DNA from: Shigella phage SHSML-45
Strand: one strand, 5' to 3'
Sequence record: KX130863
DNA: 64,000 nucleotides
In this document: positions 1 through 64,000 of the stretch, piece by piece
How positions within the stretch are numbered: position 1 is the stretch's first letter
Layout: each line of letters starts with the position of its first letter
Notes under the pieces: generated by a model
Database searches by the model: none
Seen by the model: the letters and a program-made list of their open reading frames with translations, nothing else
What the model was told of the DNA's origin: nothing
Made by a program: the position numbers and the translations under genes

Positions 1-571
1 CTTGGATTACATCTCGATCCCATAAGTATGGTTCAACATGGTATCCAGGATGGTCATGTGGGTCTTCCTTAGCTGCTTCTACTTGTGCAATAAGGTTATC
101 CCATACTGGGGTTTCTACCTCATTACCACATTCTTTATACGTGAATGGTACACCACCATGAACAACACCATACTTCTTACCACGATGCAGCACAGTCAGG
201 AATACTGGAAGTTTTTCAGCCATGTCTTCGGCAATATTTTTAATGATATCTGTATCTAGTTCATTCATAGCCCACATACCACCGTTATACATCCAGTTAG
301 CCCAATCCCCTACAATCATAAACTGGTCATGATTTCCACGAACGCTACAGAAACGTGGATTATACAGGAATTTGGCTAAAACTTGTAGGTTTTGTGTGCC
401 TCGGTCAATTAAGTCCCCTACACATACAACGCAATCTTTCTTGCCGTTATAGCCAGCTAATTGTAGTGCATCTTCTAGTAAATCGTTGCATCCATGAATA
501 TCACCAACAAAGAATAAGTTAACATCATCAGGTACTACTAGTGTTTTATGCACATTAAATTCTTTTTTCAT
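1..571 (-). CDS. Ser/Thr protein phosphatase (calcineurin-like metallophosphatase), 3' end cut by window edge
   Basis: Reverse-complement translation from ATG at 571 gives MKKEFNVHK...FFVGDIHGC...CVGDLIDRG...VRGNHD, the GDxHG/GDxxDR/GNH(D/E) metallophosphatase motifs; not in the ORF track because it has no stop inside the window. Confidence 0.8.
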   Translation of the reverse strand, partial: MKKEFNVHKTLVVPDDVNLFFVGDIHGCNDLLEDALQLAGYNGKKDCVVCVGDLIDRGTQNLQVLAKFLYNPRFCSVRGNHDQFMIVGDWANWMYNGGMWAMNELDTDIIKNIAEDMAEKLPVFLTVLHRGKKYGVVHGGVPFTYKECGNEVETPVWDNLIAQVEAAKEDPHDHPGYHVEPYLWDRDVIQ

Positions 572-573
572 AA

Positions 574-819
574 TTATTCCCAAATAACATTTAAAATAGT
601 TGTACCATAGTTATTAGATAGTTTGAGAGTATAACCCTCTTTATAAATGGCTTTTATGGCCTCATAACTAATTTCATCACGGTTAAACTGCACATAAGAA
701 CCACCACATTCTACAGAAGATATAATCCGTCTTTTAACGTATCTATACGGTTTCTTTCTGCTCTTGAGAAGAGCAGCTCTATTAACTCTAGCTAAATGTT
801 TTGCTTGCTCTGCTAACAT
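574..819 (-). CDS. hypothetical protein (81 aa)
   Basis: ORF in the minus-strand gene array, tightly packed with neighbours. Confidence 0.4.
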   Translation of the reverse strand: MLAEQAKHLARVNRAALLKSRKKPYRYVKRRIISSVECGGSYVQFNRDEISYEAIKAIYKEGYTLKLSNNYGTTILNVIWE

Positions 820-823
820 TTAA

Positions 824-1201
824 TTATCTCCAATGGTTAGTATGTTTTTCAGCCTCTTCATCATTAGGCTCAAATACTACGTGGCAATCTACAGCTTCCC
901 AAAAGGCTTCACGGATTAAGGAGTTCTTAGCTGAAATATCTAACTCTTCCCACTCCTCTAAAGTCTCTAGGTCTGTATCAACTTCGGTATCACAGCCAAC
1001 CAAACCCAGAGACACAACAAGAGTAAGACGATCTTCACGTTCTTCGGGATAAACCTCAGCATACTCCCAAGCAGCTTCTTCAACATAATATTGTTGTTCC
1101 TTTTCTGGAAGTGACTTATACTTTTCCTCTGTAATACCCATCTCAACAGCGCGAGTACCACAAACTACGTTATTATTAATAATTAGATATGCATAGTTCA
1201 T
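824..1201 (-). CDS. hypothetical acidic protein (125 aa)
   Basis: ORF; E/D-rich; promoter-like TTGCTT-N17-TATAAT (minus) at 1259-1287 upstream. Confidence 0.4.
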   Translation of the reverse strand: MNYAYLIINNNVVCGTRAVEMGITEEKYKSLPEKEQQYYVEEAAWEYAEVYPEEREDRLTLVVSLGLVGCDTEVDTDLETLEEWEELDISAKNSLIREAFWEAVDCHVVFEPNDEEAEKHTNHWR

Positions 1202-1258
1202 TGGAATACTCCTATTTCTTGTAGTGCGTAGATAGCCTTCTCATCAATTTATATAAGT

Positions 1259-1287
1259 ATTATACCAAAATTTTTAGCAAAAAGCAA
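1259..1287 (-). promoter_or_regulatory. sigma70-like early promoter (TTGCTT-17-TATAAT on minus strand)
   Basis: Plus strand shows attata (1259-1264) and aagcaa (1282-1287) separated by 17 bp, followed (minus sense) by conserved ATAAATTGATGAGA leader and start of 824..1201. Confidence 0.5.
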
Positions 1288-1289
1288 GT

Positions 1290-1320
1290 AAAATAAAAGC
1301 CTGATCCGCTAAGATCAGGC
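1290..1320 (-). terminator. rho-independent terminator
   Basis: 8-bp stem gcctgatc/gatcaggc; on the minus transcript it is followed by UUUUAUUUU. Confidence 0.5.
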
Positions 1321-1328
1321 TTGGTTTA

Positions 1329-1625
1329 TTAATCCTCTGGATTATCATCCAGGAAATTTTTAATAGCTTCGTGCATAGTTTCTTTACGAAGCTGACGTCC
1401 AATCAAAATATGGTTAGCTTCTACTCGACCATTAGGTAAGCGATCTGCCAGAACTACTACAGGAACTTGGCGTACACCAAATTTCTGCATTAATTCTGTA
1501 TTATCAGTCTCTTTATGGACTTCCAAATTATATTCATTGACTACTTTATCAAACACAGGTTCGAAAAGAGCACAAGGACGACACGTGGAACCTTTTAATA
1601 AATAAATAACTTTGCTCATATACAC
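1329..1625 (-). CDS. thioredoxin/glutaredoxin-like redoxin (CxxC)
   Basis: KVIYLLKGSTCRPCALFEP...KFGVRQVPVVVL pattern resembles a thioredoxin fold with a CRPC active site; probable start at the 3rd codon (MSKVIY). Confidence 0.5.
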   Translation of the reverse strand: MYMSKVIYLLKGSTCRPCALFEPVFDKVVNEYNLEVHKETDNTELMQKFGVRQVPVVVLADRLPNGRVEANHILIGRQLRKETMHEAIKNFLDDNPED

Positions 1626-1632
1626 TCCTATT

Positions 1633-2172
1633 TTACTTGTTAAGCTCTTCTAAATCTGGTATATATCCAAGAAACTCCTCAATTAAAGCGTACTCCCCAG
1701 CAATCTCCTGTCTAGACTTATTTGCTAAGTCTACTGCCAGAGCTAAGTCTTCATAATTGAAAGTTCCTTTCATACGTTTTCGGCCTGTTTCATCCGTAAT
1801 TTGAACTCTCCATTTCTGCCTATCTTTAGCCCACATAACATTTGCATATCCAGATTTGGACTTTCTATGCTTCTTATTACGACAATTTTGTGGTTTAGAT
1901 GCAGAACGTAAGTTTTTCCATCGGTTATTTTGTGGATTTCTATCTATGTGATCCACAAATTCAGGTATATATCCTTCCATATATAGGAAGGCCCATCTAT
2001 GGGCTCCCTGCCTCTCCCCTTCCACCATTATCATTATGTAATCATTGTTGTATAGAGTTCCAGCTTCCATTCCCCTCTTTACATACTGATTATTACCATC
2101 TATCTTCCAGGTAAATATCCCGGTTTCTGGGTTATATTCTAGTAATTCTTTTAGTCTTTCTTGAGTAATCAC
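1633..2172 (-). CDS. HNH homing endonuclease (HNH plus AP2-like domain)
   Basis: MITQERLKELLEYNPETGIFTWK...AHRWAFLYMEGYIPEFVDHIDRNPQNNRWKNLR; paralogous to nine other ORFs in the window. Confidence 0.8.
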   Translation of the reverse strand: MITQERLKELLEYNPETGIFTWKIDGNNQYVKRGMEAGTLYNNDYIMIMVEGERQGAHRWAFLYMEGYIPEFVDHIDRNPQNNRWKNLRSASKPQNCRNKKHRKSKSGYANVMWAKDRQKWRVQITDETGRKRMKGTFNYEDLALAVDLANKSRQEIAGEYALIEEFLGYIPDLEELNK

Positions 2173-2573
2173 AATTTATTAATGGCCTCTAAGAAGTTTT
2201 TCATGCACTTAACAGTTGCGGTGCTCAGATCAAGATTTACACCCAAACACTCGGTTAATGCTTCCTGATAAGGAGCCTTTAATCTGCCTTCTGGGACTTC
2301 TACCTTCTTATATTCTTTATTTTTGACCTTTTTAATCATAGTCTCTAGTACAAGAAGCGGTAATTTAGCACCTTCAATATCAGTACCCAAAAGTTCAGTT
2401 AAAATTTTATTAAGATCAAGACGAGTTAACTTTTTGCCCTTAGACATAGTAGTTCCTGCCTTCTTCTCAAGTTTTTTACGCTCTGGTGAATCGAGGTCAC
2501 GTAATGCGATGTTCAACTCATATGGAGCCATGTTATAATGTTCCGCCATTTGAGTGTAGAAACGATCAGACAT
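2169..2573 (-). CDS. hypothetical protein (134 aa)
   Basis: ORF; its start overlaps the stop of the downstream HNH gene by 4 nt. Confidence 0.4.
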   Translation of the reverse strand: MSDRFYTQMAEHYNMAPYELNIALRDLDSPERKKLEKKAGTTMSKGKKLTRLDLNKILTELLGTDIEGAKLPLLVLETMIKKVKNKEYKKVEVPEGRLKAPYQEALTECLGVNLDLSTATVKCMKNFLEAINKL

Positions 2574-2648
2574 AATATATACCTCTCTTAACTAATTTAT
2601 GTATATATTATATAATAACTAGGGCTAAAAGTCAACTACTTTTTTATC

Positions 2649-3065
2649 TTAATCTACTACATGTATAAATCTTTTCCTAACTAGATACATAGTTATTGGG
2701 TAAATTGAGTACATAAGTATCGGGGAGAAAAGGGTGAAATACGCTGTAACTCCCCCAGCTAACATCAAAGGTATTAATGCTAGAGTAAGGGCCATAAGAA
2801 TCATACCGAATGAAACAGCCAAAGCTATGGATATAGGATTCTCTAGTTCCATCCATAACCAACAATATTTCGTATCTCTATGGCAATTGCATTTACAAAC
2901 GCCGAATGAACCCATAATTATATACTCTAGTCCGTGAATAACCTTTATTAATAAGCTATTTCGGGTAGTTAATGCAAGGATAGTAAAGACTATCATTAAA
3001 ACGAATACTACTAGACTTATTTTCCAGATACCTAGCAGCATCATAGTGAATAGTTCTGCAAACAT
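2649..3065 (-). CDS. multi-pass membrane protein, possibly lysis-associated
   Basis: Several hydrophobic segments; lies immediately downstream of the endolysin gene. Confidence 0.35.
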   Translation of the reverse strand: MFAELFTMMLLGIWKISLVVFVLMIVFTILALTTRNSLLIKVIHGLEYIIMGSFGVCKCNCHRDTKYCWLWMELENPISIALAVSFGMILMALTLALIPLMLAGGVTAYFTLFSPILMYSIYPITMYLVRKRFIHVVD

Positions 3066-3140
3066 GGCTTTCTCCTATCTTCAAAAATTATTAAAGCCCC
3101 CTTTGCCTAAAAAGGCGGGAATACTCCCGCCGTATCTTAC

Positions 3141-3554
3141 TTAAATCAATTCTATATGTGGGCCATCAAAAGTACCACGTTGGATTTCATCCTTATAACT
3201 TCCGTTCTGGTTCCAATCACCACCCCATCTAATCTTTACCCCTAGCTCTTCTGCTGCCTTAAAGAAGGCATCTGCCACTAATTTGAATGATTCTAAATCA
3301 TTCCAATCAATCTTCCCATTTTTAAGAGGAGCAAAGTCAACGGCCAGCCCTTGTACGTGTTTTGACTTGCTCGGGTCTTTTAAAAACGAGGTTCCATTCT
3401 TAATATTTTGGGCGCTTTGTTCTAAGGAACGTAATCCTTCTGTAATCGTAAAATCATATGGGCTTAATTCTAAAGCTCTATGAGTTACTCTTACTAAATC
3501 TGGATGAACACCCTTTAATCTATCTAAACTTCTTTTACCAAATTTAAAACTCAT
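3141..3554 (-). CDS. endolysin, L-alanyl-D-glutamate peptidase (M15/VanY-like)
   Basis: 137 aa; HVQGLAVDF and GPHIEL fit the zinc-ligand H-x6-D...H pattern of M15 peptidases; length matches the T5 endolysin as recalled. Confidence 0.7.
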   Translation of the reverse strand: MSFKFGKRSLDRLKGVHPDLVRVTHRALELSPYDFTITEGLRSLEQSAQNIKNGTSFLKDPSKSKHVQGLAVDFAPLKNGKIDWNDLESFKLVADAFFKAAEELGVKIRWGGDWNQNGSYKDEIQRGTFDGPHIELI

Positions 3555-4207
3555 ATTGATCTACCTAAAGATCTCTGTTGTGGGGAACAGAGCTTTGTTA
3601 AATACTCGTTAAATTTCTCAGAATCGGCTGCATCTACAGGATTATCTTTCCAAGCAATACCAATATATCCAGCATAGATATTGTTTAGATTGAAATAGGG
3701 ACAAGTGTATATGTAATTAAAAGTAACGTTCTTAAACGCAGGTATATTTAACCCCATGTATTTATTTACTTTTACACTTAAATCCGATGCGTAGTTAAAG
3801 CCTTCCAAGTGACGTCTATATAGCTCAGACGTTTTATTTACCGCTTTATCGGCCAAGTCAGCCCTATCTAATTGCGCATTGCTTTCCCATGCAATAATGT
3901 TAGAATAATCATTAATGGCATCGGGTTTATACTTGACGACAAAAACAGCATCCGCACCCGTTTGAGAAAAGAGTACCATGCTCTTTTCTCTAGCTACATT
4001 AGGAAAGTTATCTATCCTTTGAGTTTGAACATCCTGTAGAACCGCAGACGTGGAGAAAGTCTTTAAGAATGACATCACCTCGCTAGTATTACTAACAAAT
4101 AAGAAAATAATGACAGCAACTAAGATAGTTAGCAGACGTTTAAGAAGCGATGCTGGATCTTTCGCTTCTTGGAGCAGTACCGTTAATAATTGTAAGAACT
4201 TTTCCAA
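3551..4207 (-). CDS. membrane protein, candidate holin
   Basis: 218 aa with one N-terminal TM helix (ILVAVIIFLFV); directly upstream of and overlapping the endolysin gene. Confidence 0.35.
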   Translation of the reverse strand: MEKFLQLLTVLLQEAKDPASLLKRLLTILVAVIIFLFVSNTSEVMSFLKTFSTSAVLQDVQTQRIDNFPNVAREKSMVLFSQTGADAVFVVKYKPDAINDYSNIIAWESNAQLDRADLADKAVNKTSELYRRHLEGFNYASDLSVKVNKYMGLNIPAFKNVTFNYIYTCPYFNLNNIYAGYIGIAWKDNPVDAADSEKFNEYLTKLCSPQQRSLGRSI

Positions 4208-4320
4208 TTGTAACCTCCTCTAACCAGTACCATTATACTAATTTTGGAGGAAAATTACAATGTGTTTTTAAAGATCACTTCTGGAGCACAAAATTATGTC
4301 GTTGTCAAGAAGAATTTTAG

Positions 4321-4353
4321 ATAAAAGAAAAGCCAGGGTACTTAACCCTGGCT
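4321..4353 (-). terminator. rho-independent terminator
   Basis: Stem agccagggt/accctggct followed on the minus transcript by a U-rich run. Confidence 0.45.
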
Positions 4354-4362
4354 TAAAATTAC

Positions 4363-4962
4363 TTACTCTTCGTTGTGCTCCTCGGATTGAGGTAACTGAG
4401 CTTTATTATATTGCTCAGATCGATATTTTGCCAAGATTTCAGTACGCTTATGAATTTCCTTGCTATCTAGATAGATATTTTTGTTGTCTTTTACCATCTC
4501 GTCGATTTCATCTATTGAGAAGAACGGATAGTAGACATCTAGCATCATATCTTCTACAAACTTGTTGTAAGATTCATAGGCTTTCTTGATTTCTTGACCT
4601 TTCTCACAGAACCCGCCAGAGAACGTGTGCCCCATTAGCGTAGCATGTGGATGTACTACCCATCCATGACAAGATAGGAAAATTGTGCAGTAAGCAGAAG
4701 CACTAGGACCAATCAGGTGTCCTATAACTGTTCCACGGCAATTAGCAATTAAGTTAGATAACTGTGCAGCAGTATCAACATAACCACCTGGACCATTAAT
4801 CATCAGATTAATTTCGTCGTCCTCATTTGCCTGCATAAGTACCATTGATAAATCACGGTATTCATCCGGTGGGCCTAATTCTTCATCAAAGAAAAAGGTA
4901 TACTCGTTAGATTGGCGAATGGAGTGAAACAGGTTAGTCTTTTCTTCTTTTTTATTAGTCAT
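4363..4962 (-). CDS. ClpP-like serine protease
   Basis: INLMINGPGGYV and IGPSASAY resemble the ClpP INSPGG and GxSAS signatures. Confidence 0.55.
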   Translation of the reverse strand: MTNKKEEKTNLFHSIRQSNEYTFFFDEELGPPDEYRDLSMVLMQANEDDEINLMINGPGGYVDTAAQLSNLIANCRGTVIGHLIGPSASAYCTIFLSCHGWVVHPHATLMGHTFSGGFCEKGQEIKKAYESYNKFVEDMMLDVYYPFFSIDEIDEMVKDNKNIYLDSKEIHKRTEILAKYRSEQYNKAQLPQSEEHNEE

Positions 4963-4974
4963 AGCGATCCTTGA

Positions 4975-5727
4975 TTATCCAACTAGTGGTTCTAGCTCTA
5001 AGTCACAGAAGTTATAAACTTCTAGTTTAAGGTTATTGATACCATCGAATTTATTAACTAATTCGTGAGTAATATATTTTGCAGGAATACCACTTTCAGA
5101 TGGATGATCTGATTTAATAGTGAACTTCTGCTCAGCGGGTACTACATTTACTATCAAAGAATCCATATCTAAATGGTTTGTTTCTCTGAGTAACTCTCCT
5201 TCATTGGGGAATCTAACATCTGTTATTACGGCGACATCTGGGTCGTCTTTAGCGATGGATTGCTCCAGAATTATGAGCCAAATGCGTTCATGCACCAGCT
5301 GCCTTCCTAGCTCTGTCCCTACGAGCTGTAACATTTTTCTCGGAGAAATAAATAAACTATAAAGACCATCTTCTTTACTCTCTGAGATAAGTTGTTGAGG
5401 ATTAAGATATTTTTCCTCAAAAATAGGCCAAACGTACGAGAAGTCTTCAAACTTATCGATACCATACTTAACCCACACATCTCTAGCTCGCTCCAACTGA
5501 GATTGTGTGACCGTAAACCATTGGTCAATTTCTTTTCCCCTGCGCTCTCCTAGAAACTCTGGAGTTACCCCGAGGATTACGGATGCAAGCTCATAAACTG
5601 GTTTAGCAAAACTGTAACGACGGGGTAAACACGTTGGATACGTGTCATTACACCAATCGATAATTAATTTTGCAACGGTATCTTTTCCTGCACCTGCCTC
5701 GCCATGTAAACCTACTAATACTGACAT
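4975..5727 (-). CDS. deoxynucleoside monophosphate kinase
   Basis: N-terminal P-loop LHGEAGAGKDTVAKLI resembles the T4-type dNMP kinase GxxGxGKDT motif; 250 aa. Confidence 0.6.
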   Translation of the reverse strand: MSVLVGLHGEAGAGKDTVAKLIIDWCNDTYPTCLPRRYSFAKPVYELASVILGVTPEFLGERRGKEIDQWFTVTQSQLERARDVWVKYGIDKFEDFSYVWPIFEEKYLNPQQLISESKEDGLYSLFISPRKMLQLVGTELGRQLVHERIWLIILEQSIAKDDPDVAVITDVRFPNEGELLRETNHLDMDSLIVNVVPAEQKFTIKSDHPSESGIPAKYITHELVNKFDGINNLKLEVYNFCDLELEPLVG

Positions 5728-6080
5728 TAATCTTTCCTATTGTTAATGGGTGGATAGTAAATTAAGCAACGTTTTTCTTGTAAATCTTGGCGATAAAAGC
5801 AAACCATACTAGTCAATCGTGAGATATATGAATATTCTGCCTCGCGGCATTTTGCCAACATATTCCAATCTTTATATGGTACGACTACTACTACGCCATC
5901 CTCCCCATTTGTAGCTAATTTCTTTTCGAATTTGAAATCAAAGCTACAAGGTTGAAGTCCTTTAGGCCAGTCCACATGAGCTGTTGGTAGTTCATGGGTA
6001 GGTTCTGGCTTTATTTCTTGTGCACAGCCTGTGATTGTGATTGCGGCTGCGAGCAGTATTCCAAGTTTTATTTTGTGCAT
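5727..6080 (-). CDS. lipoprotein
   Basis: Signal peptide with lipobox LAAAITITGC. Confidence 0.5.
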   Translation of the reverse strand: MHKIKLGILLAAAITITGCAQEIKPEPTHELPTAHVDWPKGLQPCSFDFKFEKKLATNGEDGVVVVVPYKDWNMLAKCREAEYSYISRLTSMVCFYRQDLQEKRCLIYYPPINNRKD

Positions 6081-6766
6081 CTACGCACCTCATAATGTGT
6101 TTCTATGTATTGTTCCACTTCTACTGGAGAAACATTGAAAAACTCTGTACTTCCACTAAACCCCCCATAACTGCATCTTTTATTTTTATAGACACTATGT
6201 AGGTCAGCTTCGATCTTAGCTGTTTCTTCCTTAGAACCCTTGCCACAAATATAGTAAGATGATACTCTCAGATCTTTAAAACCACTACAAGACTTAACTT
6301 CTAGAAGTCTTTTCTGCACACTCTTACTTATACCTATTTTTATGCCTTTATCTGAAACAAATATGTATAAAAATCCTTGTGTATCCCAAGCTGTTTTGGC
6401 ACAATTTGGGCACCCACTATGGTGTAAAACGTGGTTAGTGGTTGTCTCCCACTGATGGGAACATGTATTACATAAAAACTTTAGCTTAGAAGTAGAATTA
6501 GTATATTCACTTAGTAATACGATTTTTCTAGGACTGAGGAGTGAGTTAATCCTGTCTTTGGTTAACTTTTCATTGCCTGCACATTTTGGGCATCCTCTAC
6601 CTTTATTTCTGACATTTGTAGGGGCTGTTAACCATGTATTAGAGCATATAAGACACTTAAATTGTGTCTTTGTCTTATTATGTTCATATTCCCCTACTAA
6701 TCTTACTGTCCTACCTTGAGCTTCTAAATCTTTATTAAAGATTTCTTTATTTATTTTTACGCTCAT
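6068..6766 (-). CDS. Zn-ribbon repeat protein with GIY-YIG-like (T5orf172-type) C-terminal domain
   Basis: Three CxxC...CPxC repeats followed by GFLYIFVSDKGIKIGIS; paralog of 31953..32816. Confidence 0.5.
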   Translation of the reverse strand: MSVKINKEIFNKDLEAQGRTVRLVGEYEHNKTKTQFKCLICSNTWLTAPTNVRNKGRGCPKCAGNEKLTKDRINSLLSPRKIVLLSEYTNSTSKLKFLCNTCSHQWETTTNHVLHHSGCPNCAKTAWDTQGFLYIFVSDKGIKIGISKSVQKRLLEVKSCSGFKDLRVSSYYICGKGSKEETAKIEADLHSVYKNKRCSYGGFSGSTEFFNVSPVEVEQYIETHYEVRRCTK

Positions 6767-7172
6767 CCCTACAGTACTCCAAGCTACCAGAAAGACATGC
6801 TAATCTTTCCTCGAATTCCTTACTCTGCTTTTTAGCAATTAATGTAACCAATCCAGGCTTTGCAGCTATAATATCTTGACGACTAAGTGCTTTATCAAGC
6901 TGATTAATTTTCTTGTCTAGATCTGCTTGCGAAACATTATTCATTGTGAAATACTGATTCATTCGAGTCTCACGAAGTTCACTCTCAGCCCTCACATTAT
7001 TAAGGGAAGTTTCTAGAGAAGAGATCTTTTTAGTAGCTACTGCAAGATCACCTGCTAGAGTCTCAACCTTATTAACTAAGTGATAAGCACCGAATCCGAT
7101 GCCTATCGCCAAACCAGCTCCCAGGATATACCACTTACCTTGCCATAGAGAACTAATAAAGTTTTTTATCAT
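6747..7172 (-). CDS. membrane-anchored coiled-coil protein
   Basis: N-terminal TM segment followed by heptad-rich sequence. Confidence 0.35.
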   Translation of the reverse strand: MIKNFISSLWQGKWYILGAGLAIGIGFGAYHLVNKVETLAGDLAVATKKISSLETSLNNVRAESELRETRMNQYFTMNNVSQADLDKKINQLDKALSRQDIIAAKPGLVTLIAKKQSKEFEERLACLSGSLEYCRDERKNK

Positions 7173-7849
7173 CTTTTCATATTCCTGAATGACGTAACCG
7201 TATCAAATCCATGTGCTGCTAGGCGGTCTTTATCAGAAATGGTAATAATATCTGGTTCTCCTGTTCCAAGTACGCCCCAGATATATTGTTCAATTCTCTG
7301 GTGTAATCGGTATAAGTTGCTTTCAACTTCCTGCCACGGAATACCTGATAGATGTAGGCGTGGGTTAGTTATAACCTTGAAATACTTATTACTATCTTTA
7401 TCATTTGGAACTACTGAGTCTAGAACCGCTAAAGGTACTCTTAACTCAGCTAAGGCTTCTTCAGCTTTAGAGGTAACTTCTTCTTGCCAGGATAGAATAG
7501 ATTCTTTTGGCTTTCCTCTATTTATATCTAGTAGAGAAAATCCCGTTGACCATCCATTCTCTTTCAAAACTTCTAATGCTTTGTCTAGGTTGAAAGTTTT
7601 TACTTGAGTATCCAATACATCAATATGGTACATCCAGTAAATCTCTCCTGCTAGGAAAAACGGTAGAATTTTAAAGTAGCCTTTCTTTTCACCAACACGA
7701 GCAATCATACGTTCTTGCATAATCATGTAGTTGCCATCATCTGGAGCCTTTATTGTTAGCTCTTCAGTTTTACGCTCCCAAGCACGATCGGGGTCAAACA
7801 AGCTGTTCTGCAAATCGTATACATCTGCCCATTTACTAATAATTCTCAT
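7169..7849 (-). CDS. hypothetical protein (226 aa)
   Basis: ORF, 4-nt overlaps with neighbours. Confidence 0.4.
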   Translation of the reverse strand: MRIISKWADVYDLQNSLFDPDRAWERKTEELTIKAPDDGNYMIMQERMIARVGEKKGYFKILPFFLAGEIYWMYHIDVLDTQVKTFNLDKALEVLKENGWSTGFSLLDINRGKPKESILSWQEEVTSKAEEALAELRVPLAVLDSVVPNDKDSNKYFKVITNPRLHLSGIPWQEVESNLYRLHQRIEQYIWGVLGTGEPDIITISDKDRLAAHGFDTVTSFRNMKR

Positions 7850-7852
7850 AGT

Positions 7853-8368
7853 TTATCCTCTAAATCCCTCGTAAATAGCAAATTCACCAAAATACTCGAA
7901 TCTTAACTCATTAGCAGTTTCTACTGCTTCTTTAAGATCACTAAAGATTCCGCCATAGATTGTTTTTCTATCTTTAGTAACAGAAACTTGCCACTTATTA
8001 GCTCTTTTATTCCAACTTACATTTTTGTAACCTGAAGTATTATTAGAGTACTTTGACTTATTGGCATTATTCTGTGATTCAGTAGACTCCCTCAAGTTAT
8101 CCCAAACATTATTTGTTGGGTTAATATCTTTATGGTCTATGTTTTCTGGTATATAACCTTTCTTATATAGAAAGGCTAACTGATGAGCATAGTAAGGTTT
8201 TCCATCAATTCTTATAGAAATATACCCATTGGATTTTCCACCAGCTAAACATCCAGCATGTCTGGCATTCCATGCATTATCTAACTCTTTTCTGAACTTC
8301 CACCTAAAATTTCCAATATGTTCATCATACTCCAGAATACTTTTTAGGTATTCTTGTGTTAATTCCAT
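7853..8368 (-). CDS. HNH homing endonuclease
   Basis: AHQLAFLYKKGYIPENIDHKDINPTNNVWDNLRE...YKNVSWNKRANKWQV; paralog family. Confidence 0.75.
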   Translation of the reverse strand: MELTQEYLKSILEYDEHIGNFRWKFRKELDNAWNARHAGCLAGGKSNGYISIRIDGKPYYAHQLAFLYKKGYIPENIDHKDINPTNNVWDNLRESTESQNNANKSKYSNNTSGYKNVSWNKRANKWQVSVTKDRKTIYGGIFSDLKEAVETANELRFEYFGEFAIYEGFRG

Positions 8369-8440
8369 AATATAATTGATCCTTTTGCCTCAATCTATAA
8401 ACATATTATACAATACTTGTGGCATCTGAGCAACTGAAAT

Positions 8441-8483
8441 TTTATTACAAAAATAGCCCAGTCGCAAAATTGCAGGCTGGGCT
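8441..8483 (-). terminator. rho-independent terminator
   Basis: agcccag...ctgggct stem followed on the minus transcript by a U-run. Confidence 0.4.
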
Positions 8484-8518
8484 TTGTCATTATTATTCTT
8501 GCTAGGAGGTGATTATCA

Positions 8519-8908
8519 TCACTCTTGTTTACTTAATTCTCTAGCACGACGTAGCGATCCAGCGGTTCTCCATAGTTTAATGTCGTCAACAACTTCTTTG
8601 TAGGGAGCAATAGTAAGACCTAGCGGCCCCGCTACCAACAGTCCAAAGAAACCAATTACACGCATGTAAAGCAAGCATTCTTTGGGAGTCATTGACTGGA
8701 CAGCCTGTCTTTCCTCAGCACTGTCGAACTCGTGTTCTTGATAGTCTAAACGTAGGTACTTAATAAACCATTCAGCAGAATATTCATCCAGATGACGAAT
8801 AACTGCAATAGCATAGCCTAAACCAATAATAAACCATGCTGCTACAATGAATAAAATAAAGCTCATGATATCTCCAGTTAAAGTTGAGGTCAGCGACCAA
8901 CTCACCAC
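8519..8908 (-). CDS. small membrane protein
   Basis: Hydrophobic N-terminus; probable start at the internal MSFILFIV. Confidence 0.35.
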   Translation of the reverse strand: MVSWSLTSTLTGDIMSFILFIVAAWFIIGLGYAIAVIRHLDEYSAEWFIKYLRLDYQEHEFDSAEERQAVQSMTPKECLLYMRVIGFFGLLVAGPLGLTIAPYKEVVDDIKLWRTAGSLRRARELSKQE

Positions 8909-8982
8909 TTACCGCACTAAGGGGCACGACTCCCTTATCCGTAACAGTTGCAGGTGACGCAACTCGGTCCTACGCGAGTTCT

Positions 8983-9267
8983 TTACTTGCTCTGCATTTC
9001 AGCGCGAAACTTTTTCATCTTACGAGTTTTACGGAAGAAGAAGTAAGTAGCTACTGGCCCGAACAAGGTGTCCATGATAAGCATACCTGACATAATGAAT
9101 TTGAACATCTTTTCATCGTCAAATTCTGCTAATTCTGGTGGACGATATTTGTTTATAACATAAAGAATAACATCTTTATTTTTAGAGATATACAGATCAT
9201 CAATCAGGCTGTAAATCGCGACAACTGCACCAATAACAAACCACAAAGCAAATGGAGAGATAATCAT
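8983..9267 (-). CDS. small membrane protein
   Basis: ORF with hydrophobic helices. Confidence 0.35.
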   Translation of the reverse strand: MIISPFALWFVIGAVVAIYSLIDDLYISKNKDVILYVINKYRPPELAEFDDEKMFKFIMSGMLIMDTLFGPVATYFFFRKTRKMKKFRAEMQSK

Positions 9268-9557
9268 TTAAGATCCTTTTCATCAATTAGAATAGTAACA
9301 AACAATGGTACACAACCTGGGCACAAATCTTTACCAAACTTTTCCATCACATCCCAAAGTGGTAAAGTAATCACACCATTCTTAACTCTAGGATCTGTAT
9401 ACTCAGCTATTCGTTTATTTGCAAAATCAGTAGCTAAATCTGAGTTATGCTCGTAGCTATAATCAGTCCAGAATTTAACATGATCCTTTCTAAGATATTC
9501 TAGTACAGCATCAGTTGCTGGAATCTGTACTAGACTGTTGAGATTTAGCTCTTTCAC
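9264..9557 (-). CDS. hypothetical protein (97 aa)
   Basis: ORF. Confidence 0.35.
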   Translation of the reverse strand: MKELNLNSLVQIPATDAVLEYLRKDHVKFWTDYSYEHNSDLATDFANKRIAEYTDPRVKNGVITLPLWDVMEKFGKDLCPGCVPLFVTILIDEKDLK

Positions 9558-10008
9558 GTTCTTCTCTCCGACGTTTGCGTTCTTTCATCATGTAAGCTGC
9601 TACAACTTCATGGTAGTAGTCGTTAATGTTACCTTCAGGCAAGAAATGCTTAATCGTTTCTAGCTGGCAGACAACACGGTAAAGATGTTTATTTGGTAAA
9701 CATAATTTCATGCCCATAACAAATCCAGAGAAGCCTGGAACACTGAACATGGGTTGGGCTTCTACGTTGCCCTCTGGATTGATACTAAGTTCAATCGAGA
9801 TGCCCATTTTCATGCTATAAAGCTGACAGCCTTCACCATTGCCAAATCTTGACCAAACAGTGAAGTCCTCATCTATCTGATCTTGGATTTCTTCGACTGC
9901 ATGTTTAATTCTAGGGTCTAAATTACTCATCTTCACCTTCAAAGCCGCAGTCATAACGGCAAGTAAAAGAATCAGAACTATTAGTACGTTGAGTAGTGAT
10001 TTCACCAC
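9511..10008 (-). CDS. hypothetical protein with N-terminal TM helix
   Basis: ORF; overlaps flanking ORFs in different frames, so boundaries are uncertain. Confidence 0.3.
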   Translation of the reverse strand: MVKSLLNVLIVLILLLAVMTAALKVKMSNLDPRIKHAVEEIQDQIDEDFTVWSRFGNGEGCQLYSMKMGISIELSINPEGNVEAQPMFSVPGFSGFVMGMKLCLPNKHLYRVVCQLETIKHFLPEGNINDYYHEVVAAYMMKERKRRREERERAKSQQSSTDSSN

Positions 10009-10288
10009 GTTTACTAACAGTAATAGCCGGAGTAGAGAAGTTTTTATTAGTATAGATTTCTACTTTGCCATTACGTTCTTTAACATCACGTACTTTACCA
10101 TATTCGGTGGTAATGCCGTTCTGTTGTATCCTAACACTACCATTTTTCATAGAAACTTTGGTAGATGCCAGAGAACCGAAACTAACTGCTGAGATTACTA
10201 GAGCAATAATAAACTTATTCATCTTCATCGTCCTCTTTACAGTCACGGCATACATCATAATCATTGAAAGAATGTTCGTGAGCTTCAC
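9923..10288 (-). CDS. secreted protein (signal peptide)
   Basis: MNKFIIALVISAVSFGSLAS signal-like segment; real start probably at an internal Met near 10222. Confidence 0.35.
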   Translation of the reverse strand: MKLTNILSMIMMYAVTVKRTMKMNKFIIALVISAVSFGSLASTKVSMKNGSVRIQQNGITTEYGKVRDVKERNGKVEIYTNKNFSTPAITVSKRGEITTQRTNSSDSFTCRYDCGFEGEDE

Positions 10289-10496
10289 ACCACCAAGAAC
10301 AAGAATCGCACAAGAAAATTTCTGTTTTCTCTATTGACTGTCCAAGCAGTTCGTCTGCTTCATCTTCTGTGATTTTCAAACTACAAACATCAGCAACACG
10401 TTTAACAATCATTTTACCTGCTTCATGATAAGACATACAAGTCCCAACAACATCATGCTCAAGTACATGAACAGCACAGTCTAAGTGAGTTTTCAT
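10215..10496 (-). CDS. Cys-rich small protein (probable zinc-binding)
   Basis: CDSCSWWC...CRDC pairs and acidic tail. Confidence 0.35.
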   Translation of the reverse strand: MKTHLDCAVHVLEHDVVGTCMSYHEAGKMIVKRVADVCSLKITEDEADELLGQSIEKTEIFLCDSCSWWCEAHEHSFNDYDVCRDCKEDDEDE

Positions 10497-10573
10497 TTCA
10501 AAGCCCTCTCTATCAATTTATATAAATATTATATCAATAAAGAGGCTCTTTAGCAAATGAATTATTTACGAAA

Positions 10574-10921
10574 TTAGTCGTAGCACCACCATAAACCACG
10601 CTTACGCATGTCATGGTCGCGATTATAATCATAATTTTCTGGATCTTTCATCACGCGGTGGAGTTCTTGACGATTCCCTTGACGAACCATTTTATTAGAA
10701 TGCCACTTAACATTCTTACTAATAGAATTCCAGTTATAACCATCCTTTTTCTCATTACGAATGGTTGCTTCCTTCATTTCTTTTTTGATGTCGTCCCAAG
10801 ATTTGGCATAAGTAACACGAATGTAGTAGCCACTTGCTTTGAGGAAAGTATATCCCTGGGTGTAATTAGCTTTAGACTTCCACCACTGATCACCAGTTTG
10901 TCTACGATAAGTACGGCTCAT
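10574..10921 (-). CDS. hypothetical protein (115 aa)
   Basis: ORF, W/Y-rich. Confidence 0.35.
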   Translation of the reverse strand: MSRTYRRQTGDQWWKSKANYTQGYTFLKASGYYIRVTYAKSWDDIKKEMKEATIRNEKKDGYNWNSISKNVKWHSNKMVRQGNRQELHRVMKDPENYDYNRDHDMRKRGLWWCYD

Positions 10922-11000
10922 ATTACCTCCATTAAGTCTTTTAAATTAACCTAATGTGGATGAATTTTATTATACATAAACTATTTTCCTGTACACAGAA

Positions 11001-11034
11001 AAACCCCAGACTACTTATTCAATAGCTGGGGTTT
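11001..11034 (-). terminator. rho-independent terminator (possibly bidirectional)
   Basis: Stem aaaccccag/ctggggttt, T-runs on both sides. Confidence 0.45.
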
Positions 11035-11042
11035 GTTATTAA

Positions 11043-11357
11043 TTACAGATCGGGGCGTTCATCTTCGAAACAGCCTGAGCTAATTCCTTCTCCGAATCCT
11101 ACAAAGCCATCAAATTCGTCATTTGAGATGCCCATAATCATTGCTTCCATTTTCCTAATCTCCGAGATTTTCATGCCTGCTTTACTATTCTTATAGTACT
11201 TGCGAGGGTTCCCACACATCCAACAAGAACAGATGCAAGGAGTAGTAGTGATAATACCTAACCGTTTAGGGCTTTCTTCATGTGGGAAGACTGTCCAATA
11301 CTTTTTGCGATTGTTCTTCACACGTTGCCGGTGATGGCGTCTCAATGCTCGATCCAC
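11043..11357 (-). CDS. Cys-rich small protein
   Basis: CICSCWMCGNP motif. Confidence 0.35.
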   Translation of the reverse strand: MDRALRRHHRQRVKNNRKKYWTVFPHEESPKRLGIITTTPCICSCWMCGNPRKYYKNSKAGMKISEIRKMEAMIMGISNDEFDGFVGFGEGISSGCFEDERPDL

Positions 11358-11438
11358 ACATTTCTCCTAAAACTTGGGAGATAAATGGAGTTTGCTCGAC
11401 TACCTTGCGTAGCTGGGAGAAATCGTATCCAAACCCCA

Positions 11439-11807
11439 TTACATCGCCTGAGTAAATGTACGACTAATAACGTCGTTCTGTTGTTCACGAGTCAGTGCGT
11501 TAAAACGTACAGCGTACCCTGAAACACGGATAGTTAATTGAGGGTATTTTTCAGGATGTTTCTGTGCATCCAAAAGCTGATCACGACTTAACACATTGAC
11601 ATTTAGGTGCTGACCTCCCTCGATTTGAGGAACTACTTCCACCTTGACTTCACGGAAGGATTCGGGGTCAAAATGTGGTGTGATACCTTCTAGATCCTCA
11701 ACCAGAACTTTTTGTTTAAGTTCACCATCTTTAGAGTACAGTTGAATAATCTGATTATCATGAACAAGATTAATTACGCCAGACTTAAGATTTTGATATG
11801 CTTTCAT
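11439..11807 (-). CDS. grcA: autonomous glycyl-radical cofactor (GrcA/YfiD-like)
   Basis: C-terminus [59 protein letters not shown] closely resembles the PFL/GrcA glycyl-radical domain (RVSGY); start placed at the Met with AGGAGA SD because the longer ORF would overlap a tRNA. Confidence 0.8.
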
Positions 11808-11820
11808 TAGCTCTCCTGTT

Positions 11821-11896
11821 TGGTAGTTAGTAGTGGATTTGAACCACTGTAGTCGCTCCGTATGAAGGAGGTGCATAACCACTCTGCCAACTAACT
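11821..11896 (-). tRNA. tRNA, anticodon CAT (Met, fMet or Ile2)
   Basis: Hand fold: acceptor AGTTAGT/ACTAACT, anticodon loop TTCATAC, T-arm GGTTCAAATCC, encoded CCA. Confidence 0.6.
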
Positions 11897-11992
11897 ATTA
11901 TGTTTTACTAGGCTAAGTAAGTATTCTTTATACTCTTTAGACCAACTAGCTTTTTTAAACTTTCCTGGACGCATAGCCTTAATTCCTAGATT

Positions 11993-12069
11993 TGGTACTC
12001 CGGGAGGGATTTAAACCCCCGATCTCTCGGTTATCAGCCGAGTGCTTTAGATCGCTAAGCTACCGAAGC
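11993..12069 (-). tRNA. tRNA-Ile (GAT)
   Basis: Acceptor GCTTCGG, anticodon arm CTCGG-CTGATAA-CCGAG, encoded CCA. Confidence 0.7.
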
Positions 12070-12084
12070 ATTAAAATATTTACA

Positions 12085-12375
12085 TCACACACTGTCTAAG
12101 TAAGAAGTATAGTGGAATTTAGTTTCTCCAGTATTATCTACTTCTACCTCAGTTCGTGGTACTTGACGAACCACACCATGAATCATCTTATATCGGATGC
12201 CTCTAGCTGGTTCATGATCTTTTGGAAATACTTGTTTAACCGTCACTACTTTATATTCTTCACGCGGTGTTAGCACTACTACTTGATCACCCTCTTTGAT
12301 TTTCCAAGAAGATGGAAATTCATAGGTGTATCTTTGACCACCGGTAAGGAATATAACAGAAAGATAACGTTTCAT
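12085..12375 (-). CDS. hypothetical protein (96 aa)
   Basis: ORF between tRNA genes with its own promoter-like motif upstream. Confidence 0.4.
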   Translation of the reverse strand: MKRYLSVIFLTGGQRYTYEFPSSWKIKEGDQVVVLTPREEYKVVTVKQVFPKDHEPARGIRYKMIHGVVRQVPRTEVEVDNTGETKFHYTSYLDSV

Positions 12376-12452
12376 TTGGTTTCCCTCTCATTAATTTATA
12401 TAAATATTATAGCAATAAATAAGAGAGAAAGCAAATGAGTTTTTCTTGAAAT

Positions 12453-12527
12453 TGGTAGCGGGTTCCAGTACTGCCCTGGACTTACTTAGCTTATGAGACT
12501 AAGAAGAACTCTATGCCTCCCACCCGC
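12453..12527 (-). tRNA. tRNA-like, anticodon CAT, non-canonical T-loop
   Basis: Anticodon arm TTAGT-CTCATAA-GCTAA folds, but the T-loop (GGCAGTA) and acceptor pairing are imperfect. Confidence 0.35.
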
Positions 12528-12535
12528 AATTGTTT

Positions 12536-12660
12536 GGTCATTCTAGGCAGGACTCGAACCTGCTATCACTTGTGCGGACTTACGAGAACCATTCTTTCAC
12601 TCGAATCGAACGAGCTTCTGCCCTCGCCAAGTTGGTTTCCCCATCAACCACGCTAGAATG
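12536..12660 (-). ncRNA. tRNA-like or structured RNA region (two T-arm-like motifs)
   Basis: GCAGG-TTCGAGT-CCTGC and GCTCG-TTCGATT-CGAGT T-arm-like hairpins in an ORF-free stretch; I could not fold a complete cloverleaf by hand. Confidence 0.3.
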
Positions 12661-12781
12661 TTAGATTGTTTTCAGTGCAAGAGTCCGAGTCTTGGACACG
12701 ACCGCTTCGCAAGTACATAGGCAGCTTATCATGAGTCAGCACTTCCGAATTGCTAGCTCCGTGTTCTGCACTGAAATTCTG

Positions 12782-13129
12782 TTAGTTTAATCGTAAAGTA
12801 TTATCTACTTCACCATTAATTGTTCGGCATTCCTCTGGGATTGCCGGGGTGGCCTTGTATTCCCACCACTCAGCACCATCATATTCCCCACGTTCTAGCC
12901 AAGTTCCATCGGCAAACCATACATTACCATAAAGTAATTGTCCACCGTATCCAGAATCATATTCAAAGTCTAGGTTATTAAGAAAATCCTCAATGTATTC
13001 TTCTGTATAACCTAAAGGTAATACCCAAACTTTTTTATCCCCATAATACCCGAATTCTATTTTAATACACTTAACTTTAGAATTGGTATTTTTTAAGGCG
13101 AGTAACAGCTCTTCTTTAGCATTACGCAT
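12782..13129 (-). CDS. hypothetical protein (115 aa)
   Basis: ORF, W/Y-rich. Confidence 0.4.
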   Translation of the reverse strand: MRNAKEELLLALKNTNSKVKCIKIEFGYYGDKKVWVLPLGYTEEYIEDFLNNLDFEYDSGYGGQLLYGNVWFADGTWLERGEYDGAEWWEYKATPAIPEECRTINGEVDNTLRLN

Positions 13130-13153
13130 AGTATATTCTCATACTGAATTATT

Positions 13154-13231
13154 TTGGCGCGACCGATGGGATTTGAACCCACATTCCCTCCCGTGACAGG
13201 GGAGTACCATTACCAAGCCAGCCCCGGTCGC
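13154..13231 (-). tRNA. tRNA-Asp (GTC)
   Basis: Acceptor GCGACCG, anticodon arm CTCCC-CTGTCAC-GGGAG, T-arm GGTTCAAATCC, encoded CCA. Confidence 0.7.
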
Positions 13232-13240
13232 ATAATTTAT

Positions 13241-13426
13241 TTACTCAGCTTTGAGTTTTTCAATAGCTGCATTAAGTTCTTTAAGAAACTCTTTTCGTAC
13301 ATTAAGACGATTGAGACTTACTAGTATATCATGTTTAAGTTCTTCGATGTATTTCTTCTCAACTTCAATATTGTTGATAGTGCTATCACGATGAACTTCT
13401 AGCTGCGCAATCACATTCTTGGACAT
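13241..13426 (-). CDS. small coiled-coil protein (61 aa)
   Basis: ORF. Confidence 0.3.
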   Translation of the reverse strand: MSKNVIAQLEVHRDSTINNIEVEKKYIEELKHDILVSLNRLNVRKEFLKELNAAIEKLKAE

Positions 13427-13453
13427 GCTTGTTTCCTCAGTTATTAATGAAAA

Positions 13454-13526
13454 TGGTATCTGTGGCTGAATTCGATGTCAGCAATGATAGCTGGTTGGCT
13501 ACCGGTTTACTTAACTCTACACAGAA
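13454..13526 (-). tRNA. tRNA-like (anticodon unresolved)
   Basis: Canonical 3' half (GCTGA-CATCGAA-TCAGC T-arm, acceptor, CCA) but the anticodon arm folds with a 6-nt loop. Confidence 0.35.
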
Positions 13527-13528
13527 TT

Positions 13529-13611
13529 TGGCGGGCCGTGTAGGATTCGAACCTACGTTGTCTTTCGACACGGATTAACAATCCGCCGCCAAACCGCTTG
13601 GCTAACGACCC
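13529..13611 (-). tRNA. tRNA with anticodon GTT (Asn) and an extended variable arm
   Basis: Acceptor GGGTCGT/ACGGCCC, anticodon arm GCGGA-TTGTTAA-TCCGT, 13-nt variable region, T-arm GTAGG-TTCGAAT-CCTAC, CCA. Confidence 0.5.
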
Positions 13612-13763
13612 TAAATTTATATTGCTGACTAGGATTTTCACCTAGACGGAGTTAGCACCGTAGCGTGTAGCGGCATACCTCTCCAAACCGTGCCTCATCT
13701 TTCAATTACGGAGACAGTGTTCCTACGCGTGCCTGAATTGATTTAACAATTCTTTCAGCAAAT

Positions 13764-13839
13764 TGGACGACCGCATGAGATTTGAACTCACATAAAAAGG
13801 ATTTGCAATCCTTCGCCTAAGCCATTCAGCCAACGGTCG
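13764..13839 (-). tRNA. tRNA-Cys (GCA)
   Basis: Anticodon arm AAGGA-TTGCAAA-TCCTT, T-arm GGTTCAAATC, CCA. Confidence 0.7.
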
Positions 13840-14017
13840 ATCTATCTTGTTTTTCGAGATCTTCAAATTCTAGATCATTGAAGTTCCCTAGAGTACGGGT
13901 GTAGAACCTATCTCCTGAGTCATAGCCTGATTTACCACAATCATACATTTTAAATTCACGAAGAGGTGTGAAAATGTGTTCAGAACCACAACACTTAAAT
14001 CTAACTAATCGTTTCAT
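13826..14017 (-). CDS. small protein (63 aa)
   Basis: ORF; its 3' end overlaps the tRNA-Cys call, so one of the two is misplaced. Confidence 0.25.
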   Translation of the reverse strand: MKRLVRFKCCGSEHIFTPLREFKMYDCGKSGYDSGDRFYTRTLGNFNDLEFEDLEKQDRSTVG

Positions 14018-14066
14018 TAGCTTCTCCAGTTCAATTTATGTAATTATTATATAGAACTTTTGGAAA

Positions 14067-14345
14067 CTAAGCGACTACATTTTTTAAGAATTTGATGCCT
14101 TTCTTTTTCTTCTTATATTTCCACGTTAATGGATTTTGTCGATTATGAGCGCTTGAGATCTTTGTCTCGTCAAAGTTCTTCAATATCATGTAATCACAGG
14201 ATAATTGTTCTAGTGGAATGTGATCACCGTCAAAAGCGTATACATAAGGCTGTTGACTAGCACGATAATGATAGACTTTGTTAATTCTACGTTTCAGCGA
14301 CTTATCCGCGCAGTAAATAAAGAAGTTTTCAGGATGCATCAGCAT
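14067..14345 (-). CDS. hypothetical protein (92 aa)
   Basis: ORF. Confidence 0.4.
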   Translation of the reverse strand: MLMHPENFFIYCADKSLKRRINKVYHYRASQQPYVYAFDGDHIPLEQLSCDYMILKNFDETKISSAHNRQNPLTWKYKKKKKGIKFLKNVVA

Positions 14346-14356
14346 CTACTTCAATT

Positions 14357-14440
14357 TGGTGCATCGTGATGGATTTGAACCACCAACCCCGAAGGGCACG
14401 GATTTACAGACCGCTGCAATAGACATTCTGCCAACGATGC
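14357..14440 (-). tRNA. tRNA-Tyr (GTA), class II
   Basis: Anticodon loop CTGTAAA identical to E. coli tRNA-Tyr, long variable arm GCCCTTCGGGG, T-arm GGTGG-TTCAAAT-CCATC, CCA. Confidence 0.65.
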
Positions 14441-14568
14441 ACATTTAAAAGTATTCAAATACTAGTTTAAACACTTTTAAATATGTTTCCAAATTAGATA
14501 ACTATTATACCAAGTTTTAAGGCACTGAGCAAGTCAAATTTCGAAGAACTTGCTCAGTGCTGTATTAG

Positions 14569-14844
14569 TTAGTCGAACTTAGGAGTGACAGTTAAGGAGA
14601 ACGGAAGTTCAAAAACTTCTTCCCCCTCATTACTAACTGTAACTACACGACCTTTAAGTTCAGACATTAAAATATCAATATCAGCTTTTGCATCTGGAGC
14701 CATGCCAGCTTCAACACATTTAGCTTTAACTTCCGGAAGGAGTTCTACATCGTAGAAATAAAGCCATTCAATCTCACCTTCCCAGCCTTCCCAGGATTTA
14801 CAGATTGCACTTTCAATACCAGTTGCTATAACACGATTTTGCAT
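14569..14844 (-). CDS. hypothetical protein (91 aa)
   Basis: ORF. Confidence 0.4.
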   Translation of the reverse strand: MQNRVIATGIESAICKSWEGWEGEIEWLYFYDVELLPEVKAKCVEAGMAPDAKADIDILMSELKGRVVTVSNEGEEVFELPFSLTVTPKFD

Positions 14845-14934
14845 TCGTTAACTCCTTCATCAATTTATATAACTATTATATCAGAAATTTAAAGTAAAAG
14901 GCAAGTACATTTTTAAAAATTCTATTCGGAGGAG

Positions 14935-15141
14935 CTAAACTCCAGATTCTTCGGCCAAGTCTAGACTAATAAGAGTTATAGCCATAATTGCCGCACCATG
15001 TTCTTTTTCCCCGGTGTTTTTAGCAGAGTCTATAATATCCTTAATCTGTTCGTAATAACTTTTTACTTCTTGTTCAATACCTGCCTCGGCTATCATGCCT
15101 TTAGTCATGATTCGTTGCATAGTAATTTCACGGTTAGCCAT
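14935..15141 (-). CDS. hypothetical protein (68 aa)
   Basis: ORF; a possible unlisted 39-codon ORF (15133-15249) overlaps its start in an ATGGCTAA arrangement. Confidence 0.35.
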   Translation of the reverse strand: MANREITMQRIMTKGMIAEAGIEQEVKSYYEQIKDIIDSAKNTGEKEHGAAIMAITLISLDLAEESGV

Positions 15142-15316
15142 GATGTTTCTCCAGCTTCATTTTTAATAGTTTACAAATGAAGTCAACGTCTTCATCTGTG
15201 CCTAGATCTCTATCTTCAAGAGTTGCCTTGAAGTTTTTCGTTAGTTCCATAAGAACTACTTCTCTAGAACGACGTGTTGGCGGGGGTGGATGTCTATACA
15301 TCTTATTTCCTTAATT

Positions 15317-15391
15317 TGGTGGGTCGGAGGAGAATCTAACTCCTACTCGTTAGCTTATGAGGCCACCGCTTTAACTTTAAGCTACCGACCC
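15317..15391 (-). tRNA. tRNA, anticodon CAT (Met-type)
   Basis: Acceptor GGGTCGG/CCGACCC, anticodon loop CTCATAA, encoded CCA; T-loop is non-canonical (TTAGATT). Confidence 0.5.
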
Positions 15392-15397
15392 TATGTT

Positions 15398-15486
15398 TGG
15401 CGGAAGAAGGGGGAATCGAACCCACAAGGCTATATTTCAAACCGACAGATTAGCAATCTGCTGCAATACCGTTATGCTATTCTTCC
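15398..15486 (-). tRNA. tRNA-Ser (GCT), class II
   Basis: Acceptor GGAAGAA, anticodon arm GCAGA-TTGCTAA-TCTGT, long variable arm, T-arm TGGG-TTCGATT-CCCC, CCA. Confidence 0.7.
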
Positions 15487-15507
15487 GAATTTATAAGATA
15501 TATTATA

Positions 15508-16026
15508 TTAGAAATTTAGCTTCATGGCAAGAAAATTTTTCAAGTTTTCGGTAGACATCTCATCCACATCTATAGGAGAAACAAACCCATTTAATTGTCT
15601 AGCAAACTTTTCGCCAGCAGGATCATTATCCCCAACAGCTACCAATTTAAAAGGTAGTAATTTCAATTGCTTTAATAGCGGTTTTCCTGGAGAAGAACCC
15701 AACATTGCTAGAGCAGGATACCCAGCATTATGTAATGCTACAGCCTTAAATACAGATTCAGCAATTAATACTACTTTTTCATCCCCATTGAGAGTTTCTA
15801 GTCCCCATACACACTGTGTAGTAGAATAAGTAAAATATCTAGCTTCAAAGGGGCACTTACCATGACCTTTTGGAGCAGAAGGATTATAAGTCTGATAGCC
15901 TCTCAACATTCCAGAGAAGTCATACAATGGGACTGTTAGCCATCCTTCTGGGCTTAACCAGCAGTGATATTTATCTGTATCAAACCCTCTAGATAAGAGA
16001 TGTTCTGTTAGTTCATCAATAGTCAT
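15508..16026 (-). CDS. hypothetical protein with Toprim-like DxD segment
   Basis: KLVAVGDNDPAGEKFA resembles a Toprim acidic motif; start moved to the Met with GAGAGGAA SD (MTIDELTEHL). Confidence 0.4.
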   Translation of the reverse strand: MTIDELTEHLLSRGFDTDKYHCWLSPEGWLTVPLYDFSGMLRGYQTYNPSAPKGHGKCPFEARYFTYSTTQCVWGLETLNGDEKVVLIAESVFKAVALHNAGYPALAMLGSSPGKPLLKQLKLLPFKLVAVGDNDPAGEKFARQLNGFVSPIDVDEMSTENLKNFLAMKLNF

Positions 16027-16246
16027 ACTAGATTCCTCTCTCAAATTTATAAATATATTATGCAGAGAATTTAGCATTCAAGCAATTGAATTTTTTAACT
16101 TTTTAGAGGAAAATCACAGGATGCTTAAGGGTAGCAGGTAAGTGGGTAGACCCCAAAATTGTTATCCCCACTTGATTTTCAATGTGATATAGTGTAAAGT
16201 ATTTGTCATAGCTGAGTGACCAAAGAGACACACTTATCCTCTACCT

Positions 16247-16287
16247 TAAAACAGAAAAGCCCTGCGCTCTCCAGGGAACACAGGGCT
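16247..16287 (-). terminator. rho-independent terminator
   Basis: gccctg...cagggc stem followed on the minus transcript by UUUUCUGUUUU. Confidence 0.45.
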
Positions 16288-16311
16288 TACTTCGAATATT
16301 ACGTGTGGGAA

Positions 16312-17259
16312 TTACTTGTTACGCATATCCATAATCATCTGGCCATCGTAACCAGTGCCAACTACTGTTTGAGGTACACCGCCTTGATATTTCTGAGCAC
16401 GAATCATTTCAACTTCTAGTTGTTTCCAGCGAATCATCTCAGGAGTAATAGTACGTTGCAGAGCGGCGTTAGCTTCGGCTTCCTTCTTAGCTGCGTACAG
16501 TTTAGCATCTGCATCACGTTCGTTTGCAATAGCTTGGTTGTTACGAGCTTCACGATCTGCTTCTGCTTGTTTAACCTTCTGCTGTGCTTCTTGTTCAACA
16601 CGAGCCAACTCAGCTTTCGCAGCATTAACTTGTTCCTCACGAACTTTGGTATTCTGTACCTGTTCCACGATTACAGGCGGCAAAGTAATATCCTGAAGGA
16701 ACACTTGCTTAACTGTGTAACCATAAGGGCGTGCATACTCTTCAACTTCCTGTTGAATTGCGGTTTGTAATTGAGCCTGGATTTTAGCATCAAACAAATC
16801 TTGTGCTTTAGGAACAGACTTACCGAACTCACGAATAGTGGACAGTAATTTTTCAGTTACATATTTGTCTAATGCTTGATCCTGGGTACCTGCGTTAATA
16901 CGGTTAATCGGTGCCTTAGAACCATCAAACTGCAACATAACAGTCAGGTCAACAGTGGATTTAAACTTATCCTGACTAGGAACCTGAAGTTTATCTAATT
17001 TTACAGCAATGTCTTTTGTACTAAAAGTATCGAAAGATGCAAATGGGTTTACAAGATGAAAACCAGGTAATACAGGATTAGGGTCTACTTTACCCAGAAA
17101 TGTTTGGGTTTTAACCGTACCATCAGAAACAATAGTATATGAATTAAAAGCTAGGATTAAACCTGCTAAACCAACTACAGCACCAATACCCCAACGTTTA
17201 ATAGTGCGAATTACTTTTTGCTCAGAAGTCAGTTCTTTCATATTTTTAGTATTAAACAT
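16312..17259 (-). CDS. SPFH/band-7 (prohibitin/HflC-like) membrane protein
   Basis: N-terminal TM (GIGAVVGLAGLILAF), SPFH-like core, then an Ala/Glu/Gln-rich coiled coil (EQVNAAKAELARVEQEAQQKVKQAEADREARNNQAIA) as in HflK/HflC. Confidence 0.65.
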   Translation of the reverse strand: MFNTKNMKELTSEQKVIRTIKRWGIGAVVGLAGLILAFNSYTIVSDGTVKTQTFLGKVDPNPVLPGFHLVNPFASFDTFSTKDIAVKLDKLQVPSQDKFKSTVDLTVMLQFDGSKAPINRINAGTQDQALDKYVTEKLLSTIREFGKSVPKAQDLFDAKIQAQLQTAIQQEVEEYARPYGYTVKQVFLQDITLPPVIVEQVQNTKVREEQVNAAKAELARVEQEAQQKVKQAEADREARNNQAIANERDADAKLYAAKKEAEANAALQRTITPEMIRWKQLEVEMIRAQKYQGGVPQTVVGTGYDGQMIMDMRNK

Positions 17260-17270
17260 ATATTTCCTTA

Positions 17271-17471
17271 TTATTTAGAAGAGTTAGCTACTACAGTTAC
17301 TTTAGTTGCAGAAATAAACAGGCTAGCATCCACAGCAAATTCAGGAGCTTTGATATCTCCATTATGAAATATGACTATACCGGAGACTACTTCAAATGCT
17401 AGTGCTGTAACATCGGTGGTATTTACTTGTGAATGTTCACCTACTACTTTTACTATATATCGTGTTTTCAC
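17271..17471 (-). CDS. small protein (66 aa)
   Basis: ORF directly upstream of the SPFH gene. Confidence 0.35.
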   Translation of the reverse strand: MKTRYIVKVVGEHSQVNTTDVTALAFEVVSGIVIFHNGDIKAPEFAVDASLFISATKVTVVANSSK

Positions 17472-17497
17472 TTTATTTTCCTAGCAGTTAATAAAAT

Positions 17498-17572
17498 TGG
17501 CCGAGGTGACAGGATTCGAACCTGCATAAAGGAATTTAGAAGACTCCTGCCTCTCCCTTAGACTACACCCCG
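17498..17572 (-). tRNA. tRNA-Arg (TCT)
   Basis: Acceptor CGGGGTG/CACCTCG, anticodon arm GGAGT-CTTCTAA-ATTCC, T-arm GGTTCGAATCC, CCA. Confidence 0.7.
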
Positions 17573-18074
17573 TTTAAGTATTTTTAAGAACTCTCGTAAA
17601 AACTCTTAAAAATACAGACGATACCGGGAGAGTCATAAGTCTCACTCATTAAGTATTTCAAGACAAAATACAGTAACGTCTATTATTTTCCAGTTTAAGT
17701 CAAGGTGACTTAGTGGTTATGTCCTGCGGTATACTGAGGACTCGGTTAGGTTAGGGTCATGACTCCCCACCTTTTGCTGCTACTCAACAGGAGTTATCGC
17801 GAATTACCTGTGCTATTGTGCACCATTAGTGACATCTCTCATGTCAGCATTTCCCACTTTGTGGATAGCTTGAAAAACTACTCCGATATGGAGAAAGAAC
17901 TTCACTATCCTAGAATACCTTCTAAAGTTCTTCTTTAGCCTGGACATAGTTAAATCGTAATAAAACTATTCAGCAGACTGGTTGGTTAGTCTGGAACCAA
18001 CTACCGCGTGGTTTAGGCAGTGCGCAACTAACCTCGGAAGCTTTTACGTTAAAAGCACCAGTTATCCAGTTCTT

Positions 18075-18146
18075 ACCGACCGTAGGATTCGAACCTACAT
18101 CTTCCACCAGTTACGGCTTGATAATACCGTTTATACTAGATCGGCA
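18075..18146 (-). tRNA. tRNA-like (anticodon unresolved; CCA not encoded)
   Basis: Perfect T-arm GTAGG-TTCGAAT-CCTAC and acceptor GCCGATC/GGTCGGT (two G-U pairs); anticodon arm did not fold by hand. Confidence 0.4.
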
Positions 18147-18258
18147 GTGTTACTACATAAGTGATTTCCACACCCCACTATTTATAAATTAGAGAAGAAT
18201 TACTCTCTAATTTATGAATATATTATACAGAATTTATAAGCATTTAGCAAATGAATTT

Positions 18259-18693
18259 TTAGAAAAACTCGCTAGCAATCAAGGCGGCTGTTTTACCATC
18301 ATAACGCCCCGGAAACTCTGCCTTAATAGTTTTCATTAGGAGAGCTTTGGTAATACCTGGGTTTAGCTTAACCAATTCTGCAAAATATTTACGAATTTCA
18401 GTTTCAGTTAGCTGTTGTAGTGCATAATCATGCTCTAAACGCGCTAAAAGATCTAAGTATTCAGCATCAGGAGTATAGTCAACATTCGATTTTTCAGCGG
18501 CAATCCGTGTATTCTCAATTGCTTTGAGTTGTGATTTCAACCAGTTAGTAAACTCCAGCTCAGTTACGCAATCTTTATCAATACGTTGCAGGTCTCCTAG
18601 AACCGTACTTAGATGCTTAACTGATACAGCGTCACCACTTTTGCGAGCAGCTTCAATCAACTCTCGCAGTACATAAAGCATGTTCATGCCCAT
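18259..18693 (-). CDS. hypothetical protein (144 aa)
   Basis: ORF. Confidence 0.4.
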   Translation of the reverse strand: MGMNMLYVLRELIEAARKSGDAVSVKHLSTVLGDLQRIDKDCVTELEFTNWLKSQLKAIENTRIAAEKSNVDYTPDAEYLDLLARLEHDYALQQLTETEIRKYFAELVKLNPGITKALLMKTIKAEFPGRYDGKTAALIASEFF

Positions 18694-18931
18694 TATTTCA
18701 TCCCCAATGCTTGGTTAAAAGATTGTTCTGTCATAACTACTGAGACTTTGGCGAAATCAAACTTTTTAGGGTTCGTAGTGATCTCAGCAACGTTGGAAGT
18801 TTTAACAGTTTTCGTAGTACGAATACCGCGAGTGCTAACACCAATGACGATCAAGTTTTTCATATTTCGCTTCCTCTCATTAATTTATGAAAGTATTATA
18901 CAGAAGTTTAAGTATTTAAGCAAATAAATTT

Positions 18932-19381
18932 TTAAGTTTTAGTGACAGCAGGCTTATAAAATGTATGTCCCTTAATCTTAGTTGTTTTCTTAAACTTCTT
19001 TGTCCAGTATGGTTTATCTTTACCACTATGGAAGTATAAAGCTCCATGTGTAGGATCTTGTGGTAAATCAACGTAGTATATCACTCTAGCTAAATTCTTG
19101 GCAGTTTGCCAAGCCTCATCGGTTTTATCAACTTTTGGTCTCTTAGATACCCAAGAGAACTGGTTAGACTGATATACTACTTTACAGTAGGAATCTGGAA
19201 ATTTGCCGGAGTTTACACGGTTTTTAGTAACCTGTGCAACCGCCATCATTCCCTTTATGCCCTCACCACGACTCTCGAAATAGATATTTTTAGCAATGCA
19301 ATCTATTTCTTTTGCATCGTGCGATGCTTGACTACTAAAGCTGAAGGTAAGGGCAGCTACTAAAAGCAAAGCTGCCTTCAT
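18932..19381 (-). CDS. secreted cell-wall hydrolase (SleB/CwlJ-like)
   Basis: Signal peptide MKAALLLVAALTFSFSSQA; IAKNIYFESRGEGIKGMMAVAQVTKNR...FPDSYCKVVYQSNQFSW matches the SleB-type hydrolase pattern. Confidence 0.55.
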   Translation of the reverse strand: MKAALLLVAALTFSFSSQASHDAKEIDCIAKNIYFESRGEGIKGMMAVAQVTKNRVNSGKFPDSYCKVVYQSNQFSWVSKRPKVDKTDEAWQTAKNLARVIYYVDLPQDPTHGALYFHSGKDKPYWTKKFKKTTKIKGHTFYKPAVTKT

Positions 19382-19393
19382 TCTTTTTACTCC

Positions 19394-20215
19394 TTAAAAT
19401 AGATCATATTCTAATCTATTGGGATTTTCTCGGTATCCATAAGACGTAAGAGTACCCCTCATATACTCTGCGTCAACAGGATTAGATGTTACTAGAACCA
19501 CTTTTAGTGGTCTTTGACCTAAAAATAGTATATGATCTAATAAGTCTTTTCCTTGTACCTCTGGATCTCCTAAATCTGAGTCCATAAATAAATAGGATCC
19601 TGTGAAACTAAATATATCTGATAGCTCCAGCGCACCTATAACTGTACGACAAATAATGGACATTTCAGGTAGATCTCTAACATCGTCTATTAGAATATTG
19701 GTCTGCTTCCCAATTTCTGCATTACATAAACCATTTACTAGTTTTTCTCTTTCCCCTTTAGCTTGTTCGAAAGTGGTGAAGCCAGGAGATACGAAAAACT
19801 TTCCACCTAATGTAATGCTATACACAAAACCCTCGGGGAGGAGTTCTACACCTACGGTTTTATTAGTATTAATCCTATTTAACTTAAAATTTGTCTCTCT
19901 TAGATTAATAATTCTGTTATCCCACGGTATAGTATTTATATGGTCGATCATATCAGGCGGCTCTTCACCATAATGGAGCAACCACGCTATTCGGTGTCCA
20001 TAAATAATTGTGGGTTTATTATCTAAGAGCAAACTAACTCTGATGTACCCATCAGAGTTCTTACTACATATTTCTCTCCCAGCATATAGGGTGTGCCAAG
20101 TTTTATTCTTGTATTTATTAGGCCTATAAAATAATTTACCGGTATAAGGATTATACTCTATAATTTCTCGAATATAATCTATATATGGTAGTATTTGTTT
20201 TTGTAATTTACCCAT
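19394..20215 (-). CDS. HNH-AP2 homing endonuclease with ~100-aa C-terminal extension
   Basis: YGHRIAWLLHYGEEPPDMIDHINTIPWDNRIINLR and an AP2-like segment, then an unassigned C-terminal domain. Confidence 0.55.
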   Translation of the reverse strand: MGKLQKQILPYIDYIREIIEYNPYTGKLFYRPNKYKNKTWHTLYAGREICSKNSDGYIRVSLLLDNKPTIIYGHRIAWLLHYGEEPPDMIDHINTIPWDNRIINLRETNFKLNRINTNKTVGVELLPEGFVYSITLGGKFFVSPGFTTFEQAKGEREKLVNGLCNAEIGKQTNILIDDVRDLPEMSIICRTVIGALELSDIFSFTGSYLFMDSDLGDPEVQGKDLLDHILFLGQRPLKVVLVTSNPVDAEYMRGTLTSYGYRENPNRLEYDLF

Positions 20216-20657
20216 AATAGCCTCGTTTCATCAATTTAAAAATATATTATACAGATAACTTAATAAATTAGCAAATACATTTTTAAATTGTGAAACTAGT
20301 AAACCGATAAACAGCCTAGAGGCGCCACAGGCCATATCTTATGAGCCATGTACCTTTGATCTAGGGTTTGAATCATCAACGAATACTTTGCATCTTTTAG
20401 CTTTAGAAGTTTAGAAGTTTGAGTTCTTTAAACTTTTCAGCTTTCATACTTAAATGTTGATCTTTGAAGTTGTGTCGGTAATATCAACGACGCTTTGTTC
20501 TTACGTGTCAGCTTAAAAGGCTGGTGTAATAAACATAATCTCCAATAGATTATACTTTATAGTATGGTCAGCGGTCTTATTTAACCTCGTATTTCAACCG
20601 CTGCTGCGAGGTAAGATGCTTGGGCTTTCGTCTACCGATTTACTAGCTTTTAAATTA

Positions 20658-21296
20658 TTACTCTACTTCAATGAAGGTAGAGGCGTTAGACTCGGACAGA
20701 ACAAAGTCAACATTTGTTGCAAAGTCCTGGTATTCCTCGTCATGCTGCTTAATCAGCTTCTCCAGTTCCAGCGGATCAATCAAGAATGGAGTATTCTTGA
20801 GTTCCAGCAGGTTGAGCTGCATTTTAACTTCATCTTCGGAAGTTTTCTTATCGCGGGTAGCCATGCTATCCTGCAAACGCTCATATTTAGCATCAAACTG
20901 TGCTTTCTGCGTATTAAACTTAACTGTAGCGGCATGGAACTGCTTACGCATATTAGCCAGCAACTGAGCTTTAAGCTCCATAGAACGCTTAGCTTCAATT
21001 GCTTCTGCAACAGTCATTCTACGAGAACCGATCTCAACGATCGTTTCTGCGTTGCTCTTAATCAGGGCAGCTTTGATACGATCACGCTGGGACATCATAT
21101 CCAGCAGAGACTGGAAATCAGTCTTAATACGAGTAGACAGGTCATCTACTTCGATTGCAGCGCCAACTACAACCTGGTTTTTATCCTTACCTTCACCAAC
21201 AGCGATCAAAAGCTGTTGTTCAGTAGCTTTACGGATTTTAGCTTCCAGAGATTTGATGGTTGCCAGAGCACGAGTTTTAGAAATACGAGTGGTCAT
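20658..21296 (-). CDS. hypothetical protein (212 aa), host-like codon usage
   Basis: ORF; overlapping plus-strand ORFs judged spurious. Confidence 0.45.
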   Translation of the reverse strand: MTTRISKTRALATIKSLEAKIRKATEQQLLIAVGEGKDKNQVVVGAAIEVDDLSTRIKTDFQSLLDMMSQRDRIKAALIKSNAETIVEIGSRRMTVAEAIEAKRSMELKAQLLANMRKQFHAATVKFNTQKAQFDAKYERLQDSMATRDKKTSEDEVKMQLNLLELKNTPFLIDPLELEKLIKQHDEEYQDFATNVDFVLSESNASTFIEVE

Positions 21297-21348
21297 TGTT
21301 TCTTCCTTATATGAAGTTTAAGATTTGAATTTGTTTAAAGTTGGTCTA

Positions 21349-21531
21349 TTACAGACCAATTGCCAGCAGAGTGCGTAGAACAGTATCGTTACTGTTATCA
21401 ATTTTAGGGTTAGCACGATTTAGCAGATCAAAGATTTTCTGGATGCCGGACTGACGTTCAGCCATACGACGCAGACCCAGGTTACGTTTTGCTACTTTAC
21501 CATTTTTACGGACGTTTTTAGATACTGGCAT
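21349..21531 (-). CDS. small basic protein (60 aa)
   Basis: ORF. Confidence 0.35.
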   Translation of the reverse strand: MPVSKNVRKNGKVAKRNLGLRRMAERQSGIQKIFDLLNRANPKIDNSNDTVLRTLLAIGL

Positions 21532-21601
21532 AATTATTTTCCTTTTGTTGTTTTCTCAAATTTATGAATATATTATACAGAATTTTGGAGCCGGAAGCAA
21601 A

Positions 21602-22303
21602 TCAAATTTTCATTTTTTCGATCATAGCTGCAACACAATAGCTCTCAACTAAGGCATCGAATGCTGGGTCATGTTTAACTGGGTAGATTCCATAACGAAT
21701 GGTATCCATCTTCTCCATCTTAGCTTTTGCCCAGCTAATCCCCTCTGCTTCTAGGTCTTTGTAACTATAACCAGCCTGCATCCAGAGATTGCGGAGAGAT
21801 CGAACATTACCCAAATTCCAGAATTTCCACGGAACTATTTCTTCATTGGTTCCAGCATGGAAAGTGTTTGCAGAGTAGATAGTCATATCAAACTCTGGGC
21901 CGTTGCCATAATACAAAGCATTCTCTCCTAGAGCCAACTCCATAATATTTTGAGCCATAGAGAAGGCAGCATAGTTTGAGCCTAATTTATTAGTGCAATG
22001 ATGTTTACCATTTTGGAAGGCAATCAGTTTTGGATTACGTTCCTTCATAGCTTCCATAATGTGGATAGCAGACGGGCTATTTTTAGCTTGATCCATCCAG
22101 AATGCTAGAGTAGATGCTGTAACTTTGGCACCAGAATTAAGCTGATCCTGCACATCCAAAGTAACAAATACTAGATCAGGGTCTTTATCAACCCCATGCA
22201 TAGCCACAAAAGCGAAAGAAGGCATTACGATATGAGTAGTACCACAATCTCCTGGAGTTCCTAGAGATTCAATATCTAGCATACCAAATGGTTTTACTTT
22301 CAT
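21602..22303 (-). CDS. putative 3'-5' exonuclease (DnaQ/DEDD-like)
   Basis: N-terminal MLDIESLGT resembles the Exo I DxE motif; 233 aa. Confidence 0.45.
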   Translation of the reverse strand: MKVKPFGMLDIESLGTPGDCGTTHIVMPSFAFVAMHGVDKDPDLVFVTLDVQDQLNSGAKVTASTLAFWMDQAKNSPSAIHIMEAMKERNPKLIAFQNGKHHCTNKLGSNYAAFSMAQNIMELALGENALYYGNGPEFDMTIYSANTFHAGTNEEIVPWKFWNLGNVRSLRNLWMQAGYSYKDLEAEGISWAKAKMEKMDTIRYGIYPVKHDPAFDALVESYCVAAMIEKMKI

Positions 22304-22331
22304 AACTTATCCTTTATTGTGTAGAAAACTA

Positions 22332-22568
22332 TTAAAGAGCTGTCTCTTTAATAGACTCCCACTTCTTGGGGTCTTTAAAACCAGGAAGCATATCCTCACT
22401 AACATCCCAGTTCTCTTCCATAGAGAAGTCAGGCCATTCATTCCAGCTACCTTCCAGCTCTTCATAACAGGTATTCATTACCTCATGACTAGAAAGTCGT
22501 GTATAATCTCTAGCGGATTTATGGGTGCTAGCACGGTTAAAATCATTCTTTGCTACAAAATTACGCAT
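22332..22568 (-). CDS. hypothetical protein (78 aa)
   Basis: ORF. Confidence 0.35.
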   Translation of the reverse strand: MRNFVAKNDFNRASTHKSARDYTRLSSHEVMNTCYEELEGSWNEWPDFSMEENWDVSEDMLPGFKDPKKWESIKETAL

Positions 22569-22611
22569 AGTTTCTCCAAAATATGAGGGGCTTTCGCCCC
22601 CTATTTATCTA

Positions 22612-23127
22612 TTACTTCGCTTTACGCTTGCGAGCTGGTTTAGCAGATTTACGAGCAGAATCGCCTGTGAATTTAATTCCTACACCGTAACACAGAGCAC
22701 GAACGTTATCTTTGCTATATTCTACGCCAAAGATATTTGGTTTAACAGAACCAAACTGGCCACGAGTGTCACGAAGCACATCTGCCGTTGGTTTACGCTT
22801 CTGGTTAACTGCTTTCTCATAGTCTTTCATGGCCATGCCATTACGAGAGAACAATTCTGCTCCAGCATTGAAACTCAGTGCTACTGGAACAGATTTGTGA
22901 CCATAACCCTGTACATAGGTCACAAGGCGGGCTACAGAACGAGTAGCATTCTTAGCCTTCGGCTTTTGACGAATCGTAGCCGGACGATTCAGTGCCTGTG
23001 CAGCTTGAGCATCAGTAGGATGCTTGCGCAGGTGGCGTTCCAGACGAGCTTTGCGGTTAGCCTCAGTCTGCGGGAAAGTTTTAACTGTAGTAGCTGCTTG
23101 AGTTTTTGCGTTTTTCTGCTTAGCCAT
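22612..23127 (-). CDS. basic protein, probable nucleic-acid binding
   Basis: Lys/Arg-rich termini; host-like codon usage. Confidence 0.4.
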   Translation of the reverse strand: MAKQKNAKTQAATTVKTFPQTEANRKARLERHLRKHPTDAQAAQALNRPATIRQKPKAKNATRSVARLVTYVQGYGHKSVPVALSFNAGAELFSRNGMAMKDYEKAVNQKRKPTADVLRDTRGQFGSVKPNIFGVEYSKDNVRALCYGVGIKFTGDSARKSAKPARKRKAK

Positions 23128-23210
23128 TATTTGTTTTCCTTTTTGTTTATTAATTTATGAAGTATATTATACGAGAATTTGAAGCGTTTAGCAAATGAAT
23201 TTTTTAAAAA

Positions 23211-23489
23211 TTATCTACCAACCATCTTGGCTTGTTCTGCATCGGAAACATATTGATACGCTCCTTTATTATATGCTGGAGCAGTACACATTTTCTTACG
23301 CTCAATCTCTTCTTGAGCTTTTCTTTCGCGTTCAGCTAATTCTTTATCCAAATAAACTAAACGTTGTTCTGGAGGAGGTGGAAGACGTGTTTCTGGCTCA
23401 CCAATATTAGCCTCTCTTATTTGACGAGGTGATTGCGCACGTTTTCTCAATGGTTTAAATCCTAATGAATTTGAGTTATAAATTCGCAT
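23211..23489 (-). CDS. hypothetical protein (92 aa)
   Basis: ORF. Confidence 0.35.
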   Translation of the reverse strand: MRIYNSNSLGFKPLRKRAQSPRQIREANIGEPETRLPPPPEQRLVYLDKELAERERKAQEEIERKKMCTAPAYNKGAYQYVSDAEQAKMVGR

Positions 23490-23564
23490 AAAGCCCCTTA
23501 ACTTTCAATACGAATATTATACTAAATTAGTGGGCTTTAAGCAAGAAAATTTTTAATTTATTTA

Positions 23565-24053
23565 TCACATCTCGGCAAGTTCTTGCTCAGTAATAACAGT
23601 ATTACATAATGCGTCAACTTCTTCATTACCTCTAATACCTGAGTGCCCTTTAACCTTAATAAAGGTAGGGTTAGTATTATGAAAATTAATATACTGTTGG
23701 GTTAGTTTAAATGCTTCTTGCCATAGTTCTAAATTGAGAGGAGCTTCACCATCTCCCTTCTTCCAGCCTTTCTTCTGCCAAGACCACATCCAGCTTTCCA
23801 TACCATTTTTACAGTATGCAGAGTCAGTGTAGATTATAACTGGACGTTTATCATTCTTAGTAGCCCAGCGCAGAACTTCAACAATAGCTGTGAGTTCCAT
23901 TTCATTGTTTGTGGTTTTTGGACTGAAACCCGACTTAGAACCCAAACGTTCGTCATTAGGATCATAAACTACGAAACCCCAAGCACCTAAACCAGGATTA
24001 CCCTTACAAGCGCCATCTGTATAAACATGGAAAACTGACATTATTTGCTCCAA
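23565..24053 (-). CDS. rnh: ribonuclease H (RNase HI)
   Basis: VYTDGACKGNPGLGAWGFVV...NNEMELTAIVEVL...IYTDSAYC...VKGHSGIRGNEEVDAL, the RNase HI D-E-D-D/H pattern. Confidence 0.85.
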   Translation of the reverse strand: MEQIMSVFHVYTDGACKGNPGLGAWGFVVYDPNDERLGSKSGFSPKTTNNEMELTAIVEVLRWATKNDKRPVIIYTDSAYCKNGMESWMWSWQKKGWKKGDGEAPLNLELWQEAFKLTQQYINFHNTNPTFIKVKGHSGIRGNEEVDALCNTVITEQELAEM

Positions 24054-24174
24054 TTAATAGTTACCCAATAGCTTTCACGTTGATTATGATCAAGTAAAAT
24101 ATATTATATTTGAGATTATACCTAATAAGCAAGTACAATTTCAAATATAATAGCCCCCGAAAGGGCTATTTGAG

Positions 24175-25014
24175 TTAAGAAGACATCTTAGCTTTAAGAG
24201 CTGGGTGAGGATCGTACCCCTCTAAATGGAATGACCAAGCTGCCGTATTATTATCCAGTAAATCGTAGAGATCTACAAATTCTGGCATTACTAGAGTTGG
24301 CAAAGGACGTGGTTTGCGTTTCATTTGCTCCTCTACTTGCTCTATATGATCATTATAGATATGAGTATCACCGCCACTAAAGATAAGATAACGAGGTTTT
24401 AATCCTGTCAGTTTTGCTAATATGTGCGTTAATAAAGCATAACTAGCAATATTGAAAGGTAGGCCTAGAAAACAGTCTACAGAACGTTGTGTCCATTTAA
24501 GATCTAAGTATCCATCATTACTTACGTAACACTGAAAACCATAATGACATGGTGGTAGTGCCATCTTATCCAGTTCAGCAACGTTCCATGCGGATACTAG
24601 GTGTCTACGACCATGTGGATTATTCTTGAGTCCCTCAATGAGTTCTAAAATCTGATCTCGTCCGCCAAAGTTGCGCCATTGTTTACCATATACTGGTCCT
24701 AGATTACCATTGTCATAACCCATGCTTATAGCTTGGTCTTCATAATTTGGGGTCCAGATAGTCCACTGTCCTTCGTCACGCCCAAATGTGAATACACGCA
24801 GATCATGGAGATTTGTAGACCCAGATAGGAACCATAAGAGTTCTCCAACTACCGATTTCCAAGCTAGACGTTTAGTGGTTACGGCAGGGAATCCCTCACG
24901 TAGATCGAACTTAGCATAGGAATCAAAAATTGAAACTGTGCCTGTTCCTGTACGGTCATTACGGGGTTCACCTAGTAAAATTACATCTGTCAAAATTTTT
25001 AAGTATTGTTGCAT
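24175..25014 (-). CDS. thyA: thymidylate synthase
   Basis: 279 aa with the ThyA active-site region LPPCHYGFQCYV. Confidence 0.9.
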   Translation of the reverse strand: MQQYLKILTDVILLGEPRNDRTGTGTVSIFDSYAKFDLREGFPAVTTKRLAWKSVVGELLWFLSGSTNLHDLRVFTFGRDEGQWTIWTPNYEDQAISMGYDNGNLGPVYGKQWRNFGGRDQILELIEGLKNNPHGRRHLVSAWNVAELDKMALPPCHYGFQCYVSNDGYLDLKWTQRSVDCFLGLPFNIASYALLTHILAKLTGLKPRYLIFSGGDTHIYNDHIEQVEEQMKRKPRPLPTLVMPEFVDLYDLLDNNTAAWSFHLEGYDPHPALKAKMSS

Positions 25015-25547
25015 TAATAAGTAACCAATTCCTGTACAAATCGCAGGCTGTTATCACTGTTTGCGCCAACTGCATAGACTAATCGAGTGGATTCATAGTT
25101 ATAATCCAGTATCATACTATCTAGGTGTGTATCTGCCTCTAGCTTCTGCTCGCTAAAAATTGTAGATACAAAAGCACTTTCAATATGTCCATGTTGGTAC
25201 ATTTCTAGAAGAAGATTAGCTCCACCTAGAACTAATGTTTGCTGATCTTTTAGGAAAGTAGGTAATGTATCACCTATCATTGATATGGGAGTGTAAATAT
25301 CGTGTGTAATATCATCTGGCAGTGGACGATCAGCACGAATAAATAGGTCAGAAGCTCCAATCATACGTTCTCTAACGGCGTATGGAAGAGCTAAATAAGT
25401 ACCAGCACCAATGATGATGTTATCTGGATTCAACACGTCCAGTTGAGAATAGAAAGCATCTAGTTCTTCTTTGAAGGAACCCCAGGGAAGTTTACCTCGG
25501 AGGCCGAACTCCCCATTCGGCCCAACTGCATACATTGCTGTAATCAT
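25014..25547 (-). CDS. frd: dihydrofolate reductase
   Basis: N-terminal GPNGEFGLRGKLPWG resembles the DHFR GxxxxLPW motif; sits next to thyA as in T4-like frd-td. Confidence 0.7.
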   Translation of the reverse strand: MITAMYAVGPNGEFGLRGKLPWGSFKEELDAFYSQLDVLNPDNIIIGAGTYLALPYAVRERMIGASDLFIRADRPLPDDITHDIYTPISMIGDTLPTFLKDQQTLVLGGANLLLEMYQHGHIESAFVSTIFSEQKLEADTHLDSMILDYNYESTRLVYAVGANSDNSLRFVQELVTY

Positions 25548-26689
25548 AAGAAATCTCCAAATTCATTACCCAGATCTTTCAGAGTATCAGTAGAGGTTTC
25601 GGTGACTTGACCTACACGATATGCTGCACCAATCTGGATTTCTTGTGGAGCAGGCTGTAAAGAAGTGGTATCCAGCCAGTTCATGATCCACGGAATGGGG
25701 TTCTTGGTGATTACTGGTAAATGACTAGGCCATTCTACACCGATGTGCATAAATGCATTACGCCCCACAAAGTACAGATATTCTTCTAGAAGTTCTGCGT
25801 TCAAGCCAATCAGACTACGACCTTTGAAAATGAAATGACCCCATTCAATTTCAGTTTTCAGAGTTTTCAGGAGCTGTGCTGGTGCTTTAGCCACTGCTTC
25901 ATCCACCAGATCTTTGTCAAACTGCTGGAACATAATCTGGATGATTGCTTTAGACATCTGAGTGTGCAGAGCTTCATCTTTAGCGATTAATTGCAGATTT
26001 TTAGCAATACCTTGCAGAATATCGTTCTCTGCTAACGCAAAGGTACATGCAAAGGATGCATAGAACTGCATTGCTTCCAGACCGTAGATTGCAAAATAAG
26101 CGTCTAATAACTTAGCCTGGGTTTCACGTTTAACTTCAGGAAACTCTGTTTCTGGGTAAGTATTATCACCACGATGATCGCGTACTGCGATGAAATACTG
26201 ACCTAACTGGTATAGTTCATCGAACAGTTCAACAGAATCAGCGATACGTGCAAATGCTTCTTGGTTTTTAGTTACAGAATCAATAAATTCTGCTGGATCA
26301 GTCAGCACATTACGAATAATATTACTATATGCACGGCTATGCAGATCTTCGAAGTAGCTCCACTGCTTGAGCATACCTTCCAATTCTGGACGACTTACAA
26401 GTGGCATAATAGCTGCTTCAGGCGCTCGACTGATAAAGGAATCAGTTTGAGTCTGCCATGCTAAATTCAGAAGTGTAATTTCCTGAATTTCACGTGGGAG
26501 ATTAGGCCATTGTTTCTTATCTGCTTCCAGACTGATTTCAGTTTCAGTCCAAAATTGAGAGCGAGCTAATAACGCCAGCCTTTCTAGCTCTGGATGGGCT
26601 ACCCTTACATAGTCTGCAATACCAAGTGAATCACCCAGGAAAAGATCTGGATTAGTATGATCCCATTTTAAATTAAGTAAAGTTGTCAT
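25544..26689 (-). CDS. nrdB: ribonucleotide reductase small subunit (class Ia NrdB)
   Basis: 381 aa ferritin-like di-iron protein, adjacent to nrdA. Confidence 0.8.
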   Translation of the reverse strand: MTTLLNLKWDHTNPDLFLGDSLGIADYVRVAHPELERLALLARSQFWTETEISLEADKKQWPNLPREIQEITLLNLAWQTQTDSFISRAPEAAIMPLVSRPELEGMLKQWSYFEDLHSRAYSNIIRNVLTDPAEFIDSVTKNQEAFARIADSVELFDELYQLGQYFIAVRDHRGDNTYPETEFPEVKRETQAKLLDAYFAIYGLEAMQFYASFACTFALAENDILQGIAKNLQLIAKDEALHTQMSKAIIQIMFQQFDKDLVDEAVAKAPAQLLKTLKTEIEWGHFIFKGRSLIGLNAELLEEYLYFVGRNAFMHIGVEWPSHLPVITKNPIPWIMNWLDTTSLQPAPQEIQIGAAYRVGQVTETSTDTLKDLGNEFGDFL

Positions 26690-27213
26690 TAGTTCTCCTG
26701 TTTATCTGTGTTTCTAAGTAGTGTTGGGTCTTTGGTTATAGAGAGAATTAAAGAATCTCGATACTCTATCGCCTCTTCTAGAGTTGGGAGAGTTTTCACA
26801 TATTCTTTTCCGTTAATGTATTTTCTAACTTGAAATCCAGACCCTTTCTTCCGAATATTCTTAGTACCCAATATATTGTTTTTACTGGTTTTTCTATTTT
26901 GACTATTTAACTGCCAGTCTGCTTCTCTTAGATTAGTCCACTTATAGTTTAGTGAATCTCCATCTATATGGTCAACCATAATTTTAGGTAAGTTTCCTGT
27001 CATGTACAGGAAAGCAATATTTTGTGCGGGATACTTCTTACCCTTGATTTGTATTACTAAGTCTTTTCGGTTAGGATCTACTGAGTGTGGTTTTAAACAG
27101 CCAGCAGGTAGTCCTCTTACTTTATTATGTACTTCCTGGTTATTTAACCAAGTAAATGTTCCTTCATCTGGATTATACTCCAGAATCCTTTTTAATTCAT
27201 CTTGTGTTATCAA
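26689..27213 (-). CDS. HNH homing endonuclease
   Basis: MITQDELKRILEYNP...AQNIAFLYMTGNLPKIMVDHIDGDSLNYKWTNLRE; inserted between nrdA and nrdB. Confidence 0.8.
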   Translation of the reverse strand: MITQDELKRILEYNPDEGTFTWLNNQEVHNKVRGLPAGCLKPHSVDPNRKDLVIQIKGKKYPAQNIAFLYMTGNLPKIMVDHIDGDSLNYKWTNLREADWQLNSQNRKTSKNNILGTKNIRKKGSGFQVRKYINGKEYVKTLPTLEEAIEYRDSLILSITKDPTLLRNTDKQEN

Positions 27214-27315
27214 AATTAATCTCCTTAACTAATGGAGATATTATAGCAAATCAGGTAGCGATTAGCAAGTAAAATTTCAAAGAAAAAAGGAGACCCGAAG
27301 ATCTCCTTGTTTTTA

Positions 27316-30300
27316 TTATAACTGACAGCCTCCTGATGCACAGCCTACTGCTTCTTCACCAGCTCCACCACCATTTTCAGTATTAAAATTAGCATAATAC
27401 CAAGTTTTTATACCATACTTAACAGCGATCATGAAGTCACGAACTACTACTGGGCCTGGAATGATTTCATTCTCGAATTTAGAGTAGTCATAATACGACT
27501 GGAAGCTTGAAGACTGATTCAGGAACTTCTGGTAAACAGCATTCCACTTAATATACTCTACCCTATCAATGTCATAAGCCAGTTTATAGCTCATTAATGT
27601 ATCCCAATCAGTTGCACCTGGAGCAATTGCAATTACTTTATTCACTGCACTACCCTTGATAGATACGATCTTACGGGGCGGTTCGATAGAGTTAGTAACA
27701 CCTAGCAGTACAGAGGAACTTTCACCTGGCATCTGAGCAGTCAGAACAGAGTTGCGCATACCATATTTCAGAATATCTGCACGCAGAGATTCCCAATCCA
27801 TTTCTAGACCTACAGTTACCAGTTCATCAACAGTTTTCTTGTACGTGTCGATTACCAGAGTTCCTTGCGAAGGCTTAGTACGATTAAACCAGTCACATGC
27901 ACCTTGTTCTTTAGCCAGACGTACAGAGGCTTTATGTAGGAAGTAGGACAGCTTTTCAGCTTCACGGTGAATCCAGTTACGGGCTTCAACACCTTCGTAA
28001 GCCAAACCTTCTGCTGCCATTGCACCTGCTGCGTTCATCAGACCAATACCAACGTTACGACGTTTCTTAGCCGTGTACTCCATAGTTGGGAATGGGTAAT
28101 CCTGAATCTCGATGATTGTATCAACGAATTTCAGAAGAATGTAGCAAGTTTTCTCCCATTCAGCCAGAGATTCCATACGACCTAGTACAACACCACCTAA
28201 GTTACACAGAGATACTTCACCAATATCTTCTGGACGCATATCGTCTAACTGATCTTGGGTCTTATACAGCTCCATAATGTGATGGAATGGACGGGTTGGC
28301 TGAGTAATTTCAACACAAAGGTTGGTCATACGAATCGGGTCAAGGAAGTTACCATGACGGTTAGATTCACCAATGTGATGAGCATACATACGCCCTGTTT
28401 CCATACGGATACGTAACCAAGTATCTAGGATTTCTTTTGCAGAGATTCTAGGAGCTGCTGGAATTGTTTTTCCTTCGTGGTCGATCTTTGTAAGAGAAGC
28501 CACACGTTTCTCCGCTGCCACGTAGATTTCTTCAAACTTAGCCTCATCTTCGCCATAAAACGCTTCATGAACTTCTGGTGCGTAGAAGTATGACATTAGC
28601 GTAATATCTTCATTTTTCAGATAACGTTTTAACAAAAGATTGTTGAAGCTCAGAGAATAATCCATCTTATCGATTTTATTCTCGTCTGTAGCACGTTGTT
28701 GCTTAACCTGCATCAACTGGATGATTTCAGGGTCAAAGTAAGGATAGGATACAGTAGCAGAACCACCACGGCTATTACCACAGACTATGGTATGCCCGTT
28801 ACGGCGCACTACTAACTTATTGGTGGGTACTTCCACACAATAAACTTTACCAATATACTCAACTTCAGTTTCCTTGATACCCTCTGCTGTCATATCTAGT
28901 TGGTCAAAATAGACATAGCAACGGTCTTTAGTGCTTGTATTTGAGCGTAATCCAGCAATTGCTGCTAGAGCCTGCACCACATGTTGTTGCCCTGCGTGGC
29001 TTGAGTATTCTCCAACATTTTCGGATTTCCAGTACCCATCCCACTCCATGATTTCTTTCAATGCTTCTTTCGCAGCATTAGATGTTAAATCCTTCTCTAG
29101 CAGGAAAGATAAGTCTTTCGAATAGTATAGCTGCCCATGCCCAATATGAATGGTAGTTACACCTTGTTCATTTAGCTTCTTAGAATATTTAAGACCTAAA
29201 TCATCTAGGATATGTACTAAACGATCTACCTTGCGTTGCTTTTTAAATCCGAAACGATACGCTCTACCTGTATTTGTTTCTACGATTGAACCATCAGCCT
29301 GCAATGCAATACGGAAGCGGTCTAGCATGGTGATAGTATCAGTACCATTTGTTTTCTGCGCTGAACCAAAATCTAGTGCATGGGTTCTTTTTGGTTGCCA
29401 ATCTTCTGCTAGGATTTTCTGATACCCAGGTTTACGTTGGATATTCTTATTATTATACGATACTTGACGGTATACCATAGTATGGTTAGGGGTTACTAGA
29501 AGATCTACCCCTCTTTTCTCGAAACGTAACATTGTACCTTCGTAATCATACTCGAACACATTAAGAGGTAATACCCATTCTAACCCCCTACTATCAGTAA
29601 TCTGAGCGACTAACTCATCTCCAGTAAGTTCTGAGAATAACTTCCAACCATTCTTAGTTAAGACTTCAGTATCCTCGGAGTAGCACTGTTGGGTATTTGC
29701 CTTTACTGAGCGGTCAATGTGTCGATAATATGGCAGTTTTCCGGAATGCGGGAATGCCCCATTTCGCACCGGATCAGCAATTGATCGGCTTTCAAGATGA
29801 TACCCGATTCCCGCTCTGGCTGCGACCATTTTGAAGACGATGTGCTCGGCTGTGTCGATTGAATCCAACGTGTCAGTGGAATCCACGAGGCAGCAACTAG
29901 CAAATCCACGGTCACTAGAACGCAAACCAACCAGTGGCGGCGTAGGAACGTTGATTTTGTGGAGCGACATTGCATTGTAGAGATCGATTGCATCTAGAAT
30001 TGTCCAGTTGGGTTGAGATAACATCGCCATTGCCATGCCCATATAGGCAAATTGCGGGGTTTCGTAAATTTCACCAGTGGCTATATTACGACGGGAATAT
30101 TTATCAAAGAACTGTTTCAGTCCACCACTAGTAAAAAGACGGTCACGATCGTGGTCTATAACCTGATTCAGAGCTTCAAATTGCTCATCGGTAATCCATG
30201 CACTCATGTCTTCCCATGCACCTACACTAACCATATGATCGTGGAAGAAGCGTAGAGAAGGTGGTTCGAAGGAATCATAAAGGCGTTTACGCATCTGCGC

Positions 30301-30618
30301 AAGACGTAATTCCTTTGCTGGCACGTCGTATGCTGGATTATCTTTAATAAGACTTTCGGCAGCTTTAATTAACGCATCCATCAGAGTATCGGAATCTACA
30401 ACCCCTTTAGGCAGAGTTTTTTGAGCAGCCATAGTAATGGCTGACCAACTTACATCAACTGTTTTGCAGCCATACTCTGCCCAACCATTGAGTTTTTCAG
30501 GAGCAAAGTCTTCTACAGTACCGTCACGTTTAATTACTTTTTCAATGCGATGGCTCATTTGGTTTTCCTTTTTATAGTTATCAGGATTTAGGAAATAGTT
30601 TACTTTATTCTCAGTCAT
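27316..30618 (-). CDS. nrdA: ribonucleotide reductase large subunit (class Ia NrdA) containing an intein
   Basis: Aligns by eye to E. coli NrdA over its length except for a ~304-aa insertion; product 1100 aa against ~760 expected; real start may be the second Met (MSHRIEK). Confidence 0.85.
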   Translation of the reverse strand: MTENKVNYFLNPDNYKKENQMSHRIEKVIKRDGTVEDFAPEKLNGWAEYGCKTVDVSWSAITMAAQKTLPKGVVDSDTLMDALIKAAESLIKDNPAYDVPAKELRLAQMRKRLYDSFEPPSLRFFHDHMVSVGAWEDMSAWITDEQFEALNQVIDHDRDRLFTSGGLKQFFDKYSRRNIATGEIYETPQFAYMGMAMAMLSQPNWTILDAIDLYNAMSLHKINVPTPPLVGLRSSDRGFASCCLVDSTDTLDSIDTAEHIVFKMVAARAGIGYHLESRSIADPVRNGAFPHSGKLPYYRHIDRSVKANTQQCYSEDTEVLTKNGWKLFSELTGDELVAQITDSRGLEWVLPLNVFEYDYEGTMLRFEKRGVDLLVTPNHTMVYRQVSYNNKNIQRKPGYQKILAEDWQPKRTHALDFGSAQKTNGTDTITMLDRFRIALQADGSIVETNTGRAYRFGFKKQRKVDRLVHILDDLGLKYSKKLNEQGVTTIHIGHGQLYYSKDLSFLLEKDLTSNAAKEALKEIMEWDGYWKSENVGEYSSHAGQQHVVQALAAIAGLRSNTSTKDRCYVYFDQLDMTAEGIKETEVEYIGKVYCVEVPTNKLVVRRNGHTIVCGNSRGGSATVSYPYFDPEIIQLMQVKQQRATDENKIDKMDYSLSFNNLLLKRYLKNEDITLMSYFYAPEVHEAFYGEDEAKFEEIYVAAEKRVASLTKIDHEGKTIPAAPRISAKEILDTWLRIRMETGRMYAHHIGESNRHGNFLDPIRMTNLCVEITQPTRPFHHIMELYKTQDQLDDMRPEDIGEVSLCNLGGVVLGRMESLAEWEKTCYILLKFVDTIIEIQDYPFPTMEYTAKKRRNVGIGLMNAAGAMAAEGLAYEGVEARNWIHREAEKLSYFLHKASVRLAKEQGACDWFNRTKPSQGTLVIDTYKKTVDELVTVGLEMDWESLRADILKYGMRNSVLTAQMPGESSSVLLGVTNSIEPPRKIVSIKGSAVNKVIAIAPGATDWDTLMSYKLAYDIDRVEYIKWNAVYQKFLNQSSSFQSYYDYSKFENEIIPGPVVVRDFMIAVKYGIKTWYYANFNTENGGGAGEEAVGCASGGCQL
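28774..29685 (-). mobile_element. intein in nrdA (aa 312-615) with LAGLIDADG-like endonuclease region
   Basis: Insertion begins CYSEDTEVLTKNGW (Cys1 plus block A-like) and ends VYCVEVPTNKLVVRRNGHTIVCGN followed by Ser+1; internal LQADGSIVE motif; flanking exteins align to NrdA ...VK/SRGGSATV. Confidence 0.65.
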
Positions 30619-30900
30619 TTGGCAAATAAAATTTCTGATAGAAAAGGCCCGAGTATTTTCATACCCAGGCCTCCTGTGTTGTCAGTCTAGTTTTTGGCCA
30701 CTTAAGTTCTCAGCAGAATATCTATTGAGGTACTTAGTTCATTATAATTGAAGGGCCGATTTGGATTTGAGGTTACAATTTTCCACGCTAGGGTAGTCTT
30801 AGGACTTTCTTCCCCTTCCTTACGTGTAATCATATTAGCAGCACTCAGTGAAGTACGATGTATTTTAGTTTTACGGTGTAGATGTACGACGTTTCCCATA

Positions 30901-31662
30901 TTACACCTTCCCCATGTCTTTAAAAATATCGTAGAATGCTTTAGACTCAGCAGAACGAACGTTATCAATCAATTCGATCATAGAGAAAGGAGAGTTTTCA
31001 TACTTCTCATAGACTTCCATAAGAAGTGCTAGACCTGAGTCACCTTTAATGTCTTTCTGAGCTATATCCCCGCAGATAATTAAACGGCAGTCTTGTCCTA
31101 CACGAGTTAGGAGACAAACCATTGCCTCAACGGAAATATTCTGAGCTTCATCGACAATTACATAGGAGTTGTTGAAAGTTCTGCCACGAGCATGTTCTAT
31201 AGCCAAAAATTTAATTTTCTGACGTTCGACATATCCCTTATAGGCATGATCACCGATGGCCCATTTCATACCATCAGCTATTGGCTCTAACCAAGGCTCT
31301 AGCTTTTCTGCTAGATCACCAGGAAGCATACCAAGAGACTTACCTAGAGGTTCATTAGGACGTACGAGGATCACTTGCTCAATATCTGAGTGAATGTCTA
31401 CGAGTTCCTGAGCTGCAAGAACAGACGGGATAAAGGTTTTACCAGTACCCGGCTCACCGATACCCACAGTCACTGTGTTGTTCTTGATCATATTAATATA
31501 TGATTTTTGCTCTCGGTTTTTACCTACTAGGGATTTAGCAACTGGGTTAGCGTAATCATTAGAAAAATCAGCCTGAATTACGTTACTCCCATATTTGTTG
31601 CCACGCTTTCTTGAACCATTGCGGTTCTCTCTTTTTTGACGTGCTTTTCCCATAAATAACAC
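30901..31662 (-). CDS. phoH: PhoH-like ATPase
   Basis: Walker A GIGEPGTGKTF and Walker B region LIICGDIAQKD. Confidence 0.8.
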   Translation of the reverse strand: MLFMGKARQKRENRNGSRKRGNKYGSNVIQADFSNDYANPVAKSLVGKNREQKSYINMIKNNTVTVGIGEPGTGKTFIPSVLAAQELVDIHSDIEQVILVRPNEPLGKSLGMLPGDLAEKLEPWLEPIADGMKWAIGDHAYKGYVERQKIKFLAIEHARGRTFNNSYVIVDEAQNISVEAMVCLLTRVGQDCRLIICGDIAQKDIKGDSGLALLMEVYEKYENSPFSMIELIDNVRSAESKAFYDIFKDMGKV

Positions 31663-31867
31663 TCCTATAGTGTACTTCGCTTCTAACAGAGGATCAACAA
31701 AGAGATCTTGTTTATCAACTTACAAATATATTATAACAAGGTTTACAGCAAAAAGCAAGTATAATTTTAAATAAACCTATGATATTGCTTTTAAGTAAAA
31801 AATTTACTTGCTTATAAAGGTAGAAATATGATACTAGATAATCATTTATTTATATGCGAAATATTAC

Positions 31868-31896
31868 AGTATTAGATGGCGAAAGAAAATTTTAAT
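31868..31896 (+). promoter_or_regulatory. sigma70 consensus promoter (TTGACA-17-TATAAT)
   Basis: ttgaca 31868-31873, 17-bp spacer, tataat 31891-31896; first plus-strand promoter after the strand switch. Confidence 0.6.
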
Positions 31897-31952
31897 TGAC
31901 ATAGTGGATAATGTTTAGTATAATAGGTGTAAAAATTCTGTGGAGAAGTGGA

Positions 31953-32816
31953 ATGCCGAAAAAATTAACTCAAGAAGAAGTAGATAAATGCCTAGCCGAG
32001 CGTGGTTTTACTATGGTGGATAAGCCATATCAAAATTCTAGGTATAGGCATACGTATCAGTGTGAATACGGTCACCAATGGACAGCTAAATTTGACGCTA
32101 TTAGGAATGGAAAGACCAATTGTCCTACTTGCTCTATTAGTAGCCGTAAACTAGATATTGATAAAATTAATACTATATTACAGGACAGAGGTATTACATT
32201 GTTGAACGGCTATAAAAATAGTGCCGATATAAATACTAAATTTAGGTGTGTTTGTGGTCATGAGTGGGCTACTACACTTAATAGTATAATTAATAGAGGT
32301 AGTGGCTGCCCATCTTGTGCTGCTAATAAACAGAAACTTAGTGTTAATACTATAAATGATCGTCTTGCTGCCAGAAATATCAGAATAGTGGGTGAGTATA
32401 GTAATGCGAATACTAAGACCGCCTTTCTTTGTGGTGCAGGGCATAGGTGGGAAGCTACTCCAGGGTCTGTATTAAGGGGGAACGGTTGTCCTTACTGTAG
32501 TTATAGAGATTTAGAAAGTACTAGGATATATGTTATGTATAGCCCCTCACATGGGGTTAAAATAGGTAGGTCTAACAATCCAGAGCGTAGACTTCTACAT
32601 ATTAGATCTAGTAGCCACCTTATTGATTTGGAAATAATTAAAGTATTTGAAATTGGGGAATATAGTAGTGCAGTTCGAATAGAAAAATTAGCCCATAACT
32701 ACTTTAAAGAGCAGAATTGCCAGTACAAAGATTTTGACGGCGCTACGGAATTCTTCAATATTGAACCAAAAGTAGCTATAAAGTTTATCGAGGAAATAAT
32801 CAATGACAGAGAATGA
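31953..32816 (+). CDS. Zn-ribbon repeat protein with GIY-YIG-like (T5orf172-type) domain
   Basis: Four CxxC...CPxC repeats then YVMYSPSHGVKIGRS; start moved to MPKK (GGAG SD) because the ORF-track start overlaps the promoter. Confidence 0.5.
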   Translation: MPKKLTQEEVDKCLAERGFTMVDKPYQNSRYRHTYQCEYGHQWTAKFDAIRNGKTNCPTCSISSRKLDIDKINTILQDRGITLLNGYKNSADINTKFRCVCGHEWATTLNSIINRGSGCPSCAANKQKLSVNTINDRLAARNIRIVGEYSNANTKTAFLCGAGHRWEATPGSVLRGNGCPYCSYRDLESTRIYVMYSPSHGVKIGRSNNPERRLLHIRSSSHLIDLEIIKVFEIGEYSSAVRIEKLAHNYFKEQNCQYKDFDGATEFFNIEPKVAIKFIEEIINDRE

Positions 32817-34629
32817 ATTAATTGAGAATTGCAAAGGTCTGCTCACTCTAACTGCGGATAAGGACTTACAGCATAATAATGCTAATAAGCCTAGTGAGAT
32901 GTTCCATACTCAAAGAGACTTATTGGCCGGAGAAATCAACAAATATTTAGTATCGCAGGAATTACCCAAACATCTATTAGACGCCCATAATCTAGGTAAG
33001 ATACACATTCATGATATGGATTACAGGGCGCAGGGGTACACTAACTGTTGCTTAGTAGACCTTGGTGGCATGCTGAAGAATGGTACTAAAATTGGTAATG
33101 CAAATATTGAAACTCCTAAATCCATAACTACTGCATGTGCAATCACTGCTCAGATTATTGCCCAAGTATCTGGTGCTCAGTATGGTGGCACCTCTATTGA
33201 TCGTATCGACGAGGTTCTAGCCCCGTATGTCAGAAAGTCTTACAATAAACATCTGGGTCGTGGGCTACGTTGGCTCAAGGATGAAAGAAAAGCTGCTGTG
33301 TATGCTACTGAGCTTACTGAAAAAGAGTGTTATGATGCATTCCAAGCTCTAGAGTATGAAACTAATTCATTATTTAACTCTAATGGGCAGACCCCTTTTG
33401 TTACGCATGGCTTTGGATTAGGTCAGGAGTGGGAGGAAAGGATGATTCAGAAAGCCATCCTCCAAAATCGTATTAAAGGTTTAGGTGCTGCTGAGTCAAC
33501 CCCTATCTTCCCTAAACTAGTATTCTCAGTTAAAGAAGGGTTAAATAAAAATCCAGGCGATCCTAACTACGATATAAAACAGCTAGCACTTGAGTGTTCT
33601 GCTACCCGTATGTACCCAGACTATTTAAGCTATGAGAAAGTTGTAGCTGTTACTGGTGATTTTAAAGCCCCTATGGGTTGTCGTAGCTTTTTATCTGCTA
33701 TCCCCTCCGGAGAAATTGCAGGGCGCAATAATTTAGGTGTAGTGTCTATTAATCTACCTATGGTTGCTGCTGAGGCAGATGGGGTTTTTGAAGATTTCTG
33801 GGATATTCTGGACAAATATGTGGATGAGGCTTTTGAAGCTCATGATTTTTTCTTGGATAGACTTAAGAAAGTGAAGGCTAAACAAGCCCCTATTCTTTAT
33901 ATGCACGGTGGTTTTGGTGTGCGTTTAGATGGGGAAGAGTATGTATGGCCTATTTTTGAGGGTAGATCTTCTGTATCTCTTGGATACATTGGGGTCTATG
34001 AGATGTGCCAAATAATGTTTAGTCTACCACAAACCCATAGGGATTGTATTGAATTTACAGAAGAAGTTCTTACTCACCTAAAAAATCGTTGCGAAGTTAA
34101 AGCTAATGAGACTAATCTTGGATTTAGCTTATACGCTACCCCTAGTGAGTCTCTATGTAATCGTTTTAATAAATTACTAGAACGTAGATTCCCAGAGTAT
34201 TCTTGGTTAACAGACAAAGGCTATCTTACTAATAGTCACCATTTGGACGTAAGAGAGAAGGTAGCCCCAGATACTAAATTTGAGTACGAAGCTCATTTTA
34301 CCAAAATAGCTAATGGTGGTAATATATCGTTTGTGGAATTACCACAAATGAAAAAATTCCATAAAGCTCTTGAATACGTAGTAGATAAGGGACTAGAGTG
34401 TAGCCATTATATCGGTGTTAATATACCGATTGACGAGTGTTTCAACTGTGGATATATGGGTGAATCTATTGCCTCTGAGCGTGGGTTTGTATGTCCAAGT
34501 TGTGGGTCTGAAGAAATAGAGGTTACACGTAGGGTTTGCGGGTACCTGGGATCCCCGGGCAGTAGGCCTTTCAATTCTGGGAAACAAAAAGAAGTGCTTG
34601 GTAGAGTAAAACACTTAAATCTTAAGTAA
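32803..34629 (+). CDS. nrdD: anaerobic ribonucleoside-triphosphate reductase (class III NrdD)
   Basis: 608 aa; C-terminal zinc ribbon CFNCGYMGE...CPSCGS and glycyl-radical motif TRRVCGYLGS. Confidence 0.85.
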   Translation: MTENELIENCKGLLTLTADKDLQHNNANKPSEMFHTQRDLLAGEINKYLVSQELPKHLLDAHNLGKIHIHDMDYRAQGYTNCCLVDLGGMLKNGTKIGNANIETPKSITTACAITAQIIAQVSGAQYGGTSIDRIDEVLAPYVRKSYNKHLGRGLRWLKDERKAAVYATELTEKECYDAFQALEYETNSLFNSNGQTPFVTHGFGLGQEWEERMIQKAILQNRIKGLGAAESTPIFPKLVFSVKEGLNKNPGDPNYDIKQLALECSATRMYPDYLSYEKVVAVTGDFKAPMGCRSFLSAIPSGEIAGRNNLGVVSINLPMVAAEADGVFEDFWDILDKYVDEAFEAHDFFLDRLKKVKAKQAPILYMHGGFGVRLDGEEYVWPIFEGRSSVSLGYIGVYEMCQIMFSLPQTHRDCIEFTEEVLTHLKNRCEVKANETNLGFSLYATPSESLCNRFNKLLERRFPEYSWLTDKGYLTNSHHLDVREKVAPDTKFEYEAHFTKIANGGNISFVELPQMKKFHKALEYVVDKGLECSHYIGVNIPIDECFNCGYMGESIASERGFVCPSCGSEEIEVTRRVCGYLGSPGSRPFNSGKQKEVLGRVKHLNLK

Positions 34630-34636
34630 GCTAATC

Positions 34637-34670
34637 AGCCAGGTTGCTAGTCGACCTGGCTTTTATTTTA
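34637..34670 (+). terminator. rho-independent terminator
   Basis: Stem agccaggt/acctggct followed by TTTTATTTTATTT. Confidence 0.55.
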
Positions 34671-34671
34671 T

Positions 34672-34700
34672 TTGCTTTCAGCTAAAAATATATGTATAAT
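34672..34700 (+). promoter_or_regulatory. early promoter (TTGCTT-17-TATAAT)
   Basis: ttgctt 34672-34677, tataat 34695-34700, then conserved ATAAATTTGAGAGGAG leader and ATG at 34729. Confidence 0.55.
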
Positions 34701-34728
34701 AGATTTATAAATTTGAGAGGAGAAAGCT

Positions 34729-35010
34729 ATGAGAGAGTTGCTTCCTAAAGTAGATGTCTCCCATCTTGGAGAGCCTAGTGAAGAACGTAAGGCTCTAGAT
34801 TGGTTGGGTGGATTTGATTATCGTCGTGTTGTTGCAACATGGAATGATAAGAAAGTTAAGAAGTTTCGGGTACATTATGTAGGTAAAGACAAGTGGCTCT
34901 GGATTGATTATGAAGAATCGAAGGGGTCTACTAAGGCTGTGAAAATTTATTGTATGTATGGGTATTATTATGCTCACTGTGACAAGAATGAATTTACAGT
35001 ACAGAACTAA
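34729..35010 (+). CDS. hypothetical protein (93 aa)
   Basis: ORF with promoter and SD. Confidence 0.45.
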   Translation: MRELLPKVDVSHLGEPSEERKALDWLGGFDYRRVVATWNDKKVKKFRVHYVGKDKWLWIDYEESKGSTKAVKIYCMYGYYYAHCDKNEFTVQN

Positions 35011-35019
35011 GGAACAAGA

Positions 35020-35223
35020 ATGAAAAACGTAAAACACCTTAAATATCGCTTAATTTACAACGGACGTATGGAAACAGAAGACCTAGCTCAATTAGCTATT
35101 AATTCTAATGAGGTCACGGTACGTGCGTTAGCTATTGAAAAGTTGCGGGCTTCTTATGAAAGTCGTATTATGGAACTAGAGGAGAAACTTTATGGCATTC
35201 TCGAAGCCGATGCTACCAGATAA
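35020..35223 (+). CDS. hypothetical protein (67 aa)
   Basis: ORF. Confidence 0.35.
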   Translation: MKNVKHLKYRLIYNGRMETEDLAQLAINSNEVTVRALAIEKLRASYESRIMELEEKLYGILEADATR

Positions 35224-35581
35224 GGGTTTAAACGCCGCTTTGGAAAACGCATTAATGCAGCACTGGTTCTCTGTCAGGAATGAGATGGAGAACGTTCAGA
35301 TTATGACCGGATTAGATCTTATCGATCGTTTTCTTGGTACAACGGATTTTACTGGTGGTGGGCTATCTAGGGGTAATTCTGTTCTTCGCTTCGTTGAAAA
35401 GCATAAGCTCAAACATTGGTGTGTGCTGGATGATGCTGGTGCTATGATGTATCAGTACCCAACGGTTATAGTCAACGGTAGAACTGGAATAAATCTTCAA
35501 GATTTAAGAGCTGTTAGCTATATGCTAGAATTTAGCCCAGATCTTGAAATGTGTAAATCCTTACAACAATTTAAGGTGTAA
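35192..35581 (+). CDS. hypothetical protein (129 aa)
   Basis: ORF. Confidence 0.4.
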   Translation: MAFSKPMLPDKGLNAALENALMQHWFSVRNEMENVQIMTGLDLIDRFLGTTDFTGGGLSRGNSVLRFVEKHKLKHWCVLDDAGAMMYQYPTVIVNGRTGINLQDLRAVSYMLEFSPDLEMCKSLQQFKV

Positions 35582-35583
35582 AT

Positions 35584-36012
35584 ATGTTCAATAATGTATT
35601 CTCTAAAGAAGCTAACCCAATTTTGGTTAACTTTTGGCGTACTCTCCCGGCTAGCCTGTATAATGAGGCTATTAATGCTCTGAAAATATGGTGTGAAAAT
35701 AATGAAATCTCCTTTGCTTTTAAAGATGATATTGATGAGGCCCCCTGTATTGGTTTAGTTGTGCAGGTAGAGGATGGTCTTGAAGAGATTGTGGGCTGGA
35801 AAGAGTTGGATGAAATGGGGTTGGTTTTTGCATTAAACTATAAGCTATTTATGCCCAATAAACACCGTATTGTTGTTAATTATAAAACCAGTGAATCTCC
35901 TGGTTTTCAAGTTAATGAACACTACGGTTGGTCTTACTCACCGGAAGAAGTAAATGATGGTATCCAAAAACTTCGTCGTTTTGGTTATCAAATTCCCGGT
36001 TTAACTGCCTAA
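35584..36012 (+). CDS. hypothetical protein, paralog A of a tandem pair
   Basis: Shares ...ELD(W/E)xELxxMGL(I/V)xALN(Y/F)xLF...P(D/E)...(F/I)(Y/Q)IPGL with 36022..36414. Confidence 0.45.
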   Translation: MFNNVFSKEANPILVNFWRTLPASLYNEAINALKIWCENNEISFAFKDDIDEAPCIGLVVQVEDGLEEIVGWKELDEMGLVFALNYKLFMPNKHRIVVNYKTSESPGFQVNEHYGWSYSPEEVNDGIQKLRRFGYQIPGLTA

Positions 36013-36021
36013 GGGGACACA

Positions 36022-36414
36022 ATGGAACAAGTATATTGGCGTCAGATTGATCCTAGTTTGGTGAATCGTGCGGAGAAGCTGCTACAACGTTGGTTGGGGG
36101 TAAGACAAGCCTCCTTCACTTTTCCAGAGCAGCAAATAGATGATCCCTGTGTTGATGTTTTCCTATCAGGCTACGCTAGGGAATGGGAATTGGATTGGAA
36201 TGAGTTGTCTGCTATGGGTTTAATTGTTGCCCTAAATTTCTCTTTGTTCCATCCACGTGGTTTGGCCATATGTCGTGTGCCTGATGACGGTTGTTCGCCC
36301 CATCTTTTACAGGTGGAAGATGATATTTGGGAGTACACTCCAGATATTCTCAAAGAAGCCAAAGAACAATTAAACCGTGTTGGAATTTATATTCCAGGCC
36401 TGAATGATGAATGA
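36022..36414 (+). CDS. hypothetical protein, paralog B of a tandem pair
   Basis: See paralog A; same length class (130 vs 142 aa). Confidence 0.45.
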   Translation: MEQVYWRQIDPSLVNRAEKLLQRWLGVRQASFTFPEQQIDDPCVDVFLSGYAREWELDWNELSAMGLIVALNFSLFHPRGLAICRVPDDGCSPHLLQVEDDIWEYTPDILKEAKEQLNRVGIYIPGLNDE

Positions 36415-36553
36415 TTTTTATTAGCTGAAATTTGTAATCCGGGCTATTAGTGCTCGGATTATTACATAATCTTTCCAGTCGATTGACAGTCAAAATAAAA
36501 TGTCGTTGACAATTTGGATGGATTATGTAATAATATATGTATTGGAGGTGAGG

Positions 36554-37006
36554 ATGTCATTCACACAGCAAGAACTTTTAGATAACTTCCGATATGAAGA
36601 TGGTAAGTTATTTAGAACTACAGGAAGAAATGCAGGGAAAGAATGTTGTGTTTCTACGGGTAACGGATATTATCGTATATCTCTAGGGAATAGGACTATG
36701 CTTCGGCATAGAGCAATATTTTTAATGCATCATGGATACTTACCTGATTTAGTAGATCATGTGAATACTATAAAAGGTGATGATCGTATTGAAAATCTTA
36801 GAGAGCAGACAGTGTCCGGTAATCTAAGAAATATCAAATATAAGAAAGGAATGCATGTTTACCCTTCTGGTAGTAAGAACTGGCAAGTAGTATTTACTAT
36901 TAACCGTAAACGTATAGTTAAAGGAACATATGACAACTATGAGGTTGCATGTTCTATGGCCAAGATGTTTAGAGGTCAATTATACGGTAGGGAATCAATC
37001 CAGTAA
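36554..37006 (+). CDS. HNH homing endonuclease
   Basis: RHRAIFLMHHGYLPDLVDHVNTIKGDDRIENLRE; start set at the Met after GGAGGTGAGG SD. Confidence 0.7.
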   Translation: MSFTQQELLDNFRYEDGKLFRTTGRNAGKECCVSTGNGYYRISLGNRTMLRHRAIFLMHHGYLPDLVDHVNTIKGDDRIENLREQTVSGNLRNIKYKKGMHVYPSGSKNWQVVFTINRKRIVKGTYDNYEVACSMAKMFRGQLYGRESIQ

Positions 37007-37015
37007 AATTTCATT

Positions 37016-37044
37016 TGCAAGGGAGTATTATTTTATAGTATAAT
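37016..37044 (+). promoter_or_regulatory. promoter copy 1 (TTGCAA-17-TATAAT) of a tandem pair
   Basis: ttgcaa 37016-37021, tataat 37039-37044, followed by 39-bp repeat copy 1. Confidence 0.5.
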
Positions 37045-37055
37045 ATTCCCATAAA

Positions 37056-37094
37056 TGAGAGACATTAGTAAAAATTGATTTTGCTAATTTTTCT
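37056..37094 (+). repeat. 39-bp direct repeat, copy 1
   Basis: tgagagacattagtaaaaattgattttgctaatttttct, identical to 37179-37217. Confidence 0.8.
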
Positions 37095-37136
37095 CTATGT
37101 TCAAAGACACTGGTAGCAGCCCCGGGAAAAATTTAC

Positions 37137-37165
37137 TTGCATGATGCCCAAAATCTTGATATAAT
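37137..37165 (+). promoter_or_regulatory. promoter copy 2 (TTGCAT-17-TATAAT)
   Basis: ttgcat 37137-37142, tataat 37160-37165, followed by repeat copy 2. Confidence 0.45.
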
Positions 37166-37178
37166 ATTTATATTGAAT

Positions 37179-37217
37179 TGAGAGACATTAGTAAAAATTG
37201 ATTTTGCTAATTTTTCT
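37179..37217 (+). repeat. 39-bp direct repeat, copy 2
   Basis: Identical to 37056-37094; period 123 bp. Confidence 0.8.
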
Positions 37218-37662
37218 TGTTTACAATCCGCGATACGGAACAGTTAGGCTGCCCCATTAAGGGTTGTTTTAACTATTACTAGTGTTTATATTGCATTAGT
37301 TAATCTTCAATTAAGTGATCTGTGTACCCTGAATTCGGAAAGGTAAATCCAAACCGTGCATGTTTAGCTCGTTATATAGGCAGAGCTTTATATGGGGGTG
37401 CGAACGAAAAGAGCAGCGAATGGCGGCACGTACAGTAGTCACCTACCAATAGGATAGTGAGGACAAATAGAATCGGCTTAGCGGCCAATGACCTAGGTTC
37501 TATTCTGTATAAGAGCGAAGAGAGCACAGCACTGAGATATGATAACTTATTCATATTGTTTGATGATAATTGATGTTTACGTAAATAGTAGTAATAGTTG
37601 TTCTATTCTTTCTGAATAGTCCTAAAGAAAACTTATTTCATTTCCAACACAGGAGTATTGTT

Positions 37663-40452
37663 GTGTTTTCAATCCTACAAGGTCATGCAGGATTTCATCG
37701 CGATTTAGCCACAGGCAATTGGCGAGAAATCAAAGCGGAAGATTATACCTTTGCCAAGCGATTCTCGAAAGAGCATCCAGAAGGTAAACCAGCTTCTATG
37801 CCCTTCAAATTTGATGTAATAGAAGAGCACGACCCACAAAGCCTGGCCGAAATGTTACCCCTTATGAGACGTTTAACGTCTGACCCTCATATCGTTGCGG
37901 TACGAGGTCGATGTCTTGCACCTAAAAATAATGTGCGGCGTAAGAAAGGTAACTTTAATGTATCTAATCCTAGTAATATTATTGCTATGGACGTGGATGG
38001 TATCCTAGATACCGGTGGGTACGACAAATTTAATCTTGTTGGTATGGCCCGCCACATTATTAAGATGTTGAATAGTATTAGTGAGGATATGTTTCCTCTT
38101 AATGCAGGCTTTATAGCTCATGCATCGTCTTCGGCTGGGCTAAAACCAGGTATCCGAATGCACTTAATGCTAGAATCTAACGTCAAGGTAACTCAGGGTC
38201 AGCTAAAGTTCTTATTTACATCTATCAACGATAGTAGTAAGCAAAAATTTGGTTTTGATATTGCCGACCTAGCTTATTATTCATCTGTCCAGCTCCACTA
38301 TTTTGCCGACCCCTTATTTAGCGATGGTATTGTTGATCCGTTTAAAGCGGAGAGTAAGCCACGTCTGGTGTATGTTAAAGGTTCGAAAGTAAATTTGCCC
38401 AATAATCTGGTTGACTATGAAACAACTAGAGGGGAGTTTAAGGAAGAGTTTTATTCTTTACTTGATCAAATTAAAGGCAAAAAGATTGCTTCTGATAAAG
38501 TAGAAGAAACCATCAGCGAGTTAGAAGAAGCTGATGATGGAGTGTATTTGCGTATTATCCCCAAACTATACCATAGGGCATTAGAGGATGGTGTTGATTT
38601 TGCATGGCTAGAACGTGAGATTAAACCAGCTTTATCTGAATATATTGCAACTAAAGATAACAGTCGTAACATTCAAGATTACTTTAATAACGGTCGTAAG
38701 CAGGCTCTCAAAGCGTTTGTTAATAATTCTAAACGTGAGATTCCATTAAATCTGAAAGGTGTTCCACTTAAGAAATTAGAAGTGGATTCTCCACCAGAAG
38801 TTCCATACCTGAAGATTAACATTGTGCCACCAAAAGGCCATATAACATTTGTTAAGGCAAGTCTTGGTACTGGTAAAACTACGGCAGTAACTAAATGGCT
38901 GGACGCAGGTGTTCTTCCGGGCAACTTTTTAGCAGTTACAAATACTAGAGCACTGGTATCTTCAAATGCCAAGAAATTTAGTGCAGGACAATACGATAAG
39001 TCTGTAGATATGCTCAACTTTAAACGTGGAGCTATTGATCGTATGTCCACAACTATTCACTCTTTGCATAAGTTCAAAAGTTTTATTGGTCAAATAGACA
39101 CCATTTTTATTGACGAATGTGACGCTGTAATGAATGATCTATTATTCGCCCCTGTTGTTAAACAACGCCGCGAGTGTATTCAAGTTCTACGTGACATCCT
39201 CATGACAGCTAAGACTGTAATTTTATCCGATGGTGATATTAGTGCTGAGACGATTGAAGCATATGGTTCTCTAATTGATTTTGATAAACCAGTAGCATTT
39301 TATAATCATCACCGTAAAATGCTGTCAAAAGCTCATGCTTATGAATTCCCTGACGAATCCAGTATTTGGGTTGCACTTCAGACTTCTCTAGAGATGGGTG
39401 AGAAATCTATTCTAGTATCTGATTGTGGCCCAGATGAGCTGAATGAGAAAGGTATGGCATTACGTCGTAATACTGGTGCGTTAGTTAAAGAAATCCATTC
39501 AAACTCCACTTCAGATGTGGATATTCGACGTATTCTGGATTACACGACTAATGAGCTAATTGATCAACAAATTGATTGCTTATTATGTAGTCCATCCGTA
39601 ACGAGTGGTGTTGACTTCAATTACTTTGATAACGTATTTGTTATTACTAGAACTAGTAATCAAGCGCCAAACATGCGTTTTCAAGCAATCAGGCGCGACC
39701 GTGGTGCTCAGAATATCTATTATTTTATTGATAAATCCACTAGTGGGTTCTCCGCAGGTTCTGAACAATATAATATTGATGAAGGTTGGCTGGAGTTAGC
39801 ACAGCAATTATATGCACGTCGTAGGGAATTAGAATCTAGGAACTATACTAGTACCTTACGTTATTACTTGCTTGATCAGGGTGCAACTATTGATATTTTC
39901 AGTGAAAGCTGGGGAACTATTGAAGGTGCTGGTAAAGAGTACACAGAAGAGCGAATAAAAGCTATTCTGCACTCAACTCCTGATTATTGTGCTCCACGTC
40001 ATGCGGATGCGTATGAAGCTAAACTACTTCTTGTTCGCTATTATCATCTTGAGTCTATTAAAGATGTAACAGTTGAGCATGTTGAACAATATATCAAAGA
40101 TAAACCGAATGATCGAGCTGCATTCTTCCATAAGATGCACGAGATGTTCTGGGAAGATATTAAGAAGTGTTCAAACGTCACTATCAAACCATTCATAGAA
40201 GCTCTGAAAGGTAAGAAGAAAGATTTCTTCCTTAAAACAGGTCAGAGTGCTAATCCAAAATATGCTAGAATGTATCTTGGTATGATGGGTATTGGTAAGG
40301 ATATGAACACTGAAAATATCGTAGACTGGTATAGAACCTACTGCAAAATCGAATGTATGCCGATTCCTTATAAGTTTATGACTGATGAGGAGAAACATAT
40401 GCATGATGAAGCAATGTCAGAGCTAGGTGCTAGAAATGACAGTGAAGAATAA
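37663..40452 (+). CDS. large P-loop NTPase, helicase-like (candidate replication initiator/origin-binding protein)
   Basis: 929 aa; Walker A SLGTGKTTAVTKW, Walker B IFIDECDAVMND; GTG start with AGGAG SD; preceded by a ~640-bp untranslated leader. Confidence 0.55.
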   Translation: MFSILQGHAGFHRDLATGNWREIKAEDYTFAKRFSKEHPEGKPASMPFKFDVIEEHDPQSLAEMLPLMRRLTSDPHIVAVRGRCLAPKNNVRRKKGNFNVSNPSNIIAMDVDGILDTGGYDKFNLVGMARHIIKMLNSISEDMFPLNAGFIAHASSSAGLKPGIRMHLMLESNVKVTQGQLKFLFTSINDSSKQKFGFDIADLAYYSSVQLHYFADPLFSDGIVDPFKAESKPRLVYVKGSKVNLPNNLVDYETTRGEFKEEFYSLLDQIKGKKIASDKVEETISELEEADDGVYLRIIPKLYHRALEDGVDFAWLEREIKPALSEYIATKDNSRNIQDYFNNGRKQALKAFVNNSKREIPLNLKGVPLKKLEVDSPPEVPYLKINIVPPKGHITFVKASLGTGKTTAVTKWLDAGVLPGNFLAVTNTRALVSSNAKKFSAGQYDKSVDMLNFKRGAIDRMSTTIHSLHKFKSFIGQIDTIFIDECDAVMNDLLFAPVVKQRRECIQVLRDILMTAKTVILSDGDISAETIEAYGSLIDFDKPVAFYNHHRKMLSKAHAYEFPDESSIWVALQTSLEMGEKSILVSDCGPDELNEKGMALRRNTGALVKEIHSNSTSDVDIRRILDYTTNELIDQQIDCLLCSPSVTSGVDFNYFDNVFVITRTSNQAPNMRFQAIRRDRGAQNIYYFIDKSTSGFSAGSEQYNIDEGWLELAQQLYARRRELESRNYTSTLRYYLLDQGATIDIFSESWGTIEGAGKEYTEERIKAILHSTPDYCAPRHADAYEAKLLLVRYYHLESIKDVTVEHVEQYIKDKPNDRAAFFHKMHEMFWEDIKKCSNVTIKPFIEALKGKKKDFFLKTGQSANPKYARMYLGMMGIGKDMNTENIVDWYRTYCKIECMPIPYKFMTDEEKHMHDEAMSELGARNDSEE

Positions 40453-40669
40453 AAAATGGGAAACAAGGAAGTTTCCAGTAAAAGAACGTAAAGTTCCTGT
40501 TTATGATACTTCGGAAAAGCTATGTAGGGTGGTTCCTGCTAGACTAGCTGGTATCCCTAACATATCCGAGTGGTTACTTAAACAACGGAGGACTAACGTA
40601 TCCCTTCGCATAGGGTTTGAGTTAGATAAAGTATATGCTGAGCTTTCTTCTTTGCTCAAAGAATCATAA
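40427..40669 (+). CDS. hypothetical protein (80 aa)
   Basis: ORF overlapping the end of the upstream gene. Confidence 0.35.
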   Translation: MLEMTVKNKKWETRKFPVKERKVPVYDTSEKLCRVVPARLAGIPNISEWLLKQRRTNVSLRIGFELDKVYAELSSLLKES

Positions 40670-40678
40670 AAAATTTAT

Positions 40679-40707
40679 TTGCTTTCAGGAAAAATTTTCT
40701 GTATAAT
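40679..40707 (+). promoter_or_regulatory. early promoter (TTGCTT-17-TATAAT)
   Basis: ttgctt 40679-40684, tataat 40702-40707, conserved ATAAATTTGAGAGAGGAG leader, ATG at 40739. Confidence 0.55.
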
Positions 40708-40738
40708 AGATTCATAAATTTGAGAGAGGAGTTTAAAT

Positions 40739-41443
40739 ATGGCTGGTTCTCGCAGAAAGAAACATATCCATGAAATCCCGGATGAAGTCTTTAAAAAAGT
40801 TATAGAGCATCTGGAAAACGGTGGTACTAAGAAAGCAGCATGCGAAATGCTCGGCGTATCATCCAACCCAACTATGGAAAGGATGATAGAAGAGTGGCAA
40901 GACCGTCAGATCCAAGTTGCCGAGATGAAGAAAAAGAAACGTGGTACACTCATTGAAGGTATTGAGTTGGCCAACGTTATTGAACAGTATCTATCTGGTG
41001 ATTCTTTTGAAGAGATTGCCGATCGTAATTACCGCTCCGTAGCAATGGTTAAATCTGTTCTGGAACGCTATGGTGCTCTGCTTCGTTTGAACGATATTGT
41101 AGATCCATTGAATCCACCAATTATTCCTGATGATGCTGTAGCAGAAGAATTTGAGGTAGGTGAGCTTGTTTGGGTTCCTGGATACCAGTGTATCGGTGAA
41201 ATCAAAAAAGCAATGGATAACCCTGTTGGTTGTTACCGTGTATGGCTTCTATCGGAAGGCAAACAACAGAACGTTCATTATATGAATTATGAGTTGGCTT
41301 CTGTTAAACACCTGGAAAAGTTAGGGGTAGACGTAAAATCTCTGGGGTACAAGTGGACTCGTGAAGAAGTTATTACGTTGATTAACGAAGCTGTTAAGGC
41401 TGCCCTGAAACTTGATAAAGAAAAAGGAAAACGCCGTGAGTAG
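40739..41443 (+). CDS. putative DNA-binding regulator (HTH)
   Basis: N-terminal ...GGTKKAACEMLGVSSNPTMERMIEEW resembles an HTH. Confidence 0.4.
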   Translation: MAGSRRKKHIHEIPDEVFKKVIEHLENGGTKKAACEMLGVSSNPTMERMIEEWQDRQIQVAEMKKKKRGTLIEGIELANVIEQYLSGDSFEEIADRNYRSVAMVKSVLERYGALLRLNDIVDPLNPPIIPDDAVAEEFEVGELVWVPGYQCIGEIKKAMDNPVGCYRVWLLSEGKQQNVHYMNYELASVKHLEKLGVDVKSLGYKWTREEVITLINEAVKAALKLDKEKGKRRE

Positions 41444-41672
41444 ACTAACTGATTTACTTAAAGATGGAGATGTAAAATATCTCCAGCGGGATAGCTGGGA
41501 AAATAATAAAGAGTATACTGTATTATTGAAATTTGACGTATACAGCAATACTGTACGCCAATACGTGTGGATGCCTTCAGATACTACGCTGCTGCCTAGT
41601 GATGAAGAGGTTGAATTAACACTAGACGAAGCTCTAGCGGATGATTGGGAGATTGTTGAGCTAGATGTGTAG
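41412..41672 (+). CDS. hypothetical acidic protein (86 aa)
   Basis: ORF. Confidence 0.35.
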   Translation: MIKKKENAVSRLTDLLKDGDVKYLQRDSWENNKEYTVLLKFDVYSNTVRQYVWMPSDTTLLPSDEEVELTLDEALADDWEIVELDV

Positions 41673-41778
41673 CAATTACCGAAAAATTTCAGTTGCTTAA
41701 TCCTACAATTCTTGATATAATATTCTCATAGTTTGAAAGAACTATTCTGTTTAATTCTTAATTAAGGAAATATAAAAT

Positions 41779-42189
41779 ATGACTACTCCAACTCAGTGGA
41801 CTGATGAACTGTTCGAAAAAATGTCTTCCGAATACGTTGCTCGTATGGAGCAATTCCCAGAGGATGAACGTCCGGGTGTTAGCATGGAAATTGTTAGCGA
41901 AATTGCCCAGGAAAATGGTGTAACTCCGAACGGTTTTCGTATGAAGCTGACTAAAGCAGGTTTGTATATCAAGAAAGCTGCTGGCTCTGCTTCTAAATCT
42001 AGCGCATCTACTGGAGAAAAAGCTTCTGGTGGTTCTCGTACTTCCAAAGCCCAAGCTCATGCCGATCTTCGTTCAGCATTCTCTGATGCTGGCCTAGCAC
42101 CAGATTTTCTGGATGATGCAATTATCGACAAACTGACCGGTAAAGCAGCTGCTCATCTGGCAGAAGCAATCCGAGCTATCACTAAGTAA
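41779..42189 (+). CDS. hypothetical protein (136 aa), host-like codon usage
   Basis: ORF with SD; Ala/Ser-rich linker; codons typical of highly expressed genes. Confidence 0.45.
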   Translation: MTTPTQWTDELFEKMSSEYVARMEQFPEDERPGVSMEIVSEIAQENGVTPNGFRMKLTKAGLYIKKAAGSASKSSASTGEKASGGSRTSKAQAHADLRSAFSDAGLAPDFLDDAIIDKLTGKAAAHLAEAIRAITK

Positions 42190-42225
42190 TTCTTAGATAA
42201 ATCCACCAACACAAGGAATACAGTT

Positions 42226-42522
42226 ATGACCAAAGCTGAAATTATCGCACAATGTGAAAAATTTGGTGAGTTTTATCTTCATTACGAGAAACTTCGTCAG
42301 AAAGGAACCACGTACCTTCAGGGTACAATGGAATTTGATCCAGCCCAAGATAAATATCTGGCTGAGCGTATTAAACGTGAACGTATTCGTAAAGCGAAAG
42401 ATGATGAAATCCTTGTCTTCTCTCGTACTAATGATAGCTTCCGTTTCATTCCTGTTGCGAAAGTTCGCCGTGTGACGAGCCTCCAGTCAGAGTTAGATCG
42501 TGCTTCTCCAGTAGGCCGATAA
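42226..42522 (+). CDS. hypothetical protein (98 aa)
   Basis: ORF followed by a terminator. Confidence 0.4.
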   Translation: MTKAEIIAQCEKFGEFYLHYEKLRQKGTTYLQGTMEFDPAQDKYLAERIKRERIRKAKDDEILVFSRTNDSFRFIPVAKVRRVTSLQSELDRASPVGR

Positions 42523-42532
42523 GAAACCAATT

Positions 42533-42557
42533 AGCCCCTATATGGGGCTTTTTGTGT
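42533..42557 (+). terminator. rho-independent terminator
   Basis: agcccc-tatat-ggggct hairpin followed by TTTTTGTGTATTT. Confidence 0.55.
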
Positions 42558-42572
42558 ATTTGGGATATGTAA

Positions 42573-42881
42573 ATGAGCGATCAGGTAAATCAAAACTATG
42601 AAGGACACGTTGACGACCAGTCCATCATGCTTTGGGAGAAGGAGGGAGAACAAGTAAGACTAACCGTATCTGAATTTCGTGGGAATCTATACATGGGAAT
42701 TCGTTACTGGCTCCAAGATATTACTGGAGAGTGGTTTCCAACGAAATCCGGCTTCTCTTTTCCTTATACCCTAGAAACTACGTCACAGCTATTCTACGCT
42801 TTTACGCAAATCCTCAGTGAATCCGAGGTCTTGCATGAAGTACAGAAACGAGCTGAAGAACTCAAAGCCAAGAATGCCTAG
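42573..42881 (+). CDS. hypothetical protein (102 aa)
   Basis: ORF. Confidence 0.4.
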   Translation: MSDQVNQNYEGHVDDQSIMLWEKEGEQVRLTVSEFRGNLYMGIRYWLQDITGEWFPTKSGFSFPYTLETTSQLFYAFTQILSESEVLHEVQKRAEELKAKNA

Positions 42882-42908
42882 TTCTTGGCTTTTTCTTTAT
42901 AAATGTAC

Positions 42909-42937
42909 TTGCTTTCGACTCAGTTTTCATATATAAT
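42909..42937 (+). promoter_or_regulatory. early promoter (TTGCTT-17-TATAAT)
   Basis: ttgctt 42909-42914, tataat 42932-42937, leader ATAAATTGATGAGAGA, ATG at 42969. Confidence 0.55.
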
Positions 42938-42968
42938 ATTTATATAAATTGATGAGAGATATAAATAA

Positions 42969-43940
42969 ATGACTAATGTAAAAGAATTTATTAAACGCTG
43001 TCAAGAAGCATATTATCAGGGTATGTCTTTAATCTCTGATGAGGAGTATGATTGCCTGGTAAAACGCTTCCCGTTAGAAGAAGAGATCGGGCCTAAGGGT
43101 GATATTCCACACCTATATCGTATGTATTCTTTACAGAAAGTTTATTATAACCGTGGGGATAAATCACCATTTAATCCTTTAGGTCAGGTAGAAACTGATA
43201 AGTTAGATGGTTGTGCAATTTCTCTGCTATATATTAACGGTGAATTTGTTCAAGCATTAACCCGTGGTAATGGTATTCTGGGAAATGATGTCACAAGCAA
43301 CGTAAGATTGCTGAACATCCCTAAAAAGATTTCCCAAAAAGTACCTACTCAAATCACTGGTGAAGTTCTAATTACAAAAGAAGTAGAAAATAAACGTAAC
43401 TTTGCCTCTGGTGCTATTAACCTCAAAGATAGTGATGCTTTCATACAACGCATTGGAGAAGGCGGTTTAATCTTTGTTGCTTATGGTATCCAATGTTCTG
43501 CTGAAGCTGTAGGTATTACAGAAGCATACTTAAAAGATATGCTTTGGCTAGAGAATGAGAACTTCTTAACAGTTGTTAATGTGCGTTCCTTCTTTAAATG
43601 GATTCCGACGGACGGTAAAGTTGTTCGTATTAATGACAACAACAAATTCTTCCGTGAGGGCTGGACAAATAAATTCCCTCGTGGAGCATTCGCCATTAAA
43701 GAGGATGAAGAAGGCGAGATTACAACTCTTACTAAAGTTGAATGGCAGGTAGGGGCTTCTGGTAAAGTAACTCCAGTTGGTTATTTCGAACCGGTAATTA
43801 TTGATGATGCTACGATTGTTAAAGCGACTCTTAATAACGTTGATTATATTAACTCTCTCGATCTAGAGATCGGTTGCCAGATTCGAGTGATTCGTGCCGG
43901 TGGTGTAATCCCGTGCATAGTAGAGCGAGTATACGATTAA
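42969..43940 (+). CDS. ligA: NAD-dependent DNA ligase, N-terminal portion (adenylation domain)
   Basis: KxDG adenylation motif in ETDKLDGCAISLLY; N-terminal LigA-like Ia region; stop codon before the Zn-finger domain. Confidence 0.7.
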   Translation: MTNVKEFIKRCQEAYYQGMSLISDEEYDCLVKRFPLEEEIGPKGDIPHLYRMYSLQKVYYNRGDKSPFNPLGQVETDKLDGCAISLLYINGEFVQALTRGNGILGNDVTSNVRLLNIPKKISQKVPTQITGEVLITKEVENKRNFASGAINLKDSDAFIQRIGEGGLIFVAYGIQCSAEAVGITEAYLKDMLWLENENFLTVVNVRSFFKWIPTDGKVVRINDNNKFFREGWTNKFPRGAFAIKEDEEGEITTLTKVEWQVGASGKVTPVGYFEPVIIDDATIVKATLNNVDYINSLDLEIGCQIRVIRAGGVIPCIVERVYD

Positions 43941-44083
43941 TACATAACCCTTTGCTACCCATCTACCATATCGGAATTATAAAGTGGTTATTGACATTTT
44001 CGCCGCTTAGGTATATACTATTATCATTCAGTTGAGGGATAGAAAGTTATGGCGAGGGTAAGCAAAGTTAGTTAAAATTGTAG

Positions 44084-44112
44084 TTGCTAAATGCTTAAAT
44101 ACTTGCTATAAT
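44084..44112 (+). promoter_or_regulatory. promoter (TTGCTA-17-TATAAT) inside the ligase gap
   Basis: ttgcta 44084-44089, tataat 44107-44112. Confidence 0.5.
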
Positions 44113-44139
44113 ATTTATATAAATTGATAAGGAAGAAAT

Positions 44140-44922
44140 TTGATGAAAATCGAAATTCCAACACAATGTCCCTCTTGTGGTTCTAAGCTCGATCTTGTCA
44201 ACGGACAATTATTCTGTCGTAATAAGTCCAACTGTCCAGCTCAATCAAGTAAGTTAATTGAGAACTTCTGTACAAAAATGAAGTTAAAGGGTTTTGGCCC
44301 GAAAACTATTGAGAAGCTGGAGCTGACGAAGATTTCAGAACTATTTTACCTAACCGAAGAAGATTTGGTTAGAGCCGTGGGTAGCAAGGTTGCCGCTAAG
44401 TTAATTAGCGAATTAAATACTAAAGTTCGCGGAGACATTGACTTTGGTTCAGTTCTCGGTTCTTTAGGAATCCCTCTAATTGGAGAGGTTGCAGCAAAGA
44501 AATTGTCCCAAAATTGCACCAGTTTTCAAGATGTGAGAGCTGATGGCAAAGCTGGAGAAAATTATAAAGCCTGGCTAAATTCCCCACAAGGCAAGGATGT
44601 TATCGAATTACCGTGGAAATTCACAACTGGTATTAAAGGTGCTAAAGCTGAGGTCATCATCACTGATGGTCTAGTAGCCCAACCAAACGGAATAACGGTA
44701 TGTATTACCGGATCTTTGCAAGATTTTGCAAATAGAACGGATGCAACAAACTATTTAGAAGGTCTAGGATATACGGTTAAGAAATCCGTTACCAAAGACG
44801 TCAAATACCTAATCTGTGAGGATGAATCGAAGCGTTCTTCCTCATCTTATAAGAAAGCCGAAACGAATGGGATAGAAATCCTGTCGATTAAAGAACTATT
44901 GGAGAAAAATAATAATGTCTAA
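44140..44922 (+). CDS. ligB: NAD-dependent DNA ligase, C-terminal portion (Zn-finger, HhH, BRCT-like)
   Basis: Begins with Cys4 zinc finger CPSCGSKLDLVNGQLFCRNKSNCPAQ as in LigA domain 3; C-terminal BRCT-like ITVCITGSL. Confidence 0.7.
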   Translation: MMKIEIPTQCPSCGSKLDLVNGQLFCRNKSNCPAQSSKLIENFCTKMKLKGFGPKTIEKLELTKISELFYLTEEDLVRAVGSKVAAKLISELNTKVRGDIDFGSVLGSLGIPLIGEVAAKKLSQNCTSFQDVRADGKAGENYKAWLNSPQGKDVIELPWKFTTGIKGAKAEVIITDGLVAQPNGITVCITGSLQDFANRTDATNYLEGLGYTVKKSVTKDVKYLICEDESKRSSSSYKKAETNGIEILSIKELLEKNNNV

Positions 44923-45682
44923 ACTGAACTGGAACGTAGAAGGTGTAACCGAGTCTCTGAAAGCAAAAGCCACTGCTCTGGGTGTTGCTGTAATCTCTCA
45001 AGAACAAGTAGCTGCTATCGCTGCTGAACTAGCTGCTGAAACTGGCAAAGACGTTACTGCTCGCTCTGTTGGCTCTAAGCTGCGTAAAGAAGGTTTCGAA
45101 GTACAGAAAGCTAACGAAGTACAGAAATCCCCGTGGACTCCTGAGCAGGAAGCTGAACTGGTTGATTTCCTGAACGCTCATGCTGGTCAGTATACCTATG
45201 CTGAAATCGCTGCTGCTGTAGCTGGTGGTCAGTTCGGTGCTAAACAGGTACAGGGTAAGATCCTGAGTCTGGAAATGACCGCTTCTGTTAAGCCAACCGA
45301 AAAAGCTGCTGCTGTTCGTTCCTTCACTCCGGATGAAGAAACTGATTTTGTTAATCAGGTTGTTGCTGGTGCTACTATTGAAGCTATCGCTGCTCACTTC
45401 GGTCGCAATATTAAGCAGATCCGTGGTAAAGCTCTGAGTCTGCTTCGTGAAGGTCGTATTGCTGCTATGCCGGTACAGGAAACTTCAAGTGCTAAAACTC
45501 GTGAAGATCTGTTAGAAGGTCTGGATCTGGTTAACATGACTGTTGCTGAGATCGCTGAGAAAACTGGTAAGTCTGAGCGTGGTGTTAAATCTATGCTGTC
45601 TCGTCGTGGTCTGGTTGCTAAGGACTATGATGGTGCCGCTAAGCGTGCTAAACTGGATGCAAAAGCTGCGGCTGCTGTATAA
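44915..45682 (+). CDS. DNA-binding protein with three internal HTH-like repeats
   Basis: Three ~60-aa repeats (AEIAAAVAGGQFGAKQVQGKILSL / IEAIAAHFGRNIKQIRGKALSL / VAEIAEKTGKSERGVKSMLSR); strongly host-like codon usage. Confidence 0.45.
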   Translation: MSKLNWNVEGVTESLKAKATALGVAVISQEQVAAIAAELAAETGKDVTARSVGSKLRKEGFEVQKANEVQKSPWTPEQEAELVDFLNAHAGQYTYAEIAAAVAGGQFGAKQVQGKILSLEMTASVKPTEKAAAVRSFTPDEETDFVNQVVAGATIEAIAAHFGRNIKQIRGKALSLLREGRIAAMPVQETSSAKTREDLLEGLDLVNMTVAEIAEKTGKSERGVKSMLSRRGLVAKDYDGAAKRAKLDAKAAAAV

Positions 45683-45695
45683 TTAGAAGGCAGAT

Positions 45696-45724
45696 AAGGA
45701 GAACTTCGGTTCTCCTTTCTTGTA
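45696..45724 (+). terminator. rho-independent terminator
   Basis: aaggagaac-ttcg-gttctcctt hairpin followed by TCTTGTAT. Confidence 0.5.
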
Positions 45725-45741
45725 TATTAGAAGGCTACATA

Positions 45742-46323
45742 ATGGGGGAGATTACCCAGCAGTATCTTAAAACATTATTAAGATATGAGCCTGATACTGG
45801 AAATTTTTACTGGCTACCTAGAGAAAATAATCCTGCGTTCAATGCTAAGCACGCTAACAAACCTGCAGGCTATATGCATTCATCAGGCTATATTTATATA
45901 AAGATAACCTTAGAGTCAGGTATACAAAAATCTATGGGAGCACATAGGTGGGCCTTTCTATATATGGAAGGAGAAATCCCTGACAAGGTTGATCATAAAA
46001 ATAGAATTAAAACTGATAATACTTGGAATAACTTACGTGAAGTTACTTCCTCTCAAAATTCCGCTAATAGCTTTATAGGTAACAAGCTAGGCATTCGTAA
46101 CATAGAAGTAACAAAAAATAACACATTTAAAGTAACCATATCTAAAAACTCCAAAGTATTTAGAAAAACCCTAAAAACTCTAGGAGAAGCTCTGTGGTAT
46201 AGAGATAAGCTGCTTTTAGCCTTGTACGGAGATTTCGCAGCCCTAGATGCTCTAGATATAGAGAGGGTTAAACCGCAGAATATAGTGGATAACTTTACAG
46301 AGGAGTTGCTAGATAATGTTTAA
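45742..46323 (+). CDS. HNH homing endonuclease
   Basis: AHRWAFLYMEGEIPDKVDHKNRIKTDNTWNNLRE; between the ligase/DNA-binding genes and the helicase. Confidence 0.75.
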   Translation: MGEITQQYLKTLLRYEPDTGNFYWLPRENNPAFNAKHANKPAGYMHSSGYIYIKITLESGIQKSMGAHRWAFLYMEGEIPDKVDHKNRIKTDNTWNNLREVTSSQNSANSFIGNKLGIRNIEVTKNNTFKVTISKNSKVFRKTLKTLGEALWYRDKLLLALYGDFAALDALDIERVKPQNIVDNFTEELLDNV

Positions 46324-47782
46324 CGTGCAAGCTGTAGTGTTGAAGATGCTTCTAGCTTCCGAACAGAAGCAAATAGCATTGGAAACATTCTCAAAACTGC
46401 ATAAAGATCATTTTAATGACGCTTTCTCCTCAATTTACCAAGCCGTCCAGAATTATTATAAAAAATATAACACAATGCCGTCCATTGACGCACTGATGCT
46501 TGAGGCTAATAGGAACGCCCGCCTTTCTCAAGCTCTAGTCGTCTTAGCTAACACTCAAATTCCAGAAGTGAGCATGGAACAGGCACTTGAAGTCCTAGAA
46601 GCCGAATATACACAGGATTTATTCCTGAAGCTTCTAGAAACAGACGTGCTTCAAGATTTAACAATGCTGGATCAGGGAGAAATTCTCAACCGAGTTGCCT
46701 CCCTTCACTTAAAATTAGAAGAGAAAGTAACGAATACTGGAAAAGTATTCAACGCAGACACAATGCGTATTTTCCAGAGAGAAGAAGATACCAAACTGAA
46801 CTTGATCGCTCTTGGTATTTGTAATGAGTTCGACGCTCAAATTGGTTTAGCTCGCACAGAAACGTTACTGCTTGGTGGTTGGCGTGGTACTGGTAAATCC
46901 ATTATCTGTTCAAACATACAGGTTCAGCAATATTTGAATGGAGATATTGCTCCATACTTCTCAATTGAGATGAAAGAACATGAAGTATTTAGACGTAATC
47001 TAGCCATGTTAGCTGGTGTATCAGCACTAGCAATGCGTAATAATACTCTAGAAGGTGCAGCTCTGTTGAGATTAGCCAGAACTAGAGCTAGGATGTTTAA
47101 TGGTGGTGAAGAGCTTTTCGATAACTTCGTTAAACAGTACACAATGGCTAAGATGAGTGATTTCTACGATATGGAAAGTAAGCTAATAGAAGGGTATGAA
47201 CTACATACTCCTATGATTATTGTTTATGATCCTGAGCTGTCTATTACAACAGTTGACGTAGAATTAAATAAATTAGTTGCTAGATATGGGGATAAAGTTA
47301 CAGTAGCTTTACTGGACTATATTAACCAAACCCGACTTCCAGACTCTAAAACCATTGATATGTATGACTGGAAAGAACAGATGGTTGTTAGCTCGTCTTT
47401 CAAATCTATCTGCCAGAAACATAACGTGGCTGGTGTAGCTCCTTACCAGATTGATCAAGATGGTAGAACACGTATGTCAAAAGGGATTCTTGATTCCGCA
47501 GACATGGCTGCTAATCTTAATGCTGCAAAAGCTGATAATGGTCAAGGTGCTATTATGTTTGACTTCGTTAAGACCCGTTCTTCTGATAGCGTGAAGTTTA
47601 TGCCTAAAATGAACTGGGAAACCCTGCGGATGGATAACACTACCAACCTAGCAATGGAAGATATATCTCAAATGGAAGCTGAGTTCGTTATCCCTATTGA
47701 GAAGGATAAGCCAGCTCAATCTAAACGTGCTAAGAAAGACAAAGCTGAAAATTCAACAGGTGAACAGGCCAGCGATATATGA
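46316..47782 (+). CDS. replicative DNA helicase (DnaB-like)
   Basis: Walker A LLGGWRGTGKSI; 488 aa; immediately upstream of the primase. Confidence 0.55.
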   Translation: MFNVQAVVLKMLLASEQKQIALETFSKLHKDHFNDAFSSIYQAVQNYYKKYNTMPSIDALMLEANRNARLSQALVVLANTQIPEVSMEQALEVLEAEYTQDLFLKLLETDVLQDLTMLDQGEILNRVASLHLKLEEKVTNTGKVFNADTMRIFQREEDTKLNLIALGICNEFDAQIGLARTETLLLGGWRGTGKSIICSNIQVQQYLNGDIAPYFSIEMKEHEVFRRNLAMLAGVSALAMRNNTLEGAALLRLARTRARMFNGGEELFDNFVKQYTMAKMSDFYDMESKLIEGYELHTPMIIVYDPELSITTVDVELNKLVARYGDKVTVALLDYINQTRLPDSKTIDMYDWKEQMVVSSSFKSICQKHNVAGVAPYQIDQDGRTRMSKGILDSADMAANLNAAKADNGQGAIMFDFVKTRSSDSVKFMPKMNWETLRMDNTTNLAMEDISQMEAEFVIPIEKDKPAQSKRAKKDKAENSTGEQASDI

Positions 47783-48312
47783 TAACACAGGAACGACTAA
47801 AAGAACTGTTTGACTACTCCCCAGAGACTGGGGAGTTTATTAGAAAAGTATCTAGAGGCAACCAGAAAGCCGGGAGTATAGTAACTAGAAAGGATTCAAA
47901 CGGTTATATAATTATCGGTATAGATGGTAGGGATTATAAAGCCCATCGTATGGCCTTCCTATTTATGGAAAACACGTTACCTGAAAAAGTAGACCATATA
48001 AACCGTATACGAAGTGATAATCGATGGTGTAATCTAAGAGACGCCACAGCCCAGGAAAATAGTAGAAATAAAACCGCATGTAGTAAGTCTGGATATTTGG
48101 GAGTTGCTTGGGATATAGAAAAACAAAGATGGAGAGTTCAAGTAAGAGACTCTAATAGCACTCTTAAAAATGGTGGCAGATTTAAGTATGAAGAGCTAGA
48201 GCTAGCTGTAAATTCAGCAAATATATTAAGGACTAAGTTACATGGAGAACGTGCTGTTATAGAATTTTTTGATACATCTAATTATCCTTCACTGGAGGAG
48301 TTAAATTCATGA
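47779..48312 (+). CDS. HNH homing endonuclease
   Basis: AHRMAFLFMENTLPEKVDHINRIRSDNRWCNLRD; inserted between helicase and primase. Confidence 0.8.
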   Translation: MITQERLKELFDYSPETGEFIRKVSRGNQKAGSIVTRKDSNGYIIIGIDGRDYKAHRMAFLFMENTLPEKVDHINRIRSDNRWCNLRDATAQENSRNKTACSKSGYLGVAWDIEKQRWRVQVRDSNSTLKNGGRFKYEELELAVNSANILRTKLHGERAVIEFFDTSNYPSLEELNS

Positions 48313-49199
48313 GTAGAATAACAGAGTTACTTGATCTAAAAGGAATTGAGTACAAGGATACAGGCGGGGATATTCTTATATGCTGCCTGAATCCTGAACA
48401 CGAGGATAAACACCCAAGTTTGCGTATTGATCCTGAAACCGGGATTATGCACTGCTTGAGTTGCGGTTTTGGCAAAGGTATACCTAGTATTTATCATTAT
48501 TTTAATGAGACTCAATATAGACAATCTCCAAGACTATCCCAAGTACGTAAAAAAATTTCTGAGATTAGAAATGGATCTACGAATCTTGCAATCCCAGAAT
48601 CTGCTTTTCTTTTTGAAGGTGATTTCCGAGGTATCAGTTCTAAGACCTTAAAGAAATATTTTGCTTTCCAACACCAAGAGGACTGGGAAGGCAGAATTGT
48701 ATTCCCAATCACAGATGCTGTTGGACGCAATATCCTATTTTTGGGTCGTTCTATAAACAGTTCTGCCCCTCCTAAATACTTAGTAAAACCAAAACAAGTT
48801 TCACCACCAATTTTTCCTGTACGATATAATACTCCAGTTCTTATTCTAGTTGAAGGCATCTTTGATATGCTGAACCTAGAGGATAATGGTATAGACTATG
48901 CTTCTTGCTGCTTTGGTACACATCAGTTTACTTCGGATAACATTGCTGATAAGTTCAGTCCTTACATTATTGCTGGAGTAAGAGTAGTTGTTATCTTGCT
49001 AGATAATGATGCCTCTGGTAATAAAGCTGCTCAAGCACTAGCGAAGCTAATTCGTACAAAAACACGTTTAACACCTGTAGTTGGTAACTTCCTTCTTCCA
49101 GAAGGTAAAGACCCAGGTGATTTAAATAAAGAAGAGATCGATATGTTGGCTCAACGTATTGAAATTTTAGTTGCCGAATCGCTCAAAGATTTGGTATAA
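48309..49199 (+). CDS. DNA primase (DnaG-like zinc finger plus Toprim)
   Basis: Zinc finger CCLNPEHEDKHPSLRIDPETGIMHCLSCG; Toprim acidic motifs LVEGIFDMLNL and VVILLDNDASG. Confidence 0.75.
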   Translation: MSRITELLDLKGIEYKDTGGDILICCLNPEHEDKHPSLRIDPETGIMHCLSCGFGKGIPSIYHYFNETQYRQSPRLSQVRKKISEIRNGSTNLAIPESAFLFEGDFRGISSKTLKKYFAFQHQEDWEGRIVFPITDAVGRNILFLGRSINSSAPPKYLVKPKQVSPPIFPVRYNTPVLILVEGIFDMLNLEDNGIDYASCCFGTHQFTSDNIADKFSPYIIAGVRVVVILLDNDASGNKAAQALAKLIRTKTRLTPVVGNFLLPEGKDPGDLNKEEIDMLAQRIEILVAESLKDLV

Positions 49200-49261
49200 T
49201 ATATTGGTAAGTTAGAGAAGAAACACTGAAGTTATACTTACTTACCAAAAGGAGACTAAAT

Positions 49262-51829
49262 TTGAAAATTGCAGTAGTTGATAAAGCTCTAAATAACACT
49301 CGTTATGATAAACACTTCCAGCTTTATGGTGAGGAAGTTGATGTATTCCATATGTGTAACGAGAAGTTATCTGGTCGTTTGCTGAAAAAGCATATTACAA
49401 TCGGAACTCCAGATAACCCGTTCGATCCGAACGATTACGATTTTGTTGTGCTAGTTGGTGCTGAACCTTTCCTGTATTTCGCAGGTAAGAAAGGTATCGG
49501 TGATTATACTGGTAAACGTGTAGAGCATGGCGGCTATGCCAACTGGATTGCAAGTATTAGTCCAGCTCAGCTACACTTTAAACCTGAAATGAAACCAGTT
49601 TTCGATGCTACTGTTGAAAGTATTCACGACATTATTAATGGTCGTGAGAAGATTGCAAAAGCTGGTGATTATCGTCCTATTACTGATCCAGACGAAGCTG
49701 AAGAATACATCAAGATGGTGTATAACATGGTTATCGGACCTATCGCATTCGACTCCGAAACCTCAGCTCTGTATGCTCGTGATGGTTATCTTCTTGGTGT
49801 TTCTATGTCTCACCAAGAGTATCAGGGTGTATATATCGATTCTGACAGCATCACCGAAGTAGCTGTACATTATCTCCAGAAAATTCTGGATAGCAAGAAT
49901 CATCAGATCGTTTTTCATAACTTGAAGTTCGATATGCACTTTTATTCCTATCATCTAGGACTTTCCTTTGAGAAAGCGCATAAAGAGCGTAGACTTCACG
50001 ATACCATGTTGCAGCACTATGTTCTAGATGAACGTCGTGGTACTCATGGCTTGAAATCTCTAGCAATGAAGTATACCGATATGGGTGACTATGACTTCGA
50101 ACTAGATAAGTTCAAGGATGATTATTGCAAGGCACATAAGATCAAAAAAGAGGATTTCAGCTATGATCTGATTCCTTTTGATATTATGTGGCCATATGCT
50201 GCAAAAGATACCGATGCTACTATACGTTTACATAACTTCTTCTTACCAAAAATTGAGAAGAACGAAAAACTTTGTAGTCTGTACTACGATGTTTTGATGC
50301 CTGGTTGCGTATTCTTGCAACGTGTTGAGGATCGTGGAGTACCTATCTCTATTGATCGCTTGAAAGAAGCTCAGTATCAGTTGACACATCGATTAAATAT
50401 GGCTCGTGAGAAGCTGTACACTTATCCAGAAGTCGTTCAGCTGGAGAAGGATCAGAACGAAGCGTTTAACCCGAACTCTGTTAAGCAACTCCGTGTTCTT
50501 CTGTTTGATTATGTTGGTTTGACTCCAACTGGTAAACTGACGGATACAGGTGCAGATTCTACAAATGCAGAAGCTCTGAATGAACTGGCTACGCAGCATC
50601 CAATTGCTAAAACTCTGCTAGAGATTCGTAAGCTGACTAAGCTGATTTCTACTTATGTTGAGAAGATTCTTCTGAGCATCGATGCAGATGGTTGCATTCG
50701 TACAGGTTTCCACGAACACATGACTACTTCTGGTCGTCTGAGTTCTTCTGGTAAGCTGAACCTGCAACAGTTACCACGTGATGAATCTATTATCAAGGGT
50801 TGTGTAGTTGCACCACCTGGATACCGTGTAATCGCGTGGGACTTAACAACTGCGGAAGTTTATTATGCTGCTGTTCTATCTGGTGATAGAAATATGCAAC
50901 AAGTATTTATCAACATGAGAAATGAACCTGATAAATACCCTGACTTCCACTCTAACATCGCACACATGGTATTTAAATTGCAATGTGAACCCCGTGATGT
51001 TAAGAAGCTGTTCCCAGCTCTGCGTCAGGCTGCTAAGGCAATTACCTTTGGTATTTTGTATGGTTCTGGCCCAGCGAAAGTAGCTCATTCTGTTAACGAA
51101 GCTCTTCTGGAACAGGCTGCTAAGACAGGCGAACCGTTTGTTGAATGTACCGTTGCAGATGCGAAGGACTATATCGAAACTTACTTCGGTCAGTTCCCTC
51201 AGCTTAAGCGTTGGATTGATAAGTGCCACGATCAGATCAAGAACTTTGGATTCATCTATAGTCACTTTGGTCGTAAGCGTCGTCTGCACAACATCCATTC
51301 CGAAGATCGTGGTGTTCAGGGTGAAGAAATCCGTTCTGGATTTAACGCAATCATTCAGTCTGCATCTTCTGATAGCCTGTTGTTAGGTGCTATTGATGCT
51401 GATGAAGAAATCCTGTCACTGGGTCTAGGAAAAGAGATGAAGATCGTCATGTTGGTTCACGACTCCGTGGTTGCCATTGTACGTGAAGATCTGATCGATC
51501 AGTATAACGAGATTCTGATTCGTAACATCCAGAAGGATCGTGGTATTAGTATCCCTGGCTGCCCAATCGGTATTGATTCTGATTCTGAGAAAGGTGGTTC
51601 TCGCGACTACTCTTGTGGTAAGATGAAGAAACAGCACCCATCAATCGCTTGTATTGATGATGATGAATATACTCGTTATGTTAAGGGTGTATTACTCGAT
51701 GCAGATTTCGAGTATAAGAAGTTAGCTGCAATGGATAAAGAGCATCCAGACCACAGCAAGTACAAGGATGATAAGTTTATTGCTGTATGTAAAGATTTGG
51801 ATAATGTAAGAAGGATTCTCGGTGCTTAA
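49262..51829 (+). CDS. DNA polymerase (family A) with 3'-5' exonuclease domain
   Basis: 855 aa; pol motif B-like KAITFGILYGSG, exo DxE region IAFDSETSAL; TTG start at 49262. Confidence 0.85.
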   Translation: MKIAVVDKALNNTRYDKHFQLYGEEVDVFHMCNEKLSGRLLKKHITIGTPDNPFDPNDYDFVVLVGAEPFLYFAGKKGIGDYTGKRVEHGGYANWIASISPAQLHFKPEMKPVFDATVESIHDIINGREKIAKAGDYRPITDPDEAEEYIKMVYNMVIGPIAFDSETSALYARDGYLLGVSMSHQEYQGVYIDSDSITEVAVHYLQKILDSKNHQIVFHNLKFDMHFYSYHLGLSFEKAHKERRLHDTMLQHYVLDERRGTHGLKSLAMKYTDMGDYDFELDKFKDDYCKAHKIKKEDFSYDLIPFDIMWPYAAKDTDATIRLHNFFLPKIEKNEKLCSLYYDVLMPGCVFLQRVEDRGVPISIDRLKEAQYQLTHRLNMAREKLYTYPEVVQLEKDQNEAFNPNSVKQLRVLLFDYVGLTPTGKLTDTGADSTNAEALNELATQHPIAKTLLEIRKLTKLISTYVEKILLSIDADGCIRTGFHEHMTTSGRLSSSGKLNLQQLPRDESIIKGCVVAPPGYRVIAWDLTTAEVYYAAVLSGDRNMQQVFINMRNEPDKYPDFHSNIAHMVFKLQCEPRDVKKLFPALRQAAKAITFGILYGSGPAKVAHSVNEALLEQAAKTGEPFVECTVADAKDYIETYFGQFPQLKRWIDKCHDQIKNFGFIYSHFGRKRRLHNIHSEDRGVQGEEIRSGFNAIIQSASSDSLLLGAIDADEEILSLGLGKEMKIVMLVHDSVVAIVREDLIDQYNEILIRNIQKDRGISIPGCPIGIDSDSEKGGSRDYSCGKMKKQHPSIACIDDDEYTRYVKGVLLDADFEYKKLAAMDKEHPDHSKYKDDKFIAVCKDLDNVRRILGA

Positions 51830-52319
51830 TTTCAAATTGCCCGTCTATGCGTTACGGGCGTTTGTATCAATTGAGCAAGAAGGTGATTATTCTGTAATTA
51901 CAACAAGATATAATAAATATGTGCTAGATAACAGGAAGTTGCCTGGCACGTTTTCTCAGCGTAGGCTTATTCTATTTGAGAAACGGAAAGAATTACCTTA
52001 TAAGCTCTATCCTATTCGTGGTAGAATATCAATGTTGTCCCAATTAGTTGGGTCAAAGCGTAGCCAGTTCATAGATTCTGATGGAAATCTTATTAACTGG
52101 AAGAAAACTACGTTCTATGATGTTGTCACCGCTAAAGTTTTGCATTCAGCTAGAATTTATAATGGAAAATACCAATGCTATGTGGCTAAAGTCCCTTATC
52201 CATTTGTATTATCCTACGTTCCAGCTTATATAAGCTATATTCTGGTAAATAATAGCCCTGTTATTTATCAAGTCCATCAAGAGGAGCCTGAAATTCCTAG
52301 ACTTAGAATAAAATTATGA
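51822..52319 (+). CDS. hypothetical protein (165 aa)
   Basis: ORF overlapping the polymerase stop. Confidence 0.4.
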   Translation: MLNFKLPVYALRAFVSIEQEGDYSVITTRYNKYVLDNRKLPGTFSQRRLILFEKRKELPYKLYPIRGRISMLSQLVGSKRSQFIDSDGNLINWKKTTFYDVVTAKVLHSARIYNGKYQCYVAKVPYPFVLSYVPAYISYILVNNSPVIYQVHQEEPEIPRLRIKL

Positions 52320-53662
52320 AGGTTGTTATATCTAATAAAGCCTATTTCAAGCCCGATGATGAACTTTGGGATTATTGTAGTAAGCAAACCACTTATCATG
52401 TAGAGACAATGACAAGTAAATACCCTATTATGTATAAGAATAGTGGTGTTGTTGCTAAAGAGATTAAGTGGATTCCCATTACTCGTCTAGATTTACTAGA
52501 TGCTAAAGGAATAAAATACGAATTAGTCGATAAACGCACATTAGCTCCGGTAGATATACCAGAACCGTCGTTTAAACTGCGTGAAGAAGATCAGCTTCCA
52601 ATATACGAAGAATGCGATGATACCTGTATTATTAATGGTAAGCCTGGGTTTGGTAAAACTATCCTAGCACTAGCACTTGCGTATAAATTTGGTCAGAAAA
52701 CTTTGGTAATCTGTACGAATACATCCATTCGTGAAATGTGGGCGGCAGAAGTTCGTAAATGGTTTGGGTTTGAACCAGGTATCATAGGTTCTGGGAAATA
52801 TAATATTGATCCACCAATTGTGGTTAGTAATATTCAAACAGTGAATAAACATGCGAATAATCTTTCTAAAGTATTCGGTACTGTTATAGTTGATGAAGTT
52901 CACCATTGTGTGGCTACAACTTTCACTAACTTCCTAGAAATATCATGTGCTCGCTATAAAATTGGACTATCCGGTACACTAAAACGAAAAGATGGTTTAC
53001 AAGTTATGTTCAAAGATTTCTTTGGATATAAGATATTTAGCCCACCGGTTAATAATACTGTTGCACCTACAATCCATAGGTACTCCGTGCCTGTTGAGCT
53101 ATCAGGAAACCAAAACGTACCGTGGGCATTACGTGCTAACGATGTGTATAACCATCCTGAATACCGAGAGACTATTATAAACCTAGCACATCTATATGTG
53201 AATATGGGGCATAAAGTACTCATTCTAAGTGATAGAACAGAGTTAATCCAAACAGTACTAGAAGCTCTTGCACAGCGTGGTGTTACAACCTATGAGATTA
53301 TAGGTGCAACTCCTTTGGATGATCGATTGAGAATCCAGAAAGATGTAGCGGAGGGCGGACCTTGTGTACTTGCAGCAGCTCAGAGTATCTTCTCAGAAGG
53401 TATTTCTCTTAACGAGCTATCTTGTTTAATAATGGGAAGTCTCATTAATAATGAATCTCTCATAGAACAGCTAGCAGGTCGCGTTCAACGTATTGTTGAC
53501 GGAAAGCTAGATCCGATTGTTGTAGATTTAATTATGAAAGGAGGTACTGGTTTAAGACAGGCTTCTGGACGTATGGCCGTGTATCGCAATAACGCGTGGA
53601 AAGTAATCACAATGACCCCTGAGAAAGCTGTGAGATTAGCACAAGAAATATTTAAAACTTGA
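52316..53662 (+). CDS. SF2 helicase (DEAH-type)
   Basis: Walker A NGKPGFGKT, Walker B VIVDEVHHC. Confidence 0.7.
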   Translation: MKVVISNKAYFKPDDELWDYCSKQTTYHVETMTSKYPIMYKNSGVVAKEIKWIPITRLDLLDAKGIKYELVDKRTLAPVDIPEPSFKLREEDQLPIYEECDDTCIINGKPGFGKTILALALAYKFGQKTLVICTNTSIREMWAAEVRKWFGFEPGIIGSGKYNIDPPIVVSNIQTVNKHANNLSKVFGTVIVDEVHHCVATTFTNFLEISCARYKIGLSGTLKRKDGLQVMFKDFFGYKIFSPPVNNTVAPTIHRYSVPVELSGNQNVPWALRANDVYNHPEYRETIINLAHLYVNMGHKVLILSDRTELIQTVLEALAQRGVTTYEIIGATPLDDRLRIQKDVAEGGPCVLAAAQSIFSEGISLNELSCLIMGSLINNESLIEQLAGRVQRIVDGKLDPIVVDLIMKGGTGLRQASGRMAVYRNNAWKVITMTPEKAVRLAQEIFKT

Positions 53663-53663
53663 C

Positions 53664-54197
53664 ATGATAACTCAACAAAGATTAAAAGAATTACTAATAT
53701 ATGATCCAGATTCTGGCCACTTTATTAACAAGGTGTCCAGGGGCAGAGGAGGTAAAATTGGGGCTATTGCTGGAAGTCCTGATAAAGATGGATATATAAT
53801 CATAGGTATAGATAGGAAATCTTATAAAGCCCATCGCTTAGCCTTCTTGTACATGGAAGGCTATATGCCTACTGAAGTAGACCACGATAATAGAATACCT
53901 TATGATAATAAATGGAGTAACTTAAAAGATTCTTCTCATTCGGAAAATATGAAAAACCGTAACCCTTATAGTAAATCTGGTTATAAAGGAGTTACGTGGA
54001 ATAAGGTTAAGAAGAAATGGCAAGTACAAGTGTGTAGGTCAGATGGTTCTACAGTTTATGGTGGGTTATTCCCTTATGAAGAATTAGAGTTAGCTATAAA
54101 TAAAGCTAACGAACTTAGAGCACAGCATCTAGGTATGGATTCCAGGCAAGAACTATTCAAAGGATATATTTGCCGACGTGAGGACTTAGATAAGTAA
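53664..54197 (+). CDS. HNH homing endonuclease
   Basis: AHRLAFLYMEGYMPTEVDHDNRIPYDNKWSNLKD. Confidence 0.8.
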   Translation: MITQQRLKELLIYDPDSGHFINKVSRGRGGKIGAIAGSPDKDGYIIIGIDRKSYKAHRLAFLYMEGYMPTEVDHDNRIPYDNKWSNLKDSSHSENMKNRNPYSKSGYKGVTWNKVKKKWQVQVCRSDGSTVYGGLFPYEELELAINKANELRAQHLGMDSRQELFKGYICRREDLDK

Positions 54198-54362
54198 AAT
54201 TGCATTTGGCAACTGCTCATAATTATTGTATAATATATACATAAATTTGAGAGAGAAAGTTTCGGATTGATAAGAAAGTCCGAAGCAGAAAAATAAAAAT
54301 TGTACTTGTCAAATCCTCCCGATTTAATGTATAATATATACATAAATTGATGAGAGACAAAA

Positions 54363-54725
54363 ATGAAATTCTTTGATTACGAGAGAATTTACCTCTTAGC
54401 TAGAGGAAACTCCGACCTGATTGTCAAGCTATTTAGTAGAATGCTTGCAGAGCCTGATGCTCACCAATTACTGGTCGGTTCTTCATTCATCTTGAATGAA
54501 TCAACTATTGTTGATAACCCTTACAAATTGTCTAATAGACAACTGGCAGAATATCTAGGAATTCTAAGTCTACGAAATTATGCCGAATATAAGTTTACAA
54601 ACGATCCGAGTTTGGACATGCAATATGTTCCCGTATGGATACCACGTTCTGTAATCGACACTAACCCACTAATTGCAATCAATAAATCGAAGATAATCTT
54701 TAAAGAGGAAATAAAATATGGCTAA
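54363..54725 (+). CDS. hypothetical protein (120 aa)
   Basis: ORF preceded by tandem promoter-like motifs at 54201-54362. Confidence 0.4.
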   Translation: MKFFDYERIYLLARGNSDLIVKLFSRMLAEPDAHQLLVGSSFILNESTIVDNPYKLSNRQLAEYLGILSLRNYAEYKFTNDPSLDMQYVPVWIPRSVIDTNPLIAINKSKIIFKEEIKYG

Positions 54726-55491
54726 GTCTTGGGGCGAAACTACTGGCGGTTCTAACGATAAAATCGACTTCCTGAAATTCAACAACGGTGTAACTCGTGT
54801 TCGTATCGTTTCTGGTGTTCTTCCACGTTATGTCTACTGGCTGACTAACAAAGATGGTAATGCAGCTCCGTTTGAGTGTCTGCGTTTCAACCGTACTAAA
54901 GAGAGCTTCGTTCGCGGTAAAGCTGACCCGATTCACGAAATGGGTTTCTTCGAGAAAGAGTTGGACAAAGATGGTAATCGTGTTCCGCTGAAACCGAAGA
55001 AAAACTACATTGCTTTCGTTATCGACCGTTCCGATAACAAACTGAAAGTTATGGAAGTTAAAGCTACTATCCTGAAAGGCATCCAGTCTATCATGAAGCA
55101 GCTTGAACTGGCAGATCCATTCGATATCGATATTTCTATCGAGAAGAAAGGTAAAGGCTTCGATACTGAGTACGATGTACAGCAGATCGCAGCAATGCAG
55201 TTCCAGATGAAACTGAAAGATCCTACCAGTGCTGAGTCTAAACTGCACGCCGCTGATGTTGATATCCTCGGTGAAGCTATGTGTGATGATACTGGTGAGT
55301 TCATCAAGTTCGAAAAAGTTCCTTCTCTGGAGCAAACCTATCCGGTTCCTACCTATGAAGAGCAGAAAGAAGCAATTCAAGCCTTCATGGAAGGTCGTGA
55401 GAATAAAGATGATGATGCCAAATCTGGTAACAGCAATGCTGGTTCCCAGAAAGGTATTGACCAAGAAGCTGCTAGCGATCTGGACGACTAA
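54718..55491 (+). CDS. putative ssDNA-binding protein
   Basis: Acidic C-terminal tail ...DQEAASDLDD, host-like codon usage, replication-gene neighbourhood; no motif-level proof. Confidence 0.4.
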   Translation: MAKSWGETTGGSNDKIDFLKFNNGVTRVRIVSGVLPRYVYWLTNKDGNAAPFECLRFNRTKESFVRGKADPIHEMGFFEKELDKDGNRVPLKPKKNYIAFVIDRSDNKLKVMEVKATILKGIQSIMKQLELADPFDIDISIEKKGKGFDTEYDVQQIAAMQFQMKLKDPTSAESKLHAADVDILGEAMCDDTGEFIKFEKVPSLEQTYPVPTYEEQKEAIQAFMEGRENKDDDAKSGNSNAGSQKGIDQEAASDLDD

Positions 55492-55500
55492 TAAACCAAG

Positions 55501-55526
55501 GGGAGCTACGGCTCCCTTTCTTTTTA
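55501..55526 (+). terminator. rho-independent terminator
   Basis: gggagc-tacg-gctccc hairpin followed by TTTCTTTTT. Confidence 0.55.
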
Positions 55527-55530
55527 ACTT

Positions 55531-56061
55531 ATGAGAAATAAGCTATATTCCTTATTTTTGGAAGACCCTAAAAAATTCATTTTATTAGTAAATAAATTCA
55601 GAGAAAGATTTTCCTATGATCCTGAGTCCGGGCTACTCTCTAGGGAAATAGGAACGGGTGGTCAGTTACCAGGATCTATAGTAGGCACGGATAATGGAAA
55701 AGGATATTTAAGAACCTCATTTAATAAGGAGCAGTATCTTGTACATTTAATTATTTATGCCATGCAGACTAATGAAATGGCAGAAGTAGTAGATCACAAA
55801 GACTTAGATAAGAAGAATAATAGATGGAGTAATCTAAGACCAACTAATAAATCAGGTAATGAAAGAAACACAAGCGTAAGATCTAATAGTACCACAGGTG
55901 TTAAAAATGTATATTGGATACCTGGGAGACATAAGTATAGGGTTCAGTTTAAAATCCACGGAGAAACAAAATACTTTGGATATTATGATACTATTCAAGA
56001 AGCAGAAGTAGTAGCTGATAGGGAACGTAGGCGACTACACGGAGAATTTGCCAGATCATGA
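55531..56061 (+). CDS. HNH homing endonuclease (divergent member)
   Basis: VHLIIYAMQTNEMAEVVDHKDLDKKNNRWSNLR...YWIPGRHKYRVQ. Confidence 0.65.
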   Translation: MRNKLYSLFLEDPKKFILLVNKFRERFSYDPESGLLSREIGTGGQLPGSIVGTDNGKGYLRTSFNKEQYLVHLIIYAMQTNEMAEVVDHKDLDKKNNRWSNLRPTNKSGNERNTSVRSNSTTGVKNVYWIPGRHKYRVQFKIHGETKYFGYYDTIQEAEVVADRERRRLHGEFARS

Positions 56062-57035
56062 AAATACTATTTAGTGCTGATCACCATATAAAACTTGGGC
56101 AAGATAAAATTCCCAAAGAATGGCAGAAGAAAAGATTCTTAATGCTGGGAGACCGTCTAAATGATATATTCCATAATCATAACTGTGATTTGCATATTAT
56201 TGGTGGTGATTTATTTGATCATTCCGACCCGTCGTCGGAAGAAGTAGAACTTCTAGAAAAATTTATGTCTAGGCTAGATCATATAGGAATGGTATTTACA
56301 GGTAATCATGAATTAATAACTAAAACGATTTCATGTCTATACCATTATGCAGGAGTTATTAATAAAGTAACAAATGGAAATTGGGAAGTAATTACCAAAC
56401 CATATCGTTCCCCTGAATTTGATATTGTTCCGTATGATGAGATCCATAAATCCAAATGGAAACCGTCTGAATCAAAACTATGTTTCACGCATGTTCGTGG
56501 TGAAATCCCTCCACATGTAAAACCAGAAATTGATCTAACTAAGTATAACTGTTATGATACTGTAATTGCTGGCGATTTACATTCTTATACTAATAGCCAG
56601 ACTATCGGATCTACTAGACTTCTCTACCCAGGGTCTCCATTAACTACATCGTTCCATAGAGAACGCACAAAAGGTACAAATGGTTGCTTTATCGTTGATA
56701 CCGACACATTAAAAGTAGAATGGATTGAACTAGGTGATTTACCACAACTGATTCGTAAAACAATCGGAGCCGGTGAAGAGATGGAACCTAGTGATTATGA
56801 TCGTGTAGTCTATGAAGTTACTGGTGACGTTGTTCAATTAAAGTCAATCAAAGACTCTGATTTATTAGATAAGAAGATTAACCATCGAGTTACTAAAGAC
56901 GCTAAGTTAAATCTTGTCGATCTCGATATGTTAGGTGAACTTGAACTTTACTTCCGTGAAGTCGAGAAGCTATCTCAAGGCGACATTGATAGAATCTTAG
57001 CTAGAGCTGCTAAATATGTCAAAGATTATAATTAA
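56058..57035 (+). CDS. SbcD/Mre11-like recombination nuclease
   Basis: Metallophosphatase motifs ILFSADHH, IIGGDLFDH, FTGNHE. Confidence 0.75.
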   Translation: MKILFSADHHIKLGQDKIPKEWQKKRFLMLGDRLNDIFHNHNCDLHIIGGDLFDHSDPSSEEVELLEKFMSRLDHIGMVFTGNHELITKTISCLYHYAGVINKVTNGNWEVITKPYRSPEFDIVPYDEIHKSKWKPSESKLCFTHVRGEIPPHVKPEIDLTKYNCYDTVIAGDLHSYTNSQTIGSTRLLYPGSPLTTSFHRERTKGTNGCFIVDTDTLKVEWIELGDLPQLIRKTIGAGEEMEPSDYDRVVYEVTGDVVQLKSIKDSDLLDKKINHRVTKDAKLNLVDLDMLGELELYFREVEKLSQGDIDRILARAAKYVKDYN

Positions 57036-58854
57036 GACACTAAAATTCAGCAACGTTATGTCTTACGGTAAGGATATCGTAATTCATTTCGATAAGAATC
57101 CAGTTACTCAGTTAATCGGAGGAAACGGTCTAGGGAAGTCCACTATTGCTACTGTTATCGAGGAATTGTTCTATAACAAGAACTCACGTGGTATCAAGAA
57201 GGACGCCCTATTCTCTTGGGGTTCTCCGAAGAAAGAGTACGATATGCACGCTTACTTCTCGAAAGATGAAGATGAGTATGAGTTGCATAAAGTAGTTAAA
57301 TCAACTGCTAAGGTTACACTGATTAAGAATGGAGAAGATATCAGTGGACACACAGCAACTCAAACGTATAAGATGATTGAAGAGATTATGGGTGGTGACT
57401 TCCAAACATTCACTAAACTGATCTATCAATCTGTAGGTTCCAATCTAGACTTCCTCAAAGCAACTGATGCGACACGTAAAGCTTTTCTTGTTAATCTGTT
57501 CAATCAGGAACAGTATAAAGAGATGTCAGAAACTATTAAGGCTGATCGTAAAGAAGTGGCAAGTACGTTAAGTAACTTGCAAGGCCAGATGGCCGTAATT
57601 ACGAAGATCCTCAATGGAAAAGGCAATCTCGGAAGTTTACAAGAACCAGTTGAAGTTCCAGAGTTTGATGAAGAACCGTTAGCACAAGAACTTACTGAAT
57701 CGAAAATTAAGGCGGCATTAGCCAAGTCACAAGAGGCTAATATTACTAAACTCCGTAATTTGGACAAAGCTGTACAAGTTGCCGAACAATCTTTCGAGCC
57801 TTTCAAAAATTTCCCTGCGCCCACCGACCAATCTGAAGAGATCTCAAGTGTTACGCGTGACTTAACGATTGTTACCTCACGTGCGGGAGAAGTCAAGAAA
57901 CGTTATCAGAAGTTTAAGCAAGAGGCTTCAAATACTGAATGTCCTACTTGTGGTACGCATCTTGATACAACTGCTGCTCAAAAAGCAATGGATATGGCTA
58001 GAACAGAATATGATCCTCTGTTTAAAGAGAAACAATCTCTCGAAGCTACATTGGAGCAGTTAAAGAAAGAACAACTCGAGTACGCTGCGTATACTAGAGC
58101 TAAGGATGCTTTAGATAAGGCAGTAGCAGCTAGAGACGAGTTCAAAAATTCAATGAGTGATGCTTCTTTTGAAGAACTCAATGTGCAGATCCTACAGGTG
58201 CAAATCCGACAATTAGAACAGGAAATCGCTGATGGCCGTTCTAAAGTTGCAATTGCCAAAGAGCATAATGCAAATGTCGAATTAGCCAATGCAAAATATA
58301 AAGCGAAACTAGAACAGATTGAAAAAGCTGAGGCAGAAATGTCTGAGATAACGTCCAAACTGGATGGAGTATCAGAAGCTGTTGCTGATCTTGATATTCT
58401 GATCGCTGCATTGAAAAATCTGGTAGGATATAAACTAGAGCATAGTGTGAAAGTATTTGAGGAATTGATTAATAAATATCTTTCTATTATGACTGGTGGT
58501 AAGTTCGCACTTGGATTTGAACTTGATGAAACTAAATTACAAGTAGTAATCTTCAATGATGGAAACCGTACCAGTATGGAGAACTGCTCTACTGGTCAGC
58601 AAAGTAGAATTAACCTAGCAACTCTGTTAGCAATTCGAATGCTGTTAACATCTATTAGTAAAGTTAATATTAATCTTCTGTTCCTTGACGAAGTTATTAG
58701 CTTTATTGATACGAAAGGACTTGATACTCTCGTTGAATTATTAAATGAGGAAGATAGTCTGAATTCTATCATTGTTTCTCATGGGCACTCCCATCCGCTG
58801 GCACATAAGATTACTGTCAAAAAAGATGCAGAAGGATTTTCTTACTTAGAATAA
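57016..58854 (+). CDS. SbcC/Rad50-like ATPase
   Basis: Walker A GGNGLGKST, long central coiled coil with CPTCG zinc hook, signature/Walker B region LLFLDEV. Confidence 0.75.
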   Translation: MSKIIIKTLKFSNVMSYGKDIVIHFDKNPVTQLIGGNGLGKSTIATVIEELFYNKNSRGIKKDALFSWGSPKKEYDMHAYFSKDEDEYELHKVVKSTAKVTLIKNGEDISGHTATQTYKMIEEIMGGDFQTFTKLIYQSVGSNLDFLKATDATRKAFLVNLFNQEQYKEMSETIKADRKEVASTLSNLQGQMAVITKILNGKGNLGSLQEPVEVPEFDEEPLAQELTESKIKAALAKSQEANITKLRNLDKAVQVAEQSFEPFKNFPAPTDQSEEISSVTRDLTIVTSRAGEVKKRYQKFKQEASNTECPTCGTHLDTTAAQKAMDMARTEYDPLFKEKQSLEATLEQLKKEQLEYAAYTRAKDALDKAVAARDEFKNSMSDASFEELNVQILQVQIRQLEQEIADGRSKVAIAKEHNANVELANAKYKAKLEQIEKAEAEMSEITSKLDGVSEAVADLDILIAALKNLVGYKLEHSVKVFEELINKYLSIMTGGKFALGFELDETKLQVVIFNDGNRTSMENCSTGQQSRINLATLLAIRMLLTSISKVNINLLFLDEVISFIDTKGLDTLVELLNEEDSLNSIIVSHGHSHPLAHKITVKKDAEGFSYLE

Positions 58855-58858
58855 TAAC

Positions 58859-59350
58859 ATGGTAGATCCAAGAGTAACCCCAGAATACCTATGGGATAGA
58901 TACGAGTATAGAGATGGCACTCTTATCAATAAACATTCAAAAGGCAGAATGAAAGCAGGAGTACCAGCAGGTACTCCTAATAAGGCAGGATACCTAAGAG
59001 TAACATTATTCCAAAAACAAGAGTATATACATAGAATCATATTTTTTATGTTTAATGGTTATTGGCCTAAGGAGATAGATCATATTGATAGAGATAATAC
59101 TAACAATAGGATAGAGAATCTTAGAGAAGCAACAAGATCTCAAAATATGGCTAATCGTATAGGATCAAATAATTTTAGAGGAATCCAATTTAATGGTAGT
59201 AACTACACCGCTAGAATTGGTAATCCTTTTAATAGGAAAACTGAGTATATAGGTAGTTACCCAACCGCCGAGGATGCGGCAAGAGCCTATGATATTAAAG
59301 CAAAAGAATACTTCGGAGATTTCGCAGTATTAAACTTTGGTGAAGATTAA
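58859..59350 (+). CDS. HNH homing endonuclease
   Basis: IHRIIFFMFNGYWPKEIDHIDRDNTNNRIENLRE. Confidence 0.75.
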   Translation: MVDPRVTPEYLWDRYEYRDGTLINKHSKGRMKAGVPAGTPNKAGYLRVTLFQKQEYIHRIIFFMFNGYWPKEIDHIDRDNTNNRIENLREATRSQNMANRIGSNNFRGIQFNGSNYTARIGNPFNRKTEYIGSYPTAEDAARAYDIKAKEYFGDFAVLNFGED

Positions 59351-59832
59351 TGGCTATTGATAGTCGAGAAAAGGGAAAAAGAGCGGAGTATCAGGTAAGA
59401 GATATTCTTCGGGAGAGAACAAAATTAGAATGGGAACGGGTACCAGGGTCTGGTGCTTTTGGTCAAAGTCATGAGCTAAAAGGAGATATATATCTCCCCC
59501 CACAAAGCGGACACATTAGTAAATACTGCTTTGAAGTTAAACATTATAAAGATGATAATATTTCAAGTAACTTATTTAATGTTGGTGAATCCACTCTAGA
59601 GAAGTGGTGGCAGCAATGTTCACGAGAAGGTGAGCAGATGAACTCCAAACCAGCCTTAATATTCAAGAAAGACAGAGGACAGTGGTTAATTGCTTTGGAT
59701 AGCTCAGACCCTATGGTCGACAACTTAATGAGTCGTACCCATATGGTGTTAAATAAGAAAGACATGGAAATCGTAATCGGGTTATTCGAACCGTGGTTAC
59801 ATCACGCATCTGTTGAGGACTTAATTAAATAA
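59350..59832 (+). CDS. PD-(D/E)xK nuclease, Holliday-junction-resolvase-like
   Basis: KGKRAEYQVRDILRERT...GSGAFGQSHELKGDIYL...FEVKHYK fits the Hjc-type G-x-ER...D...EVK arrangement. Confidence 0.45.
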   Translation: MAIDSREKGKRAEYQVRDILRERTKLEWERVPGSGAFGQSHELKGDIYLPPQSGHISKYCFEVKHYKDDNISSNLFNVGESTLEKWWQQCSREGEQMNSKPALIFKKDRGQWLIALDSSDPMVDNLMSRTHMVLNKKDMEIVIGLFEPWLHHASVEDLIK

Positions 59833-60707
59833 TGAGTAAATCCTGGGGAAAATTTATTGAAGAGGAAGAAGCTGAGCTGGCTTCTCGTCGCAACCTAATG
59901 ATTGTTGATGGAACTAACTTGGGCTTCCGCTTCAAACATAATAATAGTAAGAAACCATTCGCATCAAGTTATGTTTCTACAATTCAATCTCTCGCAAAAT
60001 CCTATTCAGCTAGAACCACAATCGTTCTCGGCGATAAAGGAAAGTCTGTATTCCGTTTAGAACATCTTCCTGATTACAAAGGGAACCGTGACGAAAAGTA
60101 TGCACAACGTACAGAAGAAGAGAAAGCACTGGATGAGCAGTTCTTTGAGTATCTTCGTGATGCTTTCGAGTTGTGTGAAACCACATTCCCAACTTTCACT
60201 ATTCGTGGTGTAGAAGCAGATGATATGGCAGCTTATATTGTTAAGCTCATTGGTCATTTATATGATCATGTTTGGCTGATATCTACTGATGGTGACTGGG
60301 ATACTCTATTAACTGATCGAGTTTCTCGCTTCTCCTTCACCACACGTCGTGAGTACCATCTTCGTGATATGTATGAACACCATAACGTTGATGATGTTGA
60401 TCAGTTTATCTCTCTAAAAGCAATTATGGGAGATCTAGGTGATAACATTCGTGGTGTTGAAGGCATTGGTGCAAAACGTGGTTATAATATTATCCGTGAA
60501 TTTGGTAATGTTCTGGATATTATTGATCAGCTCCCTCTGCCTGGGAAACAGAAATATATGCAGAATCTAAATGCATCGGAGGAGTTGCTTTTCCGAAATC
60601 TGATTCTGGTTGATTTACCGACCTATTGTGTAGATGCTATTGCTGCTGTGGGTCAAGACGTATTAAATAAGTTTACGAAAGATATTTTGGAGATCGCGGG
60701 ACAATGA
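59832..60707 (+). CDS. 5'-3' exonuclease / flap endonuclease
   Basis: 291 aa; N-terminus MSKSWGKFIEEEEAELASRRNLMIVDGTNLGFRF matches my recollection of the T5 D15 exonuclease; H3TH-like GDLGDNIRGVEGIGAKRG. Confidence 0.85.
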   Translation: MSKSWGKFIEEEEAELASRRNLMIVDGTNLGFRFKHNNSKKPFASSYVSTIQSLAKSYSARTTIVLGDKGKSVFRLEHLPDYKGNRDEKYAQRTEEEKALDEQFFEYLRDAFELCETTFPTFTIRGVEADDMAAYIVKLIGHLYDHVWLISTDGDWDTLLTDRVSRFSFTTRREYHLRDMYEHHNVDDVDQFISLKAIMGDLGDNIRGVEGIGAKRGYNIIREFGNVLDIIDQLPLPGKQKYMQNLNASEELLFRNLILVDLPTYCVDAIAAVGQDVLNKFTKDILEIAGQ

Positions 60708-61150
60708 TTAAAATTAAACTAACTCATCCAGATTGCATGCCAAAGATTGGTTCTAATGATGCCGCAGGTATGGATCTGCGTGCATTCTTTGGTACTAACC
60801 TTGCAGCAGATTTACGTGCTATTGCACCAGGCAAATCCCTTATGATTGACACCGGTGTCGCGGTGGAAATTCCGCGAGGTTGGTTTGGTTTGGTAGTTCC
60901 TCGCAGCTCTTTAGGTAAACGTAAACTGATGATCGCAAACACCGCAGGAGTGATCGACTCAGACTACCGTGGTACTATTAAGATGAACCTTTATAACTAC
61001 GGTTCTGAAATGCAAACTCTGGAGAATTTCGAGAGACTTTGTCAGCTAGTAGTACTACCACACTACTCAACTCATCATTTTGAAATCGTTGACGAACTAG
61101 AGGAGACTGATCGTGGAGAAGGCGGCTTTGGAAGCTCAGGAAGCAAGTAA
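60704..61150 (+). CDS. dut: dUTPase
   Basis: dUTPase motifs AAGMDLRA, GLVVPRSSLG, GVIDSDYRG. Confidence 0.85.
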   Translation: MIKIKLTHPDCMPKIGSNDAAGMDLRAFFGTNLAADLRAIAPGKSLMIDTGVAVEIPRGWFGLVVPRSSLGKRKLMIANTAGVIDSDYRGTIKMNLYNYGSEMQTLENFERLCQLVVLPHYSTHHFEIVDELEETDRGEGGFGSSGSK

Positions 61151-61376
61151 TTTTGTTGATCCTAACATGGTAGGTATTGATACTAATATGTCAACTTATC
61201 AGATTAAAACTACTGAACCAGAAAAGTTTGTACTAAGAACCGATAAAGAAGGTAATGTTACTTTCTGGGATCCTGAAGGTTTTGTAGAACTCTGCACTAA
61301 CAGTGACAATGAGCACTTAAAAATACTATTGACTATTTATAATCTTGGTATTATAGAAGGTTGTAGAAGTGAATAA
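61113..61376 (+). CDS. small hypothetical protein (start uncertain)
   Basis: ORF overlapping the dut 3' end; last plus-strand ORF before the convergent terminators. Confidence 0.3.
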   Translation: MEKAALEAQEASNFVDPNMVGIDTNMSTYQIKTTEPEKFVLRTDKEGNVTFWDPEGFVELCTNSDNEHLKILLTIYNLGIIEGCRSE

Positions 61377-61384
61377 TAGAAAAA

Positions 61385-61419
61385 CCCCAGTGGATTTTGT
61401 CCACTGGGGTTTCTTTTTT
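61385..61419 (+). terminator. rho-independent terminator at end of the plus-strand block
   Basis: ccccagtgg-attttgt-ccactgggg hairpin followed by TTTCTTTTTT, preceded by AAAA. Confidence 0.6.
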
Positions 61420-61602
61420 ACTATGCACACATTATTAGTTATCTGGATTAATGGCCTCATTCACATGTTTTTCAGTTCGATTAATTCTTGCTCAAGTTTA
61501 TTAAGCTGGTATAGCCAACGGGTTACGAAGTAAGGCATAGAGTTTTTTACCACCTCTTTACAAATGATTTATATGTAAAGAGGTGGTAAATTAGGATTGG
61601 CA

Positions 61603-61630
61603 AGAAAAAAGCCCATCCTGGGACGGGCTT
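61603..61630 (-). terminator. terminator for the minus-strand tail-fibre transcript
   Basis: Minus transcript reads agcccgtcccaggatgggc followed by UUUUUU. Confidence 0.45.
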
Positions 61631-61637
61631 GATATTC

Positions 61638-64000
61638 TTATGACATGTTGGAATCTTCTGGAGAAGTTCCATGCAGTTTTAAAAGGTTGTCTACAACAGC
61701 TTTAAGTTCCTCAATCTCTTTTTGTAGTCTGGATATCTTTTCCTTATTTTCATTATCACGTTTTGTTAAAGCTTGGATGGCTGCTAGACCATCAAGCAAC
61801 ATCGGAGTCGTGTCAAGATGCAACTTATCTCCGACTTTTGTCGTGTATTCGCGGTCAATCCACCTGACTTGCTGAGCAATAACACCTCGTCTGGTGCTTC
61901 GTTCAGGGGAATCGTTCAGATAACGGAATAGCTTAAATTCCATTCTGTTAATATTATCTAATGCACCTTCAACATTAAGATTGCCTTTAATATCTTTCAG
62001 GCTTTCATCAGATACGGCGGCGGTTGTTACTTTCAACCAGTCCTTCCATACTTTCTTACCGTCATCCCTTACCCTTGTATATAATCGGCCAGAATCTTTA
62101 TCCCAGCATAGGTGACCGACATAGCAGCCAGCTGCAGCAGTATTACCAGTACCGAATGCAGCCAGTACTCCGTAAGTCGCTGGAAGAATATGTGTCTTAC
62201 GCCCATTTATATACGATATCGCTTTTGTTGTATATACTTCATCTGCTGTATATCCAGCGGCTAAAAAATCAACTATATCAGTATTTTCTAGTGCAAATTT
62301 CTTCCACTCCTTCCAGCTATTATTCTCCATGCATCTACCGTAAAAGCCATTGTCTCTTGCCGCTATCTGCATTGCGTAGGAATTACTGTATCCAACGTGT
62401 ATCCCCCCGTGCACCAAATCAACGGGTGCATTAGCTTGCCCGGCCATAAATAAGCCACGGTTAACTGTGGCATTGCCGTTATTCCAGTTCATGCTTGTGG
62501 CAGTCGTAATTCCCTCCGGAGACCAAAAGCGACCAGACTTATCAAATTCCCACACAGCAACGCCACCAGAAGTACCTGGAGATCTGTTTAGGATTTGTAA
62601 GTTTGATGCCCCAGCACGAAATTCCGCCTGACTAACTAGCTCGCTATTTGAGTTATACAGCCTTGATATAAAAGATGATCCAGTAAGATTTAGATTCTCA
62701 CCATCCGCAAAAATCCCAGACGTACCCCTTGATGTGATGCTTGAGAATCTAACGGCCGATGAATACCCAAGACCAATAAATGTCCTAAATGGATCATCAC
62801 TCCTCGGCATTACCCATCTATTCCATGCTGTCCACTGGGATACTTCGCCAATAAAATTATAATAACGAGCGTAATAATTGGTTGTGTTATTGTATGGGTA
62901 GTAAAACTGAATACAACACTCAACACTATTTGCACTATTCCTGAGCACTACAAGAGTACCAGCAGTACGCTCTGGATAGTTCAGTTCAGGCGTTGCAGAA
63001 GCAACGGCAACCTGCATGTAAATACCTGATTTAGTACCAGTGAGAGTATTTAAATCAGTGTTACCGAGGTTGCCGCTTGATTCATAGAATGCCGATAGGT
63101 TTTTACGCGCATTGCTTGCGTCAGCCGCACCAGTACCACCATTACCAATACTAAGAGCTATCCATTGACCATTCCACCCGCCCCAAGTGTTATTATCCTG
63201 AACACGAAGACGCATAGCACCATTCGCACTTAAAAAGTCTGAATACGATGCGCCTTGAACAACCTTGTCAACTTTTAGGTTTGTCCTTGCTGTATTGATA
63301 TTAGCAACATCTGCAAGGTTTTGATCTTTTTTCAACGTACCGGATGCAGCTTGCTCAGCCCGGGCAGCAGCGGCCTCCGCATCACTTGCTTTCTGCGTAG
63401 CAATGTCAGCTTTACTGGTGGAAGTAGCGGCACTCTGCTCCGCCTGGGTAGCTTTATCTGTAGCTGTACTTGCAGCGGTAACGGCTGTATTTTTTAGCGC
63501 TGTAGTTTCAGCAACCGCGTCATCTTTAATCTTCTGTGTATCAACCTTAATTTGATTTATTGTGACTACAGCAGCACTAGCTGTGTTAGCAGATTCCGCC
63601 GCTTCGGCTTGTGCTTGTTTAGCAGCGTCTTCACTAGCTTTTGAGTTAATTTCGCTAGTCTTTGTATTAATTTCTGAGTTTTTTGCTGCTAATGCTGATG
63701 TGGAGGCTTGTGCAGCGAATGCTTCTGCTTCATCCCTGAATCCTTTGGAGTCAGAAGCAGAGGCAGCGGAAGCAGCAGCATTAGTCTCGCTAGTTTTTGC
63801 TGCTGCTGCATATGCTGCTGCATTAGTCTCGCTAGTTTTTGCGTTAGTCTCACTAGTTTTTGCATTAGTCTCACTAGTTTTTGCTGCAGCTGATGATTCT
63901 AGAGCGTTAGTTTCACTAGTTTTTGCTGCAGCTGATGATTCTGCAGCTTTAGTAGCGGACGCAGCAGATTGAGAAGCAGAGCAGAGGCATCGGCACTATC
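61638..64000 (-). CDS. tail fibre protein with C-terminal intramolecular chaperone domain; 5' end beyond the window
   Basis: C-terminal 110 aa resemble a self-cleaving chaperone (peptidase S74-like) domain; I found no in-frame stop upstream of the ORF-track TTG start out to 63900, and 63600-63900 encodes Ala-rich AKTSETN heptad repeats. Confidence 0.7.

What the first reader, a model, noticed from the sequence alone, without database searches (positions are those of the whole stretch)
17573..18150. Second ORF-free RNA-like block downstream of tRNA-Arg
About 500 bp have no credible ORF, yet contain a tRNA-like 3' half with a perfect T-arm (18075-18146) and a plus-strand segment with a tRNA D-loop-like motif (gtgacttagtggttatg near 17705). 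This may be a decayed tRNA cluster or a non-coding RNA locus.
Basis: seen in the sequence. Interest (0 to 1): 0.45.

Follow-up and report, generated by a model that had tools for sequence, protein, structure and literature searches.

The report
Large folded RNA gene of T5-like phages
The ORF-free block is the gene for "RNAX", a ~640-base elaborately folded non-coding RNA of T5-like phages that carries a built-in tRNA-shaped module; it has been annotated in a few phage records for years, but its fold, its family and its function have never been described.

Summary
The window is a T5-like phage (99.8% identical to Salmonella phage Shivani). The block is real and holds no conserved ORF. It is neither a decayed tRNA cluster nor a plus-strand feature.

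It is the minus-strand gene annotated in T5, BF23 and DT57C as "rnaX, stable RNA with unknown functions". It has its own sigma-70 promoter (18250-18222) and runs about 18215 to 17573, ending at the 5' end of tRNA-Arg.

Relatives occur in 523 phage records, all Demerecviridae where I read the taxonomy. They range from 0.64 to about 1.3 kb and are modular. Compensatory base changes support the fold:
- Domain I: 92% of cells paired against 31-40% in slid controls, with 22 of 40 pairs changed on both sides.
- Domain II: 92% paired, with 13 of 26 pairs changed on both sides.

A long helix carries a tRNA-shaped module. Its acceptor, D and T arms and its elbow are conserved, but it has no anticodon loop and no free ends. 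A hairpin loop displays an invariant palindromic 12-mer.

No Rfam family other than tRNA matches. The RNA resembles GOLLD and ROOL in kind (phage tRNA island, embedded tRNA, conserved 3' part, variable 5' part, dispensable) but is not a member of either. Its function is unknown. My inferred mechanism is a self-associating scaffold that presents a tRNA mimic.

The parts
18222..18250 (-). Sigma-70 promoter of the RNA: TTGCTA, 17-nt spacer, TATAAT. The start of transcription is inferred at about 18215.
   Evidence: It is the only strong promoter-like site in 17200-18400, matching 10 of 12 positions. It is conserved in the relatives. T5 record AY734508 annotates 'promoter P16-17' at the homologous place.
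18184..18215 (-). 5' hairpin (13 bp in the MFE fold, 10 of them a perfect inverted repeat; 6-nt loop). In many relatives its loop holds an optional 150-370 nt extra domain with a pseudoknot. That domain is absent here.
   Evidence: Minimum-free-energy folds. The 5' part measures 65 nt here and in T5, and 201-246 or 392-434 nt in other relatives. The same stem closes the insert in those relatives.
18008..18178 (-). Domain I. It is closed by helix P1' (18175-18178 with 18008-18011: GUGG/CCAC). It contains the long helix P2, the tRNA-like module and hairpin HB1 (18040-18056).
   Evidence: P1' covaries: AUGG/CCAU in bobsandoy and ACGG/CCGU in DU_PP_V. Over the whole domain, 92.3% of cells are paired against 31-40% when partners are slid, and 22 of 40 pairs changed on both sides.
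18152..18165 (-). 5' strand of helix P2. It pairs with 18057-18070, so the two strands enclose the tRNA-like module.
   Evidence: 99.5% of cells are paired and 7 of 12 pairs changed on both sides, for example AGU/ACU, AAC/GUU, GAU/AUC, AAU/AUU, AGC/GCU.
18074..18145 (-). tRNA-like module. It has an acceptor stem, a D arm with the conserved GG, and a T arm GGUUCGAAUCC. In place of the anticodon arm there is a short variable hairpin. No CCA is encoded.
   Evidence: ARAGORN and Rfam tRNA at 36.8 bits. Alignment and pair counts. The anticodon arm differs between relatives: a 3-bp stem with a 6-nt loop here, a GCGAA-capped stem in phiR2-01, and a two-part arm about 14-15 nt longer in Sugarland-like phages. 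The whole module is replaced in Sds2 and L034.
18057..18070 (-). 3' strand of helix P2. It contains the conserved GGAUAAC.
17859..18001 (-). Hairpin HB2 (17981-18001) and a variable central module. The module type differs between lineages.
   Evidence: Variants of segment C. HB2 shows the change GUUGGUU/AACCAAC to GUUGAUU/AAUCAAC. Sub-hairpins show AGAA/UUCU, GGC/GCC and GUC/GAC. These were read from the alignment and not formally counted.
17713..17857 (-). Domain II. It is closed by GUGG/CCAC (17854-17857 with 17713-17716). It contains hairpins HD1 (17830-17846), HD3 (17788-17810) and HE1 (17721-17741), plus the hairpin that carries the palindromic loop.
   Evidence: 91.6% of cells are paired against 30-50% when slid, and 13 of 26 pairs changed on both sides. 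The closing helix changes to ACGG/CCGU in DU_PP_V.
17755..17766 (-). 12-mer GGAGUCAUGACC, with the palindromic core GUCAUGAC. It sits in a 17-nt hairpin loop closed by the covarying 4-bp helix 17769-17772 / 17748-17751.
   Evidence: AGUCAUGACC is invariant in every one of the 44 distinct relative sequences held. The second base is A instead of G in 17 of the 37 sequences extracted. The closing helix is AGGU/ACCU, AGGC/GCCU or AGAC/GUCU in close relatives, GUGAC/GUCAC in Sugarland-like phages and AGAC/GUCU in DU_PP_V. The 12-mer occurs once in the window. Its self-duplex is -12.4 kcal/mol.
17616..17711 (-). 3' module. It has hairpin HF1 (17697-17711), the conserved single strand UAAACUGGAA, and a three-way junction (17616-17681) with the conserved GCUUAAU.
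   Evidence: Four lineages with different sequences share HF1, a closing helix with inner hairpin(s) and the terminal hairpin when folded singly; two show the full three-way junction. z-scores are -2.3 to -3.5. Formal counts are weaker because the alignment slips in register.
17578..17615 (-). Terminal AU-rich hairpin of 15 bp with no U-tract after it, directly before tRNA-Arg. It may be a processing site.
   Evidence: 96.7% of cells are paired and it is nearly invariant. It is conserved even in DU_PP_V and in phages that lack tRNA-Arg at this place. No terminator-like site was found in 17200-18400.
17498..17572 (-). tRNA-Arg(UCU), with CCA encoded. Its 5' end marks the annotated 3' end of RNAX.
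   Evidence: ARAGORN and Rfam at 49.3 bits. The rnaX features in DT57C and T5 abut tRNA-Arg.

Best explanation
**Shown.**
- The block is a gene for a large structured non-coding RNA, the 'RNAX' of T5-like phages, read on the minus strand.
- It has its own early sigma-70-type promoter at 18250-18222, with transcription starting at about 18215.
- No terminator lies before tRNA-Arg, so the two are expected to be made as one transcript (inferred).
- The RNA is about 640 nt here and up to about 1.3 kb in relatives. It is built of modules:
  - a 5' hairpin, which is the insertion point of an optional domain;
  - domain I, in which a long helix carries a tRNA-shaped module. Its elbow is conserved, but a plain hairpin replaces the anticodon arm and its 5' and 3' flanks pair with each other;
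  - a swappable central module;
  - domain II, which displays an invariant palindromic 12-mer in a hairpin loop;
  - a three-way junction;
  - a long AU-rich hairpin.

**Inferred from established tRNA processing.** RNase P cutting at the 5' end of tRNA-Arg would release the 3' end of RNAX. The terminal hairpin may also be cut by a double-strand-specific RNase.

**Inferred mechanism (about 0.25-0.3).**
- RNAX works as an RNA scaffold of the GOLLD/ROOL kind.
- It self-associates through the palindromic loop by kissing pairing.
- It presents a non-decodable tRNA mimic to a factor that reads the tRNA elbow. Candidates are the phage YqeY-like protein encoded just upstream, RNase P, or the ribosome.
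- It is an accessory function of the tRNA and anti-defence island, not needed for growth in laboratory hosts.
For: **Identity.**
- The block is 96-99% identical to the stretches annotated rnaX in DT57C, DT571/2, T5 AY734508 and BF23.

**No coding capacity.**
- All four ORFs are broken in relatives.

**Structure.**
- Pair counts support domains I and II against both controls.
- Long-range helices P1' and P2 each show several independent compensatory variants.
- The 3' module keeps its main elements (HF1, closing helix, terminal hairpin) in four lineages.

**Promoter and terminators.**
- One promoter-like site and no terminator.

**tRNA mimic.**
- The acceptor, D and T stems covary.
- The GG of the D loop is nearly invariant and most of GGUUCGA in the T loop is invariant.
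- The anticodon arm is replaced by unrelated hairpins.

**Palindromic loop.**
- AGUCAUGACC is invariant in 44 distinct sequences, and the closing helix differs in sequence between lineages.

**Dispensability.**
- AY734508 marks the end points of the viable T5 st0 deletion on either side of rnaX.

**Context.**
- The RNA lies in a phage tRNA island next to the homolog of the anti-retron gene Rad.
- A YqeY-like gene is syntenic upstream in most lineages, down to 30-49% protein identity.
- GOLLD and ROOL share the context, the embedded tRNAs, the conserved 3' and variable 5' parts, dispensability and homo-oligomer formation.
Against: - No transcript data were available here. 'Stable RNA' rests on GenBank annotation only.
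- Nothing tested here shows oligomer formation.
- An 8-nt palindrome with this self-duplex energy arises in 37 of 500 shuffles of the 12-mer.
- The motif also reads as GGAG..AUG, a Shine-Dalgarno-plus-start look-alike, and it could be a site read on DNA.
- The tRNA-like module is replaced by another element in Sds2 and L034, so it is not indispensable.
- The YqeY assignment is weak: model pLDDT 70, TM-score about 0.3, no Pfam or PDB sequence hit.
- No YqeY-like gene was found in the Sugarland-like loci I fetched, which reach only a few hundred bases upstream of the RNA.
- Gene order is broadly conserved in this phage family anyway.
- There is no sequence or structure similarity to GOLLD or ROOL.
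Confidence: 0.6

Rival explanations
1. Anti-defence decoy. RNAX is a tRNA mimic that soaks up or misleads a host defence factor that recognises tRNA shape, or otherwise counters a defence system. This would be an accessory function of the tRNA and anti-defence island.
For: It lies among phage tRNA genes and about 1.5 kb from the homolog of T5 ORF071 (Rad, anti-retron). PMC10644984 describes this region as a mobile anti-defence locus and cites work showing that T5 tRNA-Tyr rescues the toxicity of the Eco7 retron. It is dispensable in the laboratory, being inside the st0 deletion. It carries a conserved tRNA-shaped module. It shows modular, recombination-like variation between phages.
Against: The module has no anticodon loop. 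From my own knowledge, the best-known tRNA-targeting defence nucleases cut the anticodon loop. Two phages have replaced the module altogether. A decoy would not obviously need 570 further structured nucleotides.
Confidence: 0.15
2. Cis-acting leader. The structured RNA is only a long 5' leader that stabilises, times or processes the transcript of tRNA-Arg and the genes behind it. It would have no function of its own once released.
For: It directly abuts tRNA-Arg with no terminator between them. The terminal hairpin next to the tRNA or the next gene is the most widely conserved piece, reaching DU_PP_V.
Against: Between 0.6 and 1.3 kb of covarying structure with invariant single-stranded motifs is far more than a leader needs. 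The RNA is kept where tRNA-Arg is absent and a protein gene follows instead: SE24, bobsandoy, 1-23, S124, Kpn9P3. GenBank curators list it as a separate stable RNA.
Confidence: 0.1
3. Translation-directed RNA. The GGAG..AUG motif in the loop, together with the tRNA-shaped module, engages ribosomes or initiation factors.
For: The invariant 12-mer reads GGAG-UC-AUG. The RNA has a tRNA-like module. PMC12286853 reports that ribosomes bind GOLLD in pull-downs.
Against: The spacing of 2 nt between GGAG and AUG is too short for normal initiation (my own knowledge). The reading frame behind the AUG is not conserved: 4 codons here, 2 in SE24, open in Sugarland-like phages. The ends of the tRNA-like module are paired, so it cannot be charged.
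Confidence: 0.05
4. Decayed tRNA cluster (one of the first reader's two readings). The block would be the remains of several tRNA genes that no longer function.
For: The region is a tRNA island with 10 tRNA-type predictions in the window. One weak tRNA-like element lies in the block. T5 record AY587007 flags it as a pseudo-tRNA.
Against: There is only one tRNA-like element. The rest has no tRNA similarity at E<=10. Helices are maintained by compensatory changes and motifs are invariant across phage subfamilies, which is purifying selection and not decay.
Confidence: 0.03
5. Small protein genes. One of the 44-60 aa ORFs in the block would be a real gene. Several GenBank records annotate 'hypothetical proteins' here.
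For: ORFs of 59, 44, 45 and 60 aa exist. Some records annotate 2-5 hypothetical proteins under the match.
Against: Each ORF is interrupted by a frameshift or stop in relatives: T5, SE3, L018 and L022 for three of them, L018 and the more distant SE24 for the fourth. No ORF spans the conserved motifs consistently.
Confidence: 0.02

Closest known systems
rnaX ('RNAX, stable RNA with unknown functions') as annotated in T5 (AY734508), BF23 (NC_042564), DT57C and DT571/2
   Same: It is the same gene. Identity is 96-99%. The position is the same, between promoter P16-17 and tRNA-Arg, and so is the strand.
   Different: The annotation gives only coordinates and a name. No structure, family or function is given. 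Most other records leave the region blank, call the tRNA-like piece 'tRNA-OTHER', 'tRNA-Ser', 'tRNA-Sec' or 'tRNA-Pro', or place hypothetical proteins on it.
GOLLD RNA (Rfam RF01998)
   Same: It is a very large ornate RNA of phages and prophages, found next to tRNA islands. [quoted passage not shown] Its function is unknown. RNAX shares each of these features.
   Different: No match to the GOLLD covariance model even at E<=10. The sequence motifs differ. The host range differs: phages of Enterobacterales here. The embedded element here is a tRNA mimic without an anticodon loop, not a working tRNA. Cage formation is shown for GOLLD and untested here.
ROOL RNA (Rfam RF03087)
   Same: It averages about 580 nt, has many junctions and pseudoknots, is found in phages near tRNA genes, is abundant but non-essential, and forms a homo-oligomer. 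RNAX has a similar size and context and is also dispensable.
   Different: No match to the ROOL model. RNAX contains a tRNA-like module and an invariant palindromic loop that are not described for ROOL.
tRNA-like domains inside larger non-coding RNAs: tmRNA and bacterial Y RNA YrlA (from my own knowledge)
   Same: Each has an acceptor/T-arm/D-loop mimic embedded in a bigger RNA. The mimic serves as a handle for tRNA-binding factors and has no normal anticodon arm.
   Different: ARAGORN finds no tmRNA and Rfam finds no tmRNA or Y RNA. In tmRNA the mimic is formed by the two ends of the RNA and can be charged. Here it is an internal branch whose flanks pair in helix P2. RNAX is 5-10 times larger than YrlA.
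Small stable RNAs of the phage T4 tRNA gene cluster: species 1 and 2, rnaC and rnaD (from my own knowledge, not checked here)
   Same: They are phage-encoded stable RNAs of unknown function, made together with tRNAs from a tRNA cluster and dispensable in the laboratory.
   Different: They are only about 120-140 nt. No sequence relation was tested or is expected.

Membership tests
T5 rnaX (annotated stable RNA of Tequintavirus) | Sequence identity with the annotated rnaX features | tested here: met
   97.1% identity to DT57C rnaX over 100% of the query. T5 and BF23 rnaX lie at the homologous place.
T5 rnaX (annotated stable RNA of Tequintavirus) | Position: own promoter upstream, tRNA-Arg directly downstream, same strand as the tRNA genes | tested here: met
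   Promoter at 18250-18222. tRNA-Arg at 17498-17572. The layout matches AY734508.
T5 rnaX (annotated stable RNA of Tequintavirus) | Accumulates as a stable RNA in infected cells | not testable with these tools
   Only the GenBank note says so. No transcript data or paper was found.
tRNA (Rfam RF00005) | Acceptor, D and T arms with the elbow nucleotides | tested here: met
   Rfam 36.8 bits against a gathering score of 29. The stems covary. The GG of the D loop is nearly invariant and most of GGUUCGA in the T loop is invariant.
tRNA (Rfam RF00005) | Anticodon arm with a 7-nt loop and an anticodon that is stable across relatives | tested here: not met
   The Rfam alignment skips the arm. It is a 3-bp stem with a 6-nt loop here, a GCGAA-capped stem in phiR2-01, and a two-part arm about 14-15 nt longer in Sugarland-like phages. 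ARAGORN calls it Ser(act), SeC(tca), undetermined, Ser(aga) or nothing.
tRNA (Rfam RF00005) | Free 5' and 3' ends with CCA, either encoded (as in the neighbouring phage tRNA-Arg) or addable | tested here: not met
   The 3' side reads A-AGA with no CCA. The flanks pair with each other in helix P2, which is 99.5% paired with 7 of 12 pairs changed on both sides.
GOLLD RNA (RF01998) | Match to the family covariance model (conserved 3' domain) | tested here: not met
   No hit at E<=1 in 10000-22000. No hit at E<=10 on the 791-nt region or on 11 relatives.
GOLLD RNA (RF01998) | Phage or prophage location next to tRNA genes, conserved 3' and variable 5' part, tRNA within the RNA | tested here: met
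   The family features are taken from PMC12286853.
GOLLD RNA (RF01998) | Homo-oligomeric cage | not testable with these tools
   This needs biophysics or cryo-EM. Only a palindromic loop hints at self-association.
ROOL RNA (RF03087) | Match to the family covariance model | tested here: not met
   No hit.
tmRNA | tRNA-like domain formed by the 5' and 3' ends, plus a tag reading frame | tested here: not met
   ARAGORN reports no tmRNA in the window or in 15 relatives. The tRNA-like module is internal and contiguous. No ORF is conserved.
Intrinsic-terminator-bounded small RNA or cis-regulatory leader | Terminator at the 3' end, or a known leader family | tested here: not met
   No terminator-like site in 17200-18400. 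No cis-regulatory Rfam family matched.

The most novel reading that the evidence does not exclude
RNAX would be a third, independent class of giant ornate phage RNA beside GOLLD and ROOL, found in the classic model phage T5 and its relatives. It would assemble into a homo-oligomer through the invariant GUCAUGAC loop. It would display covalently built-in tRNA mimics, which the phage YqeY-like protein or host tRNA-handling machinery would read during infection.
Probability: 0.25. Interest if true: 0.75.

Novelty: new variant of a known kind. Interest (0 to 1): 0.6.

Why it matters
Large ornate RNAs next to phage tRNA islands, GOLLD and ROOL, are a long-standing puzzle. Their cage structures are now known (PMC12286853), but their function is not. 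Genetics and host tools are well developed for T5.

RNAX looks like a member of the same kind of RNA in T5-like phages of E. coli, Salmonella and Klebsiella:
- A viable deletion mutant (st0) already exists.
- Hundreds of sequenced relatives give natural module swaps.
- The embedded tRNA mimic and the palindromic loop give two sharp handles for mutagenesis.

If it works like GOLLD or ROOL, it would make the question of what these RNAs do directly testable in a model system.

On the practical side, the family has no Rfam model. As a result the region is annotated inconsistently: blank, odd tRNAs, or spurious hypothetical proteins.

Tried and rejected
- **Rfam.** Three searches, including E<=10 on the region alone and on 11 relatives, returned only tRNA. 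The other hits (SpF41 sRNA at 25.5 bits against a gathering score of 52, and various microRNA models) are noise.
- **tmRNA.** ARAGORN found none.
- **Literature.** Searches for T5 stable RNA, RNAX, tRNA-like, and GOLLD together with T5 found nothing relevant. One call failed on a two-letter search term. The DT57C paper and a T5 RNA polymerase paper do not mention the RNA.
- **Collection scans with the leader motif.** Viral contigs gave only genomes already known as isolates. Of 107 metagenome matches, 12 were real. Of 46 bacterial-genome matches, none was real. These scans see only members with an exact leader motif, so they do not set the true limits of the family.
- **Automatic all-against-all covariation on a global MAFFT alignment.** This was too noisy, because modules of different lineages do not align. 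I replaced it with module-wise alignments.
- **Hairpin within the leader (positions 10-12 with 18-20).** Rejected. Two of four lineages break it, and those bases instead pair with 18057-18060 as part of P2.
- **Pairing of the conserved CUGGAA with the HB2 loop UUCCAG.** Fits T5-like members only and has no partner in AAS21, Kpn9P3 or Stitch. Left unresolved.
- **Pairing of the palindrome with hairpin HF1.** AAS21 lacks that hairpin. Rejected as a general feature.
- **YqeY assignment of the upstream protein.** Pfam, NCBIfam and PDB sequence searches were negative. Only PHROGs and a weak fold match support it.
- **The 3' module.** Formal pair counts were only partly informative because the alignment slips in register.
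Full report
**What the window is.**
The block and its flanks (17400-18300) are 99.8% identical to Salmonella phage Shivani. The same region is 95-99% identical in about 200 other T5-like phages. The region is the early tRNA island of such a phage. ARAGORN finds ten tRNA-type genes between 11.8 and 18.1 kb, all on the minus strand. The finding must therefore be read on the minus strand. In the direction of transcription the block lies upstream of tRNA-Arg(UCU) (17498-17572), not downstream.

**Checking the observation.**
- Between 17573 and 18150 the only ORFs are 44-60 aa.
- Each of them is broken by a frameshift or stop in relatives. The 59-aa ORF is broken in T5, SE3, L018 and L022. The 44-aa ORF is broken in T5 and SE3. 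The 45-aa ORF is broken in SE3. The 60-aa ORF is broken in L018 and in the more distant SE24.
- The tRNA-like element is real. ARAGORN calls 18073-18146 'tRNA-Ser(act)', and the Rfam tRNA model scores 36.8 bits against a gathering score of 29.
- The Rfam alignment matches the acceptor, D and T arms and skips the anticodon arm.
- The plus-strand 'D-loop-like' string at 17704-17721 exists, but no tRNA is predicted there. It is the reverse complement of conserved helices of the minus-strand RNA.

**It is an annotated but uncharacterised gene.**
- In DT57C and DT571/2 the homologous stretch is a misc_RNA, 'rnaX: RNAX, stable RNA with unknown functions'. It abuts tRNA-Arg.
- T5 record AY734508 annotates 'promoter P16-17', then rnaX (719 nt), then tRNA-Arg. 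BF23 record NC_042564 also carries rnaX.
- T5 record AY587007 marks only the tRNA-like piece, as a pseudo-tRNA.
- Most other records leave the region blank, call the tRNA-like piece tRNA-OTHER, Ser, Sec or Pro, or put hypothetical proteins on it.
- AY734508 also marks the recombination sites of the T5 st0 deletion on either side of rnaX. That st0 is viable is my own knowledge. The RNA is therefore dispensable for growth in the laboratory.
- I found no paper on the RNA in the searchable library.

**Transcription signals.**
- The only strong promoter-like site in 17200-18400 is on the minus strand: TTGCTA, 17 nt, TATAAT at 18250-18222.
- There is no terminator-like site.
- The promoter and the first transcribed bases are conserved in distant relatives.
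- I infer a start near 18215 and a single transcript with tRNA-Arg. RNase P cutting at the 5' end of the tRNA would then give the annotated 3' end at 17573. This follows from established tRNA processing and is not shown here.

**The family.**
- The block has relatives in 523 phage records. Taxonomy was read for about a dozen of them: Tequintavirus, Epseptimavirus, Sugarlandvirus, Pantoea phage AAS21 and, more distantly, Pectobacterium phage DU_PP_V of another subfamily. A few records carry organism names such as Listeria or Campylobacter, which I did not check.
- A scan with the leader motif found 12 true members among metagenome contigs and none among 46 chance matches in bacterial genomes. 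This scan sees only members with an exact leader motif.
- No Rfam family except tRNA matches, even at E<=10 on the region alone or on 11 relatives.
- The RNA is modular.
  - The 5' part is 65 nt here and in T5. Other relatives have a 5' part of 201-246 or 392-434 nt (the larger classes include further sequence after the closing stem), inserted in the loop of the 5' hairpin.
  - That extra domain has a pseudoknot that covaries: CAGCG/CGCUG becomes CAGCA/UGCUG, and CCGA/UCGG becomes CUGA/UCAG or CAGA/UCUG.
  - The central module comes in several types.
  - Total length reaches about 1.3 kb in Sugarland-like Klebsiella phages and about 1.04 kb in Yersinia phage phiR2-01.

**Structure of domain I (window 18178-18008).**
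I give helices by position p, where p = 18181 minus the window coordinate.
- Helix P1' (p3-6 with p170-173) is GUGG/CCAC. It is AUGG/CCAU in bobsandoy and ACGG/CCGU in DU_PP_V.
- Helix P2 (p16-29 with p111-124) encloses the tRNA-like module. It shows five different compensatory versions of one 3-bp block (AGU/ACU, AAC/GUU, GAU/AUC, AAU/AUU, AGC/GCU). Another block shows three (AUCA/UGGU, CUGA/UCGG, AUCA/UGAU).
- On a MAFFT alignment of 16 distinct sequences, the nine helix segments I proposed have 92.3% of cells paired. When the 3' partners are slid by 1-3 columns, 31-40% are paired.
- 22 of 40 pairs changed on both sides, against 3-8 when slid. None of 500 shuffles reached the observed score. 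P2 alone is 99.5% paired.

**The tRNA-like module (18145-18074).**
- The acceptor, D and T stems covary.
- The GG of the D loop is nearly invariant and most of GGUUCGA in the T loop is invariant. These bases form the tRNA elbow.
- The anticodon arm is not conserved as such:
  - a 3-bp stem with a 6-nt loop here;
  - a stem capped by GCGAA in phiR2-01;
  - a two-part arm about 14-15 nt longer in Sugarland-like phages.
- ARAGORN accordingly gives Ser(act), SeC(tca), undetermined, Ser(aga) or nothing for different relatives.
- No CCA is encoded, and the flanks of the module are paired in P2.
- In Sds2 and L034 the module is replaced by an unrelated element inside the same closing stem.
- It is therefore a structural tRNA mimic built in as a branch, not a decoding tRNA and not a decaying one.

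**Structure of domain II (17857-17713).**
- It is closed by GUGG/CCAC, which becomes ACGG/CCGU in DU_PP_V.
- On 12 sequences the proposed helices are 91.6% paired against 30-50% when slid. 13 of 26 pairs changed on both sides, and none of 500 shuffles reached the score.
- The most striking feature is GGAGUCAUGACC (17766-17755).
  - AGUCAUGACC is invariant in all 44 distinct sequences held.
  - It sits in a hairpin loop.
  - The closing helix of that hairpin has a different sequence in each lineage: AGGU/ACCU, AGGC/GCCU, AGAC/GUCU, GUGAC/GUCAC, CUAAAC/GUUUAG.
  - Its core GUCAUGAC is an 8-nt palindrome. Its self-duplex is -12.4 kcal/mol, and 37 of 500 shuffles of the 12-mer do as well.
- A conserved palindrome shown in a loop is what a kissing-loop self-association site looks like. 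That reading is an inference.
- The motif also reads as GGAG..AUG, and it could be read on DNA.

**The 3' module (17711-17578).**
- It has an invariant hairpin, the conserved single strand UAAACUGGAA, a three-way junction with GCUUAAU, and a 15-bp AU-rich terminal hairpin.
- Formal counts are weaker here: 82.7% paired against 37-52% when slid. MAFFT mis-registers the junction between lineages.
- Single-sequence folds of four lineages with different sequences share the hairpin HF1, a closing helix with inner hairpin(s) and the terminal hairpin. Two of them show the full three-way junction. z-scores are -2.3 to -3.5.
- The terminal hairpin has no U-tract. It is kept even where a protein gene, not tRNA-Arg, follows. 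A processing role, for example an RNase III-type cut, is a guess.

**Neighbours.**
- Upstream lies a 144-aa gene (18259-18693).
  - It belongs to PHROG 1460, 'tRNA amidotransferase'.
  - A single-sequence model (pLDDT 70) has YqeY proteins as its five best PDB matches over the full length (probability 0.80-0.98). TM-scores are only about 0.3.
  - Pfam, NCBIfam and PDB sequence searches were negative.
  - This gene sits directly upstream of the RNA in most lineages, down to 49% (DU_PP_V) and 30% (AAS21) protein identity. It was not found in the Sugarland-like loci I fetched, which reach only a few hundred bases upstream of the RNA.
  - From my own knowledge, the YqeY-like tail of GatB contacts the tRNA D-loop region. 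That makes this protein a candidate partner of the tRNA mimic, but the link is weak.
- Downstream lie tRNA-Arg, a 66-aa gene of unknown function, an SPFH/band-7 protein, and the homolog of T5 ORF071 at 15508-16077.
- PMC10644984 reports that T5 ORF071 is Rad, an inhibitor of retron defence, and describes that locus as a mobile anti-defence island.

**How it most likely works.**
- Shown: a conserved, modular, highly structured RNA gene with its own promoter, an embedded tRNA mimic and an invariant palindromic loop. It is dispensable in the laboratory.
- Inferred: release from tRNA-Arg by RNase P.
- Inferred (about 0.25-0.3): action as a self-associating scaffold that presents the tRNA mimic to an elbow-reading partner.
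- Rivals, with my estimates:
  - an anti-defence decoy, 0.15;
  - a mere cis-acting leader, 0.1;
  - a ribosome-directed RNA, 0.05;
  - a decayed tRNA cluster, 0.03;
  - small proteins, 0.02.

**Comparison with known systems.**
In kind, RNAX is closest to GOLLD and ROOL. These are large ornate phage RNAs beside tRNA islands. GOLLD has a conserved 3' part, a variable 5' part and sometimes tRNAs inside. ROOL is abundant but non-essential. Both form homo-oligomers and neither has a known function (PMC12286853, PMC5737381). RNAX fails the membership test for both, because it does not match either covariance model. It also fails the tests for tRNA (no anticodon loop, no free ends) and for tmRNA.

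**Novelty and verdict.**
The gene has been annotated since the T5 tRNA-region records were deposited, so its existence is not new. Within what I could search, three things appear to be undescribed:
- the family, with its modular architecture and covariation-supported fold;
- the nature of the 'odd tRNA' as an internal tRNA mimic;
- the invariant palindromic loop.

I rate it a new variant of a known kind (large ornate phage RNAs) with interest 0.6. It is not surprising as an RNA locus. It is a promising and tractable entry point to an open question.

Noticed in passing
window 15508-16077 (-): This 189-aa ORF is the homolog of T5 ORF071/T5.076 ('DNA primase-like', TOPRIM). PMC10644984 reports that this T5 gene is Rad, an inhibitor of retron defence. 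RNAX therefore lies about 1.5 kb from an anti-defence gene.
   Followed up: partly
window 18259-18693 (-): The 144-aa protein upstream of the RNA is PHROG 1460, 'tRNA amidotransferase', with a weak YqeY-like fold match. Several GenBank records call the same gene 'recombination related exonuclease', which looks like a mis-annotation.
   Followed up: partly
relatives: L018, L028, L008, L015, L011, L198 (5' part of the RNA): Many relatives carry an extra 150-370 nt domain in the loop of the 5' hairpin, with a covarying pseudoknot (CAGCG-AGCCGAUUA-CGCUG ... AGUCGGU). The window and T5 lack it. The largest versions bring the RNA to about 1.3 kb.
   Followed up: partly
L009 (phage Sds2) and L034, position of the tRNA-like module: The tRNA-like module is replaced by an unrelated ~50-nt element inside the same closing stem (GCCAGA...UUCUGG). 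It looks like a natural module swap.
   Followed up: no
L003/L033 (T5) versus window 17690-17700: T5 itself has an ~83-nt insertion that duplicates hairpin HF1 and the UAAACUGGAA strand. This is why T5 rnaX is 719 nt and the DT57C feature 636 nt.
   Followed up: no
L200 (Yersinia phage phiR2-01) about 1440-1960: About 520 nt lie between the end of the RNA and tRNA-Arg. They look like an unannotated ORF, possibly a mobile endonuclease-type insertion.
   Followed up: no
window 15317-15391 (-): ARAGORN calls this tRNA-Met(cat). The DT57C record annotates the homolog as tRNA-Ile(CAU), which would be a lysidine-dependent isoleucine tRNA.
   Followed up: no
window 12376-12781, 20216-20615 and 37007-37662: These are further stretches of 400-650 nt without any ORF of 70 aa or more. 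The first lies in the tRNA island and had only noise-level Rfam hits. It may be the 'first' ORF-free block implied by the title of the finding.
   Followed up: no
L001 355-427 (DT57C); homologous place in the window near 13.4-13.6 kb: DT57C and T5 annotate a second small RNA, 'RNA3, putative stable RNA with unknown functions' (73 nt), in the same tRNA island. In the window ARAGORN calls an 83-nt tRNA-Asn in this neighbourhood.
   Followed up: no
window 17578-17615 (-) and relatives: One position of the terminal hairpin (p570 with p599) varies freely: U-A, C-G, C.A, C.C and U.C. A mismatch or bulge at this spot therefore seems to be tolerated.
   Followed up: no

What the first reader, a model, noticed from the sequence alone, without database searches (positions are those of the whole stretch)
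18932..19381. Secreted SleB-like cell-wall hydrolase separate from the lysis cassette
A signal-peptide-bearing hydrolase is encoded ~15 kb from the endolysin and holin. A secreted peptidoglycan hydrolase made early could act in superinfection control or envelope remodelling rather than lysis.
Basis: partly seen in the sequence, partly recalled or inferred. Interest (0 to 1): 0.45.

Follow-up and report, generated by a model that had tools for sequence, protein, structure and literature searches.

The report
T5 phage exported SleB-like wall enzyme
This is the already-annotated "SleB-like cell wall hydrolase" gene of phage T5 and its relatives: a small wall-cutting enzyme with an export signal, encoded about 15 kb from the phage's lysis genes, real and conserved, but its role has never been tested.

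Summary
Window 18932-19381 (minus strand) encodes a 149-aa protein with a full-length Pfam Hydrolase_2 (SleB catalytic) domain (E=1.4e-26) and a textbook N-terminal Sec signal peptide (MK / AALLLVAALTFSF / SQA|SH). The M15 endolysin (3141-3554) and T-type holin (3551-4207) lie 15.4 kb away on the same strand.

The window is a T5-like phage. The protein is 100% identical to T5 gene T5.083 (T5p081, "sleb"), annotated since the first T5 genome records. Papers from 2012, 2024 and 2025 already note this SleB-domain "endolysin" away from the holin.

The predicted structure (pLDDT 91.7) matches only the Bacillus SleB catalytic domain. The catalytic Glu (E36) is invariant, dN/dS is about 0.12, and synteny holds across three Demerecviridae lineages. 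It is not a true SleB orthologue: it lacks the peptidoglycan-binding domain and scores 52.7 against a cut-off of 236.5 on the SleB equivalog model.

Most likely it is a Sec-exported, holin-independent periplasmic lytic transglycosylase that assists wall breakdown. The role is untested. Already known; low interest.

The parts
18932..19381 (-). CDS of the 149-aa SleB-like (Hydrolase_2) protein, orthologue of T5 T5.083 / T5p081 / 'sleb'. The stop codon is 18932-18934.
   Evidence: ORF list. Pfam PF07486 E=1.4e-26. 100% identical to the T5 st0 protein and annotated in T5 records. dN/dS about 0.12.
19325..19381 (-). Codons 1-19: predicted Sec signal peptide MKAALLLVAALTFSFSSQA, with predicted signal peptidase I cleavage after A19 (S-Q-A|S).
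   Evidence: n/h/c layout and the -3/-1 rule. The pattern is conserved across homologues despite sequence drift. The uncharged run is 15 residues, which resembles the OmpA and MalE signal peptides and is shorter than the 20-residue SAR domains; those comparison sequences were recalled from memory. Cleavage itself is inferred, not shown.
18935..19324 (-). Codons 20-149: predicted mature periplasmic enzyme, 130 aa, about 15.0 kDa, pI 9.7. It is a SleB-type catalytic domain only.
   Evidence: MW and pI. AlphaFold2 model with pLDDT 91.7. Foldseek finds only SleB catalytic domains 4F55/4FET (E=3.5e-6, TM 0.77-0.81 on the target).
19274..19276 (-). Codon GAG for Glu36, the predicted catalytic glutamate in the motif Y-F-E-S-R-G-E.
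   Evidence: It aligns with the first Glu of GESRGE in B. cereus SleB 4F55 (chain position 26). It is present in 94 of 95 aligned sequences; the remaining one has a gap there. That this residue is Glu157/Glu151 and catalytic in SleB is from my own knowledge of Li et al. 2012 and Jing et al. 2012. PMC12331253 confirms that SleB has an essential catalytic glutamate.
19390..19395 (-). Shine-Dalgarno AAGGAG, 8 nt before the ATG. It overlaps the TAA stop (19394-19396) of the upstream HNH-cREC gene.
   Evidence: Read directly from the sequence. Shivani annotates an RBS at the same place.
20246..20274 (-). Probable T5 early-type sigma-70 promoter: TTGCTA, 17 nt, TATAAT, then an ATATT discriminator. 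It would drive the HNH-cREC gene and the SleB-like gene as one transcript.
   Evidence: Consensus scan and sequence. The ATATT discriminator is reported as the mark of T5 early promoters (PMC7472727). T5 records place a putative early promoter at the equivalent position. Function is inferred; the promoter scan as a whole was not above chance.
18895..18923 (-). Promoter TTGCTT, 17 nt, TATAAT, starting 9 nt after the SleB-like stop codon. It is positionally equivalent to T5 promoter P-D/E 33, serves the next two genes, and marks the 3' boundary of the unit.
   Evidence: Read from the sequence. T5 annotation 'promoter P-D/E 33' overlaps the 3' end of the gene. No terminator-like site lies between the genes.
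3141..4207 (-). Reference only: the canonical lysis cassette, with the holin at 3551-4207 and the M15 peptidase endolysin at 3141-3554.
   Evidence: Phage_holin_T E=8e-114 and Peptidase_M15_4 E=2e-9. Annotated 'endolysin | holin' in Shivani.

Best explanation
The gene encodes the T5.083-type SleB-family muralytic enzyme of a T5-like phage.

Shown:
- It is a single-domain Hydrolase_2 protein with the SleB catalytic fold and an invariant catalytic Glu36.
- Before that domain sits a conserved Sec-type signal peptide.
- It is under purifying selection.
- It keeps the same position across Demerecviridae, between the tRNA region and the early metallopeptidase/exonuclease genes.

Inferred:
- Host RNA polymerase transcribes it from a T5 early-type promoter, together with the upstream HNH-cREC gene.
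- The precursor is exported by Sec and cut by signal peptidase I after Ala19.
- A basic, soluble enzyme of about 15 kDa then builds up in the periplasm, possibly stabilised by a clade-specific Cys28-Cys66 disulfide.
- By analogy with SleB, it cleaves MurNAc-GlcNAc bonds as a lytic transglycosylase.

Because it reaches the wall without the holin, its most likely role is that of an accessory enzyme. It would nick or thin the glycan strands and complement the holin-dependent L-Ala-D-Glu peptidase endolysin, so that lysis is faster or more robust. It would not be the main lysin.

My confidence by step: enzyme family about 0.9; export about 0.8; accessory-lysis role about 0.4.
For: Family and fold:
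- Pfam Hydrolase_2, full length, E=1.4e-26; PHROG 938.
- PDB sequence hits are only SleB 4F55/4FET.
- AF2 pLDDT 91.7; Foldseek finds only SleB catalytic domains below E=1e-3.
- E36 is invariant, and R55, Q74 and H139 are conserved.

Export:
- Signal-peptide layout conserved in the family.
- C28 and C66 are present together in 89 of 92 clade members, and both are missing in Bacillus SleB, rV5 SleB, JG004 gp029 and P0091.

Conservation:
- dN/dS 0.11-0.12.
- Synteny in Tequintavirus, Epseptimavirus, Sugarlandvirus and Hongcheonvirus.
- About 520 records carry a copy at 60% identity or more, roughly the number carrying the M15 endolysin at that level.

Expression:
- Early-type promoter with ATATT discriminator.

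Related phages:
- The rV5-group homologues also carry signal peptides. CB7_83 was toxic when expressed in E. coli (the authors' data not shown), and the CR3_087 homologue has been implicated in lysis (PMC7344957).
Against: - No experiment on T5.083 was found: a search for 'T5.083' returned nothing, and the papers that mention the gene only annotate it.
- SleB itself needs muramic-delta-lactam, which E. coli peptidoglycan lacks (my own knowledge), so activity on the host wall is not guaranteed.
- Recombinant ladybird Hydrolase_2 proteins did not limit E. coli growth when added from outside (PMC7807722). This is expected for an intact outer membrane and says little.
- A freely active periplasmic wall enzyme made early should risk premature lysis during T5's long latent period. 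Either its activity is low or restrained, or the role is not lytic.
- The signal peptide was judged by rules, not by SignalP, and processing is unproven.
Confidence: 0.6

Rival explanations
1. Non-lytic periplasmic role. The exported enzyme would remodel the wall early in infection, for example to block superinfecting phages, alter envelope or peptidoglycan structure, or free peptidoglycan fragments, and would contribute nothing to lysis.
For: - The gene is never next to a holin in Demerecviridae.
- Homologues in rV5 (beside rIIA), in JG004 (beside DNA ligase and dCMP deaminase) and in uncultured 85-95 kb phages (among Thy1, Metallophos, UvdE and RNase H genes) also sit in early or nucleotide-metabolism modules.
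- Early export without premature lysis implies a restrained or local activity.
Against: - There is no direct evidence.
- T5's lysis cassette is itself in the early region, so timing and location do not discriminate.
- T5's known exclusion function is the Llp lipoprotein (my own knowledge).
- The CB7 homologue was toxic on expression, and CR3_087 has been linked to lysis.
Confidence: 0.2
2. Membrane-tethered, uncleaved signal-anchor (SAR-type) lysin. The N-terminal segment would hold the enzyme inactive in the inner membrane until the holin depolarises the membrane, making it a true second endolysin.
For: - N-terminal hydrophobic segments are universal in the family.
- JG004 gp029 has a longer N-terminal segment with no obvious cleavage site.
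- This model would explain why early synthesis is harmless.
Against: - The uncharged run is only 15 residues with a Leu/Val/Phe core. It is followed by a conserved small-x-small site (SQA, SHA, SYA, VQA, AIA) at a fixed position.
- SAR domains recalled for P1 Lyz and R21 are about 20 residues and Gly/Ala-rich.
- The catalytic Glu lies only 17 residues after the predicted cut.
Confidence: 0.12
3. The hydrolase fold is kept, but the protein is not an active enzyme on the host wall. It could be a relic, a peptidoglycan-binding protein, or an enzyme with another substrate.
For: - Bacillus SleB depends on a cortex-specific substrate that is absent from E. coli (my own knowledge).
- The EPS7 reference record carries the gene split by a compensated frameshift. 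If that is real, loss is tolerated.
Against: - The catalytic Glu and the surrounding motif are invariant, and dN/dS is about 0.12.
- The gene is retained in hundreds of genomes across several genera.
- The EPS7 defect looks like a sequencing artefact, because the frame is restored after 8 codons.
Confidence: 0.06
4. Virion-associated lysin used for wall penetration at entry.
For: Phages often carry a second muralytic activity in the particle.
Against: - A Sec signal peptide sends the protein out of the cytoplasm, where virions are assembled.
- The gene lies in the early region, not among the structural genes.
- T5's entry muralytic activity is assigned to tail protein pb2 (my own knowledge).
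- Searches for 'endolysin', 'hydrolase', 'SleB' and 'cell wall hydrolase' in the main text of the phiR2-01 proteogenomic paper found no mention of such a protein. Its protein tables were not examined.
Confidence: 0.02

Closest known systems
Phage T5 gene T5.083 (NC_005859) = T5p081 'cell wall hydrolase homolog' (AY692264) = 'sleb, spore cortex-lytic enzyme precursor' (AY587007), and its orthologues throughout Demerecviridae
   Same: The protein is 100% identical to T5, with only 2 synonymous DNA differences. Downstream neighbours and position relative to the tRNA region are the same.
   Different: The upstream neighbour differs. Here, as in Salmonella phage Shivani, the 105-aa T5.084 gene is replaced by a 273-aa HNH endonuclease + cREC_REC fusion.
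Bacillus SleB (B. cereus 4F55, B. anthracis 4FET), the germination-specific lytic transglycosylase
   Same: Same catalytic-domain fold (TM 0.77-0.81 on the target, rmsd 2.3-2.4 A, 30-32% identity) and the same catalytic Glu motif.
   Different: There is no N-terminal peptidoglycan-binding domain. It fails the SleB equivalog model TIGR02869 (52.7 against a cut-off of 236.5 bits; only profile positions 79-201 match). It has a clade-specific Cys pair that SleB lacks. The host has no spore cortex, so the substrate must differ.
Bacillus CwlJ, a single-domain Hydrolase_2 cortex-lytic enzyme
   Same: Single catalytic domain of similar size with the same catalytic glutamate position (PMC12331253).
   Different: CwlJ acts in the spore coat and cortex and is not a Sec-secreted periplasmic protein (my own knowledge). 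It was not compared directly here.
SleB-like proteins of rV5-like and related phages (rV5 ORF2, Pectobacterium phage CB7_83, Cronobacter phage CR3_087) and of Pakpunavirus (JG004 gp029)
   Same: They share the Hydrolase_2 domain and an N-terminal export signal, and they are encoded away from a classic lysis cassette in large virulent phages of Gram-negative hosts. A signal peptide, toxicity on expression and a suggested lysis role are reported in PMC7344957.
   Different: Identity is only about 35-41%. They lack the C28/C66 pair. CB7 has an overlapping candidate holin, whereas no small membrane-protein gene flanks the gene here.
Signal-peptide and SAR endolysins (Oenococcus phage fOg44 Lys44; P1 Lyz; phage 21 R21)
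   Same: The wall enzyme reaches its substrate through Sec and not through holin holes (a functional analogy, from my own knowledge).
   Different: The catalytic families are unrelated. Those enzymes are the phage's only endolysin and sit in the lysis cassette. Here a separate holin-dependent endolysin exists, and the signal looks cleavable and not SAR-like.

Membership tests
Pfam Hydrolase_2 (PF07486, SleB-type cell wall hydrolase domain) | HMM score above the gathering threshold over the whole domain | tested here: met
   93.5 bits against a cut-off of 27, E=1.4e-26, profile 1-100/100.
Pfam Hydrolase_2 (PF07486, SleB-type cell wall hydrolase domain) | SleB catalytic-domain fold | tested here: met
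   AF2 model pLDDT 91.7. Foldseek against the PDB gives only 4F55 and 4FET below E=1e-3, with TM 0.77-0.81 normalised to the target.
Pfam Hydrolase_2 (PF07486, SleB-type cell wall hydrolase domain) | Catalytic glutamate in the (Y/G)-E-(S/A)-R-G-E motif | tested here: met
   E36 aligns with the first Glu of GESRGE in 4F55. It is present in 94 of 95 aligned sequences; the remaining one has a gap.
Pfam Hydrolase_2 (PF07486, SleB-type cell wall hydrolase domain) | Lytic transglycosylase chemistry (1,6-anhydro-MurNAc products) | not testable with these tools
   Needs muropeptide analysis of digested sacculi.
True SleB (NCBIfam TIGR02869 spore_SleB, equivalog) | Score above the equivalog cut-off | tested here: not met
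   52.7 bits against a cut-off of 236.5.
True SleB (NCBIfam TIGR02869 spore_SleB, equivalog) | N-terminal peptidoglycan-binding domain before the catalytic domain | tested here: not met
   Only profile positions 79-201 of 201 match. The protein runs from the signal peptide (aa 1-19) straight into the catalytic domain (aa 22-142).
True SleB (NCBIfam TIGR02869 spore_SleB, equivalog) | Dependence on muramic-delta-lactam of the spore cortex | not testable with these tools
   This is a biochemical property, and the host is a non-sporulating enterobacterium.
Sec-secreted protein with a cleavable (type I) signal peptide | Positive n-region, hydrophobic h-region of about 10-15 residues, c-region with small residues at -3 and -1, and no lipobox Cys | tested here: met
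   K2; the 10-residue window from residue 4 (ALLLVAALTF) has mean Kyte-Doolittle hydropathy 2.69; S17-Q18-A19|S20; no Cys before residue 28. The layout is conserved in homologues. This is a rule-based test only, because SignalP was not available.
Sec-secreted protein with a cleavable (type I) signal peptide | Actual export and cleavage | not testable with these tools
   Needs fractionation, N-terminal sequencing or PhoA fusions.
SAR (signal-anchor-release) endolysin | Uncleaved, weakly hydrophobic N-terminal transmembrane domain of about 20 residues, rich in Gly/Ala/Ser | tested here: not met
   The uncharged run is 15 residues with a Leu/Val/Phe core and is followed by a conserved cleavage-type site. 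The SAR reference sequences were recalled from memory.
Canonical endolysin of a holin-endolysin lysis cassette | Encoded next to the holin (and spanins) | tested here: not met
   The holin and the M15 endolysin are at 3141-4207, 15.4 kb away. The neighbours here are an HNH-cREC gene, DUF7616 and a YqeY-like gene.
T5.083 orthologue group of Demerecviridae | High identity and conserved gene neighbourhood | tested here: met
   100% identity to T5. Synteny with T5, Shivani, EPS7, SuperGirl, a Klebsiella Sugarlandvirus and Pectobacterium phage DU_PP_V.

The most novel reading that the evidence does not exclude
Exported single-domain SleB-like enzymes may form an unrecognised functional class shared by several unrelated groups of large virulent phages of Gram-negative bacteria: Demerecviridae, Vequintavirinae, Stephanstirmvirinae, Pakpunavirus and uncultured 85-95 kb phages. 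In each group the gene sits in an early or nucleotide-metabolism module, not with the lysis genes. Their real job might be an early, non-lytic change to the periplasmic wall and not cell bursting, for example conditioning the wall for the infection cycle, exclusion of other phages, or altered peptidoglycan turnover.
Probability: 0.15. Interest if true: 0.5.

Novelty: already known. Interest (0 to 1): 0.2.

Why it matters
As a discovery it matters little. The gene has been annotated in T5 since the first genome records, and its separation from the holin has been noted in print.

What remains open is a modest question. A model phage and hundreds of relatives keep, under purifying selection, a second wall-cutting enzyme that reaches the periplasm on its own, and nobody has shown why. 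The answer would refine the picture of T5 lysis and of the "multiple endolysins" repeatedly reported in therapeutic-phage genomes. It would also show whether this small, basic, self-exporting enzyme is of any use as an antibacterial.

Tried and rejected
- Literature: a search for 'T5.083' found nothing. Searches on T5/SleB, T5-like/cell wall hydrolase, PF07486 and Tequintavirus/cell wall hydrolase returned only genome-annotation statements and no experiment on the T5 protein.
- SleB structure papers: the two papers (PMC3415495, PMC3621120) are not held. The residue numbering of the catalytic Glu therefore rests on my own knowledge plus the alignment offset.
- Promoters: the scan of 17900-21700 found no more sites than shuffles do (13 against 12.7 expected). 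The promoter assignment rests on the T5 annotation and the ATATT discriminator, not on the scan.
- Disulfide: I wanted the Cys28-Cys66 distance in the model, but coordinates are not exposed. The disulfide remains an inference from co-occurrence.
- Conservation: comparing counts of SleB-like hits and endolysin hits gives only a rough figure, because the record lists cannot be intersected.
- Adjacent holin: I looked for a small membrane-protein (holin-like) ORF overlapping or flanking the gene, as reported for phage CB7. None is present.
- Rejected readings: lipoprotein (no lipobox Cys), an internal-start cytoplasmic isoform (the only internal Met residues, M45 and M46, lie after the catalytic Glu), and the 85-aa plus-strand ORF at 19106-19363 (no support).

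Full report
**What is there.** Window 18932-19381 on the minus strand is an ATG-initiated ORF of 149 codons. An AAGGAG Shine-Dalgarno lies 8 nt upstream and overlaps the TAA stop of the preceding gene (sequence). The product matches Pfam Hydrolase_2 (PF07486, 'Cell Wall Hydrolase', the SleB catalytic domain) over the whole profile: E=1.4e-26, 93.5 bits against a gathering score of 27. It also matches PHROG 938 'endolysin'. The 85-aa plus-strand ORF that overlaps it has no support.

**Where the window comes from.** The region 17000-21500 is 99.3% identical to Salmonella phage Shivani and 97% identical, over 77% of its length, to Escherichia phage T5. The window also carries ten tRNA genes, as expected of the T5 tRNA region. 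The protein is 100% identical to T5 st0 T5p081 'cell wall hydrolase homolog'. The same gene is 'sleb, spore cortex-lytic enzyme precursor' in AY587007 and T5.083 'endolysin' in RefSeq NC_005859. At DNA level it differs from T5 by two synonymous changes. So the finding is a known, annotated gene of a model phage.

1. Hydrolase domain: confirmed, as above. Independent support comes from structure. An AlphaFold2 model built on 30 homologues has mean pLDDT 91.7. In the PDB, Foldseek finds only the catalytic domains of B. cereus SleB (4F55) and B. anthracis SleB (4FET) below E=1e-3 (E=3.5e-6, TM 0.77-0.81 on the target, rmsd 2.3-2.4 A); the next hit has E=0.77. Sequence search of the PDB gives the same two proteins. 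Glu36 (motif YFESRGE) aligns with the first Glu of GESRGE in SleB. From my own knowledge of the 2012 SleB structure papers, that is the catalytic Glu157 (B. cereus) or Glu151 (B. anthracis). PMC12331253 confirms that SleB has an essential catalytic glutamate. Glu36 is present in 94 of 95 aligned sequences, and the remaining one has a gap at that column.

2. Signal peptide: confirmed by sequence rules only, because SignalP is not among the tools. The N-terminus reads MK / AALLLVAALTFSF / S-S-Q-A|S-H. That gives one positive charge, a 15-residue uncharged run with a Leu/Val/Phe core, and small residues at -3 and -1 before a cut after Ala19. There is no lipobox cysteine. In homologues the residues drift but the layout stays. 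SHA|T, SYA|S, VQA|Q and AIA|S sit at the same place, a fixed 17 residues before the catalytic Glu. The segment resembles the OmpA and MalE signal peptides and is shorter than the roughly 20-residue Gly/Ala-rich SAR domains of P1 Lyz and R21 (those reference sequences are recalled from memory). The predicted mature protein has 130 aa, about 15.0 kDa and pI 9.7.

3. Separation from the lysis cassette: confirmed. The T-type holin (PF11031, E=8e-114) is at 3551-4207 and the Peptidase_M15_4 endolysin at 3141-3554, both on the minus strand. That is 15,378 bp from the SleB-like gene.

**Is it a real, maintained gene?** Yes. dN/dS is 0.11-0.12 against the 86%-identical Epseptimavirus orthologue, in both the signal peptide and the mature part. 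tblastn finds copies at 60% identity or more in about 520 phage records. That is about the same number as carry the M15 endolysin at that level. This comparison is rough, because the record lists could not be intersected.

The neighbourhood is conserved. The order metallopeptidase or exonuclease, then the T5.085 and T5.084 homologues, then the SleB-like gene, then DUF7616 and the YqeY-like gene, then tRNA-Arg is kept in Tequintavirus, Epseptimavirus, a Klebsiella Sugarlandvirus and Pectobacterium phage DU_PP_V of the Mccorquodalevirinae.

**Expression (inferred).** A site reading TTGCTA, 17 nt, TATAAT lies at 20274-20246 on the minus strand, with an ATATT discriminator directly after the -10 element. 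ATATT is reported as the signature of T5 early promoters (PMC7472727). T5 records annotate a putative early promoter at the equivalent place. This promoter would transcribe the 273-aa HNH-cREC gene and then the SleB-like gene, whose SD overlaps the upstream stop. Nine bases past the SleB-like stop lies a TTGCTT, 17 nt, TATAAT promoter. It corresponds by position to T5 P-D/E 33 and serves the next genes. The promoter scan as a whole was not enriched over shuffles (13 against 12.7 expected), so these assignments lean on the T5 annotation.

**Is it SleB?** It works like the SleB catalytic domain, but it is not a SleB orthologue. Against the NCBIfam equivalog TIGR02869 it scores 52.7 bits against a cut-off of 236.5, and only the C-terminal catalytic part of the model (positions 79-201) matches. 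The N-terminal peptidoglycan-binding domain is absent.

The phage clade also has two cysteines, C28 and C66. They are present together in 89 of 92 members and jointly absent in Bacillus SleB, rV5 SleB, JG004 gp029 and the outlier P0091. This all-or-none pattern in an exported protein suggests a periplasmic disulfide. I could not check the distance between them, because model coordinates are not exposed.

**What it most likely does.** The chain runs as follows: early transcription, Sec export, cleavage after Ala19, then a soluble basic periplasmic enzyme cutting glycan strands as a lytic transglycosylase. Only the sequence-level steps are shown; the rest is inference from the family. Because the enzyme reaches the wall without the holin, I favour an accessory role. 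It would complement the holin-dependent L-Ala-D-Glu peptidase by attacking the other bond type and so make lysis faster or more robust.

Support from related phages is indirect. The Vequintavirinae homologues also carry a signal peptide: rV5 ORF2 starts VKIKIFAIILSAFLSLPVVAAP. The CB7 authors report a signal peptide and toxicity on expression in E. coli (their data not shown). They cite the CR3_087 homologue as implicated in lysis (PMC7344957).

Two points count against this view. No experiment on the T5 protein was found. And an active periplasmic wall enzyme made early ought to endanger the cell during a long latent period, so its activity must be weak, local or restrained.

'Made early, hence superinfection control or remodelling rather than lysis' cannot be excluded, but its logic is weak. 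The T5 holin and endolysin are themselves in the early-gene region (PMC3326045) and on the same strand here. The one observation that speaks mildly for a non-lytic role is gene context. Exported Hydrolase_2 genes recur in early or nucleotide-metabolism modules of unrelated large virulent phages:
- beside rIIA in rV5;
- beside DNA ligase and dCMP deaminase in JG004, where the N-terminus looks like a membrane anchor;
- among Thy1, Metallophos, dGTP diphosphohydrolase, UvdE and RNase H genes in uncultured 85-95 kb phage contigs.

Phapecoctavirus and other coliphages also carry a Hydrolase_2 protein alongside a standard lysozyme-type endolysin (PMC10793346; PMC12031403).

**Novelty.** Already known. 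Besides the GenBank annotations, three papers cover it:
- Niu et al. 2012 list 'cell wall hydrolase SleB' with the lysozyme and holin of a T5-like phage.
- Guzel et al. 2024 explicitly report that Tequintavirus and Epseptimavirus genomes carry one M15 endolysin next to the holin and a second SleB-domain 'endolysin' far from it, and they ask which one the phage mainly uses.
- A 2025 Tequintavirus paper again lists the cell wall hydrolase among the phage's redundant endolysins.

What is not known is the function. That is a modest, testable question and not a surprise.

**Verdict.** The gene is ordinary and already annotated, and interest is low.

Noticed in passing
window 19394-20215 (-): The gene just upstream is a 273-aa single ORF that joins an HNH_3 endonuclease domain (aa 73-107; PHROG 99) to a cREC_REC 'cyclic-phosphate processing receiver' domain (aa 173-257). 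The C-terminal 100 aa are 51% identical to the stand-alone 105-aa T5.084 of T5. It looks like a homing endonuclease fused in frame to the 5' end of the T5.084 homologue, and it is also present in Shivani.
   Followed up: partly
L007 (Escherichia phage EPS7, NC_010583) 2001-2450: The EPS7 reference record splits the SleB-like orthologue into two 'endolysin' CDS. An 8-codon stretch is out of frame (KKPC*LWY instead of KNRVNSGK) and then returns to frame. This is probably a sequencing artefact and not a pseudogene.
   Followed up: partly
window 19184-19186 and 19298-19300 (-) (codons for Cys66 and Cys28): Two cysteines are present together in 89 of 92 clade members. Both are absent in Bacillus SleB, rV5 SleB, JG004 gp029 and one outlier. 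This may be a clade-specific periplasmic disulfide. The distance in the model could not be checked.
   Followed up: partly
window 18073-18146 (-) and 17498-17572 (-): ARAGORN calls a tRNA-Ser with the odd anticodon ACT at 18073-18146. T5 records mark the equivalent stretch as a pseudo-tRNA, or as part of the stable 'RNAX' of unknown function that lies next to tRNA-Arg(TCT).
   Followed up: no
window 20658-21296 (-): The 212-aa ORF homologous to T5.085 is labelled 'tail fiber protein' in several RefSeq or automated annotations. It lies in the early region and has no Pfam match, so this is probably a propagated mis-annotation.
   Followed up: no
window 3141-3554 (-): The M15 endolysin allele here is 100% identical to Shivani's. 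Only 24 phage records have a copy at 80% identity or more, while about 494 have one at 60-80%. The SleB-like gene, by contrast, is at 80% identity or more in about 434 records. The canonical endolysin is therefore much more variable among T5-like phages than the SleB-like gene.
   Followed up: no
L011 3305-3748; L012 6001-6444; L013 6001-6480: Signal-peptide-bearing homologues at 41-42% identity occur in uncultured 85-95 kb phage contigs. Each is the first gene of a rightward block of Thy1, Metallophos and small genes at a divergent junction, with no lysis genes nearby.
   Followed up: partly
window 16312-17259 (-): A 315-aa SPFH/Band 7 membrane-scaffold protein (the T5.080 homologue, annotated 'lipoprotein' or 'transmembrane protein') is encoded 1.7 kb downstream. 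It is another envelope-directed early product of unknown role.
   Followed up: no

What the first reader, a model, noticed from the sequence alone, without database searches (positions are those of the whole stretch)
27316..30618. Intein with endonuclease-like region in the RNR large subunit
The NrdA ORF is 1100 aa. By-eye alignment to E. coli NrdA is continuous except for ~304 aa (aa 312-615; nt 28774-29685). The insert starts with Cys (CYSEDTEVLTKNGW), ends ...HTIVCGN followed by Ser, and contains LQADGSIVE, LAGLIDADG-like. The terminal dipeptide is GN rather than the usual HN, which would be an atypical splice junction.
Basis: partly seen in the sequence, partly recalled or inferred. Interest (0 to 1): 0.6.

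Follow-up and report, generated by a model that had tools for sequence, protein, structure and literature searches.

The report
Known self-splicing intein in phage NrdA
The large subunit of this T5-like Salmonella phage's ribonucleotide reductase is interrupted by a real, mobile self-splicing protein element (an intein with a homing endonuclease), but this was already published for this very phage in 2015 and its odd-looking "GN" end is normal for its intein family.

Summary
The window is Salmonella phage Shivani. Its nrdA ORF (27316-30618, minus strand) carries a 912-nt, 304-codon in-frame insert (28774-29685) that is exactly absent from about 435 other T5-like nrdA genes.

The insert is a real intein. 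It has Cys1, a block B TxxH, a C-terminal Asn and Ser+1. The AlphaFold model (pLDDT 88) matches solved inteins that carry homing endonucleases, and it contains a two-motif LAGLIDADG endonuclease. Curated HMMs miss the single sequence, but a family profile reaches solved inteins (E 1e-12).

Relatives sit in unrelated phage proteins: ThyX, NrdD, primase, methylases, RNR beta and RDF. Nearly all end in Gly-Asn and have Cys at block F position 4. The "atypical" GN is therefore a family trait. A homologue with GN, the mycobacteriophage Bethlehem RDF intein, is known to splice fully.

The site is the specificity loop 2 of NrdA. Staphylococcus phages carry a 35%-identical intein at the same site. DNA comparisons show the intein moving independently of its flanks.

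The Shivani genome announcement (2015) and the GenBank record already report this intein with the same boundaries (Cys292-Asn595). It is already known and of low interest.

The parts
27316..30618 (-). Maximal nrdA ORF (1100 aa). The probable CDS starts at 30558 (1080 aa): class Ia ribonucleotide reductase alpha subunit precursor.
Evidence: ORF list. Pfam Ribonuc_red_lgC 5e-110 and NCBIfam NrdE_NrdA 4e-168. Shine-Dalgarno sequence before 30558 only.
29686..30558 (-). N-extein (aa 1-291 of the 1080-aa CDS), ending ...SVKANTQQ.
   Evidence: Alignment with intein-free EscoHU1 NrdA and with E. coli R1.
28774..29685 (-). Intein, 304 aa (Cys1...Asn304): a HINT splicing domain split by a LAGLIDADG endonuclease domain.
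   Evidence: Exact 912-nt indel against intein-free alleles. Translation. AF2 model with pLDDT 88. Foldseek top hits are the inteins TliVMA, PhoVMA, PI-SceI and PI-PfuI. The family profile hits solved inteins.
29656..29685 (-). Block A (CYSEDTEVLT), with the Cys1 nucleophile.
   Evidence: C1, T6, E7, L9 and T10 are invariant in 27 family members.
29473..29502 (-). Block B (LLVTPNHTMV), with Thr65 (B:7), His68 (B:10) and Met70 (B:12).
   Evidence: T65 and H68 are invariant. Weak match to NCBIfam intein_Nterm over residues 1-70.
28891..29370 (-). LAGLIDADG homing-endonuclease domain (about aa 106-265), with two alpha-beta-beta-alpha-beta-beta-alpha halves.
   Evidence: Secondary structure of the model. 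Foldseek hits to I-DmoI, I-SceI and I-Tsp061I. 8 of 15 family members hit Pfam LAGLIDADG_3. This copy alone scores E 0.15.
29278..29325 (-). LAGLIDADG motif 1 (LDRFRIALQADGSIVE), acidic residue Asp131.
   Evidence: Helix 120-131 ends at the Asp. It aligns with the ...AEG/..GDG motif of relatives.
29026..29064 (-). LAGLIDADG motif 2 (ALKEIMEWDGYWK), acidic residue Asp216.
   Evidence: Helix 202-216 ends at the Asp. It aligns with the ..GDG motif of relatives.
28816..28848 (-). Block F (KVYCVEVPTNK), with Cys283 at position F:4 and no His at F:13.
   Evidence: C283 is invariant or nearly invariant in the family.
28774..28812 (-). Block G (VVRRNGHTIVCGN): Cys302 (G:5), Gly303 (penultimate, G:6), Asn304 (G:7).
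   Evidence: N304 is invariant and G303 is conserved in at least 90% of the family.
28771..28773 (-). Ser+1 codon (AGC), the C-extein nucleophile. Intein-free alleles have Thr (ACC/ACT) here.
27316..28773 (-). C-extein (SRGGSATV...GCQL plus stop), with the intact catalytic residues of class Ia RNR.
   Evidence: Alignment to E. coli R1. The residues equivalent to N437, C439, E441, C462, Y730, Y731, C754 and C759 are conserved.

Best explanation
This is a class 1 intein carrying a LAGLIDADG homing endonuclease, inserted in the specificity loop (loop 2) of the phage's class Ia ribonucleotide reductase alpha subunit.

Proposed mechanism. The gene is translated as a precursor of about 1080 aa.
1. 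The HINT domain folds.
2. Cys1 makes a thioester with Gln(-1).
3. Ser+1 takes over the N-extein.
4. Asn304 cyclises and releases the 304-aa intein.
5. An O-to-N shift joins ...NTQQ to SRGG..., restoring loop 2 and an active 776-aa NrdA.

Asn cyclisation runs without the usual penultimate His, as it does throughout this intein family. The freed intein, or the precursor, acts as a site-specific endonuclease. In mixed infections it cuts intein-free nrdA at ...CAGCAA|ACYCGTGGT..., and repair copies the intein in together with a few tens of bases of flank.

Shown here: the exact insertion, the catalytic residues, the fold, family membership, purifying selection, and a separate evolutionary history of the intein and its flanks. 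Inferred: the splicing chemistry, endonuclease activity and the target site.
For: - **Identity of the window.** It is phage Shivani at 99.9% identity. The record and the genome announcement already call this an intein, Cys292-Asn595.
- **Exact insertion.** A 912-nt in-frame insertion relative to intein-free alleles.
- **Catalytic residues.** Cys1, Thr65/His68 and Asn304 are invariant across 27 relatives, followed by Ser/Cys/Thr+1. These relatives lie in unrelated hosts: ThyX, NrdD, GTP cyclohydrolase I and VanY peptidases. Some are mini-inteins that lack the endonuclease.
- **Distribution in phages.** tblastn finds relatives in phage RNR alpha, RNR beta, DNA polymerase, primase, ThyX, methylases and terminase.
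- **Structure.** AF2 model pLDDT 88, pTM 0.85. Foldseek gives TliVMA intein at E 9e-13, then PhoVMA, PI-SceI and PI-PfuI. The HINT part matches the AceL NrdHF intein (TM 0.80) and the endonuclease part matches I-DmoI and I-SceI.
- **Family profiles against PDB.** TliVMA 1e-12, PI-PkoII 2e-10, AceL NrdHF 9e-9, Mja KlbA 1.5e-4.
- **Experimentally validated homologue.** The Bethlehem RDF intein aligns end to end (BLASTP 1e-9; hhalign 99.6%, E 1e-23). It ends TGN|S. It splices completely, and G316H slows it (PMC5050341).
- **Selection.** dN/dS is 0.076 between the Shivani and SP3 copies.
- **Mobility.** Shivani and RUS_R2 have identical inteins (0 of 912 differences) but 34 differences in the adjacent exteins, starting 24 nt upstream and 9 nt downstream. 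The SP3 exteins equal slur09 over +-300 nt except for 8 changes, 7 of them within about 16 nt upstream and 33 nt downstream of the junction.
- **Intact exteins.** The exteins keep all catalytic RNR residues.
Against: - No experiment shows splicing or DNA cleavage for this copy.
- Curated models do not recognise the single sequence. There is no Pfam Hint or Intein hit. NCBIfam intein_Nterm scores 15.5 bits against a cut-off of 24.5, and LAGLIDADG_3 scores E 0.15.
- Both histidines that usually assist Asn cyclisation (G:6 and F:13) are missing in this copy.
- The endonuclease domain is shorter than in most relatives, with about 11 residues missing before motif 2. Its activity is therefore uncertain.
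- T5-like phages also encode NrdD. Selection for a functional NrdA is therefore presumed rather than proven.
Confidence: 0.9

Rival explanations
1. Decaying or splicing-impaired intein. The Gly-Asn end and the loss of both helper histidines would mean the element no longer splices or splices poorly, leaving NrdA largely inactive. The phage would then rely on NrdD or the host RNR.
For: Penultimate Gly and no His at F:13. Sub-threshold scores against curated intein models. An anaerobic RNR gene lies nearby.
Against: GN is the family norm. Two characterised inteins with GN splice efficiently, and His substitution harms them. dN/dS is 0.076 in the intein. All catalytic intein and RNR residues are intact. 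The same intein is identical in three phage isolates.
Confidence: 0.06
2. Class-3-like or hybrid splicing. The conserved block F Cys283, rather than or as well as Cys1, attacks the N-terminal junction and forms a block F branched thioester, as in the related AceL NrdHF intein.
For: Cys at F:4 is nearly invariant in the family. The closest solved HINT relative by sequence and fold is AceL NrdHF, a proven class 3 intein. It shares Met at B:12, Cys at F:4, a Pro four residues after that Cys, penultimate Gly, and lacks both histidines.
Against: Cys1 is invariant in all 27 aligned relatives, which argues that it is used. Class 3 is defined by the lack of an N-terminal nucleophile. Trp at B:12 and Thr at G:5 are absent here, where the residues are Met and Cys. 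Cys is the second most common residue at F:4 among inteins generally.
Confidence: 0.1
3. A native lineage-specific insertion domain of NrdA, or a group I intron or other DNA-level element that merely happens to be open in frame.
For: None beyond the bare presence of an insert. Group I introns are common in phage nrd genes.
Against: The insert is absent from NrdA proteins that are 97% identical. Its homologues are embedded in unrelated proteins with the same termini. It has a HINT plus LAGLIDADG fold. There is no Rfam intron hit in the window. The 304-codon frame is uninterrupted and under purifying selection.
Confidence: 0.01

Closest known systems
The same element as published: Shivani NrdA intein (Genome Announc 2015, PMC4342426; GenBank KP143763 CDS AJA73533.1)
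   Same: The sequence is identical and the boundaries are identical, Cys292-Asn595 of the 1080-aa CDS.
   Different: Nothing differs. The publication gives only the boundaries, with no family, structural, site or mobility analysis.
Intein in the NrdE (RNR alpha) of Staphylococcus Silviavirus phages Romulus, Remus and Stau2
   Same: 35% identity over all 304 aa. It sits at the same loop-2 site (ISQG|C...VCGN|STRRG). Both LAGLIDADG motifs correspond (motif 1 is LVALQADGSII), the block F match is near-identical (VYCVEVPTHK against VYCVEVPTNK), and it has the same GN|S end.
   Different: The host enzyme is class Ib-like NrdE in a Gram-positive phage. That gene is further broken up by free-standing endonuclease genes.
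Mycobacteriophage Bethlehem RDF (gp51/gp52 phosphoesterase) intein
   Same: Homologous end to end (hhalign 99.6%, E 1e-23). It has Cys1, Cys at F:4 (VWCLRVPNG), penultimate Gly and Ser+1, and carries a LAGLIDADG endonuclease. It is experimentally splicing-competent.
   Different: Only 21% identical. It has a different host protein and site, and Thr rather than Cys at G:5.
AceL NrdHF split intein (PDB 6zgq; PMC7891396)
   Same: It is the closest solved HINT domain by sequence (family profile E 4e-8) and a close fold match (TM 0.80). It shares block B (V/L)(S/T)PNHxM, Cys at F:4, Pro four residues later, a G-N terminus and the absence of both helper histidines.
   Different: It has Ala1 and a proven class 3 mechanism. 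It is naturally split and has no endonuclease domain. It has Thr at G:5 and sits in an RNR beta-type gene.
Classical LAGLIDADG inteins PI-SceI, PI-PfuI, and the Tli and Pho VMA inteins
   Same: The same two-domain architecture and fold (Foldseek E 1e-7 to 9e-13; family profile E 1e-12 to 7e-7).
   Different: About 10-14% identity. They have the canonical His-Asn terminus and larger endonuclease and DNA-recognition regions.

Membership tests
Intein (class 1) | In-frame insertion in a conserved host protein that is absent from close orthologues. | tested here: met
   Exact 304-codon indel against EscoHU1 and five further intein-free alleles; the other partial-coverage records listed also cover 72% of the query.
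Intein (class 1) | Cys or Ser nucleophile at intein position 1. | tested here: met
   Cys1, invariant in 27 relatives.
Intein (class 1) | Block B Thr (B:7) and His (B:10). | tested here: met
   T65 and H68 in LLVTPNH, both invariant.
Intein (class 1) | C-terminal Asn followed by Ser, Thr or Cys at +1. | tested here: met
   Asn304 then Ser. N304 is invariant, and the relatives have S, C or T at +1.
Intein (class 1) | Penultimate His (G:6). This is usual but not obligatory. | tested here: not met
   Gly303. Gly is the family norm, and characterised inteins with Gly here do splice.
Intein (class 1) | HINT fold. | tested here: met
   AF2 model with pLDDT 88. Foldseek hits to solved inteins at E down to 9e-13, and AceL NrdHF at TM 0.80.
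Intein (class 1) | Match to curated intein sequence models. | tested here: inconclusive
   The single sequence has no Pfam hit and scores 15.5 bits on TIGR01445 against a 24.5 cut-off. Family profiles reach solved inteins at E 1e-12 and 4e-8, and 4 of 15 members hit Pfam Intein_splicing.
Intein (class 1) | Protein splicing actually occurs. | not testable with these tools
   It needs expression followed by SDS-PAGE or mass spectrometry. Supported only indirectly, by purifying selection and a spliced homologue.
LAGLIDADG homing endonuclease (double-motif) | Two LAGLIDADG helices, each ending in an acidic residue, within an alpha-beta-beta-alpha-beta-beta-alpha repeat. | tested here: met
   Helices 120-131 (..ALQAD131G) and 202-216 (..MEWD216G), each followed by beta hairpins. 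Fold hits to I-DmoI and I-SceI. Pfam LAGLIDADG_3 scores only E 0.15 for this copy, but 8 of 15 relatives pass.
LAGLIDADG homing endonuclease (double-motif) | Site-specific cleavage of the intein-free allele, and homing. | not testable with these tools
   Indirect evidence only. The intein is identical in Shivani and RUS_R2 while the flanks differ. There is a short shared flank tract in two nrdA backgrounds. It is present in 4 distinct phages (6 records) of the 445 matching records.
Class 3 intein | No Cys or Ser nucleophile at position 1. | tested here: not met
   Cys1 is present and invariant. Definition taken from PMC7891396.
Class 3 intein | WCT triplet: Trp at B:12, Cys at F:4, Thr at G:5. 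| tested here: not met
   The residues are Met70, Cys283 and Cys302, so only the Cys is present. AceL NrdHF shows that MCT can still be class 3.

The most novel reading that the evidence does not exclude
This phage intein family keeps both a Cys1 and a near-invariant block F Cys. In Shivani there is also a third Cys, at G:5, beside the active site. Its nearest solved relative is the atypical class 3 AceL NrdHF intein. The family could therefore be a living intermediate between class 1 and class 3 inteins: able to splice through a block F branched thioester, or gated by a disulfide among these cysteines, which would tie maturation of an aerobic RNR to redox state.
Probability: 0.1. Interest if true: 0.5.

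Novelty: already known. Interest (0 to 1): 0.12.

Why it matters
It matters little for discovery. [quoted passage not shown] This one was reported with the same boundaries in 2015.

The checks add modest value:
- They show that the Gly-Asn terminus and the block F Cys are conserved hallmarks of a large, phage-borne intein family that standard Pfam and NCBIfam models largely miss.
- They place the insertion inside the allosteric specificity loop of NrdA, at a site shared with Staphylococcus phage NrdE.
- They give sequence evidence that the element is still moving among T5-like phages, which include therapeutic phage isolates.

The compact 304-aa intein and its mini-intein relatives could interest protein engineers looking for His-independent splicing domains.

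Tried and rejected
- **Direct Pfam scan.** Scanning the whole protein and the insert alone gave no Hint or Intein hit. NCBIfam gave only a sub-threshold intein_Nterm match.
- **Single-sequence PDB search.** It gave only a weak hit (E 0.19) to AceL NrdHF. Family profiles were needed.
- **Alignment to AceL NrdHF.** HMMER aligned only the N-terminal half. The C-terminal resemblance (Cys, then Pro four residues later, then ...G-N) rests on residue numbers quoted in PMC7891396, not on an alignment made here.
- **Large protein search.** It returned only hosts of 530 aa or less, and neither Shivani NrdA itself nor other RNR-hosted copies. Those came from tblastn against phage genomes instead.
- **Literature.** Tori and Perler 2011, on class 3 inteins that retain Cys1, is not held, so that precedent is not cited as evidence.
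- **Divergence of the last 39 intein codons.** Jukes-Cantor dS between Shivani and SP3 was saturated and the first script failed. Mismatch counts per 60 nt were used instead.
- **Active-site geometry.** Model coordinates are not exposed to scripts, so distances among Cys1, Cys283, Cys302 and Asn304 could not be measured.
- **Rejected readings.** Native NrdA domain, group I intron (no Rfam hit), bacterial intein-like domain, and class 3 membership.
Full report
**1. What is there**

The window is Salmonella phage Shivani, a T5-like Tequintavirus. The nrdA region matches KP143763 at 99.9% over its full length. It is a class Ia ribonucleotide reductase alpha subunit (Pfam Ribonuc_red_lgC 5e-110; NCBIfam NrdE_NrdA 4e-168).

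The real start is probably the ATG at 30558, giving 1080 aa. That ATG has an AAGGA Shine-Dalgarno sequence upstream and matches the N-terminus of E. coli NrdA. The ATG at 30618 has no Shine-Dalgarno sequence.

**2. The insert is exact**

Alignment with NrdA of the intein-free phage EscoHU1 (97% identity in the shared parts) leaves one gap of exactly 304 residues. It lies between ...SVKANTQQ and (S/T)RGGSATV. At the DNA level this is 912 nt, window 28774-29685.

Of 445 phage records matching the gene, only 6 cover at least 80% of it: Shivani twice, vB_SLGBLB0002, vB_Sen_SG_WM_RUS_R2, and SP3 twice. The others cover only part of the query; every such record listed covers 72% of it, which is the gene minus the insert.

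**3. It is an intein**

Curated models barely see the single sequence:
- There is no Pfam Hint or Intein hit.
- LAGLIDADG_3 scores E 0.15.
- NCBIfam intein_Nterm scores 15.5 bits against a cut-off of 24.5.

Three other lines of evidence settle the question.

(a) *Relatives in unrelated hosts.* A search with the insert alone found 41 relatives embedded in unrelated host proteins: ThyX, NrdD, GTP cyclohydrolase I, VanY-type peptidases, a DNA methylase and a head-morphogenesis protein.
- The relatives complete at that end begin C[YF][DS]xxTE[VI]LT, and almost all of those complete at the other end finish with VRRNGKxxx[CS]GN followed by S, C or T.
- Three are mini-inteins of 156-163 aa with no endonuclease domain.
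- In an alignment of 27 members, the invariant residues are C1, T65 (block B:7), H68 (B:10), G297 and N304. C283 (block F:4) and G303 (the penultimate residue) are at least 90% conserved.

(b) *Structure.* An AlphaFold2 model built on that alignment is confident (mean pLDDT 88, pTM 0.85). Foldseek against the PDB gives the following:
- Top hits are the endonuclease-bearing inteins TliVMA (E 9e-13), PhoVMA, PI-SceI, PI-PfuI and PI-PkoII.
- The splicing domain alone matches the AceL NrdHF intein (target TM 0.80).
- The middle domain matches the LAGLIDADG enzymes I-DmoI, I-SceI and I-Tsp061I.

(c) *Family profiles.* These reach solved inteins by sequence:
- Whole-intein profile: TliVMA 1.3e-12, PI-PkoII 1.8e-10, AceL NrdHF 9e-9, PI-SceI 7e-7.
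- Splicing-domain-only profile: AceL NrdHF 3.7e-8, Mja KlbA 1.5e-4.
- Of 15 members, 8 hit Pfam LAGLIDADG_3 and 4 hit Intein_splicing.

No Rfam family other than tRNA matches the window, so a group I intron is not the explanation.

**4. The endonuclease domain**

Residues about 106-265 form two alpha-beta-beta-alpha-beta-beta-alpha halves. The two LAGLIDADG helices are 120-131 (LDRFRIALQAD131G) and 202-216 (AKEALKEIMEWD216G). Each ends in the expected acidic residue.

The domain is compact. It lacks about 11 residues that most relatives have before motif 2. Whether it is active cannot be told from sequence.

**5. The Gly-Asn end is a family trait**

Nearly every relative ends in GN; one ends in QN. 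Shivani also lacks the block F:13 His that many members have (PTNK against PNH).

Published work covers this case:
- Phage class 1 inteins often lack the penultimate His (PMC5050341).
- The mycobacteriophage Bethlehem RDF intein has a penultimate Gly and splices to completion. Its G316H mutant accumulates precursor (PMC5050341).
- I retrieved that intein (residues 95-411 of the Bethlehem phosphoesterase...VWCLRVPNG...HLTGN|S). It is homologous to the Shivani intein from end to end (BLASTP 1e-9, hhalign 99.6% and E 1e-23).
- The AceL NrdHF intein also ends G145-N146 and lacks both histidines, and its G145H mutant is dead (PMC7891396).
- Cys is the second most common residue at F:4 among inteins (PMC4031507).

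**6. Mechanistic class**

Cys1 is invariant, so class 1 is the default reading.

The kinship with AceL NrdHF keeps a class-3-like or hybrid route open. AceL NrdHF is a proven class 3 intein, and it shares Met at B:12, Cys at F:4, a Pro four residues later, and the G-N end. I rate this route at about 10%.

By the published definition (no N-terminal Cys, plus a WCT triplet) this intein is not class 3. It has Cys1 and an M-C-C triplet.

**7. Where it sits in NrdA**

Aligning the spliced sequence to E. coli R1 places the junction between the residues equivalent to G295 and G296. That is between Q294 and R298.

Ser293, Q294 and R298 belong to the specificity loop (loop 2), which reads the allosteric effector and contacts the substrate (bioRxiv 10.1101/2021.07.31.454598). 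An unspliced precursor should therefore be inactive (inference).

The exteins keep the residues equivalent to C225, N437, C439, E441, C462, Y730, Y731, C754 and C759.

Staphylococcus Silviavirus phages (Romulus, Remus, Stau2 and others) carry a 35%-identical intein at the same point of their NrdE: ISQG|CYDDKTEILT...HKLVVRRKGHTLVCGN|STRRG. This is therefore an allelic intein of a shared RNR site.

**8. Evidence of mobility and selection**

- *Shared junction codons.* Intein-bearing alleles share CAACAG|AGY at the junction, whereas intein-free alleles have CAGCAA|ACY (Thr+1).
- *Short co-converted tract.* The SP3 exteins are identical to those of the intein-free phage slur09 over +-300 nt, except for 8 changes. 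Seven of these lie within about 16 nt upstream and 33 nt downstream of the junction. This looks like a short co-conversion tract.
- *Intein and flanks have separate histories.* Shivani and RUS_R2 have identical inteins (0 of 912 differences) but 34 extein differences. These begin 24 nt before the intein and 9 nt after it.
- *Purifying selection.* Between Shivani and SP3 the intein has dN/dS 0.076.

Together these indicate a functional protein and recent transfer between nrdA backgrounds, most simply by endonuclease-driven homing (inference).

**9. Novelty**

The Shivani genome announcement states that the RNR alpha subunit "is interrupted by an intein" with boundaries Cys292 and Asn595 (PMC4342426).

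Inteins in RNR are abundant, and LAGLIDADG inteins in phage nrdA are repeatedly reported. The finding is real and correctly interpreted, but already known. The GN terminus is ordinary for this family.

Noticed in passing
window 26689-27213 (-): A 174-aa free-standing HNH homing endonuclease gene (Pfam HNH_3, 1.2e-7) sits between nrdA and nrdB. Its end abuts the nrdB start. It is present in Shivani and RUS_R2 but absent from EscoHU1 and SP3, where the gap is about 106 nt. The nrdAB locus therefore holds a second, independent selfish element, reminiscent of mobE in T4.
   Followed up: partly
L003 (phage SP3) nrdA, aa 748-1087 of its 1422-aa CDS: SP3 carries the same loop-2 intein (93% aa identity) and also a second, unrelated 340-aa LAGLIDADG intein (Pfam LAGLIDADG_3, 2e-13). 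The second one is inserted directly before the catalytic Cys (RMTNL|C...ILAGN|CVEITQ) and also ends Gly-Asn.
   Followed up: partly
window 28774-29685 compared with L003: Divergence between the Shivani and SP3 intein copies is mosaic. The endonuclease core is about 96% identical at the DNA level (0-4 mismatches per 60 nt). The parts coding for the two splicing-domain ends differ by 10-12 per 60 nt, almost all synonymous, which is more than the neighbouring exteins. This suggests recombination inside the intein between old alleles.
   Followed up: partly
L004 (Staphylococcus phage Romulus) 2057-5950: The Romulus RNR alpha gene is in pieces. The intein-bearing first part stops right after the catalytic NLC motif (...NNSNLCKNLHL*). 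A 160-aa ORF annotated as a homing endonuclease follows, then further RNR-like sequence and an HNH endonuclease gene. The break is at the same NLC site where SP3 has its second intein.
   Followed up: no
window 30559-30680 (-): A 15-codon upstream ORF (MKILGPFLSEILFAK) has a strong AGGAGG Shine-Dalgarno sequence and ends in an ATGA overlap with the first ATG of the 1100-aa ORF. In EscoHU1 the equivalent sequence is fused in frame to nrdA and is annotated as its start. Start-codon annotation of nrdA is inconsistent among T5-like genomes.
   Followed up: partly
window 11824-18145 (-): Ten tRNA genes lie on the minus strand, the T5-type tRNA cluster.
   Followed up: no
L010 (Mycobacterium phage Switzer) 565-2106: The primase/TOPRIM gene (annotated 'PhoH-like') holds a family member with Cys1, VYCVSVP and a ...SVTGN|C end. 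Product names over these intein-bearing genes are inconsistent in public records: PhoH-like, DNA primase, hypothetical, or 'hint domain protein'.
   Followed up: no
(database behaviour): The large protein search with the 304-aa intein returned only proteins of 530 aa or less. It returned neither the Shivani NrdA itself nor any RNR-hosted relative, although tblastn found many of these in phage genomes. Long host proteins seem to be missed by that search.
   Followed up: no
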